DNA of 64,000 nucleotides, taken from contig CM075991.1 in assembly GCA_038087875.1 (NCBI GenBank), positions 8,124,001 through 8,188,000 of the forward strand, written 5' to 3'. The translations under genes were made by a program, and so were the position numbers. Under the pieces are notes generated by a model that had not been told where the DNA came from, searched no databases, and saw only the letters and a list, made by a program, of their open reading frames with translations. The stretch comes from Malacoraja senta. Lineage: Eukaryota. Positions 1 to 64,000 of the stretch are shown piece after piece (position 1 is the first letter of the stretch; every line of letters begins with the position of its first letter).

Positions 1-97
1 CGTAGGAGTTCGTAGATTACCACGATCTTGATTTTTTTTAATGTCCTTTAAACTCGGCAGAGGTTTTGAATTAAGTCGTGAAAGTGGGACAGGCCCT
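1..97. mobile_element. End of a PIF/Harbinger-like MITE inserted in a V-SINE
   Basis: Ends GTGGGACAGGCCCT followed by TAA and the SINE continuation ggcagcaactctacc. Confidence 0.7.
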
Positions 98-800
98 TAA
101 GGCAGCAACTCTACCGCTGCGCCACCGTGCCGTCCTAAAGAGTTCTAGCGGAGGTCTTCAAGCTGAACGCTGACCCTGTTTCTCTTTCCACGGAGTCTCC
201 ACATTATTTTCGGGTTTAATTTTTAAAATCCAGCATTTTCTTTTTTTTTTTAATTTTCCATAACTCCATCTACCAACTCCAAAACTGTTATCTTCGACGT
301 CCTCACCTAACAATGGGATGGTGAGAAACTGGAAATAACAGACATTGTGAGGAGGCACTTGATTTTGTTAGGTATGCGAGCTGGGGAGAGAACAATAGAT
401 CGTTTTCAATGTGCAATGTGACAATTCCTACACTCCATTGAAACATTGACATCTTTGTCCTGTATGTATTGAATAGGCTTATGGTGACGCTAACGCCCAC
501 CCCTTTAATTAGCTCATCAGATTCAGACTCTGTGTGGATTAGTTCTCTATTAACTTGTAAAGATCACATTTAGGAAACATCCTTTTGATGTGCTTTTCTT
601 ATGATAGATGTACAAAGGCAGCTGATAATAAAAAGCTCGCACTCTTATTGCAAACACTTGGCTACATTTATTAACATCCGAGCCTTAAGATTGTGAGATT
701 AGGTCCCAGTCAAAGAACTTAGTAACGTTCTAATTAAAATTTAGGCGCGGGAGCTCAGCTAGGAAGTGCTGCTGCCTTGCGACATACAACAGCCCTGATT

Positions 801-1175
801 TATAGACAATAGGAGCAGGAGTAGGCCATTCGGCCCTTCGAGCCAGCACCGCCATTCAATGTGATCATGGCTGATCATCTCCAATCAGTACCCCATTCCT
901 GCCTTCTCCCCATATCCCCTGACTCCGCTATTTTTAAGAGCCCTATCTCTCTCTCTCTTGAAAGCATCCAGAGAACCAGCCTCCAACACCCTCTGAGGCA
1001 GAGAATTCCACAGACTCACCACTCTCTGTGAGAAAAAAGTGTTTCCTCGTCTCCGTTCTAAATGGCTTACACCTTATTCTTAAACTGTGGCCCCTGGTTC
1101 TGGACTCCCCCAACATCGGGAACATGTTTCCAGCCTCTAGCGTGTCCAAGCACTTAACAATCTTTTATGTTTCAA
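801..1175 (-). mobile_element. CR1 LINE 3' end
   Basis: GESRTRGHSLRIR...F..RVV motif, CR1 3'UTR and tail. Confidence 0.85.
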
Positions 1176-1533
1176 ATATGATTTGTTCCTGATCTCCATA
1201 GTCATAGAGTGATACAGCGTGCCCTTTGGCCCAACTTGCCCACACCGGCCAACATGCCCCAGCTACATTAGTCCCACCTGCCTGTGTTTGGTCCATATCC
1301 CTCCAAACCCATCCTATATCCAGTGCTGCCTGTGATGTTTGCGTGTTCTTCTTGTGGAGTTTGCGCGGTTTTCATATGATCCTCCAGTTTAAGAATATAA
1401 GAGAAAATAAGAGCAGGAGAGTTTTTATTTTTAGTTTTAGAGATACAGCGCGGAAACAGGCCCTTCGGCCCACTGGGTGCGCGCCAACCAGCGATCCCCG
1501 CACATTAACACTAGGGACAAATGTTTACATTTA

Positions 1534-1716
1534 AGGGCCTGTCCCACTTTCACGACCTAATACACGACCTTTTTTACTCGTGGACATTTTTCATCATGTT
1601 GAAAAAACTTCCCGACCTACTTGATGCAACGAGTACCTACGACTAGCATCACGACCTGCTACGACCTACCTACGACCTCGTGACGACCATGCTGTGAGTA
1701 TGAGTCAAGGGCAAAC
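1534..1716. mobile_element. Truncated PIF/Harbinger-like MITE
   Basis: tta|AGGGCCTGTCCCACTTTCACGACC; the internal sequence is the reverse complement of the 4873-5087 copy. Confidence 0.7.
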
Positions 1717-2455
1717 TACCTAAGCGAAATAAGAGGTGCTTTAGGAGGAGATGAGGAGGAATTTCTTTCGTCAGAGCGTGGTGAATCTGTGGAAGCTGTG
1801 GAGGGCGTCAACGGATATTTTTAAGGCAGAGATTGACATATTCTTTATTAGTAAGGGTGTCAGGGGTTATGGGGAGAAGGCAGGAGAATGGGGTTGAGAG
1901 AGAAAGATAGATCAGCCATGATTGAATGGTGGAGTAGACTTGATGGGCCGAATGGCCTAATAAAATTGTGAACTCTCCCCACCTTCTAGCAACATCGGGT
2001 CATGACATTGAGGCAGGACTGTGTTGTCAGCACTGCTGTCCTTCAACTGAAGATGTTGGCCTGAAGCCTGGCTGAATCCATTTTCTTTTGCAGGAAGAAG
2101 ATGAATAGGTTTAATGCGACCAGCATTAGGGGCGAGCAAATGGTGGAGACAGAAGCAATCTCTCAGCTTTAGACTTGGGGGCAATGGAACAGAAGGACAC
2201 ATGCTTTAACTGAACAAGTTGCTCCCAAAATGGCAACATAATTCCCTTAAATAGACACTGCATAGGGAGGTAGAAACAAGGAACTGCAGATGCTGGTTTG
2301 TAAAAAAAAGACACAAAGTGCTGGAGTAACTCAGCGAACCGCAGCATTGATGGACAGCATGGATACGTGACGTTTGGGTTGGGATCCTTCGTCAGACTGA
2401 TTGTGGTGGTGGGGAAAGAAAGTTGGAAGAGAGTTGGAACATTGGATGGTTGTGT

Positions 2456-2547
2456 AGTTATCTATCTATCTATCTATCAACCTATCTACCCATCTATCCA
2501 TCTATCCATCTATCCATCTAACCATCTACCTACCCATCTACCTATCC

Positions 2548-2618
<71 letters not shown>

Positions 2619-2677
2619 CATCTATCCATCTATCCATCTATCCATCTATCCATCTATCCATCTATCCACCCACCTAC

Positions 2678-2754
<77 letters not shown>

Positions 2755-2801
2755 CATCTATCCATCTATCCATCTATCCATCTATCCATCTATCCACCCA
2801 C

Positions 2802-2886
<85 letters not shown>

Positions 2887-2929
2887 CATCTATCCATCTA
2901 TCCATCTATCCATCTATCCACCCACCTAC

Positions 2930-2969
<40 letters not shown>

Positions 2970-3044
2970 ATATCTATCTATCTATCTATCCATCTATCCA
3001 TCTATCCATCTACCCACCTACCCACCTATCTATCTATCTATCTA

Positions 3045-3085
<41 letters not shown>
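2456..3085. repeat. Compound (TATC)n/(CATC)n/(TGTC)n microsatellite
   Basis: Visible directly. Confidence 0.97.
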
Positions 3086-3087
<2 letters not shown>

Positions 3088-4872
3088 TCATTAATTAATT
3101 CATTCCTTCATTTACTCATTCATCCACTCATTTGTTTTTTGAAGTCTGAATGTCACTGGCAAGGACAGCTTTTATTGTCCATCCCTAACTGTCCACGAGA
3201 AGGTGGGAGGTGAGCTCTCAGAGAAAACCCACGCAGGTCACGGGGAGAACGTGTAAAAACTCCCTGCTACAGGCAACACCCGTGGTCAGGATCGAACCTG
3301 GGTCTCTGGCGCCGCCCTGTGGGATCTACACGAGGGAGCTGGTGGGCTTTGGTTTGAGGGGGCGATACAGAAGGCATCTTCCTCCACAGTCAGCCTAGAT
3401 TACAGAGCTTGCCCAAGGAGAAAGACAGAAAGAATGTTCTGATGAAGGGGGAGGAAAGCTGCCCGCTGAGTAACAGTAGACATGATTGAACGTAATAACC
3501 TTGGCTTATCGTAGATAAATGGCAGAAATATATTTTTGTGCAACTCGGCTTAATAAAGTGGAAATGATTTGGTAACCGACTGACTTGGAACAGCACAGAG
3601 GGAAGTGTAGACCAAATTCAGTCGTCAGCGTGCAAAAAATAGGTGTGTGATGCTCAACTATCAGTGACAGCTGATGGAGAATATTTTTAACGGATGCTTT
3701 GACAATGGTATTGTGTTAATATGGGAGATAGAGCAAGGGAGCGAGAGAGCGAGGGAATGTGAGAGAGAGAAAGAGTGAGCGAATGAGTGAGAGACAGTGG
3801 GAGAAAGAGGGAGAGTGAGATAGAGAGTGAGAAAGAGAGAGAGAGAGAGAGAGAGCGTGAGATTAGGTACGTCACATAGGTTGGCATGGAAAATGGATAC
3901 GAAAGAAGAAGAAGAATGGTGGCCAAAAAAGCTTTCGGTACTTTGGCCTTCACCAGTCAGAGCATTGAGCATAGAAGTTGGGAGGTCATGTTGCAGTTGT
4001 ATAAGTTGTTGATAAGGCTGCGTTTAGAGTATTCTGTTCAGTTTTGGGTGCCGTGTTATAGGAAACGTGTTCAGCAATGGTTCAAATAATGTCCAGAGGC
4101 ATCAACACAAAACAGGCAAATATAGAGGAATATTCTCCCAGTTTTAATAAGATTTGGCGATTCCATCAAGCATCTGTTCATGTACTGTATTTCCTGGTCT
4201 GTTTAAACATTGCAGTGATTAATTGGATTCATTAGATCATCATTTAACAATCTCCCGATGCTGTGTAAATGTAGGTTCACTAAAGAATGGATCTCAGTTA
4301 ATTAAGACAACATTAATATCAATCGAGTCAGACATATTTAATATAAAAATTAAATCTAATATTTATTTGGTACCAATAGACTCCAGAGTTAGACTCCAGG
4401 CTGCTGTTAGATTTCTAGGCGTGTTGCAGGGCATTGTTTCGTGCTATGAATAATCTTGCAGAGGCGACTGCTACACTTTGTTCATCTTCCTCCAGCCTTG
4501 ATGGATTGCTGCAATCCTGGCTCTGTTGCAAGTCGCCCCTGTTTTCTGAACGTGATAGTGCTTAAGGAATGCTTGGACTAAGCAAGCGTACTAGAGGGAT
4601 TTCAGCCGCCATCCGAGGAGGGAACTGGAAGACCAGGACTGCCTTCATCAGTCACTGTATAGAGTATAGAAGTCGGGAGATCATTGTTGCAGTTGTATAA
4701 AGAGCCTGTCCCACTTAGGCAATTTTTTAGGCGATTAGACTGTTGCCACTAATATTCGTCAGGGCACACTGCAAACCCCAATTGATGTGAATTAATTTGT
4801 GAATAGCGGAGAAGGGGTAGGAATAAATAAGTGAAAACTTCCTCCTACTCCTTTACAAACATGTAAGATTAA

Positions 4873-5087
4873 AGGACCTGTCCCACTTTCACCACCTAAT
4901 TCACGACCTCTGCCGAGTTTGCCCTTGACTCATACTCGCAGCATGGTCGTCACGAGGTCGTAGGTAGGTCGTAGCAGGTCATGATGCTAGTCGTAGGTAC
5001 TCGTGGCATCAAGTAGGTCGGGGCGTTTTTCTAGCCTGATGAAAAATGTCCACAAGTAAAAAAGGTCGTGAATTAGGGACAGGCCCT
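4873..5087. mobile_element. PIF/Harbinger-like MITE (empty-site copy of the family at 5350)
   Basis: taa|AGGACCTGTCCCAC ... GGGACAGGCCCT|taa; the right end is locally duplicated. Confidence 0.75.
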
Positions 5088-5349
5088 TAAATTAGGGACA
5101 GGCCCTTAAATTTGTGATGATTCTATGAATTGTGTATAGATTTATTGTTCTTCATTTTATTGTTATTTTGCTTTGGTTTTAACTTTTTTTGTTTTACATG
5201 TTTGAAATAAAATATATATCAAAAAAACATATCAACCTCCAAAACCTTACAGGTTTCACCAGAACCTTGCAGCTGGGACTGTACACTGGCACCAAAATGG
5301 CGCCTCTTGCATTGGGTCTTGGTGGGCCACTCTTTACGTACTGCACTAA

Positions 5350-5884
5350 AGGGCCTGTCCCACTTTCACGACCTAATTCACAACCTCTGCCGAGTTTGAC
5401 CTTGACTCAAGGGCCTGTCCCACTGTACGAGGTAATTCAAGAGTTCTCCCGGGTTTCCCCTGATTCGAACATGGAGATTTACGGTAATAGCCGTTCGTTG
5501 GTACTCGGGGCTCTCGTGGACATTTTTCAACATGTTGAAAAATCTTCACGAGTCTTCCCGAGCTTACCGCGTTTCCCGAGCCGCTAAGAGACGTCCCGAG
5601 CTCCAACGTATCCGCTACGTACATTCTACGTGCTGACCACGAGTTTGATTCATTTTTAAACTCGGGAGAGCTCTTGAGTTACCTCGTACAGTGGGACAGG
5701 CCCTTCATACTCGCAGCATGGTCGTCACGAGGTCGCAGGAGGTCGTAGGTAGGTCGTAGGAGGTTGTGATGCTAGTCGTAGGTACTCTTGGCATCAAGTA
5801 GGTCGGGGCGTTTTTCTAACCTGATGACAAATGTCCACGAGTAAAAAAGGTTGTGAATTAGGTCTTGAAAGTGGGACAGGCCCT
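5350..5884. mobile_element. PIF/Harbinger-like MITE containing a nested MITE
   Basis: TIR AGGGCCTGTCCCAC; TSD TAA at 5347-5349 and 5885-5887. Confidence 0.85.
5410..5704. mobile_element. Nested PIF/Harbinger-like MITE (second family)
   Basis: TIR AGGGCCTGTCCCACTGTACGAG; 3-bp TSD TCA at 5407-5409 and 5705-5707. Confidence 0.85.
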
Positions 5885-6061
5885 TAACCGGGATGACTGT
5901 GTTTATGTACAGGGATAGTCTTGAGGATCTGCATACAAAAAATGTCTATCACTGTACCTGACGATGAAGAAACCTCTCTCTCTCGCTCTGTTCTTCCATT
6001 TTGTTGTTGATGTTGGGCGGAATCATTCCTTGGTCACCAATCTTCCGTTGGTCTCCCGCAG

Positions 6062-6289
6062 GAAGTGATGTCGCTTGAAGACGAGACCACGTCCTGTTAC
6101 TGCCTGATGGACCTTCATTCCTGCCACATCCTACTGGAGCAACTTGGAACCTACGCCCTGGTGGGTGAGGCCCTCACGGGCTGCGCGGAGAAAAGGCTAA
6201 AACTGGCCGTATTTGGCCAGCTGTCCTGCAGTTCGCTGGAGTACGACCTCCGAGTGTATTGCGTGGATGATATCCCAAGTACGCTGCAG
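6062..6289 (+). CDS. UNC5D: UNC5D netrin receptor, internal coding exon (end of ZU5/start of UPA domain)
   Basis: ccgcAG|GAA GTG ATG ... CTG CAG|GTaagg, 228 nt, phase 0/0. Translates EVMSLEDETTSCYCLMDLHSCHILLEQLGTYALVGEALTGCAEKRLKLAVFGQLSCSSLEYDLRVYCVDDIPSTLQ, matching UNC5D (EVMSVEDESTSCYCLLD...). Confidence 0.93.
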
Positions 6290-6804
6290 GTAAGGTCTGG
6301 AGCTGGGAAGCTGTTGTTGCCTCCAATGGCCAAAAGTTTAGACAATAGACAATAGACAATAGGTGCAGGAGTAGGCCATTAGGCCCTTCGAGCCAGCACC
6401 GCCATTCAATGTGATCATGGCTGATCATCCCCAATCAGTACCCCGTTCCTGCCTTCTCCCCATATCCCCTGACTCCGCTATTTTTAAGAGCCCTATCTAG
6501 CTCTCTCTTGAAAGCAAGTTTAGTTGAAAGTTAGTTTAGTTCGTTGTCACGTCTACCAAAGCTGTTTTGCTTCGTGCTAACCAGTGGATATTTTTAAAGC
6601 AGAGATAGATAGATTTTTGATTAGTACAGGTATCAGAGGTTATGGGGAGAAGGCAGGAGAATGGGGTTAGATAAATCAGCCATGATTGAATGGCGGAGTA
6701 GACTTGATGGGCCGAATTGCCTAATTCCGTACTATCCCTTATAACCAGTCCATACACATGATTACAATCAAGCTGTCCACCGTATACATGTACAGGATAA
6801 AGGG

Positions 6805-7060
6805 ACTGTCCTTGAATCTGGAGGTGTGCGATTTCAAACTTCTGTGCCTCTTGCCTGATGGACGAGGGGAGAAGAGGGAGTGACCTGGGTGAGACTGGTC
6901 CTTGATTATGCCGGTGGCCTTGCCGAGGCAGCGTGAAGTGTGGAGGGAGTCAATGGAAGGGCGGTTGGTTTGTGTGATGGTCTGGGCTGCGTCCACAGTT
7001 CTCTGCAGTTTCTTGCGGCCTTGGACGGGGTTGTTCTTTTCACAATTCCGGTCTGCACCG
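6805..7060 (-). mobile_element. Rex1/Babar LINE C-terminal fragment
   Basis: IIKDQSHPGHSLFSPRPSGKRHRSLKSHTSRFKDS matches the Rex1/Babar DxSHPxxxLFxxLPSGRRYRS...RFxxSF end motif. Confidence 0.7.
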
Positions 7061-7804
7061 TCACACTCTGTGTCACCGTAAAATCAGGCTTCCGAAGGGC
7101 AGCACAGTGACGCAGCCGATGGGGCTTTTGTCTCCCAGCGCCGGAGACCCGGGTTCGATCCTGACCTCGGGTGCTGTCTGTGTGGAGTTTGCACCTTCTC
7201 CCTCTGACTGTGTGGGTTTCCTCCGGGCGATCCAGGTTACCTCGCAAGGGACGAGGGATTTGTTGACCATCTGTAAATTGGTCCTAGTTCGAAGGGAACG
7301 GATGAGAAAGTGGGACAACATAGAATTAGGATGAATGGGTCAGCATGGACTTTGTGGGCTGAAGGGCCTGTTTCCATGCTGTTTCTTCTACACTAAAACA
7401 AAAACTAAATGCCTCAGCACATTGATGCCGAGCCGGTGCTCTCGCCCTTTGCTCTTTGTCCTCTATCCGAGGATGGGCAGATGTTGCACTGTCAATGTCT
7501 GTCAGGTTATTAGCAGGAACGAGCACTGCACAGACTGCTTCATTGCTGCACTCCCCCCTTTTCTGCTTCTCTGAGCAGTCCCCTCAGAGTCGAGGAGGGC
7601 TTGCTTCTGTCAGAGATGTGTAGGTCCTGAGCTGGTGAAGGGCCCGGTGAGGAATCAGTGATTGCCGCCACAGATCGACCTCGACTCGGCGAGTGAGGAA
7701 AGTTCAGCTCTCGACCCGAAACGTCACCCATTCCTTCTCTCCAGAAGATGTGGCCTGTCCCCGCTGAGTTACTCCAGCATTTTGTGTCTTACCTTAAGCT
7801 GAGG

Positions 7805-8110
7805 TTTAGTTTAGTTTAGAGATACAGCGTGGAAACAGGCCCTTCGGCCCTACGAGTCCACACCGACCAGCGATGCCCGCACATTAACACTATCCTACAC
7901 ACACTAGGGATGATTTTATATTTATACCAAGCCAATTAACCTACAAACCTGTACGTCTTTGGAGTGTGGGAGGAAACCGGAGATCCCGGGGTAAACCCAC
8001 CCAGATCACGGGAAGAACGTATAAACTCTGTACAGACAGCTCCCGTAGTCGGGATCGAACCCAGGTCTCTGCGGCTGTTAGGCGGCAACTCTACCGCTGC
8101 GCCACCGTGA
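7805..8110 (-). mobile_element. HE1-type V-SINE (representative of dozens of copies in the window)
   Basis: tRNA-like head (GGTGGCGCAGCGGTAGAG...GGTTCGATCC), V-domain, CR1-derived tail ending in (AAACT)n. Confidence 0.85.
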
Positions 8111-8147
8111 CGCAGATATTAACGGTTGTGTTCTTTCTATCCCCCAG

Positions 8148-8297
8148 GAGGTGGTGACTGAAGAGAGAAACCAGGGAGGACATTTGTTGGCTGAGCCCGG
8201 AACGATACATTTCAAAGCAAACTCATATGGCCTTCAGATCTCCCTACTCGACATGCCCCAGTTCTTGTGGAGAGTTAAACCACTGACACTGTTTCAG
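8148..8297 (+). CDS. UNC5D: UNC5D coding exon (UPA domain)
   Basis: ccccAG|GAG GTG GTG ... TTT CAG|GTatt, 150 nt. [50 protein letters not shown]. Confidence 0.93.
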
Positions 8298-8867
8298 GTA
8301 TTTGTGGCTTGCTTCAGCAAAACTGATGAGCTATAGAGTCATGTGTAGGAAGGAACTGCAGATGCCGCTTTAAACCGAAGGTAGACACAAAAAGCTGGAG
8401 TAACTCAGCGGGGCAGGCAGCATCTCTGGAGAGAAGGAATGGGGCTCTCCCCGAAACGTCACCCAAACCTTCTCTCCGGAGACTGAAGGAAGGGTCTCGA
8501 CTCTTACGTAGTTTGTTTGTTTATATTATTCTTATAACAAATGTAAAGCACTTTGGCCAACAAGAGTTGTTTTTTAAATGTGCTATATAAATAAATGTGA
8601 CTTGACTCGAAACGTCACCCAGAGATGCTGCCTGCCCCGCTGAGTTACTCCAGCTTTTTGTGTCTATCTTCGAGTCAGAGTCGACAGCATGGAAACAGGC
8701 CCTTTGGAGTTGGATCCTGAGCTCTGCGTGAAGTTTACACATTCTCCCCGTCAGAGAACATGCAAGGTACCCGGGTTCAGGATGGAAGCTGGGCCTCTGG
8801 CGCTGTGAGTCAGCACCATGCCGCAAGACTGCTGCAAGTTGACTCCTCTTGAAACGGACAAATTCCA

Positions 8868-9050
8868 CCTTTCAGATCTCCCTGAGAGAGAGCTGGGGCT
8901 TGACATCTCATTTGGCAAACAGCACCTCCGACAGCTTAAGCACTTGTGTCAGTCAGCTTTATTTATGTGCTCAGGTCTCTCAAGTGAGGATTGAACTCAC
9001 GACCTTTGCATTCAGAAGCGAGCGTGCTATCTGCAGAGCCAAAGCTGCCA
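8868..9050 (-). mobile_element. Old DeuSINE (SacSINE1-like) 5' part
   Basis: Minus strand: GATAGCACGCTCGCTTCTGA...GAGTTCAATCC...GACCTGAGCACATAA...CTGTCGGAGGTGCTGTTTGCCAAATGAGATG, resembling a tRNA head plus Deu-domain. Confidence 0.65.
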
Positions 9051-9875
9051 CGAGAGTTTAATGTTAATCTACTCACTTGCATCTCTATCAATATCTGCAA
9101 ATATAACTGGAGAGGAAATTGATTAGTTTTAGTGCCGACATACCTTTTATATTGCTAATGTACTTTTAAATAATCCTGGCAAAGATGTATTATTTGAATA
9201 ACTTTGGCAACAGATTTAAAACCAACCAGCATCCATAATTATTAATTCATTTTCTTAGTATTATTTTGTCATTATCTTTTTAATTACTGCTGTAACCGTG
9301 GCAACAGTAGTTCCATTTGCTTCCAAGACCACTGGGATATTGTGTTATTAATGAATCATGAACTTTGCAGAGCTGTTTATATGAAACAACTAAGATGCAC
9401 ACACTGCTGATAATGATCTGAATCCTGGGGGTGGATTATGGAGCTACTTTAACAGGCAATTGAGGTGAATCTTGAGATGGCAAAGGTTGGGATTCAGCTC
9501 AAGGCAGCCAACATCATGCCGGATTGTTTAGGGTCACAGAGACATCTAGCGTGGAAACAGGCCCTTCGGCCCAACTTGCCCGCGCCGACCAACATGTCCC
9601 ATCTCTACAAGTCCCACCAGCCTGCATTTGGCCCCATATCCCTCTATACCTGTCCTATCCATGTACCCGTCTAAATGTTCCTTAAATGTTGCGATAGTCC
9701 CTGCCTCAACTACCTCCTCCGGCAGCTCGTGATATATACACGCAACCCTTTGTGTAAAAACATTACCCCCTCAGGTTCCTATTAAATCTTTCCCCCTCAC
9801 CTTAAACCCATGCCCTCTGGTTCTCGATTTCCCCTACTCTGGGCAAGGGACTCTGTGCATCTACCCGATCTATTC

Positions 9876-10325
9876 ATAGATACATAGATACATAGAAAAT
9901 AGGTGCAGGAGTAGGCCATTCGGCCCTTCGAGCCTGCACCGCCATTCAATATGATCATGGCTGATCATCCAACTCAGTATCCCGTACCTGCCTTCTCTCC
10001 ATACCCCCTGATCCCTTTAGCCACAAGGGCCACATCTAACTCCCTCTTAAATATAGCCAATGAACTGGCCTCAACTACCCTCTGTGGCAGAGAGTTCCAG
10101 AGATTCACCACTCTCTGTGTGAAAAAGTTTTTCCTCATCTCGGTCTTAAAGGATTTCCCCCTTATCCTTAAGCTGTGACCCCTTGTCCTGGACTTCCCCA
10201 ACATCGGGAACAATCTTCCTGCATCTAGCCTGTCCAACCCCATAAGAATTTTGTACGTTTCTATAAGATCCCCTCTCAATCTCCTAAATTCTAGCGAGTA
10301 TAAGCCAAGTCTATCCAGTCTTCAT
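9876..10325 (-). mobile_element. Young CR1 3' end nested in an older CR1
   Basis: RGDLIETYKIL...RTRGHSL...FFTQRVVNLWNSLP...GYGEKAGTGY; older CR1 sequence on both sides (~9545-10580). Confidence 0.9.
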
Positions 10326-12380
10326 TCCTCACATGATTTTGTACACCTCTATAAGATTACCCCTCATCATCCTGCGCTCCAAGGAATAGAGTCCGAGAGT
10401 CAACCTCTCCCTATAGCTCATACCCTCGAGTCCTGGCAACATCCTCGTAAATCTTCTCTGTATCCTTTCCAGCTTGACAACATCTTTCCTATAACTTGGT
10501 GGTCAGAACTGAACACAATACTCTAAACATGTCTTCACAACATCTTATATAAATGCAACATGACCTCCCAACTTCCATACCCAATACGTGTAGGAAAGAA
10601 CTGCAGATGCTGGTTTAAAATCGAAGGTGGAAACAAAATGCTGGAGTAACTCAGTGGTACAGGCGGCATCTCTGGAGAGAAGGAATGGGTGACGTTTTGG
10701 GTCGAGACCCTTCTTCAGACTGATGACCCTTGACATATACACTGTCTGATGAAGGCCAATGTGTCAAAAACCATTTTGACCACCCTGTCTACCTATGACG
10801 CCACTTTCAAGGAACTATGTACCTGTACTAAGATTCCTCCGCTCTACAACACTCCCCAGAGCCCTGGTTACATCCCGAATAAAAGCATGAAAGCACGTAT
10901 CACCAGATTCATGAACAGCTTCATCCCCGCTGTCAATAGAACCACTGAACGATCCTCTCATCAAATAAGGTATAATCCTGATCTTCCAACCTACCTCATT
11001 GTAGCTTTTTTTTTAAATCTGCACTTTCTCGCACACGGCCAGATTCAGGGACAGTTTGTTCCCAGGTGTTATCAGGCAACTGAATCATCCCACCACAACC
11101 AGAGAGCAGTGCTGAACTACTGTCTACCTCATTGGTGACCCTCGGACTATCCTTGCTGGCTTTCCCTTGCACTAAACGTTATTCCCTTATCACGTACAGT
11201 ATCTATACACTGTAAATGGATCGATCGTCATCATGTATTGTTTTTCCGCTGACTAGTTAACGCAACAAGAAGCTTTTCACTGTACCTCGGTACACGTGAC
11301 AATAAACTAAACTGAACCACAACTCAGCTGGCTGAATTTTAGTCATGATTGTACATTGAGAGCTGCTGCAATCACAAGCAATTGAAGTGCCAAGCCTATC
11401 GGACGTTAACTGCACATGAATATTTGATTTATATTAAAAAGGAATTGATTTAGTATGCGTGGGTAACTTTGCCACAGAGGTTCAAAGGCACAAATAATTT
11501 ATTAATTGCAAAAAAAATTACAATTACTGCATTCCCAAATTTCCACTGGTACTGGGAATTTGACGAGCTGCATTCGAGCATGTTTAGGAAGGAACTGCAG
11601 ATGCTGGTTTACACCGAAGATAGACACAAAATGCTGGAGTAACTCGGCGGGTCAGGCAGCATCTCTGGAGAGAAGGAATAGGTGGCGTTTCGGGTCGAGA
11701 CCCTTCTCCAGACTGAGGAGAGGGAAAGTAGAGGCATGACGAGGCACAAAGAACAAATGAGTGACAGCTATGAAAAGAACAAATCAAAGCCGGCAACGGT
11801 GATCAAGGAAAGGTGGAGCCCACAATGGTCCATTGTTGGCTGTGGAAAAGGTGATGACGAATGGATAGTAACAGTGAAACTAAGCTGTTCGGCAGTGAAA
11901 CTAGTCAGACAACTAGGGTGGGGGGGGGGGGGAACGGAGAGAGAGGGAATGCAAAGGTTACTTGAAATTAGAGAAATCAATATTCACACTGCTGGCTTGA
12001 AAGCTGGACGTGCTGTTTCTCCAATTTGCACATGTCAAATTTGTACGAAATTTTGAACAAAAGGCTGGATGGACACATCATGTGGGAATTATTTGATCTT
12101 TGCCCGTGACAAACCCTAACGCCTATTGCTGCCTTTCCAATACAGATTTATCCTGCCCATCAATTTTCTTTTCAATAATTTCCCTACCACTGAAGAAGTG
12201 CAACCACCTTTTTTTGTTCCCTGTCGCACTTCTATAATCAAGGGCCCACATTTTGTGATCCTCCAGTCATCCCACGCCACGTCTTCGCCCAGAGAAGATT
12301 TGAAATTTTATTTTGACCATGACCAGTGGGAGAGTCCAGGAACAGAGGCTATCGCCTCAGAATAAAAGGACGTACCGTTA

Positions 12381-12700
12381 AAGCCCTGTCCCACGGTACG
12401 AGTTCATTCCAAGAGCTCTCCCGAGTTTGCCCTGATTCGAACTCGGAGATTTACGGTAATGGCCGCTCGTCGGTACTCGGGGCTCTCGTGGACATTTTTC
12501 AACATGTTGCAAAATCTTCACGAGTCTTCCCGAGCTTACCTGCCGTTAGCGAGTCTTCCCGAGTACCTGCCGTTAGCATTAAGAGACGTCCCCGAGCTCC
12601 GACGTACCCGCTACATTCATTCTCCGTGCTTACCACGAGTTTGATTTTTTTTTAACTCGGGAGAGCTCTTGGAATGAACTCGCACCGTGGGACAGGGCTA
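12381..12700. mobile_element. PIF/Harbinger-like MITE inserted in a CR1 3' fragment
   Basis: tta|AAGCCCTGTCCCACGG ... CCGTGGGACAGGGCTA|tta; CR1 sequence resumes on both sides. Confidence 0.85.
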
Positions 12701-13694
12701 TTAGAAAGGAGATGAGGTGGAATTTCTATAGTCAGAGGGTGGTGAATCTGTGGAATTCATTGCCACAGAAGGCTGTGGATGTCAAGTCATTGGATATTTT
12801 TAAGGCGGAGATTGACAGATTCTTGATTAGTAATGGTGTCAGGGGTTACGGGGAGAAGGCAGGAGAATGGGGTTGAGGGAAAGATGGATCGGCCATGAGT
12901 GAATGGCGGAGTAGACTTCATAAGTTCATAAGTGATAGGAGCAGAATTAGGCCATGCGGCCTATGAAGTCTACTCCGCCATTCAATCATGGCTGTCCCAC
13001 TGATGTGCCGAATGGCCTAATTTTGCTCCTAGAACATGAATTTATAAATATTTATTTTTGCTTATTTATATATTTTTCAGGATGTAGACACCACTAGTCA
13101 GGCCATTATTTGTTGCCTATCCCTATGAGGTGCTAGTAGTGAGGAGATGGACAGTACTTATGCAGAGCACGGGAAGATGATTAGACTCTCTTGCTTGAGA
13201 TAGTCATTGAGTGAGATTACTTTGACATGATTGTTCATTCCCACGACTAGCTCATGTCCAAATATTGTCCGGATCTTGGTGGTTCATCAAAACACAAAGT
13301 ACTGGAGGAACTCAATGGATCAGAGAGCTTCTGTGGAGGGAATGTACAGGAGACCTTTTGGGTCTGAAGAAGTGTCCTGATCCAAATGGTCACCTGTCCA
13401 GTCCCACCCCAGATGCTGCCTGACCCGCCGAGTATAGTTTAGTTTATAGATACAGAGCAGAAACAGGCCCTTCGGCCCACCGAGTCCGCACCGACCAGCG
13501 ATCTCCGCACACTAACACTATCCTACACACACTAGGAACAATTTATTCCACAAAGAAGAACAAATAATCCTGTGTCAGCAGCTAACTATCAAACCCAACA
13601 TTTTCTAGCAAATTTTGAACAGATTTAATTTATTCCAACTGGGAGGTATTTTACTCTAAATTCTGTATGCTCACCGACTTAAATACAAGAACTA

Positions 13695-14760
13695 CTTGCA
13701 ACAAGGCAAAACATCCCAAGGTGCCTCTTAGGAAGATTATCAAACTAAAGTTCGGCTGGAGAGATGTTGAGTGAAAATGCCGAAGGGTTTGATCAAAGAG
13801 ACTCCTTAAAGAACGTTTTTTAGTTTAGAGATACAGCGCGGAAACAGGCCCTTCGGCCCACCAAGTCCGTGCCGACCAGCCATCCCCACACATTAACACT
13901 ATCCTACACACACTAAAGGCATTTTACATTGATACCAAGGCAAATAACCTACAAACTTGCGCGTCTTTGAAGTGTGGGAGGAAAGCCAAAGATCGGAGAA
14001 AACCCACGCGGTCACGGAGAGAACGTACTGGCAGCACCCGTAGTCGGGATCGAACCCGGGTCTCTGACGCTGTAAGCGCTGTAAGGCAGCAACTCTACCA
14101 CTGTGCCACTGTGCCGCCATAAAGGTAGTGAGGCGGTGGGGCTTAGGAAGGGATTTCAAAGCTCGGGGTACAGGCAGCAGAAGGCACGGCCATTAATGAT
14201 GGAGGAATGAAATCTCTGATGATAATCGTGTTGTCAGAGCAGCTCAGATGGTCATCCTCGTCCGCAGCAACGCTGGGGTCGAGCATGACTTGTGTTGGCA
14301 GCTTGTGGCACAGTGCTGCAGCGGTGGAGTTGCTGCCTTATAACGCCAGAGACCCGGGTTCGATCCTGACCACTGCCGCAGCCTGTATGGAGTTTGTACG
14401 TTCTCCCCGTGACCACATGGGTTTTCTTCAGGTGCTCTGGTTTCCTCCCACACGCCAAAGCTGTGCAGGTTTGTCGGTTAATTCGGTAAGAATTGTAAAT
14501 TGTCCCTAGTGTGTAGGATAATGCTAGCATACGGGGATCGCTGGTCACCATGGACTCGGTGGGCGAAAGGGCCTGTTTCTGCGGAGTATCTCTAAACGGT
14601 TGGATACAGAGATCAGGAGAAGTTTGCCAATGAAAGGTTTGAAGATAAGGATCAGAATATTAAGCTGAAGCGGGGTCAGTGAGATGGTCCGTGGACTGTT
14701 GTTGACGTAGGTTTGATATGGCAGCAGAGTTTTGGATAACGTCCAGGTTTTATGGTTCGA
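13695..14760 (-). mobile_element. Fragmented old L2-like LINE split by two V-SINEs
   Basis: AAAACATCCCAAGGTG, GGCAGCAGAAGGCACGGCC and GGCAGCAGAGTTTTGGAT blocks typical of L2 3' regions. Confidence 0.4.
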
Positions 14761-15034
14761 TGGTTCCTGTATTATCAAGTACAGTGAAAACCTTTTCTTT
14801 TCATGTACATCAGTTAGGTTATTGCCATAGAGAAGTGTGATCCCCTGCTAGGTACATTGTGCATAGAAACAGCCCACTAAGTCTACATGCAAGTGTCGCC
14901 AGGTTTTGGGATAGTGCTTGTTGGACTCGATGGGCTGAAGGTCTTGTTTCCACGCTGTATTTCTTAAATAAAAATAAACATTTTATCTGACCACTCCGTG
15001 CAGTTGAAACCTTCTAATCCAGACAGCATTCTGG

Positions 15035-15452
15035 TAAACACAAAATGCTGGAGTAACTCAGCGGGTGCGGCAGCATCTCTGGAGAGAAGGAAGGGGTGAT
15101 GTTTCGGGTCGAGACCCTTCTTCAGACTGATGTCAGGTGGGTGAGGGCGGGGGTGGGACAAAGATAGAATGTAGGCGGAGACAGTGAGACTAGTGGGAGA
15201 ACTGGGAAAGGGATGGAGAGAGAAAGCAAGTACTATCTGAAGTCCATCCATTTCCCTTTCCCAGTTCTCCCACTGTCTCCGCCTACATTCTATCTTTGTC
15301 CCACCCCCTCCGCTGACATCAGTCTGAAGAACGGTCTCGACCTGAAACGTCACCCATTCCTTCTCTCCAGAGACGCTGCCTCGCCTGCTGAGTTACTCCA
15401 GCATTTTGTGTCTACCTTCGATTTAAACCAGCATCTGCAGTTCTTTCTTAAG
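15035..15452. mobile_element. Penelope-like repeat as an inverted pair, with hammerhead-like cores
   Basis: ACACAAAATGCTGGAGTAACTCAGC...CCCTTCTTCAGACTGATGTCAG, then its reverse complement CTGACATCAGTCTGAAGAA...GAAACGTC...GAGTTACTCCAGCATTTTGTGT. Many similar copies occur in the window. Confidence 0.6.
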
Positions 15453-15651
15453 CATTCTGGTAAATCTCCTCTGCACCCTCTCCAAAGCCTCCACATCCTT
15501 CCTGTAATGGGGTGACCGGAACCACATGCAATACTCCAAATGCGGCCTAACCAAAGGCTTCGCTGCACCAACGCCGAACCAAAGAGTTGCGTCAATGGAG
15601 ATCTCAATCTTTCCCAAAGGAAGACTCATTCTCTTGTTTTCTCTCCAGCAG

Positions 15652-15816
15652 GATATTGCCTTTTCCCAAATATGGAGCAGGAGCCAGCAGCCTCTGCCAT
15701 GTGCCTTCAGAGTGGAAAGATTCAACTCAGCTACGACACAGCTCTCTTGCAAGATCTGCATCCGACAGCTCAAAGGCGACGAACTGTTCTTTCAGATCAA
15801 CACCTCCATCCTTGAG
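15652..15816 (+). CDS. UNC5D: UNC5D coding exon (UPA domain); tandem CAGCAG acceptor allows an alternative start at 15649
   Basis: 165 nt, ends CTT GAG|GTagg. DIAFSQIWSRSQQPLPCAFRVERFNSATTQLSCKICIRQLKGDELFFQINTSILE; TTQLSCKICIRQLKG and TSILE are UNC5D-like. Confidence 0.93.
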
Positions 15817-16799
15817 GTAGGCTTCACCACAGTGTAGGAGGAGGAGGGGAAACCTCATTCAAACCTACAGAAGAGTGAAAGGCTTGGATAGAGTCATAGA
15901 GTGATTCAGTGTGGCCCAACTTGCCCACACTGGCCAACATGTCCCAGCTACTCTAGTCCCACCTGCCTGCGCTTGGTCCATATCCCTCCAAAACTGTCCT
16001 ATCCATGTACCTGTCTAACTGTTTCTTAAACATTGGGATAGTCCCCTCCTCAACTGCTTCTTCTGGCACTTTGTTCCATACACCCACCACCCTTTGTGTG
16101 AAAATGTTACCCCTCGGATTCCTATTAAATCTTTTCCCCTTCACCTTGAACCTATGTCCTCTGGTCCTCGATTCCCCTACTCTGGGCAAGAGACTCTGTG
16201 CATCTGTTCCTCTCATGATTTTATACACAAAATTAGAGTGGATGTGGAGAGGATGTTTCAATTAGTGGGAGAGTCTAGGACTAGAGGTCATAGCCTCAGA
16301 GTTAAAGGACGTTCTTTTAGGAAGGAGATGGGGATAAATGTCTTTAGTCAGAGGGTGGTGAATCTATGGAATTCTTTGCCACAGAAGGCTGTGCAGGCCG
16401 TCAGTGGGTATATTTAAGGCAGAGGTAGATAAATTCTTGATTAGTACAGGTGTCAGATGTTATGGGGAGAAGGCAGGAGAATGGGGTTACGAGGGAGCCA
16501 TGATTGAATGGCGGAGTAGACTTGATGGGCCGAATGGCCTGATTCCACTTCTATTCCTTATGACCCAACCATGCTCCGAAACACGCTGTTCATAAGTTCA
16601 TGTGATAGAAGCAGAATTAGTCCATTCGGCCCATCAGGTCTACTCCGCCATTCAATCATGGCTGATCTATCTCTCCCTCCTAACCCCATTCTCCTGCCTT
16701 CTCCCAATAACGGTTGCGTTTGATCTGGTGAAGAAAGGACTAGAGTGTGTAAAGACTCACCACAGTGTTTAAAGATGTTTCTTCCTGCGCTGCATCTTT

Positions 16800-17093
16800 A
16801 GACTTTAGACGTTAGAGATACAGCGGGTAAACGGGCCCTTTGGCCCACCCAGTCCGCGCCGATCAGCGATCACCCCGCACGCTAGCACTCTCCTACACAC
16901 TGGGGACAATTTACAATTAACAGAAGCTGATTAACCTGTACGTCTTTGGCGTGTGGGAAGAAACAGGAGCACCCGGAGAAATCCCACGCAGGTCACGGGG
17001 AGAACGTACAAACTCCGTGCAGACAGCACCCGTAGTCAGGATCGAACCCGGGTCTCCGGCATTGTAAGCCAGTGACTCCACCGCTACACCACC
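16800..17093 (-). mobile_element. HE1-type V-SINE
   Basis: Same head, V-domain and tail structure. Confidence 0.8.
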
Positions 17094-17514
17094 CTGGCCT
17101 CTCCGAAATCCCCACTCACTGTAATCAGTGTTAGTAACCGATTCTCCTTAATCGCTGTGGTACGGTCTTCATGACATTAACCAAACCTGTCAGAGAGGAA
17201 AGGCAACGCACCACTTTGTGTGAGCAGCGGTCCCCGCGGTGCGAAGAATTTGTCTTGGATTGTTAAAATGTTGATTTATCACTTTCAGCCATTACGCGAA
17301 ACTGTGCGAGAGGCCTTGCAGAGCACGAGACTCAGCTCTTGAAAGGTATTTCAAACCCAATTGGTGACCATTTTAAAATTACCCTTGTGGCTCTAACCTT
17401 CAAAAGAAGGATATAAATTTATTTAATGATATTGATGTCCCTCTCAAATCCTCGCCATCCCACAGTGAATTAAACGCGTTTGAAATATACAGTAGTTACG
17501 GCTTTAGTGTATAA

Positions 17515-17700
17515 AATGTGGCAGCTAATTTACAAGCTCTCACAATGTGATGATGAATCTCTTTGTTGGTAAAGTTGGTCGGGGAATAAGGATTATTCAG
17601 GGCACCTTGCTTCTTCAAAATTGTGCCGTGGTATCTTTCACAAGTCGAGACAGCATCCCTTATTAAATTCACTGTCCAAAGATCAGCAGCTCTGACAACA
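17515..17700 (-). mobile_element. Highly decayed DeuSINE 3' part
   Basis: CTTCTTCAAAATTGTGCCGTGGTATCTTTCAC...CCAAAGATCAGCAGCTCTGACA resembles the reverse complement of the Deu-domain. Confidence 0.45.
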
Positions 17701-18776
17701 CACTTTAGTTTAGTTGAGAGATTCAGCGTGGAAACAGGCCCTTTGGCCCACCGGGTCCGTGCCGACCAGCGATCCTACACACACTAAGGGCAGTTTACAA
17801 TTATACAAAACCAGTTGAGTTACAAACCTGTACGTCCTTGGAGTGTGGAAGGATACCGGAGATCCCGGAGAAATCCCGGAGAACGCACAAAACTCCGAAC
17901 AGACAAGTCAGGATCAAACCCGGGTCTCTGGGCGTTGTAAGGCAGCAACTCTACCGCTGCGCCACCGTGTCACACTCGGCCTGGTTTTCGTGTTGAAGTT
18001 GCTGGAGCCTGACTTGAAACACCCACTTCAGTCGAAGGAAACATTTCCATCCAAATGTCCCCCACTTCATGCACTTTGTGAACTCTGAACCAGTGTCACT
18101 GGTTGAAGCGTTACCACTTCATAAGTGATAGGAGCAGAATTGGGCCATTCGGCCCATCAAGTCTACTCCGCCAATCGATCATGGCTTTCTATCCTTCCCT
18201 CTCAACACCGTTTTCCTGCCTTCTCCCATAACTCCTGACATCCGTACTAATTCACAACCGTCTCTGGCAACGAATTCCACAGATTCACCTCCATCTGACT
18301 AAAGAAATTCCTCCGCATCTCTTTTCTGAAGGTACGTCATTTTATTCTGAGGCTATGACCTCTGGTCCAAGACTGTCCTTTCCACATCCACTCCATCAAG
18401 GCCCATAAGTTTCAATGAGGTCCCTCCTCATCCTTCTAAACTACAGTGAGTACAGGCCGAGTGCAGTCAAACACTCATTCCTGCAATCATTCTCGTACAC
18501 CCATACTAATCTAGAATCTATCGATCTCTGCCTTAAAATATCCCTTGACGTGGCCTCCACAGTCTTCTGGAGGCTGCTTGTGGGGTTGGAAACTGTAGCA
18601 AGAGGTATAATATTGAGTATATTCCATTCAATAGGAGTACAGGTTTCTTCAACGAAAATTACTTTGAAAGGAAATATTATTACTTGAGCACTTTGATAGT
18701 ATACCTTGGAATTTAAACTTTTGAAGACTTCTCAATCCTCTTGAGTCTTCTGATGAGTGGATCCCATTATAACAAG

Positions 18777-19748
18777 AATAATAAACTTTATTTCGGACTC
18801 GAGGTCCAGACAAGGGACAACATTACATAAAAATACATTGCATTTACTTTCAAGAGAGAGCTAGATAGGGTTAAAGATAGCGGAGTCAGGGGATATGGGG
18901 AGAAGGCAGGAACGGGGTACTGATTGGGGATGATCAGCCATGATCACATTGAATGGCTCGAATGGCCAAATGGCCTACTCCTGCACCTATTGTCTATTGT
19001 CTATTGTCTATATAAAAACATCATAAAATACATATAAAATCTTAGTATATCACTTATAAAAGCATCATAAATTATATATTTAAAAACCCCACAATACATG
19101 AATTAAACTCCAGAATAAAAAAGAATGATCAATGTCTTACAATGAGACAACGATACCAGTGTCTCCACAACTGGGATTCGTAGCGTGTAGTGATGAACCT
19201 TATCTTTGACAAGGCCACAATAATTACATTTTTAGAGTCATTTATCCTGCAAATGAATTTATGCATATGATTTCTTAGGATAGCTTCTAAAGTACTGACT
19301 CCTGCAGCCACAAACATCTTACTAGCACTACACCATCTAGGTTTCCTTAGTAGTGTTCTCATGGCTTCATTATAGGCCACCTTTAGTCTCTGCAAACTTG
19401 TTTTTCCGTAGTTCGACCACAGGTGCGCAGTATAGAGTGGTGTGCAGTATGCTCTAAACAGAGACATCTGCACCACATCTGTACACGCACCAAACTTACG
19501 CTAGAGCGTGTTCGCCTGTACATACAGCATGTGTCGTTGCCTATAAATATCCTCATCATCTGTCATTTGTTCTGTAATAAAATGCCCAAGATATTTTACC
19601 TTATTGCAGATTATTGTCAGACAATTTAAAATCAGGAAATTTTAGACATTTATCCTCTTTGGTTCTACAGATCATAACAGCACTCTTACAAGCATTGTAT
19701 TTAATATCATGTTCCACACCATACACAGAACATATAGTAAGGAGCTGC
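18777..19748 (-). mobile_element. RTE-X-like LINE 3' portion (degenerate), interrupted by a CR1 tail at ~18843-19010
   Basis: KYLGHFITEQMTDDEDIYRQ...SLFRAYCTPLYTAHLWSNY...VAYNEAMR...PRWCSASKMF, with a frameshift and a stop; 3' end GGACCTCGAGTCCGAAATAAAG. Clade call from motif recollection. Confidence 0.6.
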
Positions 19749-19870
19749 AATTGTGGCGATACGTAATGAAGTCCATTTTGGTCTATTAATCTGAGAACAC
19801 ATGGTGTTTTAAAACTATGTTCCATCTGGGCTACAAATAACATTTCCAAAGTACAACTGAACTGAACACT

Positions 19871-20153
19871 AGGGCGGCACGGTGGCGCAGTGGTAGAGCT
19901 GCTGCCTTACATCGCCAGACACCCGGGTTCGATCCTGACTACGGGTGCTGTCTGTACGGAGTTTGTACGTTCTCCCCGTGACCATGTGGGTTTTCTTCGG
20001 GTGCTCCGGTTCCTCCCACACCCCAAAGACGTCCTGGTTTGTAGGTCAATTGGCTTCTGCAAATTGCCCTCAGTGTGTTGGAGAGGGTATGAGTGATTGC
20101 TGGTCGCGGGGGACTTGGTGAGCCTGTTTCCACACTGTATCTCTAAACTAAAA
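19871..20153 (+). mobile_element. HE1-type V-SINE
   Basis: GGCGGCACGGTGGCGCAG...GGTTCGATCC...GGAGTTTGTACGTTCTCCCCGTG...CTGTATCTCTAAACTAA. Confidence 0.85.
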
Positions 20154-21570
20154 ACTTTGTGTCCATACCTATTTAATAGTTATGTGCGAAGCCATTCTTC
20201 AAAACGTTGAGGGTCTCGACTTTCGTCAGTTTACTGGATGTAGAGACACCACTCAGGGTTTTTCCCCGACAGAAGGAAAGGGACATTGAGTGAGAGTTTG
20301 CAATGGCACCAGTGTCCATTTCAAACTGGATTGCGATGGGAAGCATCTTCAAGATGGAGCAAATTATGTTGAAGGCTGATGAAGGATATGCGGTGAAATG
20401 CTATGGATATGCAGTGAAATGATTGATATGGATTATGTGCAGGTAGTTAAGAGTTGGTCTTGGCATCGTGGTTGGCACAGATAATGTGGGCTGAAGAGCC
20501 TGTTCCTGTGCTGTACTATCCTATGTTCAATGTTCTATGCGAGCGAGGAAGCCTGGATGTTTGGTTGATATAGGATATGGGGAAAAAGCAGGAACGGGGT
20601 ACTGATTTAGGATGATCAGCCATGGTTATATTGAATGGCGGTGCTGGCTCGAAGGGCCGAATGGCCTTCTCCTGCACCTATTTCCTATGTTTCTCTGAGA
20701 ATCCGTCTCTGTTTGAAGCCTGTGTCAACATTCTTCATTCTTCTACTCACGAGTGTCGACTGAATTTATACCGAGACTGATCTTGAGGTACAATAATGAA
20801 GTGTAACGCTTGAAAAAACTGCCAGGACCTGGGAACGATATTCTAATTCAACTCATTTATCGTCCCTTTGTCTGAGGAGCCAACTAAGCAGGAGAAAGAA
20901 TAATTTAATAATAGTTTCCTGAAATCATAAATCTCGTATTTATTTGCCGATGACTATCCACCCACCTGCCTTATTAGCCAGCATGGAACTGGGAAGGAAG
21001 CAAGTCATTCTCAACCCTAGGGGGACTGCCTGAGAAGATCTGTTTATTACACAGGGCTATTTAGATAAGATTTATAATCAAGGTTCCATTAATACAACCA
21101 GTGCATGCCAAGCATGTATAATCATTTTGTATTTATGTGCAGCAATTGAAGTGCCACATGGCATCCAGTATCTGTCTCTATGTGAGCTGCTAGCAGGGCT
21201 GGATATAGGAAGGCTTGACAGGACTCGAATGTCCGAGCTGTGGAGAGAGGTTGAACAGGCCGTGACTTTATTCCCTGGAGCGCAGGAGGATGAGGGGTGA
21301 TCTTGTAGAGGTGTATAAAAGCATGAGGGGAAATATGATCGGGTAGACGCACGGAGTCCCCTGGGGAATCGAGGACCAGAGGACATGCAGTAGGTGAAGG
21401 CAATAAGATTTGATGGGAATCCTAGGTGGTAAATCTTTCACACAAAGGATGGTGAGTGGATGGAATGAGCAACCTCAGGAGGTAGTTGAGGCTGCGACTA
21501 CCGCAACGTTAAAGAAACAATTAGACAGCTACAAGGATAGGACAGGTTGGAGGGATATGGCCCAAATGCA

Positions 21571-22105
21571 ATAGACAATAGACAATAGGTGCAGGAGTAG
21601 GCCATTCGGCCCTTCGAGCCAGCACCGCCATTCAATGTGATCATGGCTGATCATCCCCAATCAGTACCCCGTTCCTGCCTTCTCCCCATATCCCCTGACT
21701 CAGCTATTTTTAAGAGCCCTATCTAGCTCTTTCTTGAAAACATCCAGAGAACCTGCCTCCACCGCCCTCTGAGGCAGAGAATTCCACAGACTCACCACTC
21801 TCTGTGAGAGAAAGTGTTTCCTCGTCTCCGTTGTAAATGGCTTACTCCTTATTCTTAAACTGTGGCCCCTGGTTCTGGACTCCCCCAACATCGTGAACAT
21901 GTTTCCTGCCTCTAGTGTGTCCAAACCCTTAACAATCTTATATGTTTCAATGAGATCCCCTCCCATCCTAAACTGTACAAGTGTACAAGCCCAGCTGCTC
22001 CATTCTCTCAGCATATGACAGTCCTGCCATCCCGGCAATTAACCTTGTAAACCTACGCTGCACTCCCTCAATAGCAAGAATGTCCTTCCTCAAATTAGGG
22101 GACCA
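21571..22105 (-). mobile_element. CR1 LINE 3' end
   Basis: WSPNLRKDILAIEGVQRRFTRL...GDLIETYKI...; (ATTGTCT)n tail. Confidence 0.9.
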
Positions 22106-23014
22106 ATGCAGGCAGGTGGGACTAGTGTAGCTGGGACATGTTGGCCGGTGTGGGCAAGTTGAGCCAAAGGGCCTGTTTCCACACTGTGTCACTCTCTATG
22201 ATACGGCAATTCAGGCACGGAGTCACACTACCAATTCCAGCAATAACTTACCATTCAACACTTGCTACAAAGCATTCATAATTGATGAGCAATTCATGCT
22301 TATGGCTGATTCATGGATAATGCAACAGCAAGCGAGCTATTTGATAATGGTTGTGAAGAAGACATTTTAAGGGAATGATTTGTGTAAGAAAGTTATTTTC
22401 CTCTCCCTACTGAAAGAATCGCTGATCGGTTTACATTCATAGAGTCAGAGACGATGGAAACAGTTCCTTCATCCCAACTCATCCATGCCGGCAATGATGC
22501 CCCATCTGAGCTGGTCCATCTTAGGGACGGCACAGTGGCACAGCTGGTACAGCTGCTGCCTCACAGCACCAGAGACCCTGGTTCGATACTGACCTCCGGC
22601 CCTGTCTGTGTGAAGTTTGCACCTTCTCCTTGTGGCAGCGTGAGTTTCCTCCGGGTGCTCCGGTTTCCTCCCTCATCCCAAAGACGTGCAGGGTGATTGC
22701 CCCTGGTGTGTCGGGAGTGGATGCGTAAGAGGGATAAGATAGAACTAGTGTGAACGGGTGACCAATGGTTGGCATGGTTTCGCTGGGCCGACGGGCCTGT
22801 TTCCATGCTGTATTCTTCAAATAAAACCCATGTTTGGCCTATACCCGTGTGGACCTTTCCCAACCTACTGTCACTAGAAGGACAGCAATGGTTCAGCAAG
22901 GTGACACGCCACCTATTCAAGGAGACAATAGATGATGGGACGGCAATAGATCTTGGCCTTGCTAATAGTCTTGCTGTGGGATAACTGATCACTGATAACT
23001 GATAACTGATCTCA

Positions 23015-23290
23015 TCACCCCTGCCATCAGGAAGAAGGTACAGGAGCCTGAAAACTGTAACGACCAGGTTCAGGAACAGCTTCTTCCCTACAGCCATCAG
23101 GCTATTAAACACAACAATCTCATAAGCTATGAACTACAATAGACTATTATTGCTATTGTTTGTTCGTTATTTTCTGAGTTTTTGATATATTTATTATGTT
23201 CACATATTCTGTTGTGCTGCGGCAAGTAAGATTTTCATTGTTCTATTTGGGACATATGACAATAAAACACACTTGACTCTTGACTCTTGA
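23015..23290 (+). mobile_element. Rex1/Babar LINE 3' end
   Basis: LPSGRRYRSLKTVTTRFRNSFFPTAIRLLN, then AATAAA and a (CTTGACT)n tail. Confidence 0.75.
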
Positions 23291-23957
23291 ACGGACTGGG
23301 AGGTTGTGATGTAACAAACATCTGCTGAAAGTTTCTAATACTTTTTGATTTTATGTATGATGTCCAGACACTGCATTTTTTTGGATTCCCACTGACAAAT
23401 ATTCTTATTAATTTAATTTATGAATTAGATGACGGACGAGCGAATAGGTGCAAATATTCACAAAATGAACCCAATTTGGGGTGGCAAAGTGGCGCAGCGG
23501 TAGAGTTGCTGCCTTACAGCGCCAGAGACCCAGGTTCGATCCTGACTACGTTAGGTGCTGTCTGTACGGAGTTTGTACATTCTACCTGTGACTGTGTGGG
23601 TTTTCTCTGGGTGCTCTGGTTTCCTCCCACACTCCAGAGACGTCCAGGTTTGTAGGTTAATTGGCTCCGGTAAAAATTGTAAATTGGCGCTCAAGTGTGG
23701 GATAGTGATGGTGCATGGGGATCGCTGGTCGGCGCGGACGGGGTGGGCTGAAGAAGGGTTGCGAGCCGAAACGTCACCTATTCCTTCTCTCCAGAGATGC
23801 TGCCTGTCCCGCAGTGAGTTACTCCAGCATTTTGTGTCCATCTCCGGTTTCAAACCAGCATCTGCAGTCCGTTCCTACGCTTTGTGTCTTTCCTTGGTGA
23901 ACCAGCCTCTGCAGTTCCTTGTTGCCACTGATCCAAGATGCTTGTCTGTTCCTCCAG

Positions 23958-24134
23958 GGTGAGAGAGAAGCTGTTCTCCTCTGTGCACAGGTTGCAAGTG
24001 GCGTGGCCGGCCTCACAGGCCCCAAGCCCTTTAAGATCCCTATTCCATCCGGCAGAAAATCTGTTCCACCTTCGACTTCCGAGCGCAACAGGCAAAGACT
24101 GGCGGCTGTTAGCACAGAAGCTCCACATTGACAG
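23958..24134 (+). CDS. UNC5D: UNC5D coding exon (start of death domain), with two apparent 1-nt deletions
   Basis: ctccAG|GGT GAG AGA ... GAC AG|GTggg. Restoring one base near 24038-24040 and one near 24077-24080 gives [60 protein letters not shown]. Observed 177 nt; 179 nt is needed for phase. Confidence 0.88.
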
Positions 24135-24254
24135 GTGGGTGGAGTACAGGCGAACAGCCAGAAGAAATGTCGAAATGTCGAAAAGCCAACTTTTATATTA
24201 ATTTGCCTTTAATTTTCTCATTGAATATGTTACAATGAACAATAAACTAAAGCT

Positions 24255-25012
24255 TTTTTTTTTTTTTTTTTTTTTTTGGAAAATATTTTTTATTGGAGAT
24301 AAGTACACAACATATTATCATCATTACCAGTCTTACATTTTTAAATTGATAATATTGTCAATTATTATTACATTGTCTCCAATACCTTTTGCCTTTTTTT
24401 GTTTTTTTAAACTAGATAGAACTAAAAAGATAGATGAAGTAAAGAAAGAAAAGAGAAAGAAAAAAAAAAAAAAAAAAAAAAAGAAAACAGAAAAGAAAAA
24501 AGATAGTTAAAGAAGAATGGAAAAATTTATTAAGATAAAAAACTTCGTTCGAGATATATTCGTACATTTCAGAGTATAACATTTCATCCATTCTTTAGCC
24601 CGAGTGTTTGTCAGGTTCCTGTGCTGAACCATTCTGACCCTTTAAATAATCAATAAAGGGAGACCATGTTCCAACGAATAATTCCTGTTTGTCCAACAGG
24701 GAAAATCTGATTCTTTCCACATTTAAGGTCTCCGTCATTTCTATAATCCACATTTTGATTGTGGGGGTTATAGGGCCTTTCCAAAATTTTAGAATTAATT
24801 TTTTTCCCGTTATTATACTATAATCAATAAAGTTTCTTTGTGTTGTTGTAAATGTTTGATTTCATTCTAATGTTCCGAGTATTATTAATTTTGGATCCGG
24901 GTCCAATTGTGTGCTGGTCACTTTCGATATTATACTGAAAATATGTACCCAGAATTTCAACATTTAGAAGCTAACTTATCTCATATGTTTGCAAACTGTA
25001 TAAAAATTAAAA
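24255..25012 (-). mobile_element. 5'-truncated, 5'-inverted L1-clade LINE with poly(A) tail and TSD
   Basis: Poly(T) on +. Minus strand encodes an L1 ORF2 C-terminus (FWVHIF...LKFWKGPITPTIKMWIIEMTETLNVERIRF...WSPFIDYL, one stop). Flanking direct repeat AATAAACTAAAGCT at 24241-24254 and 25013-25026. Confidence 0.85.
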
Positions 25013-25030
25013 AATAAACTAAAGCTAAGT

Positions 25031-25330
25031 CGGCACGGTAGCGTAACGGTAGAGCTACAGCCTTACAGCGCCAGAGACCCGGGTTAGCTCCTGACTACGG
25101 GCGCTGTCTGTGCGGAGTTTGTACCGTACGTTCTCCCCGTGACCTGCGTGGGTTTTCTCCGATATCTTCGGTCAATTGGGTCGGTATAAATGCAAGAAAA
25201 ATAATGGCTCGTGTGTTAAATAATAGGATAGTGTTAATGTGCGGGGATCGCTGGTCGGTGCGGACTCGGTGGGGACCGGAGGGGCCTGTTTCCCAGTGCG
25301 CGCGCGCTGTATCTCTAAACTAAACCAAAC
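25031..25330 (+). mobile_element. HE1-type V-SINE just upstream of the last UNC5D exon
   Basis: Same structure. Confidence 0.8.
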
Positions 25331-25383
25331 CAAGCTACCGCGTAACCCCTCGTCTCCCTCCTTCCTTCCTTCCTTCCCCCCAG

Positions 25384-25576
25384 GAACCTGAGCTACTTTG
25401 CAATCAAGAGCAGCCCGGCGAGCACCATCTTGGATATATGGGAGGCACAGCATCAACATGACAGGGACCTTGACTCCTTAGCCAGCGCTCTGGAGGAGAT
25501 CGACAGGGTCCAGGGACCCAACTCAATGACACTGGAAGGCGACGGTGACGAGGCGGACTACAACTATGGTGGATGA
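25384..25576 (+). CDS. UNC5D: UNC5D terminal coding exon (death domain and C-terminal tail)
   Basis: ccccAG|G AAC CTG ... [69 protein letters not shown]; HQHDxDLDSLA and DEADxNY are UNC5D-type. Confidence 0.93.
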
Positions 25577-28005
25577 ACCCCAGTGGCCATTCGGACCGAC
25601 CTATCCTGAGCAACCCTCTGCTCAGTCACAATATAGGAAAGATTTCTCAGGAAATGCTAAAGGTTTACTATCCAAATCTTTGGATGTGTATGTAAATAGA
25701 ATTTATTTGTAAATATTCAAGGTAGGGGTGCACCAATTATGAAAGGTCAGGTTGAGCCAACCCTCAGTGAGTTGGCCTGCTGCAAAAAACACACACGTCT
25801 CAGCTGGTGAATTCCACGGTGTGATTCCAAGCCTAGTGTTACTCCAGTCGACGTCTCCAAATGCGGGTGGCACGGTGGCGGTGGCGGTAAAGTTACTGCC
25901 TTGCAGCGCCAGAGACCCGGGTTCGATCCTGACTACGGGTGCTTGTCCGTACGGAGTTTGTACGTTCTCCCGTGACCTGCGTGGGTTTTCTCCGGTTTCC
26001 CTCCAAATTTCACCCGCCCCCCCCCGACCGATCCCTAACCCCACCGGGTGCCCAAGGACCAGAAGAGCGGGGCTGAAGTGTAAACAGAATTTTCAGATAT
26101 TCAGAACTTGAAATATTCAAAGAGGGGTTGCAACTCACGGCAGCAGCACACGGAGTATTGTGCGCAGTTGTGGACACACCGTGGGAAGGATGTCATTCAG
26201 CTGGAGAGGGGTGCAGAAAAGATTCACAAGGAATAGATCGGGTAGACACACAGAGTCCAGATCCAGGGGCCACAGTTTCAGAATATAAGTCATTTAGAAC
26301 GGAGATGAGGAAACACTTTTTCTCACAGAGAGTTGTGAGTCTGTGGAATTCTCTGCCTCGGAGGGCGGTGGAGGCCGGTTCTCTGGATACTTTCAAGAGG
26401 GAACTAGATAGGGCTCTTAAAGATAGCGGAGTCAGGGGATATGGGGAGAAGGCAGGAACGGGGTACTGATTGGGGATGATCAGCCATGATCACATTGAAT
26501 GGCGGTGCTGGCTCGAAGGGCCGAATGGCCTACTCCTGCACCTATTGTCTATTGTCTATTGTCTCTTGCCCAGAGTAGGGAAATCAAGAATCAGAGGGCA
26601 GAGAATGTGATCGCTCTGAAGAGGGTCCCGAGGAGATTTACAAGAATGATTCCAGGAATGAGCAGGTTAGCATATGATGAGCGTTTGACAACACTGGGCC
26701 TCTATTCGCTGGAGTTTAGAAGGTTGAGGGGGGACCTCATTGAAACTTACAGAATAATGAGAGGCATAGACAGAATGGACGTGGAAAGGATGTTTACACT
26801 GTTGGGAGAGTCTAGGACCAGAATTAAAGGGCATCTTTTAGAAAGGAGGTGAGGAGGAACTTCTGTGGAACTCATTGCCACAGAGGGCTGTGGAGGCCAA
26901 GTCAGTGGATATTTTGAAGGCAGAGATAGACAAATTTTGATTAGAACGGGTGTCAAGGGTTCTGGGAGAAAGCAGGAAAATGGGATTAGGAGACATTGAT
27001 CAGCCTTGATTGAATGGCGGAGTAGACTTGATGGGCCGAATGGCCTAATTCTACTCCTATAATGTGAACTTGTGGCATGGGTTTAAGGTGAGGAAGAAAC
27101 TGAGGATAACCTTTTTGCACAAATGGTGGTGGGTGTTTGGAAACGAGCTGCCTGAGGAGGTAATTGAGGCAGGTACAATCGGAACGGTTTAAGAAACATT
27201 TAGACAAGTTTAGAGGGATGTGGACCAAACGCAAGCAGGTGGGACTAGAGTAGATGGGACATGTTGGCCAGTGTGGGCCGAAGGTCCTGTTTCCACGCTG
27301 TATCACTCATGAGTCTACGGATATTGCCGGGACTAGCGGGCATGAGTTACAAGGAAAGACCGGATAAGTTGGAACTGTTTTCCCTGATGTGAAGGGGGCT
27401 GAGGGTTGATCTTATAGACACTTAGAAAATGATGAGGGACATAAATAAGGTGGATAGATATAGTATTTGTCCCGGCATAGGGAAGTCTTAAACAAGTTGG
27501 TTTAGTTTAGTTCATAGATACAGCATAGAAACAGGCCCTTCGGCCCACCGAGTCTGTGCCGACCAGAGATTACTCGTACACTAGTGCTATCTTACAAACT
27601 AGGGACAATTTACAGAAGCCAATTAACCTGCACGTCTTTGGAGTGTGAGAGGAAACAGGAGCACCCGGAGAAAACCCACGCGGTCCCGGGGAGAACGTAC
27701 AAACTCCGTACAGACAGCACCGTAGTCAGGATCGAACCCGGGCTTGTGGGAGAGCTGGGAAGGGGGAGGAGAAGGAGGGAGAAAGCAAGGACTATCTGAA
27801 ATTGGAGAAGTCAATGTTCATACCGCTGGGGTGTAAACTACCCAAGCAAAATATGAGGTGCTGTTCCTCCAATTTGCGCTGGGCCTCACTCTGGCCATGG
27901 AGGAGGCCCAGGACAGAAAGGTCAGATTGGGAATGGGAGGGGGAGTTGTCATACATGGACTAAACAGATCAAGTGGGCAGCTCAACAAAACGCTCAGAAC
28001 AGGGC

Positions 28006-28310
28006 AGCACGGTGGCGCAGCGGTAGAGTTGCTGCCTTACAGCGCCAGAGACCTGGGTTCGATCCTGACTACGGGTGCTGCCCGTATGGAGTTTGTACGT
28101 TCTCCCCGTGACCTGCGTGGGTTTTCTCTGAGATCTTCGGTTTCCTTCCACGCTCCAAAGACGTGCAGGTTTGCAGGTTAATTGGCTTGGTGTAAATGTA
28201 AATTGTCCTAGTGGGTGTAGGATAGTGTTAGTGTGCGGGGATCGCTGGTCGGTGTGGACTCGGTGGGCCAAAGGGCCTGTTTCCACGCTGTATCTCTAAA
28301 CGAAACGAAA
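28006..28310 (+). mobile_element. HE1-type V-SINE
   Basis: Full-length copy. Confidence 0.85.
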
Positions 28311-28723
28311 CTCAACGGGTCGGGCAGCATCTGTGGAGAGAATGGACAGGTGATGTTTTGGACATCTTCAGACCCATAGGTCTCCTGACCATTCACTCCA
28401 CAGGTTCTATCTGACCTGTTGAGGTCCTCCAGAACTTTGGGTGCTTGTCTGTACAGACTTATGTACGCTCTCTCCCTGTGAACTCGCGTGCTCCGATTTC
28501 CTCCCACACCCCAAAGACGTGCAGGTTTGTAGGTTAATTGGTATCTGTAAACTGGGGAGAAACGTACAGACAGCCACCGTGGGCAGGATTGAACCCGGTA
28601 AGAATAAGGGGTGAGGCCATTTAGAACGGAGACGAGGAAACACTTTTTTCCTCACAGAGAGTGGTGAGTCTGTGGAATTCTCTGCCTCAGGAGGGCGGTG
28701 GAGGCAGGTTCTCTGGATGCTTT

Positions 28724-28923
28724 NNNNNNNNNNNNNNNNNNNNNNNNNNNNNNNNNNNNNNNNNNNNNNNNNNNNNNNNNNNNNNNNNNNNNNNNNNNNN
28801 NNNNNNNNNNNNNNNNNNNNNNNNNNNNNNNNNNNNNNNNNNNNNNNNNNNNNNNNNNNNNNNNNNNNNNNNNNNNNNNNNNNNNNNNNNNNNNNNNNNN
28901 NNNNNNNNNNNNNNNNNNNNNNN
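28724..28923. other. Assembly gap (200 N)
   Basis: Run of N, flanked by a CR1 fragment and a (GAGTGT)n-like repeat. Confidence 0.99.
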
Positions 28924-29592
28924 GGGTGAGGAGTGTAAGTGTGAGTGAGGAGTGTGAGTGAGTGAGTGAGGAGTGTGAGTGTGAGTGTGAGTGTGAGTGT
29001 GAGAGTGAGTGAGTGAGGAGTGTGGGGGTGAGTGTGAGTGTGAGTGTGAGTGTGTGTGTGAGTGTGAGTGTGAGGAGTGTGGGGGTGAGGAGTGTAAGTG
29101 TGAGTGAGGAGTGTGAGTGAGTGAGTGAGGAGTGTGAGTGTGAGTGTGAGTGTGAGTGTGAGAGTGAGTGAGTGAGTGAGGAGTGTGAGTGTGAGGAGTG
29201 TGAGTGTGAGGAGTGTGAGAGTGAGGAGTGTGGGGGTGTGAGTGTGAGTGAGTGAGTTAAGAGTGCGAGTGTAAGTGTGAGGAGTGTGAGTGTGAGGAGT
29301 GTGGGGGTGTGAGTGTGAGGTGTGAGAGTGAAAGTGAGTGAGTTAGGAGTGTGAGTGTGAGGAGTGTGAGTGTGAGTGAGTTAGGAGTGCAAGTGTGAGT
29401 GTGAGAGTGAGGAGTGTGGGGGTGTGAGTGTGAGTGTGAGAGTTAGGAGTGCGAGTGTAAGTGTGAGGAGTGTGAGTGTGCGAGTGAGGAGTGGGGGTGT
29501 GAGTGTGAGGAGTGTGTGTGTAAGTGAGTGAGTTAGGAGTGTGAGTGTAAGTGTGAGGAGTGTGAGTGTGAGTGAGTGTGAGTGTGAGTGTA
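28924..29592. repeat. (GAGTGT)n-like simple repeat
   Basis: Visible directly. Confidence 0.95.
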
Positions 29593-29706
29593 TGTGAAGG
29601 AACTGCAGATGCTAGTTTAAACCAAAGACAGAAACAAAAAGCTGGAGTAACTCAGCGGATCAGGCAGCATCTCTGGAGATAGAATAGGTGACGATTTGGG
29701 TAAAGA

Positions 29707-29734
29707 CTGAAGAAGGGTCTCGACCCGAAACGTC
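29707..29734 (+). ncRNA. Minimal type-I hammerhead ribozyme core in a Penelope-like repeat
   Basis: CTGAAGA-A-GGGTC-TC-GACCC-GAAA-C-GTC = CUGANGA / stem II / GAAA / palindromic minimal stem III / GUC cleavage triplet. Confidence 0.5.
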
Positions 29735-30261
29735 ACCTATTCCTTTTCTCCAGAGATGCTGCCTGACCCGCTGTGTTACTCCAGCTTTCTGTGTCTATAG
29801 CCCGGGTTCAATCCTGAATCCGGGTGCTGTCTGTACGGAGTTTGCACGTTCTCCCCGTGACCTGCGTGGGTTATCTCCGGGTGCTCTGGTTTCCTCCCAC
29901 ACTCCAAAGTCGCGCAGGTTTGTAGGTTAATTGGCTTCTGTAAATTCTTCCTAATGTGTAGGATAGAACGAGTGTAGGGCCTGATCGCTGCTCGGCCTGG
30001 ACTCGGTGGGCTGAAGGGCCAGTTTCCACGCTGCATCTCTGAACTAAACTGAACTGGCAGCGGTGCATGAGCTGCATCGGTTGCAGCAAGATGCACGTTT
30101 GGGGTTGGTTGTGCCAACATGCTGCGGGCAGTTCGCACCCACGTTCCCGACTCTCCAGTCTCTCTGCAAAGCCCCTGGGTACAGAGTATGGGGGCTATGT
30201 AAATGCAAACCTAACCTCCTGTGGAAGAATGGATCACCCCCCCCCAACATAACCCCAACAG

Positions 30262-30825
30262 GTACAGAAGTTGGGAGGTCATGTTGCAGTCGTACAAGAT
30301 GTTGGTGAGGTCGCATTTAGGGTATTGTGTTCAGTTCTGGGCACCATGTTATAGGAAAGATGTCGTCAAGCTGGAAAGGGTGCAGAGAAGATTTACTAGC
30401 ATGTTGCCAGGACTCGAATGCCTGAACTACAGGCAGAGGTTGAGTAGGTTGGGTCTCTATTCCTTGGAGCGCAGGAGGATGAGGGATCATCCTATAGAGG
30501 TGTACAAAATCATGAGAGGAATAGATCGGGTAGACGCACAGAGTCTCTTGCCCAGGGTTGGGGAAATCGAGAACCAGAGGGGCATAGGATTAAGGTGAGG
30601 GGGGGGGGGGGGTGGGAAAGATTTAATAGGAACCCGAGGGATAACTTTTTCACACATAGAATGGTGGATGCATGGAACGAGCTGCCGGAGGAGGTAGTTG
30701 AGGCAGGGTCTATCGCATAGTTTAAGAAACATTTAGACAGGTACATGGATAGGGCAGGTTTAGAGGGATATGGGCCAAACGCAGGCAGGTGGAACTAGTG
30801 TAGATGGGATATGTTGGTTGGTTGC
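30262..30825 (+). mobile_element. CR1 LINE 3' end
   Basis: YCVQFWAPCYRKDVVKLERVQRRFT...LGLYSLERRR. Confidence 0.85.
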
Positions 30826-30831
30826 GAGCTC

Positions 30832-31228
30832 ACAGTCCCGGGAGAGGCTAGTTGGGAGCTCCAACGATGCAGAGGCTCGACCTGCCCCGACCCGGTGTCC
30901 GATCGCCGGCGCGGGGGGAGCTGACATCCCCCCGATGCAGGAACCGATCGTCCCGGCGCGGAGGGGCCCCCAAACGCCGCCGGCTGCAGGAGTCAAGATC
31001 GTCCCGTCAACAGAGGGCTCGAGGCCCCCGACCGAGGAAGAACAAAGATGGGAAGAGATTTGAACTTCCATCACAGTGAGGAATGTGGAGGAGTCACTGT
31101 GGTGGATGTTTATGTTCAAATGTATTTTGTGTGTTCCGCTGCTTTTAATTTGTATGACTGACTTGGCAAACGAAATTCCTCGTTTGTTGCAAAACATACT
31201 TGGCTAATAAAGTATGATTGTGATTGTG
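30832..31228 (+). mobile_element. Unclassified non-autonomous retroposon inserted in a CR1 tail
   Basis: GC-rich 5' part, AATAAA and (GATTGT)n tail; the CR1 3'UTR resumes afterwards. Confidence 0.4.
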
Positions 31229-31379
31229 TGGGCAAGTTGGGCCCAAGGGCCCGTTTCCACTCTGTAAAAACCACATGCATTTTGAGCACCACATCTTCAA
31301 GTCCCATCGCACCTCGAGCCTCACCCCAATAACGTGAGCCAAAGATAACATCAGCCAACATAGTCACATAAATCAAGCA

Positions 31380-31385
31380 TTTATT
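31380..31385 (-). promoter_or_regulatory. Candidate polyadenylation signal AATAAA of the CPEB gene
   Basis: tttatt on +, at the distal end of the AU-rich unique block and just before repeats resume. Confidence 0.45.
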
Positions 31386-32730
31386 TGGCAAATTCTCATT
31401 TGTTAAACATTTTACCTCAAGACTTGGTACATTTTTTAATTTTACAGTGTGCATACTGCTTTTTATATAATATATATATATATTTTATATAATTATATCA
31501 TGTTATTTCCCAACTAAACTAAAAGATAAATTATCTGTCAGTCTTTGCAGAACCGAAATATATTTATTTCAGAGAGAGAAAAAAAAAAATAAGATTTTAA
31601 AATTGAAAAAAAAACTGAGGTATCTACTATATATGCACAGAGCCACATGTTCATGTTCAACATTACATACACCATTAGTAATAGAAAACATCACTGAACA
31701 ATAAATTTGCAATACAAAAATACAAAAATCATGTGACTCCTTAGTAGAAAAAGCAGCATCTCATTTACTGATTTATATATTTTCTTTACAAAACTATTAC
31801 AACCTAGTTCAAGTGTCGATTATTCCAAACTCTGGTGGTTTGGTCGAAGGGAGCTGAGCTGTTAGACGCGTTAATTAATGCTGGACAGTGAAATTGGTTA
31901 CTGTACAAGGACTTCAATTCCCCTCATTCCCACCCCACCCCCCCCCCCCCCCAAATCTCCTTACCTGACCACACCTTCCCCAATCACCCAATGCTGCTAC
32001 CTCTCCCGACTGCCCAGCCCCACATCCAACCTCTCTCCCCACCCCCCCCCCCCCCCCCCCCCCTGTATCCAAGGTGCTGTAGAAGTTATCCTAGTGCTTA
32101 TCCTTCCTGGGGCGCCTCTGGCTTAGCTTGGCCGCCATTTTGTTAATTGCACGTGGACTCTTGACGTTCCACCACTTCTTCTCTGTGGTGGACTGCCCCC
32201 CCCCCCCCCCCCCCCACCCACACACACACAAACAATCGGCCCAGGTTGCGCCCGCTCTCTGCCACCCCGGGCTCAGGGCAACTTGGGACGGGCAAGACCC
32301 AAGGCTGACCATGCAACCAGACAACTCGACCAAGGCAAGATGTCTCCTGTGTTGGATGGTGCTTCACTGGACCGCCTCGGTCACGATACCCTAACGCATC
32401 AAAGTGCTTCTCTCGCTGCCTCCGCAAGCCCCACCAGCAGCCCAGACAGATCTGGCATTGATATTCCGAGATCGAGTGGCGTTTCATCCAGGTGGCTTCA
32501 CGCCCCCCCCTCCCCCCCCGCTCCACCACCATCCAGGGAACCCAGGAATCATCCCTCACACACAAAGACCAGGGTGGGTCTGAAGTAAATCAATGTGCAC
32601 CTGATTCTTAGTATCTTACACCCTCCCACAGGGCAATAGGTTCAAACCGCTGCCTGGAGGTTTCCAAGGAATTGCCGGAGTCAAAGTGCATCAGGATTCA
32701 AAATATGTGCGGTGTGTGGGTGCTGGGGTC

Positions 32731-33398
32731 AGGGGGGGAGAGAGGGGGAGAGAGGAGAGAGGGGGGAGAGGGGGAGAGAGAGGAGAGAGGGGAGAGAGGG
32801 GAGAGAGGAGAGGGGAGAGGGGAGAGAGAGGAGAGAGAGGAGAGAGGGGAGAGAGAGGAGAGAGGGGAGAGAGAGGAGAGAGGGGAGAGAGGGGAGAAAG
32901 GGGAGAGAGAGGAGAGAGGGGAGAGAGGGGAGAGAGAGGAGAGAGGGGAGTGAGGGGAGAGGGGCGAGAGGGGAGAAAGGGGAGAGAGGGGAGAGAGGGG
33001 AGAGAGAGGAGAGAGGGGAGAGAGGGGAGTGAGGGGAGAGGGGCGAGAGGGGAGAAAGGGGAGAGAGGGGAGAGAGGGGAGAGAGAGGAGAGAGGGGAGA
33101 GAGAGGAGAGAGGGGAGTGAGGGGAGAGGGGCGAGAGAGGAGAGGGGGAGAGAGGGGAGAGAGGGGAGAGAGGGGAGAGAGGGGAGAGAGGGGAGAGAGG
33201 GGAGAGGGGCGAGAGGGGAGAGAGAGGAGAGAGGGGAGAGAGAGGAGAGGGGGGAGGGGAGAGAGAGGAGAGAGGGGAGAGGGGCGAGAGGGGAGAGAGA
33301 GGAGAGAGGGGAGAGAGAGGAGAGGGGAGAGAGGGGAGAGAGAGGAGAGAGGGGAGAGAGGGGAGAGAGGGGAGAGAGGGGAGAGAGGGGAGAGAGAG
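32731..33398. repeat. GA-rich purine repeat (GGGGAGAGA)n
   Basis: Visible directly. Confidence 0.95.
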
Positions 33399-33758
33399 TG
33401 CATGAGTTTCCATGAACGTGCTTTGATCCTCGAATGCAGCCAGACTTTGAAGGCGTTCCTTCTCCTGACCTCTGCCTGGTGCTGTGGGTGTGAGGATGTG
33501 AAGGTGAGTGGGTGCAGGCACTGGGGGCTACCCCACTCCACACTGCCGTCTCCTGCATGGCCTTCTCCACCTCCGCAGTTCCCTCAGACAGCGTTTGGGA
33601 TGGTGACTTGCTGGACAGGCCCCGGCTCTGGTGGGGAAATGTAAAGCCCCTCCCCCCTGCCCCCCCCCTGCCCACGGATCCTATCCCCACGGCTGCAGAA
33701 TACATTCCAAGTCTGTCCTCGTGTTATCAACTGACCACTCTCATCCAACTAACACAAC

Positions 33759-33804
<46 letters not shown>

Positions 33805-34235
33805 AGAGAGGGGGTGAGCGAGTGAAGATAGGAATGAGGGTGGGGGGGAGGAGGGAGGGGGTGGGTGGGGTGAGGTATGGAGGGTGGGATGGTGGGAGTG
33901 AGGGTAGGGGGGGGAGGGGAGCGATGGGGGTAGTGTTCGGGGAGTGAGGGGGTGGGCTGCAGGGAGTGGACGGGCAGGAGCAGGGGTGTGCATGACGGGG
34001 GCTTCCACTGTACGTGGAGGGGGATGAAGGAGTGAGGGGGAGGAGGAGGAGGAGGAGGAGGATACGTGTACGTATGTGCTGGGTGCGATGGAGGGCAGGT
34101 GCGGTGATGGATGTGGGGGGGGGGGGTGAGTAGTGGAGGGGAGTGCGAGCCATGCTTTTGTGTGTGTGAACACGTGTGTGTGCATGTATGTGGGTGCGTG
34201 TGACTGCAGGTGTGCATGTCTGTGTGAATATAGAT

Positions 34236-34672
34236 AGAAATATGCGTGTGTATACACTTATATATACGTGTGTGTGTGTATATATGAGTACACGTGTGTA
34301 TGTGTACACGTCCGTTTTTGTGTGTATGCGTGTGTGTGTATACACTTATATATATGTGTGTGCGTGTGTGTATATGAGTACACGTGTGTATGTGTACATG
34401 TGCGTTTGTGTGTGTATGCGTGCGTGTGTATACTTATATATATGTGTGTGCGCGTGTGTATATGAGTACACGTGTGTATGTGTACATGTGCGTTTGTGTG
34501 TGTATGCGTGCGTGTGTATACACTTATATATATGTGTGTGCGTGTGTGTATATGAGTACACGTGTGTATGTGTACATGTGTGTGTGTGTATGCGTGCGTG
34601 TGTACGCGTGTGTGTACAGGTGCGTGTGTACATGTGTGTTGGTGTGTACACATATATATGTGTGTGTATACA
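34236..34672. repeat. GT/AT-rich minisatellite, ~60-bp unit
   Basis: Recurring TATATGAGTACACGTGTGTATGTGTACA block. Confidence 0.9.
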
Positions 34673-35309
34673 TGGGGGGAAGGCGGGGCTGTGTACGGGT
34701 GGGAGGGGCCATGTAGTAGTAGGCGGGGCAAGTCAGTGGGTGGGAGGGGCTTGTGTGTGTGTGGGAGGGGCTACAAGAAGCGCCGGGCAGAGTCACGGAA
34801 AAGTAGCGTGACATTGAACATGGAACACGCAAGTGCATTCGGACAACAAGTCTCAGGGTCTATTGGACTCCCTCTGCCTCCCTCACCTGCCACTGCAACC
34901 TGTTCAAACACCCCCTCCCCTCCCCCCCCCCCCCCCCCCACAACACCAGCCCCCCTCTCAGCCCCAACCCTGCCCTCCGAGTCTCCTCCCCCCCCACCCT
35001 ACCCTCGCTGTTTCGAGATCAAATCCCATCCTCCAAGGAAGAGAGTTTGCGGGAGGGGGGGGTTGCTCCGAGACGGAGAACTGAAGCACAGATCACACCC
35101 TCCAACCCATCACACTGGGTGTCCACCCCAAAAACCAGACTTTTCTGCTTAAAATTAAAACAAAAAAATTAATCAAAAGATATACTGGGTAAGAAAAATT
35201 TTGGTGCACAAACACTAAATAATGGGTTCGGCAAGTTAACAGAGAGCCGCCAAATCGCAGCGGGTGACTGCGCCCCTCGGAAGGGTGTTGGTGATGGCGG
35301 TGACGGATC

Positions 35310-35537
35310 CTAGCTCCACCGGAAGGGCAGCTGCCGGAGCCTCTCACCTCCCTCCTTCACCAGTGGCTTGTGGTACTCGCGCCCAGCTTGCGAATGGATG
35401 CTCGTCCAGCAGAACTCGCAGTAGTACTGCAGGCAGGTGATGTTGGCGCAAAAGAACGGGGCAAACTTGCCGTTGCAGTGGGCGCCCTGGCACTCGTCGC
35501 AGAGCTGGTCCACCAGAACGTAGGGCTTCACCTCCAC
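35310..35537 (-). CDS. CPEB2/3/4-subfamily terminal coding exon (ZZ zinc finger)
   Basis: ggcAG|GTG GAG ... TGG AGC TAG. VEVKPYVLVDQLCDECQGAHCNGKFAPFFCANITCLQYYCEFCWTSIHSQAGREYHKPLVKEGGERLRQLPFRWS*. The seven exons total 993 nt and splice in frame. Confidence 0.96.
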   Translation of the reverse strand: MEVKPYVLVDQLCDECQGAHCNGKFAPFFCANITCLQYYCEFCWTSIHSQAGREYHKPLVKEGGERLRQLPFRWS

Positions 35538-35632
35538 CTGCCGGGCAAGAGCAACCTACATGGGTTATGGTCACCTCCGTCCAATTATCGCCAGAGCAAC
35601 TCTCCCCCTTCCCAGCTCCCCCACCAGTCTTA

Positions 35633-35962
35633 AAGCCCTGTCCCACGGTGCGAGTTCATTCCAAGAGCTCTCCCGAGTTTGCCCTGATTCGAACTCGGAG
35701 ATTTACGGTAATGGCCACTCGTCGGTACTCGGGGCTCTCGAGGACATTTTTCATCATGTTGAAAAATCTTCACGAGTCTTCCCGTGCTTACCTGCCGTTA
35801 GCGAGTCTTCCCGAGTACCTGCCGTTAGCGTTACGAGCCGCTAAGTGACGTCCCCGAGCTCCGACGTACCCACTACGTTCATTCTCCGTGCTTACCACGA
35901 GTTTGATTTTTTTAAACTCGGGAGAGCTCTTGGAATGAACTCGTACCGTGGGACAGGGGCTA
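35633..35962. mobile_element. PIF/Harbinger-like MITE (same family as 12381)
   Basis: TTA TSD at 35630-35632 and 35963-35965; near-identical to the 12381-12700 copy. Confidence 0.85.
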
Positions 35963-36905
35963 TTACTGTCTCCATCTACATTCTATCTCTGTACCGCCCA
36001 CTCCCCGACATCAATCTGAAGATGGGTCTCGACCCAAAAGGTCACCCATTCCTTCTCTCCAGAGATGCTGCCTGTCCCGCTGAGTTACTCCAGCATTTTG
36101 TGTCTACCTTCAAGAGAGAGTTAGATTTAGCTCTTAGGGCTAACTAAATCAAGGGTTATGGGGAGAAAGCAGGTTCTCTGGATGCTTTCAAGAGAGAACT
36201 AGATAGGGCTCTTAAAAATAGCGGAGTCAGGGGATATGGGGAGAAGGCAGGAACGGGGTACTGATTGGGGATGATCAGCCATGATCCTATGGATACTTTC
36301 TCCCCGTGACCTCGTGGGTTTTCTCCGGGTGTTCCGGTTTCCTCCCACACTCCAAAGATGTTTGGAGGCTAATTGAGTTCGGTAAAAATTGTAAATTGTC
36401 CCGAGTGTGTGTTGGATAGTGCTAATGTACCGGGCGATCGCTGGTGGGCGCGGACTCGGTGGGCCAAAAGGGCCCGTTTCTGCGCTGTATTTCTAAAGTC
36501 TAAAGACTGGTAGAACATGAGAGAAATTGATGGGAATATGGAGAGATTAAAGATGAGATCAGGAGCTAAAAACAGTGCTGCAAGAAGGTGGTGCAGGCAG
36601 CATCTGTGTGGGGCAATGGACAGACAACATTTCAGAATGAAGATGGGTTCAAACCCAAAATATTTGTTGTCTATTTCCATTCCCTGATACTGCCTGACCT
36701 GCTGCGTTCCTCCAGCAGTTTGCATTGTGTTCTCAATCCCATCAACTGCAGTCTCGGTCTCCAAAATGGCATTAGTGCAGGATTAATGCAATGGTTGCCT
36801 GATGGTCAGTGCGGACTCAATGGGCCGAAGGGCCTCAGATGTACGACTCTAACTTTAATCCCTCCACTCATTATATATCCCTCCCACTGCCCCAAAACAC
36901 ATATG

Positions 36906-37497
36906 TGTTAAAATTGTACAAGGCATTGGTGAGGCCAATTCTGGAGTATGGTGTACAATTTTGGTCGCCTAATTATAGGAAGGATGTCAACAAAATAGAG
37001 AGAGTACAGAGGAGATTTACTAGAATGTTGCCTGGGTTTCAGCAACTAAGTTACAGAGAAAGGTTGAACAAGTTAGGGCTTTATTCTTTGGAGCACAGAA
37101 GGTTAAGGGGGGACTTGATAGAGGTCTTTAAAATGATGAGAGGGATAGACAGAGTTGACGTGGATAAGCTTTTCCCATTGAGAGTAGGGAAGATTCAAAC
37201 AAGGGGACATGACTTGAGAATTAAGGGACAGAAGTTTAGGGGTAACATGAGGGGGAACTTCTTTACTCAGAGAGTGGTGGCTGTGTGGAATGAGCTTCCA
37301 GTGAAGGTGGTGGAGGCAGGTTCGTTTTTATTATTTAAAAATAAATTGGATAGTTATATGGACGGGAAAGGAATGGAGGGTTATGGTCTGAGCGCAGGTA
37401 TATGGGACTAGGGGAGAATACGTGTTCGGCACGGACTAGAAGGGTTGAGATGGCCTGTTTCCGTGCTGTAATTGTTATATGGTTATATGGTTATATG
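36906..37497 (+). mobile_element. CR1 LINE 3' end, open ORF2 C-terminus
   Basis: LYKALVRPILEYGVQFWSPNYRKD...RGDLIEVFK...FFTQRVVAVWNELP; (TTATATGG)n tail. Confidence 0.9.
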
Positions 37498-39173
37498 TGC
37501 TTTGAAAGCTTTGTTTAGCTTTTACCTTAGTTTAGAGATACAGCGTGGAAACAGGCCATTCGGCCCACCGAGTCCGCGCCGACCAGCGATCACCCCGTGC
37601 ACTATCCTGCACACACTAGGGACGGTCACGGTGGCGCAGCGGTAGAGTGGCTGCTTTACAGCGAATGCAGCGCCGGAGACCCGGGTTCGATCCCGACCAC
37701 GGGTGCTGTCTGTACGGAGTTTGCACGTTCTCCCCGTGACCTGCGTGGGTTTTCTCCGAGATCTTCGGTTTCCTCCCACACACCAAAGACGCACAGGTTT
37801 GTTGGGTAATTGGCTTGGAGAATGTTTAAAAAATATATTATAATTAAAAAAATTGTCCCTAGTGGGTGCAGGATGGTGTTAATGGTCGGCGCGGACCCGA
37901 TGGGCCGAAGGGCCTGTTTCTGTGTTGTATCTGTAAACTAAACTACAGAAGCCAATTAAACTACAAATTTGCCCGTCTTTGGAATGTGTGGAGGGGACCG
38001 GAGCACCTGGAGAAAGCCCACGTGGTCACGGGGAGAAAGTACAAACTCCGTACAGACAGCACCCGTAGTCAGGATCGAACCCGGGTCTCTGGCGCTGTGA
38101 GGCAGCAACCGCTGCGGCATCCACCGTGCCGCCCCTTTTGTAGTTGCTCGCTTGCGTGCAGACCAGCTGCTGTGCCGCCCTGAATGAAGAGGGTGCACTT
38201 GAATGTGAGGGGCACCAGACTAATACAAGACCTTACACTTGCTACAGAATTGATGATGGAGACGCTCCACCTACAGGTAACCACAAGGTGGCAGTGTCTA
38301 CCAGAGGGACGCGGGACGAAAACAAAGTTATCTTTACAGGTTGAAAACTTTTCCACAGATGAGGGAGAGATGTTCTCTTTGCACGGATACTTCAGTTTAG
38401 TTTTGCCCAGTTTTGCTTAGTTTGGTGATACACACGCCTTCAGCCCACCGGCGGATCCACGCCAACCAGCGATCACCCGTACCTAAATGCTAATCCTGCC
38501 ATTGCCAAAACACAGATGATGTGCATATTACGATCACCCACCATCTTCTGACTGTTTCCAGCACTTTGTGTTTGTGTTCCCGGTCTCCAGCACACTAGTT
38601 TCTGTGTTCATCCCACTTTTGCATCCGCTCCCTACACACAAGGGGACAATTCGCCTACAAAACCCGCAGGTATTTGGCCACGGACAGGACGTGCAAACTC
38701 CACAAAGACAGCACCCGAGGTCAGGTTTGAACCTGGGTCTCTGGCGCTGTGAGGCAGCGGCTTAGCAGGCGCGCAATGTGGATTGAGGGAAAGCACCAGC
38801 TCTTTTCACTGACGTAGGTTTAGTTTAGAGATACAGCGCGGTGAACAGGCCATTCGGCCCACCGAGTCCGTGACGCCCCGCGATCCTCGCACATTGACAC
38901 GATCCTACACACACTAGGGACAATACACACTTATACCCAAGCCAATTGACCTACGAACCCGCACGTCTTTGGAGTGTGGGAGGAAACCGAAGATCTCGGA
39001 GAAAACGGGGAGAACGTGCAAACTCCGTACAGACAGCACCCGTAGTCGGGCCTGGGACTCTGGTGCTGCAAGAGGTGTAAGGCAGCAACTCTACCGCTTT
39101 TCGCCCCTTGGGTGGGCTAAGGATGCAGGGAGGGCTGGCCAGAGGAGGGGGGGGGGGAAGGGGGAGGTCTTAC

Positions 39174-39355
39174 CCGCTTGTCGATGTCCCGGTGCTGTAG
39201 TTGGATGAAGCGGGCACTGATGGCGGCGATGTAACTCTGCTGGTTGGCGAAGGCTACTCTGCCCGCACCCTTGGGGTACTTCAGCTCGGGGTCGGTGTCG
39301 ATGCCAGCGTAGCAGACGCCTCCGTACAGCTGGTCCATGATCATGGCCAGCTCGA
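39174..39355 (-). CDS. CPEB2/3/4-subfamily exon (RRM2)
   Basis: tgcAG|TC GAG CTG ... AAG CGG|GTaag, 182 nt. (V)ELAMIMDQLYGGVCYAGIDTDPELKYPKGAGRVAFANQQSYIAAISARFIQLQHRDIDKR. Confidence 0.96.
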
Positions 39356-40854
39356 CTGCAAGAGGCAGGGACCGCCGTTAGTCTACGCGCCCACCGCGAT
39401 ACACGACCATCACGCACGCCCCACCCCAAACCCAGCGCCAGCCAGGTGGGTTGGGACACCAGCGATGGGCCGAATAACCCGCAGCAGCCCGACGTGCATA
39501 CTTTGTAACCTTGTCAGAGCCCTTTATGTGGAGACTGTTTGCATACCTTGGGTGTGCAAGCAAAGAATTTCACTATGACTTGTCACTAGACTTACAACCC
39601 ATTTCTACTGACAAGCGTTTCTTGAGGTCCTCTGAGGGAGCGCTGTATGTATGTATGTATGTATGTATGTATTGTTTGATCTATGTACCATTGTATACCA
39701 AGGACTTTGGACTGTGTACCAAGGACTTTGAGTCCTTGAAAAGCGCTATATAATTAACATGTATTATTATTATTATTGTATGCAGCATGTTAGTACCTGC
39801 ACTGATGGAAAGCACTTTGGTCAACGAGAGTTGTTTTTAAATGTGCTGTCGAAATAAAATTGACTTGACTTGACTTGTGACACTGAAGTATTCAGTCATT
39901 CACTCATTCTGGTGACTAGTAATAGGTCGACACAAAGTGCTGGAGTAACTCAGCGGGTCGGGCAGCATCTCTGGAGAAAAAGAATAGTTGACCTTTCCGG
40001 TCGAGACCCTTCTTCAGGATGAAGTCGCAGTTTGAAGAAGGAGCATTCTGACTGAGCCACTGTCCGAAGAAGGGTCTCGACCTGAAACGTCAACTATTCC
40101 TTTTCTCCAGAGATGCTGCCCGACCCGCTGAGTTACTCCGGGACTTTGGTATAAACCAGCATCTACAGTTCATTGTTTCTACCTGCGACGTATTTGTGTT
40201 GCCTCATGATTTTATTTATTTATTATATTATTTATTACAGGAGACATTTGGACAGGTACATAGATACCTGAAGATGGGTCTCGACCAGAAACGTCACCCA
40301 TTCCTGCTCTCCAGAAATGCTGCCTGTCCCCGCTGAGTTACTCCAGCTTTTTGTGTCTATCTTCGGTACAGAGATAGGATAGGATTGGAGGGATGTGGGC
40401 CAAATGCGGGCAGGTGGGACTAGTGTAGATTGGGCATGTTGGTTAGCATGGGCAAGTTGGGCCGAAGGGCCTGATTCCCATAATGTATGACTCAATGAAT
40501 CTACTAGTTATAGAGTCACACATCATGGAAACAGGTGCTGCACCCCAACGTTTAAGAGACGTCAGTTACCAGAGGCAAGGCACAGATGGATACAGTCGTA
40601 ATGCAGGGAGACGGGATGAGTGTAGATGAGGAAAAAGGTCGGCATGGACATGGTGTTTCTTTCTGTGCTGTACGCCCCTGATTCTATGCCATTGCTCAGC
40701 AGATCCCACTTGCCCATTTAGTTCCCTGGTACATGCACCCTCTCAACTCTTGGAGACCCCCAGAAACTGCAGATGCAAGAGTAACTCAGCAGGTCAGGGA
40801 GCATCTCTGGAGAACATGGATACATGACGTTTCGTGTTGGGACCCTTCTTCAGG

Positions 40855-41420
40855 GTGTGTGTGCGCGCGCGTGTGTGAGTCTGCGTGTGTGCGTGCGTGT
40901 GCCTGAGTGTGTCTGTGTCTGTGTGTGTGCGTCTGCGTCTGTGTGTGTGCGTGCATGTGCCTGAGTGTGTCTGTGTCTGTGTGTGTGCGTCTGCGTCTGT
41001 GTGTGTGCGTGCGTGTGCCTGAGTGTGTCTGTGTCTGTGCGTGCGTCTGCATGTGTGTGTGCGTGCGTGTGCCTGAGTGTGTGTGTCTGTGTGAGTGCGC
41101 GCGTGTGTGCGTCTGCATGTGTGTGTGCGTGCGTGTGCCTGAGTGTGTCTGTGTCTGTGCGTGTGTGTGCGTGCGTGTGCGTGTGCCTGTGTGTGTGCGC
41201 GCGTGTGTGCGTCTGCGTGTGTGCGTGCGTGCGTGTGCCTGAGTGTGTCTGTGTCTGTGTGCGCGCGCGCGTGTGTGCGTCTGCGTGTCTGCGTGTGTGC
41301 GTGTGCCTGAGTGTGTCTGTGTCTGTGTCTGTGCGCGCGTGTGTGCGTCTGCGTGTGTGTCTGCATGTGTGCGTGCGTGTGCCTGAGTGTGTCTGTGTGT
41401 GTGTCTGTGCGTGTGCGTGC
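40855..41420. repeat. (GT/GC)-rich compound repeat with recurring GCCTGAGTGTGTCTGTGT
   Basis: Visible directly. Confidence 0.9.
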
Positions 41421-41474
41421 CTGTTTCCGCGCTGCATCTCTAAACTAAAGTGGACAAAGCCTCGGGCAACCTAC

Positions 41475-41589
41475 CAGCTTTCAGCGGCCGAGGGACCCCA
41501 CCAACAAAGACGGTCTTCCTGGGATCCAGAGGCTGGGATCCATCGAGCACAAAGTCACTGTCGCTCAGGCTCCACGGCCTAATCTGGAC
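41475..41589 (-). CDS. CPEB2/3/4-subfamily exon (RRM1-RRM2 linker, start of RRM2)
   Basis: ttcAG|GTC CAG ... AAA GCT G|GTagg, 115 nt. VQIRPWSLSDSDFVLDGSQPLDPRKTVFVGGVPRPLKA. Confidence 0.96.
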
Positions 41590-41711
41590 CTGAAACACAG
41601 AAGCAAACACAACCAGTAAAGCACCAGACATTCACGTGGACACAATGAACAGCAGATGCTGGTTTACACACCAAAAACAGACACCAAGTGCAGGAGTGAC
41701 TCAGCGGCTCA

Positions 41712-42030
41712 GGCAGTACGGTGGTGCAGCGGTAGAGTTGCTGCCTTACAGCAGCAGAGACCCAGGTTCGATCCCGACCACAGGCGCTGTCTGAACAAGA
41801 GTTCGTAGGGTCACCCCGTGACCTGCGCGGGTTTTCTCCGATATCTTCGGTTTCCTCCCGCACTCCAAAGACGTGCAGGCGCAGGTTTGTAGGTTAATTG
41901 GCTCGGTATAACTGTAAATTATCCCTAGTGTGTGTGGGATAGTGTTAATGTGCGGGGATTGCTGGTCGGCGCGGACTAGGTGGGCCGAAGGGCCTGTTTC
42001 CCCGCTGTATCTCCAAACCAAACTCTAAAA
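41712..42030 (+). mobile_element. HE1-type V-SINE
   Basis: Full-length copy. Confidence 0.8.
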
Positions 42031-42459
42031 CTCTAAGCATCTTTGGAGAACTCTACACTTGTAACAAGGACATGAAAACGGCATCAAATCTATCCACTCC
42101 GTAAACCTACTGCTGTACGCACTGTTTCTGGGATGTTTATCTAAGATGTATCTGAATGCTTATTTATAGTAAGTAGATACATAAAGCTGGAGTAACTCAG
42201 CGTGGACAGGCAGCAGCATCTCTGGGGAGAGGGAATGGGTGACATTTGGGGTCGAGACCCTTCCTCAGACTGAGAGTCAGGGGAGAGGGAAATTAGAGAT
42301 ATGGAAATGTACAGAACAGATCAGAGTCCGCACCGATGACCACTGAAAGGTGGAGCCCACAATGGTCCATTGTTGGCTGTGGAAGAGGTGATACCAAAGG
42401 GATATATGGATGTGAACAGGGAAACTAGCAGGATGACTGGGATGGGGGTTGAGGGGGGG

Positions 42460-42499
<40 letters not shown>

Positions 42500-43984
42500 C
42501 AAATGTCACTTCAAATTAGAGAAATCAATATTCATTCCGCCGGGTTGTGTGGGATCACTGGTCAGTGTGGACTCAGTGGGCTGAAGGGCCTGTTTCCGCG
42601 CTGTATCTCCAAACTAATCTAAACATTTAGACAGACAGCTACTGTAGGGAAGGCATAAAAGGATACGGTCCTAATGCAGGCAGTTGGGATGAGTGTAGAT
42701 GAGGAAAGAAATGAAGGGCCGAAGGGCCCGTTTCTGTGTTGTACCCCTCTGATTTTATACCATCTTAGAGCTATCCCAATAATACCATTTCCCCATTTAG
42801 TTCCCTGGTACAAATACTCTCACAACTCTCAGGGGTAAAAGGAACTGCGAATGCTGGTTTACAGAATAAGACACAGAGTGCTGGAGTAACTCTGCGGGTC
42901 CAGCAGCATCATGGTTTAGGGATACAGCATGGAAGCGGGCCATTCGGCCCAGCAAGTCCACGATCGCCCGCACACTGGTTCAATGTTATCCCAGTGTCAC
43001 ATCCTACACACCAAGAGCAAGGTACACGAGCCAATTAACCTACAAGCCTGCACGTCTTTGGAGTGTGGGAGGAAACCGGAGCACCTGGAGAAAACCCACG
43101 CAGGTCACGGGGAGAACGTACAAACTCCATACAGACAGCACCCGTAGTCAGGATCGAACCTGTGTCTACGGAGCTGTGAGGCAGCAACTCTACCGCTGCG
43201 CCACCGTGCCGCTGTCTGGAGAGCATTGATAGGTGACGTTTCAGGTTGGGACCCTTCTTCTCCAGAAGAGTCCCGACCCAAAACGTCACCCATCCATGTC
43301 CTCCCACAGATGCTGCCTGACCCACTGAGTTACTCCAGCAATTTATGTCTATTTGTCTCTCTCTCTCTCTCGTCTTCCCCCATTGTCCTGTCATCCACCT
43401 GCACCAGACCAACAGGACAAAAACAGGTGGCCAGGGGCTATGGGGAGAGAGAAGGCAGGAGAATGGGGTTGAGAGGGAGATAGATCAGCCACAAATGAAA
43501 GGCGGAGTAGACTTGACGGGCCGAATGGCCTAATCCTGCTCCTATAACCTATGTATTTATGAAAACCAATGTGGTCACTGGGAGAACATGCAAACTCTAA
43601 TCCTGAATTGGAGCCCGACCTGAAACGCCACCCATCCTTGTCCTCCAGAGATGCTGGCTGACCCGTTGAGTTACTCCAGCACTTTGTGTCTACCTTTGCT
43701 TTGCTAGCCTTCCTGATGCATCCTGCCTTCTTGGAAGATTTTGAGTTTGTATATCTTCTGTTGTTTCACCCTTTCTAAAAACAGAAGGGTTTAATTAAAC
43801 TCGGGCCACTCCACACGTTTCATTCTGTAATGGATTAACTCTGGTATTTTTGTTATCTCACTCCAACACTGCACGTCTTTAAAACTGCCAACAGCAAGCT
43901 AGCTGTCCAACTGGGTCAGAGTTTAGCCAGTGCATAATATTGACCCTCAGATCAGTTCCTGTGATTGGAAAGCGTTGCCTCGAT

Positions 43985-44355
43985 GACAATTGACAATAGG
44001 TGCAGGAGTAGGCCATTCGGCCCTTCGAGCCAGCACTGCCATTCAATGTGATCATGGCTGATCATCCCCAATCAGTACCCCGTTCCTGCCTTCTCCCCAT
44101 ATCCCCTGACTCCGCTATTTTTAAGAGCCCTATCTAGCTCTCTCTTGAAAGCATCCAGAGAACCGGCCTCCACCGCCCTCTGAGGCAGAGAATTCCACAG
44201 ACTCACCACTCACTCTCTGTGAGAAAAAGTGTTTCCTCGTCTCCGTTCTAAATGGCTTACTCCTTATTCTTAAACTGTGGCCCCTGGTTCTGGACTCCCC
44301 CAACATCGGGAACATGTTTCCTGCCTCTAGTGTGTCCAAGCCCTTAACAATCTTA
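43985..44355 (-). mobile_element. CR1 LINE 3' end
   Basis: Same subfamily as 46597-47480. Confidence 0.85.
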
Positions 44356-44789
44356 ACAAACTTTGAATGTTCTATGAGCGGAGGGAATCCTCTGCCTCTG
44401 TACCCAAATGCACTCACTTGTCCTACAGGGTGGCACGGTGGCACAGCGGCAGAGTTGCTGCCTCACACGCCAGAGACCCGGGTTCAATCCTGACTCCGGG
44501 TGCTTGCCTGCGCGGAGTTTGTGCGTTCTCCCCGTGACCTGCGTGGGTTTTCTCCGAGAACTCCCACACTCCAAAGATGTGCAGGCTTGTAGGTTCATTG
44601 GCTTCGGTAAAATTGTAACTTGTCCCCCCGTGTGTGTACGATAGCGCTAGTGAGCGCAGATTCGATCCTGACTATGGGTGCTGTCTGGGACTGCATGGGT
44701 TTTCTCCGGGAGCTCCGGTTTCCTCCCGCACTCCAAAGACGTGCGGACTCGGTTAGCCGAGAGGGCCCAGTTCCCACGCTGTATCTCTA

Positions 44790-45543
44790 AATGGTGGCCG
44801 ACTAGGAAAAGGGGAGATGCAGCGAGACCTGGGTGTCATGGTACACCAGTCATTGAAAGTAGGCATGCAGGTGCAGCAGGCAGTGAAGAAAGCGAATGGT
44901 ATGTTAGCTTTCATAGCAAAAGGATTTGAGTATAGGAGCAGGGAGGTTCTACTGCAGTTGTACAGGGTCTTGGTGAGATCACACCTGGAGTATTGCGTAC
45001 AGTTTTGGTCTCCAAATCTGAGGAAGGACATTATTGCCATAGAGGGAGTGCAGAGAAGGTTCACCAGACTGATTCCTGGGATGTCAGGACTGTCTTATGA
45101 AGAAAGACTGGATAGACTTGGTTTATACTCTCTAGAATTTAGGAGATTGAGAGGGGATCTTATAGAAACTTACAAAATTCTTAAGGGGTTGGACAGGCTA
45201 GATGCAGGAAGATTGCTCCCGATGTTGGGGAAGTCCAGGACAAGGGGTCACAGCTTAAGGATAAGGGGGAAATCCTTTAAAACCGAGATGAGAAGAACTT
45301 TTTTCACACAGAGAGTGGTGAATCTCTGGAACTCTCTGCCACAGAGGGTAGTCGAGGCCAGTTCATTGGCTATGTTTAAGAGGGAGTTAGATGTGGCCCT
45401 TGTGGCTAAAGGGATCAGAGGGTATGGAGAGAAGGCAGGTACGGGATACTGAGTTGGATGATCAGCCATGATCATATTGAATGGCGGTGCAGGCTCGAAG
45501 GGCCGAATGGCCTACTCCTGCACCTAATTTCTATGTTTCTATG
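44790..45543 (+). mobile_element. CR1 LINE 3' portion, open ORF2 C-terminus
   Basis: ORF 44817-45452 (QRDLGVMV...KKANGML...GYGEKAGTGY); (TATGTTTC)n tail. Confidence 0.92.
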
Positions 45544-46596
45544 TGAAACTAAACTCATCTGCAATGAACCACAGACAAGGGGATTTTTTTTGTTTGGCGT
45601 GCTGGAATGCTGAACAGTCAGAATTTACTTCCTGATCAAGTGACACAGATGCAGTTTCTCGGGCTGCCTTTCAAAAGAGGGTGAGATAAAAACAATGTGA
45701 GGATAGGGGACAAGAGGATGTGTGTGAAAGAAGGAAATGCAGATGCTGGTTTAAACCGAAGATAGACACAAAATGCTGGAGTAACTCAGCGGGGCAGGCA
45801 GCATCTCTGGAGAGAAGGAATGGGTGACGTTTTGGGTCGAAACCCTTCTTCACCCCAAGAGGATGGGTGCAGGTCTATTAGTTTTGCTTACTATCCAGGC
45901 CTAACGTACCAGGCTTGAGCACAGAGGCAGTGCAAGGGACAAGATAATCAGTGTGCGAAAGATGAAGTGGGCAGAGTATAGAATGTAGTATGACAGGCTC
46001 AGAGAAAAATGTGCAAGTGCCATCACATAGCGCAGCACAGCGGTAGAGTTGCTGCCTTACAGCGCCAGAGACCTGGGTTCGATCCTGACGAAGGGTACTG
46101 TCTGGGACTGCGTGGGTTTTCTCCGGGCGCTCCGGTTTCCACCCACACTCCACAGACGTGCAGGTTTGCAGGTTCATAGGCTTCAGTAAAACTGTAAACT
46201 GTCCCCCAGTGTGTGTAGGATAGTGCGAGTGTACGGGGTGATCACTGGTTGGCACAGACTCGGTGGGCCGAAGGGCCTGTTTCCATGCTGTATGTCTAAA
46301 GTAAAGGTACAGGTCCCTGCTGTACAACCTGTTTACCGGCTCGGAGTTGCTGCCTTACAGGGCTTGCAGCGCCAGAGACCCGGGTTCGATCCCGACCACG
46401 GGTGCTGTCTGTACGGAGTTTGTACGTTCCCCCCGTGACCACATGGGTTTTCTCCGAGATCTTAAGTAGCATGTGGCAGCAACTCTACCGCTGCGCCACC
46501 GTGCCGCCCTTTCCTCCAGAGATGCTGCCTGACCCGTTGAGTTACTCCAGCATTTTGTGTCTACCTTTCACTATGCTGTATGTTTCAATTAGGTCA

Positions 46597-47480
46597 ATAG
46601 ACAATAGACAACAGGTGCAGGAGTAGGCCATTCGGCCCTTCGAGCCAGCACCGCCACTCAATGTGATCATGGCTGATCATCCCCAATCAGTACCCCGTTC
46701 CTGCCTTCTCCCCATATCCCCTGACTCCGCTATCTTTAAGAGCCCGGTCTAGCTCTCTCTTGAAAGTATCCAGAGAACCTGCCTCCACCGCCCTCTGAGG
46801 CAGAGAATTCCACAGACTCACCACTCTCTGTGAGAAAAAGTGTTTCCTCGTCTCTGTTCTAAATGGCTTACCCCTTATTCTTAAACTGTGGCCCCTGGTT
46901 CTGGAATCCCCTAACATCGGGAACATGTTTCCTGCCTCTAGCGTGTCCAAGCCCTTATCAATCTTATATGTTTCAATGAAATCTCCTCTCATCCTTCTAA
47001 ACTCCAGAGTATACAAGCCCAGCTGCTCCATTCTCTCAGCATATGACAGTCCCGCCATCCCGGGAATTAACCTTGTAAACCTACGCTGCACTCCCTCAAT
47101 AGCAAGAATGTCCTTCCTCAAATTAGGGGACCAAAACTGCACACAATACTCCAGGTGTGGTCTCACTAGGGCTCTGTACAACTGCAGAAGGACCTCTTTG
47201 CTCCTATATTCGATTCCTCTTGTTATGAAGGCCAACATGCCATTGGCTTTCTTCACTGCCTGCTGTACCTGCATGCTTACTTTCATAGACTGATGTACAA
47301 GGACCCCCAGATCCCGTTGTACTTCCCCTTTTCCCAACTTGACGCCATTTAGATAGTAATTTGCCTTCCTGTTTTTGCTACCAAAGTGGATAACCTCACA
47401 TTTATCCGCATTAAACTTCATCTGCCATGCATCTGCCCACTCCCCCAACCTGTCCAAGTCACCCTGCATTCTCATAGCAT
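46597..47480 (-). mobile_element. CR1 LINE 3' portion, open ORF2 C-terminus
   Basis: QGDLDRLGEWADAWQMKFNADKCEVIHFG...GYGEKAGTGY; starts ~35 bp inside the CPEB intron. Confidence 0.92.
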
Positions 47481-47516
47481 CCATCCTCATCATGACCAGT
47501 GAGGGGCCGCACTCAC

Positions 47517-47635
47517 CGGTTTGTCCTTGACCGTACGGCTGGAAACGTAAAGGTACAGCTTGCCGTCGTCGTGGTAGCAGGCGTCGATGAGAACCTGGAC
47601 AGAACATTCCTCCTGAAACAGCAGGAAGGCGTAAC
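47517..47635 (-). CDS. CPEB2/3/4-subfamily exon (RRM1 RNP1)
   Basis: tgcAG|GT TAC GCC ... AAA CCG|GTgag, 119 nt. (G)YAFLLFQEECSVQVLIDACYHDDGKLYLYVSSRTVKDKP. Confidence 0.95.
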
Positions 47636-48589
47636 CTGCAAAAAGCAAGGCACCCTGGTCAGTGTGGAGCTCTGCCGTTCAATTCAAACAACGAAACAGG
47701 ATTAAGTTCAAAGCAATTGAGTTTAGATACGTACAGACACGAAATGCTGGGGTAACTCGGCGGGACAGGCAGCATCTCTGGAGAGAAGGAGATTGTGTCT
47801 ATCTTTGAGTAGAGCTCTTAAATGGGCAGAGTCAAGGGATATGGGGAGAAGGCAGGAACGGGGTACCGATTGTGGATGATCAGCTGTAATGGCGGTGCTG
47901 GCTCGAAGGGCCGAATGGCCTACTCCTGCACCTATTGTCAATCATCTCTTGTCTAAACCAGCGTCTGCAGTTCCTTCCTACACATGTAATTAGTTTAGTT
48001 TGGCTTAGAGATCCAGCGCGGAAACAGGCCCTTCGGCCCACCGGGTCCTCGCCGGCCAGCGATCCCCGCACATCAACGCTGCCCTACACGTACTCGAGAC
48101 ATGTTATTAACCTTTGTACCCAAGCCAATTGACCTACAAACCTGTACGCCCTTGGAGTGTGGGAGGAAAGCGAAGATCTGGGAGAAAACCCACGCAGGTC
48201 ACGGGGAGAACGTACAAACGCAGCACAGACAGCGCCCGTGATCAGGATCAAACCCGGGTCTCTGGCGCTGTAAGGCAGTAGATCGACGGCAAGGCCACTG
48301 TGCCGAAATTGCTGAAATTTCAACCTCATATAATGTAGAAACATAAGAACTGATAATCATAAACCATCATTAAAATCCTCACTACCTCACCAGGATGTCC
48401 AGCAAGCCCACTAGTCTGCACGAAGGGTCTCAGCCAGAAACATCACCTATCCTTGTTCTCCAGCGATGCTGCCCGACCCGCTGAGTTACTCCAGCATGTC
48501 GTGTCTTCCCTTGGTGAAGCACTATCCCGCAAGCTCTTTGTACGCAGCTTCCTCCTGGTGCTAACAATGGATGGATGTGGAGGTCTTAC

Positions 48590-48679
48590 CTTTGGGTGGG
48601 AAGTAGGATTTGCTCCCGGACTTGTGGGGCCAGTCGACCATCAGCTGGCCAAAGCAGCAGAAGGTAGCGATGATCTCAT
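48590..48679 (-). CDS. CPEB2/3/4-subfamily exon (RRM1)
   Basis: accAG|AT GAG ATC ... CCC AAA G|GTaag, 90 nt. (D)EIIATFCCFGQLMVDWPHKSGSKSYFPPK. Confidence 0.95.
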
Positions 48680-48710
48680 CTGGTCAGAAACAAGGAGGAA
48701 ATAAGGTCAA

Positions 48711-49350
48711 CTTGGTACATCTCCACTTAGATCAACCTGGTACATGTCCAGAGATCAACCTGGTACATGTCCAGAGATCTACTTGGTACATGTCCAGAGA
48801 TCTACTTGGTGCATCTCCACTGAGATCAACTTGGTACATGTCCAGAGATCTACTTGGTACATGTCCAGAGATCTACTTGGTACATGTCCAGAGATCTACT
48901 TGGTACATGTCCAGAGATCTACTTGGTACATGTCCAGAGATCTACTTGGTGCATGTCCAGAGATCTACTTGGTACATGTCCAGAGATCTACTTGGTACAT
49001 GTCCAGAGATCTACTTGGTACATGTCCAGAGATCTACTTGGTACATGTCCAGAGATCTACTTGGTACATGTCCAGAGATCTACTTGGTACATGTCCAGAG
49101 ATCTACTTGGTACATGTCCAGAGATCTACTTGGTACATGTCCAGAGATCTACTTGGTACATGTCCAGAGATCTACTTGGTACATGTCCAGAGATCTACTT
49201 GGTACATGTCCAGAGATCTACTTGGTACATGTCCAGAGATCTACTTGGTACATCTCCACTGAGATCAACGTGGTACATGTCCACTGAGATCAACCTGGTA
49301 CATCTCCACTGAGATCAACTTGGTACATCTCCACTGAGATCAACGTGGTG
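48711..49350. repeat. 23-bp minisatellite (TTGGTACATGTCCAGAGATCTAC)n, ~27 units
   Basis: Near-perfect core array with CTCCACTGAGATCAAC-variant units at both edges. Confidence 0.97.
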
Positions 49351-49359
49351 TATCTCCAA

Positions 49360-50245
49360 CCTCAGCTCTACCACCGAGACCATGCCCAGGGAATTCTCAA
49401 CGCCATTGTGGTGGCTGTTTGCATTCCTCCCTCCCGCCAACCCACTGCGAGCGTGTCACCGTCATCCACACAGTCACCGCAAGACTCCACACACAACGCC
49501 CGACTGCTTTCATCGCTATCTCGGAGTATTTCAACCACGTGACTTTGGACGCTACCCTACCCATTTTCACTCAGTTTGTTGCCTGTCCCACAGGGATATG
49601 AAAACATTGGACCTGCTCAGCTGTACGCCGATGCTAAAGAGGCTTACAGCTCCAAAGCCCTTCCGCCACCGGGTAGATCCGACCACAACCCGACCACGAC
49701 CAATTCCCAGAGGCCATTAGGACTGTAAACTCCTATTTCTCCAGGGACTAACGTTACTGAACCATGTTACTGTTGTGGGGTGTCTTTTTAAAGTTGCTGT
49801 TTTTTCCTTTTTCTTCCCTCCCACAAATATGTCATATGTGAATAAGTCATTCTGTTCCATTCTGTTTGTCGTTTGGTTGTTTGTTTTTTGCACAATTCGC
49901 GAGCATTGCCATTTTTCATTTCACTGCACATCTCGTATGTGTATGTGAGGAATAAACTTGACTTGACTTGAACCTGGTTCACCTCCTACCCAGGTAGAAG
50001 CCAATGGCCCAGAGGCTGCCTTTGACCCACAATGCCTGTGATACTCTACTGGGCCGTTTTGAGATGACAGACTGGGACGCACTATGTAGTCCCCATGGAG
50101 GGGACATTGATGGACTCACGGACTGTGTTACCAGTTACATAAATGTGGATTCTGTGTGGATAACATTGTCTCTGAGGAGACTGTACACTGTTTCTCCAAC
50201 AACAAGCCCTGCGTCATCAGTGACATAAAGGCCCCTCTCAACCAG
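49360..50245 (+). mobile_element. Degenerate Rex1/Babar endonuclease-region fragment, interrupted by a LINE 3' tail
   Basis: Frameshifted PREFS, VVAVCIPP, FNHVTL, KTLDLL, GRSDHN and FEMTDWDAL...DIDGLTDCVTSYI motifs. Confidence 0.55.
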
Positions 50246-50558
50246 AATATCTGGGGTACTGATTTTAGATGATCAGCCATGATCATATTGAATGGTGGTG
50301 CTGGCTCGAAGGGCTGAATGGCCTCCACCTGCAACTATTTTGCTACATTTCTACCTCTTGCTGAAAGCTGTATACTCATTGTCCATTTTGTCTTTTGACG
50401 AGCATGTTCCCCACACCAACTACACACAAGCATCCATACAATGGACCCCCCCCCCCCCCACTCCCCATAATACTGAACACATTGACTCTCTATCCTCCAG
50501 AGAGCCCCAGATATAAAGGGGGTCGTTTGCATTGGGGGATCAGGACGATGTATCTCAC

Positions 50559-50726
50559 CTTCATCGATGTCGGGGGGGAGACCGCCGACAAAAACCTTTC
50601 GGGAATATCGCTCCCCGTGCTTCCCGTTCTGACTCAGAGCCGGGGAGTTCAAGCCCGAAGATAAGGACTGGTCACCCTGGCCGTTGTCGAGGAAGCCATC
50701 TTCTACGGGGAAGAGAGCCGACCGAC
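50559..50726 (-). CDS. CPEB2/3/4-subfamily exon (linker and start of RRM1)
   Basis: cgcAG|GT CGG TCG ... GAT GAA G|GTgag, 168 nt. RSALFPVEDGFLDNGQGDQSLSSGLNSPALSQNGKHGERYSRKVFVGGLPPDIDE. Confidence 0.95.
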
Positions 50727-51456
50727 CTGCGGATGAGAAGGAGCGTGGTTGTTTGTACATTCCTTACTCCACGTTAAATCCAGTAAAGAACTAGACCAAG
50801 GGGGACCCGTTGGGTCCCGTCCCCACAACGCAGGGTTGCGGGGGGCCTATGGCTTCACACACACACTAACCCCCCCCCCACACACACACTAACCCCCCCC
50901 CCCCACACACACACAGGGGGGGGAGGGGAGTAGAGGGGGGGAGGGCAGTAGAGGGGGCGGGGTGAGAGGGGTGGGGGAGGGGATGTGAGATGGGTTGGGG
51001 GAGGGGGAGAGAGAGGAGAGGGGGGAAGGGGGAGAGAGGGATAGGGGAAGGGAGGGGGGTGGAGGAGGGTAAAGAATGGTGGGGCCAGCGCTCGACTAAG
51101 CAGGAGAGGTGGGCGGTCATGTCACAACAGAATATAGTAGGCATAATTAAATACAGAACAGGACACATGATCTGTTCTGTATTTATGTCTACTATATTCT
51201 GTTGTGCTGAAGCAAAGCGTGAATGTCATTGTCCTATCTGGGACACATGATAATAAACTTGCTTGAATCTTGTATAATCCCTGCCATATACAAGCAGTTG
51301 ACTTCCCCGCATGCCAACATTCAACTTCTCATTGTTAGACACAAAATGCTGGAGTAACTCAGCGGGACAGGCAGCGTCTCTGGAGAGAAGGAATGGGTGA
51401 CGTTTCGGGTCTCGGTTCACCGAGTCCTCGATGACCAGCTATACCCCGCACATTAA

Positions 51457-51635
51457 AGGGTCTGTCCCACTTGGGCGTCATAATTTACGCGTCACGACGC
51501 ACGACGCGCGCATGGTGCGTGGTGACGTAGGCAGTGACGCACGGTCGCGCGCGGCGCCCCAGGATTTTGGTGTGTAGAAAATCTTCGCGCGCCATCTGCG
51601 TGACGCGCAAATGACGCCCAAGTGGGACAGACCCT
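51457..51635. mobile_element. CpG-rich PIF/Harbinger-like MITE (third family) inserted in a V-SINE
   Basis: taa|AGGGTCTGTCCCACTTGGGCGTCA ... TGACGCCCAAGTGGGACAGACCCT|taa; interrupts the SINE motif cacattaacactatcc. Confidence 0.85.
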
Positions 51636-51712
51636 TAACACTATCCTACACACACTAGGGATAATTTTACATTTGCACCAAGCCAATTAACCTATATACC
51701 TGTACGTCAAAT

Positions 51713-52555
51713 GTTTGGCAGATGCAGTATAATGTGGATAAATGTGAGGTTATCCACTTTGGTGGCAAAAACAGGAAAGCAGACTATTGGTGGCCGATTA
51801 GGAAATGGGGAGATGCAGCGAGACCTGGGTGTCATGGTACACCAGTCATTGAAAGTAGGCATGCAGGTGCAGCAGGGCAGTGAAGAAGGCGAATGGTATG
51901 TTGGCCTTCATAGCAAAAGGATTTGAGTATAGGAGCAGGGAGGTTCTACTGCAGTTGTACAGGGTCTTGGTGAGACCACACCTGGAGTATTGCGTACAGT
52001 TTTGGTCTCCAAATCTGAGGAAGGACATTATAGCCATAGAGGGAGTACAGAGAAGGTTCACCATACTGATTCCTGGGATGTCAGGACTTTCATATGAAGA
52101 AAGACTGGATAGACTTGGCTTATACTCGCTAGAATTTAGGAGATTGAGAGGGGAGATTGTACGTTTCTTATAGAAACGTACAAAATTCTTATGGGGTTGG
52201 ACAGGCTAGATGCAGGAAGATTGTTCCCGATGTTGGGGAAGTCCAGGACAAGGGGTCACAGCTTAAGGATAAGGGGGAAATCCTTTAAGACCGAGATGAG
52301 GAAAAACGTTTTCACACAGAGTGTGGTGAATCTCTGGAACTCTCTGCCACAGAGGGTAGTTGAGGCCAGTTCATTGGCTATATTTAAGAGGGAGTTAGAT
52401 GTGGCCCTTGTGGCTAAAGGGATCAGGGGGTATGGAGAGAAGGCAGGTACAGGATACTGAGTTGGATGATCAGCCATGATCATATTGAATGGCGGTGCAG
52501 GCTCGAAGGGCCGAATGGCCTACTCCTGCACCTATTTTCTATGTATCTATGTATC
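51713..52555 (+). mobile_element. CR1 LINE 3' portion
   Basis: Near-identical to 44790-45543, with small indels. Confidence 0.9.
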
Positions 52556-53004
52556 TACGTCTTTGGAGTGTGGGAGGAACCGAAGATCTCGGCAGGACAC
52601 GGAGGAGAACGTACAAACTCTGCACAGACAGGATCCAACCCAGGTCTCCGGCGCTGCAAGCGCTGTAAGGCAGCAGCTCTACCACTGCGCCAACGTGCCA
52701 CCATGGGTGATCGCTGGTCTGCGCGGACTGGGTCGGCCGGCGGCCCGTTTCCGCGCTGTGTTTCAACAGTCGAAAGCGCTAACAAAAGACAACCGCAAAG
52801 TGCTTCGGGGCGTCGCGCGGGAAAAGGGGGCCGCAGTACTGCAAGCTGCTCGTTCATTTCCGTCACAACTAAATAGACGCAGTAACGTCGGAGAGAAGCG
52901 GGAGATCCACTCATCCAGCGAAGCCCAGGGGTCAGCGGCTGTGAACGGACGGGTGGGAGGGAGCCCGGAGCAAAGAGGGCCGTGCGGTTTCAACCCCCAC
53001 TCAC

Positions 53005-53095
53005 TTTTCAGCGGTTCCTGCTCGTTCTGCAAGATGTCGATGAGCGAGTTCTCCAGCGAGTGCATGTTGAACGTGTCGTAGGGCTGGGTCCATTC
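53005..53095 (-). CDS. CPEB2/3/4-subfamily protein, exon with the MHSLENSLIDI motif
   Basis: ttcAG|GAA TGG ... CTG AAA A|GTgagt, 91 nt. EWTQPYDTFNMHSLENSLIDILQNEQEPLK resembles CPEB2/3 DRSRxYDxxNxHSLENSLxDxxRxxHxPLK. Confidence 0.9.
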
Positions 53096-54529
53096 CTGAA
53101 ATGATTAAACATAGCAAGGACGTGAGACCAAGCAGGGCGCAACGTTCTGACTGTCTACTGAAACTTAACAAGTCAGTGCCATCATCAAAAGCTGGGTCTC
53201 AACCCAAACCGTCACCCATTCAATCCTTCTCTCCAGAGATGCTCAGATGCTGAGTTAGATCTAGCTCTTAGGACTAAAGGAATCAGGGGGTATGGGGAAA
53301 ACGCAGGAACGGGGTACTGATTTTAGACGATCAGCCATGATCATTTTGAATGGGGTGCTGCCTCGAAGGGCCAAATGGCCTACTCCTGCATCTATTTTCT
53401 ATGTTTCTGTGCCTGTCCCGTTGAGTTACTCCAGCATTTGTGTCTCTCAAAACTACACTCAGCAGAGACAATATTAATTGAAGACATTCTTTTTCCCCAA
53501 GATGGTGGTGCAGCAGCGTTTGAGTGGCTGCCTTACACCGCCAGAGACCCGGGTTCCATCCTGACCTCGAGTACTGTCTGTATGGAGTTTGCACGTTCTC
53601 CCCGTGACCACATGGGTTCTCCATTTTGCCGGACCGACAGAGGTCACGGCCTCTGGGGGGGTTGGGGGGGCTCCGAGATGCCGACCGGCAAAGTCGGCAT
53701 CGGAAGTCGGCGATGGGAACGGATCCGATGGGTTCCAGAGCCCCGGCCGCATGGGGGGGGGGGCAAATTCAACCCGCCGGTTGGCTGCGGAAGTCCTGGT
53801 GAGTCGGGGTTGGCTGCCTCACCCGGGCTGGGTGCCGCATTTTCGGGGGGAACTTCTGGGGGGGGGGGGTGGAGAGAGGGGGGAGGGGAGGGGGGATTTC
53901 ATGTGAGTTCTCGTAAATTTGTCCGGATTAAAGGAGGTGCAGGACTACGAGATGCCAGAATATCGGTGGTGGATCTGGATACTTTATCTCAGATCTCCAC
54001 CATCTGCGGGTATTTTAATTTCCATTGAATAAAGCTCCTCGTGCTATTTTGAACAGCTGTGATATTTCTCCCTCTGAACTAAACACATCACCTGGTTGTT
54101 TTCACATATACTGCCTGTGGGATCTTGCTATCCATAAACCAGACGCCCACTACCCACAGCACTGCCTGCGCTTCAGGAGTGGCCCCACTGCCCGACATCC
54201 CTCCACCCCACCGTTTAGTTTAAAGACACAGTGCAGAAACAGCCCCTTCGGCCCATTGAGTCCCTGCTGACCAGTGATCCCCGTACAATTTTTACCGAAG
54301 CCAATTAACCTACAAGCCTTTGGTGTGTGGGAGGAAACAGGAACACCCAGCATAAACCCAGTACAAACACCGTACAGACAGCATCTGTAGTCAGAATGGA
54401 ACCCGGGTCTCTGGCGCTGTGAGGCAGCAACTCTACCGCTGTGCCACCGTAACGCTGTTTCTATTCTATATCCCTGTGACTGCGTACAACTCCCAATCAC
54501 CTAGATTTTGTGCTCTGCGATGTTCAGCG

Positions 54530-54940
54530 CCTCTCCCTTCCTCTCTCTCTCTCTCTCCCCCTCCCTCCCCTCTCTCTCCCCCCTCCCTTTCCTTCTCTCC
54601 CTTTCCCTCCCTCTCTCTCTCTCTCTCTCTCTTTCCTCTCCATTTCCCTCTCTTTCTATCCCCCTTTTCTCTTTTTCCCTCTCCCTTACCCTCTCTCTTC
54701 CCCCCTTTTCTCTCTCTCTTTCCCTCTCCCCTTTCCCTCTCTCTCTCTTTCCCCCCCTTTCTCTCTCTCCCTTTCCCCCTTCGCTCTCTCTCATTTTCCC
54801 TCTCTCTTTCCCCCCTTTCTCTCTCTCTTTCCCTCTCCCCTTCCCCCCTCTCTCTCTCCCTTTCCCTTTCGCTCTCTCTCTTTTTCCCTCTCTCTTTCCC
54901 CCCTTTTCTCTCTCTCTTTCCCTCTCCCATTTCCCTCGCT
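54530..54940. repeat. CT-rich pyrimidine repeat
   Basis: Visible directly. Confidence 0.95.
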
Positions 54941-57900
54941 CCCTCACATATCTATACTCCCAAGCCTTTCCTGACGTCCTCTGAGTGAGGGCTACATGTA
55001 TATATGTATGTAGTTTGTTTTGTTTATGCTATTCTTATAACAAATGTAAGCACTTTGGCCAACGAGAGTTGTTTTTTAAATGTGCTATATAAATAAATGC
55101 GACTTGACTTGACTTACCCCCCCCCTCTCTCTTTTCATCCCCTCTCTCCCTTTCCCTCTCTCTCACAACACAGCTCCTACCATCTGCCTGAAGGCCTGAA
55201 GGCCTGAAGCAAACCTCCTGTGAACCACCGGACCAAACACAGTCAGCAAATCAACGCACACTGCCTTTCCCTTTAGCAATCCAAACCAGCCCTCCGGCCG
55301 GCCGTTACAACTGGAGAAAGCCCTCAGCACGATTTGCCTCTTTACCTGATCAAACATTGCACTCAGAACCATGCCTCCCTCCCCCCCAAATTTCAGGAGG
55401 ATGCCACATTTGCAAGTGGCCGGTGCCAGACCTGCTTCTCCAGCTGAGTGCTGACAAGGGCTGATCTCACACCAGGAATGCATCTGCAGCTGCCAGGGCT
55501 GCACGGTCCTGACCGTTGTCTCTGCAGTTCCAGCACAGGAAGCTCAATGTTTCAGTGCAGCCGCTGCCAGGACCTCTGGAATTTGGAAAGCCTGGTTACT
55601 AACCATTACCGACCCTTAACCAGTCTGGTCTCTTTGGAGACCCTCGGACTATCTTTGATTCTCGATTAGTACAGGTGCCAGTGGGGAGAAGGCAGGAGAA
55701 GGGGGTTGGAGGGAGAGATAGATCAGCCATGATTGAACGGCAGAGTAGACTTGATGGGCCGAATTCGGCCCATCAAGTCAACTCCGACCTCTCCCTCCTA
55801 ACCCCATTCTCCTGCCTTCTCCCCCTAACCTCTTGACACCTGGGGAGGTCACGGGGGGGGAACGCACAAACTCCATACACACAGCACCCGTAGTCAGGAT
55901 CGACCTGGGTCCCTGGCGCTGTAAGGCTGCAACTCTACCGCCGTGCCACCCTTCCGTGACTTCCGTGTAAATTGCCCCGATCGTCTGGGGAGTGGATGCG
56001 ATAACGGTTACAACATAGAACCAAAGATGGCGGGATGATCAGCCATGATCACATTGCATGGCGGTGCTGGCTCGAAGGGCCGAATGGCCCACTCCTGCAC
56101 CTATTGTCTATTGTCTATTGTCTCTTGCCCAGAGTAGGGGAAAGATCAGAGGGCAGAGAATGTGATCGCTCTGAAGAGGTTCCAGAAGAGATTTACAAGA
56201 ATGATTCCAGGAATGAGCAGGTTAGCATATGATGAGCGTTTGACAACACTGGGCCTCTACTCGCTGGAGTTTAGAAGGTTGAGGGGGGACCTCATTGAAA
56301 CTTACAGAATAATGAGAGGCATAGACAGAATGGACGTGGAAAAGGATGTTTACACTGTTGGGAGAGTCTAGGACCAGAATTAAAGGACACTCTTTTAGAA
56401 AGGAGGGTGAGGAGGAACTTCTGTGGAACTCATTGCCACAGAGGGCTGTGGAGGCCAAGTCAGTGGATATTTTTAAGGCAGAGATAGACAAATTTTTGAT
56501 TAGAACGGGTGTCAAGGGTTATGGGGAGAAAGCAGGAAAATGGGATTAGGAGACATTGATCAGCCATGATTGAATGGCGAGTCGACTCGATGGGCCGATT
56601 GGCCTAATTCTACTCCTATAATGTGAACTTGTGGCATGGGTTTAAGGTGAGGAAGAAACTGAGGGGTAACTTTTTTGCAGTAACTCTGTTGTCTATTGTC
56701 TATTGAGTCAGGGGAGAAGGCAGGAACGGGGGTACTGATTGGGATGATCACCCACGATCACATTGAATGGCGGTGCTGGCTCGAAGGGCCTACTCCTGCA
56801 CCTATTGTCTATTGAAGGGATGATCAACGGTCGGCGTGGGGCCCGGCAAGCCCTTGTTTCCACGCTGGATCTTTAAACATTTTAATTCCAAGCTGTGATA
56901 GAGCAGCGGGCCCAGTGTTGTGACCCGACACCTGCGGTGTTGCCAAGGCGTTCCTCTCACGTGACTGACGAGGCACCTGTGCTTCCTACTCCCCAAGTGT
57001 TGTGTGATTCGAGCAGTGGAAAATTTCATATGACCTTCAGATTTCCATCAAGATATAGCAGACAATAAATAAGCTCCTAGGTCGGAGGGGGGGGTGGGAA
57101 GGCGATGGAGACAGCTCAATGTCTCCGCCTCTTCCTATCTCTTCCCCCACCCCCACCCGCACATCAGTCTGAAGAAGGGTCTCGACCCAAAATGTGCGCC
57201 TATTCCTTCGCTCCATAGATGCTGCCTCACCCGCTGTGTTTCTCCAGCATTTTTTCTACCTTCGATTTTTCCAGCCTCTGCAGTTCCTTCTGAAACATTT
57301 ATGTTTCAGAAGGAACTGCAGAGGCTGGAAAAATCGCTCCTGTACGCTCCACCCATATCCCCCCACCCCCCCCTCCCTCCCACTTCACTACTAATCTTTC
57401 TCTTATCTGACACCCTTTTGACCATTTCACCTCCAGCCTTTGTCGCTCTGTCCACCCATCTGCTGAGAACCCCCTTCACCTGTACCTAGCTATCACTTGC
57501 CAGCCTTTGTCCCACCCCACCTCTCCTTTCCAGCTTTCTCCCCCCCCCCCCAAATAAGTTCATAGGGAGGGAGGGTCGGAAGTTCGGTCGGGAAGGGAGC
57601 GTGTACGCTGGTGAGGTTTGGCTGCTGCAGCTCTCTCTTCACATTGTGTTTCTGAATTTTGTTGTTGTCTTTTTTGGATCGAATTTCTGTACTTTAATTT
57701 ATGTACTGGTGATGTCTTTATAACTTATTTTACTCTATATGTTTCTTTGTTAAATTTTGTACGGTGTCCTTGAGGACTTGTGTATAGGCGCCCACAAATA
57801 AAATCTATTATTATTATTATTATTATAAGTGACAGGAGCAGAATTAGGCATTCGGCCCATCAAGTCACTCCGCATTCAATCACGGCTGATCTATCTCCCC

Positions 57901-58829
57901 ACCTAACCCCATTCTCCTGCCTTCGCCCCAAAACCCCTGACACCCGCACTAATCAAGAATCTATCAATCTCCGCCTTAAAAATATCCATTGACCTGGCCT
58001 CCACAGCCCTCCCTCCACGTCTGAAGACGGCCCCCGACACAAAACGTTCCTGTCCCAGAGCTTTTTCTGTGACTGTACACACCATTAACGGAACCTCGAA
58101 ACAGTTAAGTGTGATTATTTTGTGTTTATTCATCGTGTAAACTGGCATCTTATGCAAAAACCCGTATTTGGGATCGGGCAGTGCAGGTACATAGTTTGGT
58201 GAAAGTGCCAACACGTATAGGTAGATTAATTGTTTTTTCTTTAGTTATAGAGACAGCGCAGAAACAGGCCTTTCGGCCCAGCGAGTCTGCACCGACTAGC
58301 GATCCCCGCACACTACAGATCTCTCACAGAGAGTGGTGAGTCTGTGGAATCTCTGCCTCAGAGGGCGGTGGAGGCCGGTTCTCTGGATACTTTCAAGAGA
58401 GAGCTAGATAGGGCTCTCAAAGATAGCGGAGTCAGGGGATATGGGGAGAAGGCAGGAACGGGGTACTGATTGGGGATGATCAGCCATGATCACATTGAAT
58501 GGCGGTGCTGGCTTGAAGGGCCAAATGGCCTACTCCTGCACCTATTGTCTATTGCCTATTAACACTATCCTACACACACTAGGGACAATTTTACACTTAT
58601 ACCAAGCCATTAACCTACAAACCTGTACAACATTTGGAGTGTAGGAGGAAACCGAAGATCTCTGAGAAACCCGCGCAGGTCACGGGAGAACGTACAAACT
58701 CCATACGGACAGCACCCGTAGTCGGGATCGAACCCGGGGTCTCTGGCCCTGCAAAGCAGCAACACTACGCTAGATAGGTTGGTCAGAACTGATTTTGGCA
58801 CAGTGACCTTCAACAGTCAGTGCATTGTG

Positions 58830-59375
58830 CATAGATGTCGGGAGGTCATGTTGCAGTTATATATGACGTTGGTGAGGCTGCATTTAGAGTATTGTGTTCA
58901 GTTTTGGACACTTTGTTATAGGAAAGATCTTGCCAAGCTGGAAAGGGTGCAGCGAAGATTAACGAGGATATTGCCAGGACTCGAGGGCCTGAGCTACAGG
59001 GGGAGGTTGAGCAGGCTGGGTCTTTATTCCTTGGAGCGCTGGAGAATGGTGGGTGATCTTTACAAAATCTTGGCACAAATAGATCACAAAGACCCTCTTG
59101 CCCAGAGAACCAGAGGACATAGGTTTAAGGTGTTGGGGAAAGATTTTACAGGACCCGAGGGGTAGCTTTTCCACACAGTGTGGTGGGTGCATGGAACGAG
59201 CTGCCGGAGGAGGTACAATCGCAATGTTTAAGAAACATTTAGACAGGTACATGGATAGACAGTTTAGCGGGATACGAGCCAAACGCAGCAGGTGGGACTA
59301 GCGTAGATGGATATGTCGGTCGGTGTGGGGACGTTGGGCCGAAGGGCCTGTTTCCACGCTGTACGACTCTATGAC
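58830..59375 (+). mobile_element. CR1 LINE 3' end (degenerate)
   Basis: LYMTLVRLHLEYCVQFW...LERVQRR. Confidence 0.8.
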
Positions 59376-62300
59376 TGTCCATTCTCCTCCACAGATGCTG
59401 TCTGACCTGTTGCGTTCTTCCACCATTTTATTGCCAACATGACGGCTATCTTGTCTGCCACGGCTCAACCCGTTTCCACCAATACCCAGACTCGATTCAA
59501 TGGCCCAACCAAAAAGCGGGTCGGCACGGTGGCACAGCGACAGAGTTGCTGCCTCACCGCACCAGAGACCCGGGGTTCGATCCTGACTACGGGTGCTGTC
59601 TGAACGGAGTTTGCACGTTCTCCCCGCGACCTGCGAGGGTTTTCTCCGTGATCTTCGGTTTTCTCCAGGTGTTCCGGTTTAGAAACAAAGAAACATAGAA
59701 AATAGGTGCAGGAGGAGGCCATTCGGCCCTTCGAGCCTGCACCGCCATTCATTCTAATCATGGCTGATCGTCCCCAATCAATAACCCGTGCCTGCCTTCT
59801 CCCCATATCCCTTGATTCCACTAGCCCCTAGACCCGGGTTCGATCCTGACTACGGGTGCTGGCCGTGCGGAGTTTGCGCGCTCTACCCGTGACCGCGTGG
59901 GTTCCCCCGGGGTGCTCCAGTTCCCTCCCCACTCCAAAGACGTGCAGGGTTGTTGGGTAATTGGTATCGGTAAGTTTGCAAATTGGCCCGAGGGTGTGTT
60001 GACCGTGTACGGGATCGCTGGTCAACGCAGGCTCGTGGGCCGAAGGGCCTCTTTCCGCGCTGTGTCTCCAAAAACTAAAACCCACTTTGGGAAGCTGCTG
60101 GTAACTCCAGGCTCGAACCCCACAAGACTTATGAGCGGCAGGGAGGCTGTTGCCTCACAGCGCCAGAGACCCAGGTTCGATCCTGACTACGGGTGCTGTC
60201 TGTACGGAGTTTGTACGTTTCTCCCGTGACCGTGTGGGTTTTCTCCGGGTGCCTCCGGCTTCCTCCCACACACATGCCTGCAGGTTAATTGGTTAAGAAG
60301 GAACTGCAGATGCTGGAAAATCGAAGGTAGACAAAAAGTGCTGGGAGAAACTCAGCGGGTGCAGCAGCATCTATGGAGCGAAGGAAATAGGCAATGTTTC
60401 GGGCCGAAACCCTTCTTCAGACTGGAGGAAATAGGCAAAGTTTCGGGCCGAAACCCTTCCGGGTTTCTGGCCGAACGTTGCCTATTTCCCTTCGCTCCAT
60501 AGATGCTGCTGCACCCGCTGAGTTTCCACAGCATTTTTGTCTACCTGCAGGTTAATAGGCTTTGGTAAAAATGTAAATTGTCCCTAGTGTGTAGGAGAGT
60601 GTTAGTGTACGTGGTGATCGCTGGTCGGCGCGGACTGGTTGGGCCAAAGGGCCTGTTTCCATGCAGTGTCTCCAAAAAAAACAAAGCACCTTTAGGTCAC
60701 TGAGTGAGACACAGTTTATTAATAAAAAACCCTGTCAGATTATATGCGTGCATAGCCGATTATTGACCCTCTGGCCCATACTCACGTAGAGACAATGAGC
60801 ATTTCCATTTCCTCGAGTAAATGCCAAAAATGGATCTTATTGCGAAACTTGTCGTTTTATAAAGGAAGGTTTGCTGCTTTCAAAAGAGCTGGAAGACATT
60901 TTAAGCCGGTAGATTCAGGCTGGGTCATAGGCCCTATTGTAATTAGTTAAATCCCAGGCTCTCGAGCTGCAAATCAGAGGATTTTTGACTGCCTCCCTCT
61001 TTCTCCCCCTTATTTTTTCCGATCCCTTCTCGAACCCCTTGCAATGACTCTGTAATAATCACTTTGATCTCCTTCCTCCACGATTCCTCGCCTCCTCCAG
61101 GGTGACTTGTGGGGAAGTGGAAAGCCAGAGATTTGTCCGTCGACAAACTCCCCCCCCCCCCCCCCCCCACAGAAGGATTAACACCTCGCTCCGTGATGCA
61201 CAGTTGGAATCCTCCGAGCAGTAACGTGATTTTAATCCTTTTTTCACATTTGGAAGGGCAAATTACAGGCCTTCCTCGTCAGGCGAGGCCTCGAATGTGA
61301 AATGTAGAGATCACGTTTATTTATTTTTATCGTGCCTGGAATGCGCTACCAACAGTGGTGGTTTAGAGACACAGTGTAGAAGCAGGCCCTTCGGCCCACC
61401 GAGTCCGCGCCGACCAGCGATCGCCCCGTACACCAGTTCTATCCGACACACTGGGGGCAATTTGCAGAAGCCAATGAACCCCGCAACTCTTTTGGAGCGC
61501 GGGAGGAAACCGGAGCGCCCGGAGCAAACCCACGCGGTCACGGGAGAAACGTACACAAACTCCGTACAGACAGGACCCGCAGTCAGGATCGAACCTGGGT
61601 CACCGGCGCTGCAAGGCAGCAACTCCGCCCCCGTGGCTGGAGGCCGTTACGATCGTGGTATTTAAGAGATTATTGAACAGTCACATGGATATACCAAGGA
61701 TGGATGGATAAGGTGATGTGCAGGCAGATAAGACTTAGTCCCTGACATCGTGGTCGGCACCGACATGCGTTCAACTGGCACAGACGGTATAAGAAACAAA
61801 GCATTGTCAAGCACGGATTCATCAGCAGCTGAGGGGAACGATGTGTCAGCATACTGATGGAAAAGACCCTCATCGTAACTGCGTGAGATTAGCTGAAGTA
61901 CCCTGTCCAAAAATCAGTAACCAACCCTCTCTCCATCACAGCCTTCTACACAAGGTAATAGCTAGAATGTAGAAACAAGAACTGCAGATGCTGGTTACAC
62001 AAAAAATGACACAAAATGCTGGAGTAACTCAGCGGGTCGGGCAGCATCCCAGGGGAACATGGATAGTTGACGTTTTGGGTCAGGATCCTTCTCAGACTGA
62101 TTGTAGGGGGATGGGGTGGGGGGGGGGGGGGAGGATAGGGAGGTATGAGAGAGTTGTGAGTCTGTGGAATTCTCTGCCTCAGAGGGCGGTGGAGGCCGGT
62201 TCTCTGGATGCTTTCAGAGAGAGCTAGATAGGGCTCTTAAAGATAGCGGAGTCAGGGATATTGGGAGAAGGCAGGAACGGGGTACTGATTGGGGATGATC

Positions 62301-62454
62301 AGCCATGATCACATTGAATGGCGGTGCTGGCTCGAAGGGCCGAATGGCCTACTCCTGCACCTGTTGTCTATCGTCTATTGTATTGTTCAAGCTTACCTAA
62401 AATTGGAGAATAGCTAAGGTTGGCCACCAGGCCCCACAATACCTGCCTCACCAT

Positions 62455-62975
62455 TCACTGGTCAGGCCGCATTTGGAGTACTGAGAGCAAATTTGGGCCC
62501 CATATCTGAGGAAGGATGTGCTGGCTCTGGAGAGGGTCCAGAGGAAGTTTACAAGAAAGATTCCAGGAATGAGTGTGTTCGCATATGATGAGCGTTTGAC
62601 AGCACTGGGCCTGTACTCGCTGGAGTTTAGAAGGTTGAGGGGGACCTCATTGAAACTTACAGAACAATGAGAGGCATAGTTAGAGTGGATGTGGAAAGGA
62701 TGTTTCCACTGGTGGGAGAGTCTAGGACCAGAGGTCATAGCTTCGGAATTAAATGGCGCTCTTTTGGAAAGGAGGTGAGGAGGAACTTCTTTAGTCAGAG
62801 GGTAGTTAATCTGTGGAACTCGTTGCCTCAGAGGGCTGTGGAGGCCAAGTCAGTGGATATTTGTAAGGCAGAGATAGAACGTTCTTGATTAGAACGGGTT
62901 GTCAAGGGTTATGGGGAGAAGGCAGGGAAACGGAATTAGGAGGCAGAGATCAGCCTTAATTGAATGGTTGGAGTG
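62455..62975 (+). mobile_element. CR1 LINE 3' end
   Basis: LVRPHLEY, RGDLIETY, FFSQRVVNLWNSLPQ. Confidence 0.8.
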
Positions 62976-63648
62976 GAACCTTTGAACTATTCAATATATC
63001 ATAGCGGATTAAGGTGACCTCAACTCCTCGTCTGGCCCAGATCCCAACAACCGGCAAATCCCCATCCTTTGATAAACATGCATCTCCCTCCTCCCCCTCC
63101 CTCTTGCTGCGACTACCAGCATGGTTACTAGGGGGACCAATAACAGCGACCCCTATTTATAGAGTGCCATTTAATGTCACGTCACAGGAGTGTTTGACGG
63201 AAATCTCAGGACAGGCCGACTGAGAGGAGACCGGAACTGATGGTTGAGGGTGTAAACAAACTAGTAGGCCGGGACGATGGGATGAATTGTTTCGTCCCCC
63301 CCCCCCCCATCTATTACACTTGCTAACTTCTAGCTTTCGTTCAGCGATACAGCACGGAAACAGGCCCTTCGGCCCACCGAGTCCGCGCCGACCAGCGATC
63401 CCCGCCACACTAACACCATCCTACACACACTGGGGACAGTTTACAACTATTCCAAGCCAATTAACCTAGAAAACTGGGGAGTGTTGAGAACTGGGGAGAC
63501 AAAAACACCCAGACCTTAATGGGATGAGTTGGGAAGATGGGATTCCATAGCTGCAGGTGGAGTGGAATTTGGAATGGGCAAGAGGCCAGAATCGAGGGAC
63601 AGAGAGACCTCATAATGAGTTTCAACACAGGTTCCCAGGTTCAGCTAA

Positions 63649-63939
63649 CAGGCCTGTCCCACTTGGCGATTTTTTAGACACTGCCGGCGACTGTCATAGT
63701 CGTAGCAGGTCGCCGAAAAAAACGGCGACAACCTACGTCAGAAGTCGAGCTACGCTCATTGGCGTCAGACCCACTCTCGGCGAAAATTTTCCAACGTGTT
63801 GAAAATTTAGCGAGAACCAGAAAGACGCTACGACATTTGCGCGACTGAGGAGACGACTCCCGGCCGACCACCGGCGGACATGTGGCGACAAACTAGTCGC
63901 CTGTAGTTGCCTAAAAAATCGCCTAATTGGACAAGCCCA
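63649..63939. mobile_element. PIF/Harbinger-like MITE (fourth family)
   Basis: taa|CAGGCCTGTCCCACTTGGCGATTTTTTAG ... CTAAAAAATCGCCTAATTGGACAAGCCCA|taa. Confidence 0.7.
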
Positions 63940-64000
63940 TAACTCCGTGAATTTGGAGACTCAGATTTCTGACTTTAGTGCGCAGAACCAGGCCCTTCAG

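Follow-up and report, generated by a model that had tools for sequence, protein, structure and literature searches.

A CPEB-type gene found in the window, which is the whole 64-kb stretch of Malacoraja senta DNA that was analysed, probably represents a fifth CPEB of elasmobranchs, likely a 2R copy, whose product is predicted to be a CPE-binding repressor that is less switchable than its siblings. Vertebrates have been credited with four CPEBs (PMC9465852; PMC11965684), and a study in which 11 chondrichthyans were sampled reported four paralogs only (PMC11965684). No paper naming the gene was found; the supplements of the catshark genome and skate papers, and ohnologs.com, may list it.

Gene structure and genomic neighbourhood

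The gene lies on the minus strand and is intact and spliced. Seven exons, which a preliminary description had recognized as in-frame, join into 993 nt that encode 330 codons and a stop without an internal stop codon, with AG at all seven acceptors and GT at all six donors. The features of the gene are as follows.

53005..53095, minus strand: coding exon, 91 nt, carries the helix motif conserved in the N-terminal region; not the first coding exon
50559..50726, minus strand: coding exon, 168 nt, linker and start of RRM1; short linker as in CPEB3
48590..48679, minus strand: coding exon, 90 nt, RRM1; has several private changes that are fixed, among them two Arg to Cys and Ala-Glu to Ser-Gly
47517..47635, minus strand: coding exon, 119 nt, RRM1; E131D, P142R and I144V (Afroz 2014 numbering)
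41475..41589, minus strand: coding exon, 115 nt, end of RRM1, linker and start of RRM2
39174..39355, minus strand: coding exon, 182 nt, RRM2; joined to the last exon in spliced contigs from three runs
35538..35555, minus strand: extension of the last exon by an alternative in-frame acceptor, +18 nt or 6 residues (two of three spliced contigs; L. erinacea isoforms X1 and X2)
35310..35537, minus strand: last coding exon, 228 nt including the stop, end of RRM2 and ZZ zinc domain
31360..35309, minus strand: predicted 3' UTR, about 3.9 kb, with a presumed end; contigs cover the first ~250 nt

Because it has six introns, the gene is not a retrocopy, and that origin was ruled out. It is incomplete in the window, since the N-terminal ~236 residues of its orthologs matched nothing anywhere in the window; the first coding exon lies beyond position 64000. 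The predicted peptide is the same as the L. erinacea model and three Logan proteins at 329 of 330 residues. With Pfam, the last exon shows the CPEB ZZ domain, and the skate ortholog shows two RRMs plus ZZ. An AlphaFold model of the protein is confident in RRM1 only (mean pLDDT 48).

The 3.6-kb last intron has been spliced out in contigs from three of four runs (three studies, three organisms). These contigs are the whole of the evidence for splicing, and the RNA origin of the runs is a guess on our part, none of the 23 runs listed being recorded as RNA. The fourth run (X9) yielded a contig covering the last exon only. Between run X1 and the gene, seven of the eight listed coding differences are silent.

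In the predicted 3' UTR, a distal AU-rich block (~31360-31850) contains a miR-26 7mer at 31814, a let-7 7mer at 31622, and AATAAA at 31568 and 31385, and a miR-92 7mer is located at 32152, 338 nt upstream of the miR-26 7mer. In the CPEB2-4 family, paired miR-26 and miR-92 sites close to the poly(A) signal are a known trait (PMC2995058). The three miRNA families were reached in 4 of 2000 shuffles, a frequency that applies to a block picked after the sites were seen. An Rfam scan of the window returned no match, either to the CPEB3 ribozyme or to any other family.

On the opposite strand, exons encoding UPA and death domains belong to an UNC5-family gene.

6062..6289, plus strand: UNC5 exon, start of the UPA domain
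8148..8297, plus strand: UNC5 exon, UPA domain
15652..15816, plus strand: UNC5 exon, UPA domain
23958..24134, plus strand: UNC5 penultimate exon, start of the death domain; two frame changes as assembled
25384..25576, plus strand: UNC5 last coding exon, death domain, with the stop
28724..28923, no strand: 200-N assembly gap separating the two genes, with a LINE-like piece and a 6-nt satellite on its flanks

The UNC5 stop (25574-25576) and the CPEB stop are about 9.7 kb apart, and the genes are arranged tail-to-tail. Both the family and the spacing of roughly 10 kb had been anticipated in the preliminary description, as had the 200-N gap in the linkage. Judged by paralog features, the neighbour is putatively UNC5D; the tools used assign it to the UNC5 family only. 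Searches of the ESM Atlas with two of the UNC5 exons gave only weak death-domain or unrelated matches, and the PDB entries for these UNC5 domains are all of UNC5B.

Orthologs, phylogeny and origin

Orthologs were found in 18 named elasmobranchs (8 batoids and 10 sharks), where NCBI calls them "CPEB2-like" or "CPEB3-like", mostly the former (for example XP_055518229, XP_043537208 and XP_048378800). None turned up in the bony vertebrates searched or in chimaera, and this copy is therefore known from a single lineage. The earlier proposal of a gene lost in mammals is too narrow, given that all bony vertebrates searched, and chimaera as well, seem to be without it. The orthologs are located on small chromosomes of 15-28 Mb in eight species, and the contig that carries the new gene differs from that of CPEB3 in nine of nine species and from that of CPEB4 in 12 of 12.

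Separate CPEB2, CPEB3 and CPEB4 loci, whose confirmation in this genome had been recommended, are present in species related to the source of the window. Amblyraja has cpeb2 on chr1, cpeb4 on chr11 and cpeb3 on chr15, and Stegostoma (zebra shark) has them on chr1, chr13 and chr20, respectively; in both, cpeb2 adjoins bod1l1 and nkx3-2 (PMC12019251 supplement). Leucoraja has distinct accessions for all three paralogs, with cpeb2 on Leri_1C in the little-skate tables.

Phylogenetic trees were built at several sizes. The 38-row tree is a quick version, for which 14 of the 50 rows of a first set were dropped and two trimmed CPEB4 rows added; smaller trees had 25, 21 and 16 rows and represented CPEB2 without shark sequences. 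Shark CPEB2 was absent among the best 120 of 636 matches, in which every listed CPEB2 is amniote, and among the 19 named of 150 representatives. The new gene forms a clade of its own with support of 100. In the 21- and 16-row trees, CPEB3 excludes it with UFBoot values of 97-99, and CPEB2 and CPEB4 group together at 87-89, so that the best ingroup tree reads (new gene, CPEB3),(CPEB2, CPEB4).

Approximately unbiased (AU) tests rejected nesting with elasmobranch CPEB3 (p 0.004-0.015), with chondrichthyan CPEB3 (p 0.02-0.04), with chondrichthyan CPEB4 (p <1e-6) and inside bony CPEB2 (p 6e-5). Given these rejections and the existence of separate loci, the peptide is not the only copy of CPEB2, CPEB3 or CPEB4 nested among its orthologs, the outcome that the preliminary description had named as fatal to its own reading. 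Placement as sister to CPEB2 or CPEB4 was not rejected (p 0.225 and 0.205 with 21 rows; 0.114 and 0.111 in a second test). With outgroups added, the new gene was unresolved at the base of the 38-row tree and stood beside CPEB3+CPEB4 in the 25-row tree, where a position outside CPEB2-4 was not rejected either (AU p 0.33). The stem branch of the new gene is long (~0.6 changes per column), and this length makes the rejection of a chondrichthyan CPEB3 duplicate at p 0.02-0.04 less secure. CPEB3 would be the preferred, not proven, sister.

Individual residues bear on the same question. None of 12 CPEB2-specific residues occurs in the new gene. At six CPEB3-specific sites, the ancestral state seen in CPEB2 and CPEB4 is kept at three and the CPEB3-specific residue is wanting at four; paired diagnostic columns count four for CPEB4 versus two for CPEB3. 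A short linker before RRM1 is present in all 18 orthologs and all 17 CPEB3 sequences, but in none of 10 CPEB4 and none of 6 scorable CPEB2 sequences. A short N-terminus was discarded as a trait in common with CPEB3, because lungfish and catfish CPEB3 start long. The preliminary description had depicted the protein as a mosaic of CPEB2- and CPEB3-like parts. The four motifs quoted for this are in place, but the mosaic reading was rejected: the residues are retained ancestral states plus one convergence confined to skate, CEFCW, which is CDYCW in other sharks and rays and therefore no CPEB2 trait. The AU results (p 0.004-0.04) and the ancestral residues indicate that the duplication is likely older than the split between sharks and bony vertebrates, with the caveat of the long branch.

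According to the published history of the paralogon, which includes UNC5, the duplication order was (Hsa8,Hsa10),(Hsa4,Hsa5), and no cpeb is listed near nkx3.1 at the fourth paralogon locus (PMC12019251). The chromosome of that locus, with nkx3.1, stc1 and slc25a37, is chr39 in Amblyraja and chr40 in Stegostoma. The pairing with CPEB3 in the best tree matches this order of duplications. Together, the separate paralog loci, the AU tests and the best-tree topology favour the earlier suggestion of a fourth quartet member, and the new gene is probably the fourth 2R ohnolog derived from the CPEB2/3/4 ancestor. We infer that the second doubling produced it, as the sister of CPEB3, that its place was the UNC5D/NKX3-1 chromosome, and that bony vertebrates lost it. 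It would be the fourth member that two genome doublings should have added to CPEB2-4, and would correct the naming of genes now called "CPEB2-like" or "CPEB3-like".

Alternatively, CPEB3 could have been duplicated later, on the chondrichthyan or elasmobranch stem, with the copy moving beside UNC5 and evolving fast enough to fall outside CPEB3. This is unlikely. The restriction of the gene to elasmobranchs, the short linker in common with CPEB3 and the long stem branch would all fit, as would a Carcharodon accession for the new gene that is 159 numbers from one that is apparently CPEB3. However, the nested trees were rejected under three models, the new gene has the CPEB2/CPEB4 state at three of six residues common to shark and bony CPEB3, and its contig differs from that of CPEB3 in every species compared; it also seems improbable that chance would have brought the copy next to UNC5, a family from its own paralogon.

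A real gene whose neighbourhood was mis-joined at the gap, in which case the synteny argument would fail, is less probable still. The adjacency to UNC5 is seen in one assembly, across the gap, which separates the two genes with a LINE-like piece on one side and a satellite on the other, and the region has apparent assembly errors in the form of indels in the nearby UNC5 exon. Against this, the tree result is independent of the gap and the orthologs occupy 15-28 Mb chromosomes in eight species. Moreover, accessions that we take for TIA1, presumably a human 2p gene of the same fourth paralogon member, are within 108-338 numbers of those of the new gene in four of five species, a weak hint of a common chromosome. 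That the gene is simply elasmobranch CPEB2, as the prevailing database names, the skate CEFCW motif and the surviving sister placement with bony CPEB2 might suggest, is scarcely credible in view of the separate cpeb2 loci of Amblyraja, Stegostoma and Leucoraja, which refute it unless they are mis-annotated, the lack of all 12 CPEB2-specific residues and the restriction of CEFCW to skate.

RNA-binding region and predicted regulation

Within the RNA-binding region, 30 of 258 positions have changed and are fixed across the 18 orthologs; 26 of these changes, as scored in the window protein, hit columns that are invariant in CPEB2-4. The many private RRM changes noticed at the outset are genuine. 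Afroz 2014 named 22 residues that contact or position RNA in the CPEB4-RNA structure, and 20 of them are identical in the window protein and all 18 orthologs, the exceptions being E131D and I144V. R152, a mark of CPEB2-4, is kept, and in the ZZ domain seven Cys and two His stand where CPEB2-4 have them. The RRMs match PF16367 and PF00076 and the ZZ domain PF16366; the best PDB match is CPEB4 (2MKI, E 1e-115), compared with 3e-54 for CPEB1. Judging from this conservation, it is highly probable that the protein binds U-rich CPE elements in 3' UTRs.

The N-terminal region offers a different picture. CPEB regulation depends on the number of phosphorylation sites (PMC9465852). The orthologs have a low-complexity N-terminal region of 300-318 aa, in which SP/TP sites before RRM1 number 2-6 (18 orthologs), versus 9-13 in 10 CPEB3, 14-18 in nine CPEB4 and 11-32 in six CPEB2 sequences. 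Expressed per 100 residues, the values are 0.6-2.0 in the orthologs versus 2.1-4.3 in the paralogs, with no overlap. CPEB2-4 also have in common a neuron-specific 24-nt microexon and a B region (PMC11711090). Neither had a match in the intron at 50727-53004, where a diverged microexon could escape detection, and none of the 18 ortholog models contains either.

In the predicted mechanism, both RRMs would clamp the CPE in the manner of CPEB4, and repressors, for example CCR4-NOT, would be recruited in condensates by the ZZ domain together with the low-complexity N-terminus. CPEB2-4 are freed from this repressed state by many ERK/CDK1 phosphorylations, the number of sites being what matters. With two to six sites and no microexon, the new paralog is proposed to be mostly repressive and to rival CPEB2-4 for shared mRNAs. 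This step to a poorly switchable repressor is tentative, a prediction made from site counts and gene models. More speculative is a comprehensive version, in which "CPEB5" is the missing 2R sister of CPEB3, rewired on the elasmobranch stem: it would still read the CPE, but would have lost most of its ERK/CDK1 sites together with the neuronal microexon, and its RRM1 and ZZ surfaces would have altered. It might repress regardless of signals and so give CPE-driven translation a floor; bony vertebrates would have lost this natural uncoupling of RNA binding from activation.

A substantial possibility, short of an even chance, is that the gene is instead a redundant ohnolog under relaxed constraint, acting like CPEB3 in fewer tissues, with its changes amounting to tolerated drift. 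The kept RNA contacts, the reversion of several changes to invertebrate Orb2 residues and the apparently harmless loss in bony vertebrates are compatible with redundancy. So is the crown rate after the burst, which still exceeds that of the paralogs (6-8 versus 0-2 differences in the RNA-binding region); such continued faster change would be as compatible with relaxed constraint as with a new role. Drift accounts less readily for 30 changes fixed in 18 orthologs, most of them at otherwise invariant columns, or for an SP/TP count that is low in every ortholog without overlapping the paralogs.

Comparison with known systems

Vertebrate CPEB3 resembles the new gene in its tandem RRMs and ZZ domain, in 220-223 of 258 residues of the RNA-binding region, in the short linker and in the C-terminal end; unlike CPEB3, the new gene is on another chromosome, has about one-third of the SP/TP sites, and yielded no B region or microexon. 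CPEB4 and CPEB2 have the same domain order and agree at 219-220 of 258 residues. Among themselves, CPEB2-4 are identical at 248-255 of 258 positions, and even mayfly Orb2 (237-239) is nearer to them than the new gene is. Drosophila Orb2 and the single invertebrate CPEB2-subfamily genes represent the pre-duplication type, and the ZZ helix involved in Orb2 repression is largely kept. In contrast to Orb2, the new gene has vertebrate-type N-terminal blocks and linker, and the best trees place it inside the vertebrate expansion.

From insects to humans, the RNA-binding region of CPEB2-4 hardly varies; the 30 changes fixed here, which spare the RNA contacts, point to surfaces relevant to partners. 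With few phospho-sites and no autism-linked microexon, the protein would be a ready variant with which to probe condensate dissolution and the conversion from repressor to activator.

Within the same paralogon, nkx2.5l is a parallel case of a 2R copy that sharks and rays kept but bony vertebrates lack, and 135 shark-only ohnologs are attributed to ohnologs.com. Ohnologs retained in sharks being a known class, the evolutionary finding would by itself cause little surprise. Compared with other shark-kept ohnologs, which belong to other families, the new gene differs in the strongly asymmetric rate of change within a near-invariant domain.

Structure, orthologs and splicing of the new CPEB gene

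The preliminary description of this DNA proposed a CPEB2/3/4-type gene of seven in-frame exons. All seven were found on the minus strand, with AG at every acceptor and GT at 6/6 donors, and joined they give 993 nt, or 330 codons and a stop.

Exons of the new gene and the adjacent assembly gap
53095-53005, minus strand, CPEB coding exon, AG acceptor, GT donor
50726-50559, minus strand, CPEB coding exon, AG acceptor, GT donor
48679-48590, minus strand, CPEB coding exon, AG acceptor, GT donor
47635-47517, minus strand, CPEB coding exon, AG acceptor, GT donor
41589-41475, minus strand, CPEB coding exon, AG acceptor, GT donor
39355-39174, minus strand, CPEB coding exon, AG acceptor, GT donor
35537-35310, minus strand, last CPEB coding exon, AG acceptor, stop codon
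28724-28923, 200-N gap between the UNC5 and CPEB genes

In Pfam, the last exon matches the CPEB ZZ domain, while the full-length skate ortholog matches RRM_7, RRM_1 and ZZ. The N-terminal 236 residues of the orthologs match nowhere in the 64-kb window, which places the first coding exon beyond position 64000. Just upstream of the acceptor of the 90-nt exon, the intron carries a 23-nt tandem repeat (48710-49349; 27 copies, 95% identity).

Among the best 120 of 1647 matches to the last exon, five proteins, all from skates, rays or sharks, share 95-99% identity, and all other vertebrate matches reach at most 81%. Queried with its 300 N-terminal residues, the bamboo-shark ortholog retrieved the same five at E <=4e-88, followed by CPEB3 at 3e-35 (best 120 of 142). 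Clusters of these five proteins extend the gene to 8 batoids and 10 sharks, 18 named species in all, under the database names 'CPEB2-like' or 'CPEB3-like'. Of the window protein's 330 residues, 329 are shared with the Leucoraja erinacea model and with three Logan proteins, which marks the window as skate DNA. Exon 39355-39174 is joined straight to the last exon in contigs of 3/4 runs (three studies, three organisms); although these runs are only presumed to be RNA, skipping of the 3.6-kb intron at the predicted sites indicates splicing. In one sequencing run, X1, 7 of the 8 listed coding differences are silent. The gene is real, expressed and conserved. Loss in mammals had been proposed; among the matches listed by word-based searches, none came from chimaera or any bony vertebrate, a result that stands as 'not found', short of proven loss.

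An alternative acceptor (35538-35555, minus strand), used in 2/3 spliced contigs and two L. erinacea models, adds six residues to the last RRM2 strand just before the Tyr253/Val254 pocket, which reads the fifth CPE base; RNA recognition could thereby be altered or weakened. The Amblyraja radiata RefSeq model lacks four internal exons (RRM1 as far as its last strand), most likely through a gap in assembly or annotation.

No paper describing the gene was found in the CPEB literature covered, subscription papers being largely outside its scope, and the vertebrate set consists of CPEB1-4 in passages of PMC9465852, PMC11965684 and PMC10284499. RefSeq already holds gene models under generic names. 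A 2026 ohnolog database (PMC13450315) may contain the gene unnamed; one of its supplements has no CPEB. The gene adds a member to a known family, and its predicted regulatory difference lends itself to testing.

Relation to CPEB2, CPEB3 and CPEB4

A mislabelled CPEB2, 3 or 4 is ruled out by separate loci in Amblyraja (cpeb2 chr1, cpeb4 chr11, cpeb3 chr15) and Stegostoma (chr1, chr13 and chr20, respectively), as entered in parts of the PMC12019251 supplement. In the same parts, no cpeb is entered at the fourth locus (stc1, nkx3.1, slc25a37, entpd4; Amblyraja chr39, Stegostoma chr40). At 82 and 79 Mb, cpeb2 in these two species lies beyond the reach of the contigs bearing the new gene, which are 18.4 and 20.6 Mb long. 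For Leucoraja, the accession table of PMC11965684 (Table S1) gives, in its relevant rows, three other accessions for CPEB2-4, and passages of PMC10115646 place Cpeb2 on Leri_1C and Cpeb4 on Leri_11C. The contig of the new gene is of another length than that of CPEB3 in 9/9 species, and than that of CPEB4 in 12/12. It is a fourth CPEB2-4 gene. In Carcharodon, its accession is 159 numbers away from an apparent CPEB3 accession, perhaps because two chromosomes are fused or consecutive.

A quick tree of 38 rows gives the new gene a clade to itself (SH-aLRT 100, stem 0.64) and excludes it from CPEB3 (92), CPEB2 (98) and CPEB4 (99), with no resolved attachment. The best tree without outgroups is (new, CPEB3),(CPEB2, CPEB4), with UFBoot 87 (JTT) and 89 (LG+C20). 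This topology is the branching order published for the paralogon, a quartet of human chromosomes (Hsa), in passages of PMC2453138 and PMC12019251: (Hsa8,Hsa10),(Hsa4,Hsa5). With CPEB2 rows comprising no shark CPEB2, AU tests reject its grouping with elasmobranch CPEB3 (p 0.004, 0.009, 0.015), chondrichthyan CPEB3 (p 0.041, 0.020, 0.029) or chondrichthyan CPEB4 (p <1e-6), and its nesting inside bony CPEB2 (p 6e-5). A sister position to CPEB2 or to CPEB4 (p 0.09-0.51) and one outside all three (p 0.33) were not rejected.

The protein has 4/12 CPEB4-specific and 2/6 CPEB3-specific residues, but 0/12 CPEB2-specific ones, and retains the CPEB2/CPEB4 state at 3/6 CPEB3-specific positions; the pattern agrees with an old split and accounts for the 'mosaic' character initially ascribed to the protein. 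The linker before RRM1, three residues in 18/18 orthologs and 17/17 CPEB3 versus five in 10/10 CPEB4 and six in 6/7 CPEB2, is an indel that favors CPEB3; paired diagnostic columns point the opposite way, to CPEB4 over CPEB3 by 4 to 2. The new gene is probably the fourth 2R ohnolog of CPEB2-4, as first proposed: the separate locus and the old split in the trees speak for it. Its sister is CPEB3 in the best tree, and by AU may also be CPEB2 or CPEB4.

The UNC5 neighbor

A tail-to-tail arrangement with UNC5D, about 10 kb away across the 200-N gap, had been claimed. The window contains five exons of a plus-strand UNC5 gene ending at 25576, ~9.7 kb from the CPEB stop, and the gap is flanked by a LINE-like piece and a 6-nt satellite. 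The exons match UNC5B, the sole UNC5 member in PDB for these domains, which establishes family membership only; from features of the paralogs, the gene is probably UNC5D. Human CPEB and UNC5 paralogs lie on shared chromosomes but are not known to be directly adjacent.

The penultimate UNC5 exon (23958-24134, plus strand) is 177 nt long, and its flanking phases require 3n+2; the UNC5-like reading runs through three frames, with two apparent one-base shortfalls. Because this exon changes frame twice as assembled, errors are probable in the region. Assembly error probably accounts for the frame changes; alternatively, the UNC5D death domain of this skate may be broken.

In the relevant rows of Table S1 (PMC11965684), last-column accessions are 108-338 numbers off those of the new gene in 4/5 species, and 1936 in the fifth; from that paper's methods we infer that the column is TIA1. 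Such closeness, as for neighbors on one chromosome, is a weak, gap-independent hint of TIA1 linkage. TIA1 lies on human 2p. Hsa2 and Hsa8 are jointly the fourth paralogon member in passages of PMC2453138. Little skate identifiers next to Unc5d (LE07189-LE07191, in part of the PMC10115646 supplement) are annotated as Npy1r-2 and Zmiz1-2, each a second copy in a family from the same paralogon, and further fourth ohnologs may be retained there.

Divergence and predicted regulation

Across the 258-residue RNA-binding region, CPEB2-4 are mutually identical at 248-255 positions and mayfly Orb2 matches them at 237-239, whereas the new gene does so at only 219-223. The private changes reported earlier in near-invariant RRMs are borne out by 30 fixed differences that separate the window protein and 18 orthologs from 28 paralog rows, the window protein departing at 26/234 columns invariant in CPEB2-4. 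Relative-rate tests gave 28-30 changes versus 0-3 with a hagfish outgroup (p <1e-5), and 25-28 versus 4-7 with mayfly. Since Heptranchias and batoids differ at 6-8 positions in the new gene versus 0 in CPEB3 and 1-2 in CPEB4, the bulk of change is early, with later constraint strong yet looser than in the paralogs.

RNA-contact and positioning residues, as defined in passages of PMC4083092, are identical at 20/22; the exceptions, E131D and I144V, form a cluster with nearby P142R where the first two bases are bound. In the ZZ domain, 7 Cys and 2 His are retained; the helix of this domain, which part of 10.1101/2025.07.10.664187 describes as the chief repressor element in Orb2, has three fixed changes. 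In RRM1 (exon 48590-48679, minus strand), 18/18 orthologs share two adjacent fixed Arg-to-Cys changes, to which the window protein adds a third new Cys in this domain; a redox or metal site is a possible candidate role.

According to passages of PMC9465852, all four known CPEBs can repress via CCR4-NOT in condensates, and phosphorylation of many proline-directed sites by ERK and CDK1 dissolves the condensates and activates CPEB2-4, site number counting more than position. According to passages of PMC11711090, CPEB4 condensates in neurons owe their reversibility to a microexon common to CPEB2-4. The 18 orthologs have 2-6 N-terminal SP/TP sites versus 9-13 in CPEB3, 14-18 in CPEB4 and 11-32 in CPEB2, and densities per 100 residues do not overlap. 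Neither a B region nor a microexon was found in the intron that harbors them in CPEB2-4, or in 18/18 ortholog models. By homology, the two RRMs would bind CPEs and the protein would repress via CCR4-NOT in condensates. With one-third as many sites and the microexon apparently missing, it would be less readily activated, and might tentatively be regarded as a competing repressor. On function, the chief alternative, itself somewhat doubtful, is simple redundancy under relaxed constraint.

At its end, the predicted 3' UTR has an AU-rich block that contains a miR-26 7mer and a let-7 7mer, with a miR-92 7mer just upstream (three families reached in 4 of 2000 shuffles, a post hoc test); according to passages of PMC2995058, these families have target sites at paralogous positions in CPEB2-4. 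Unlike the conserved CPEB2-4 UTRs as described, it bears, between 31900 and 34800 (minus strand), long simple repeats (a 9-nt array at 32735-33396 and a 90-nt array at 34243-34604) and G/C runs. [quoted passage not shown]
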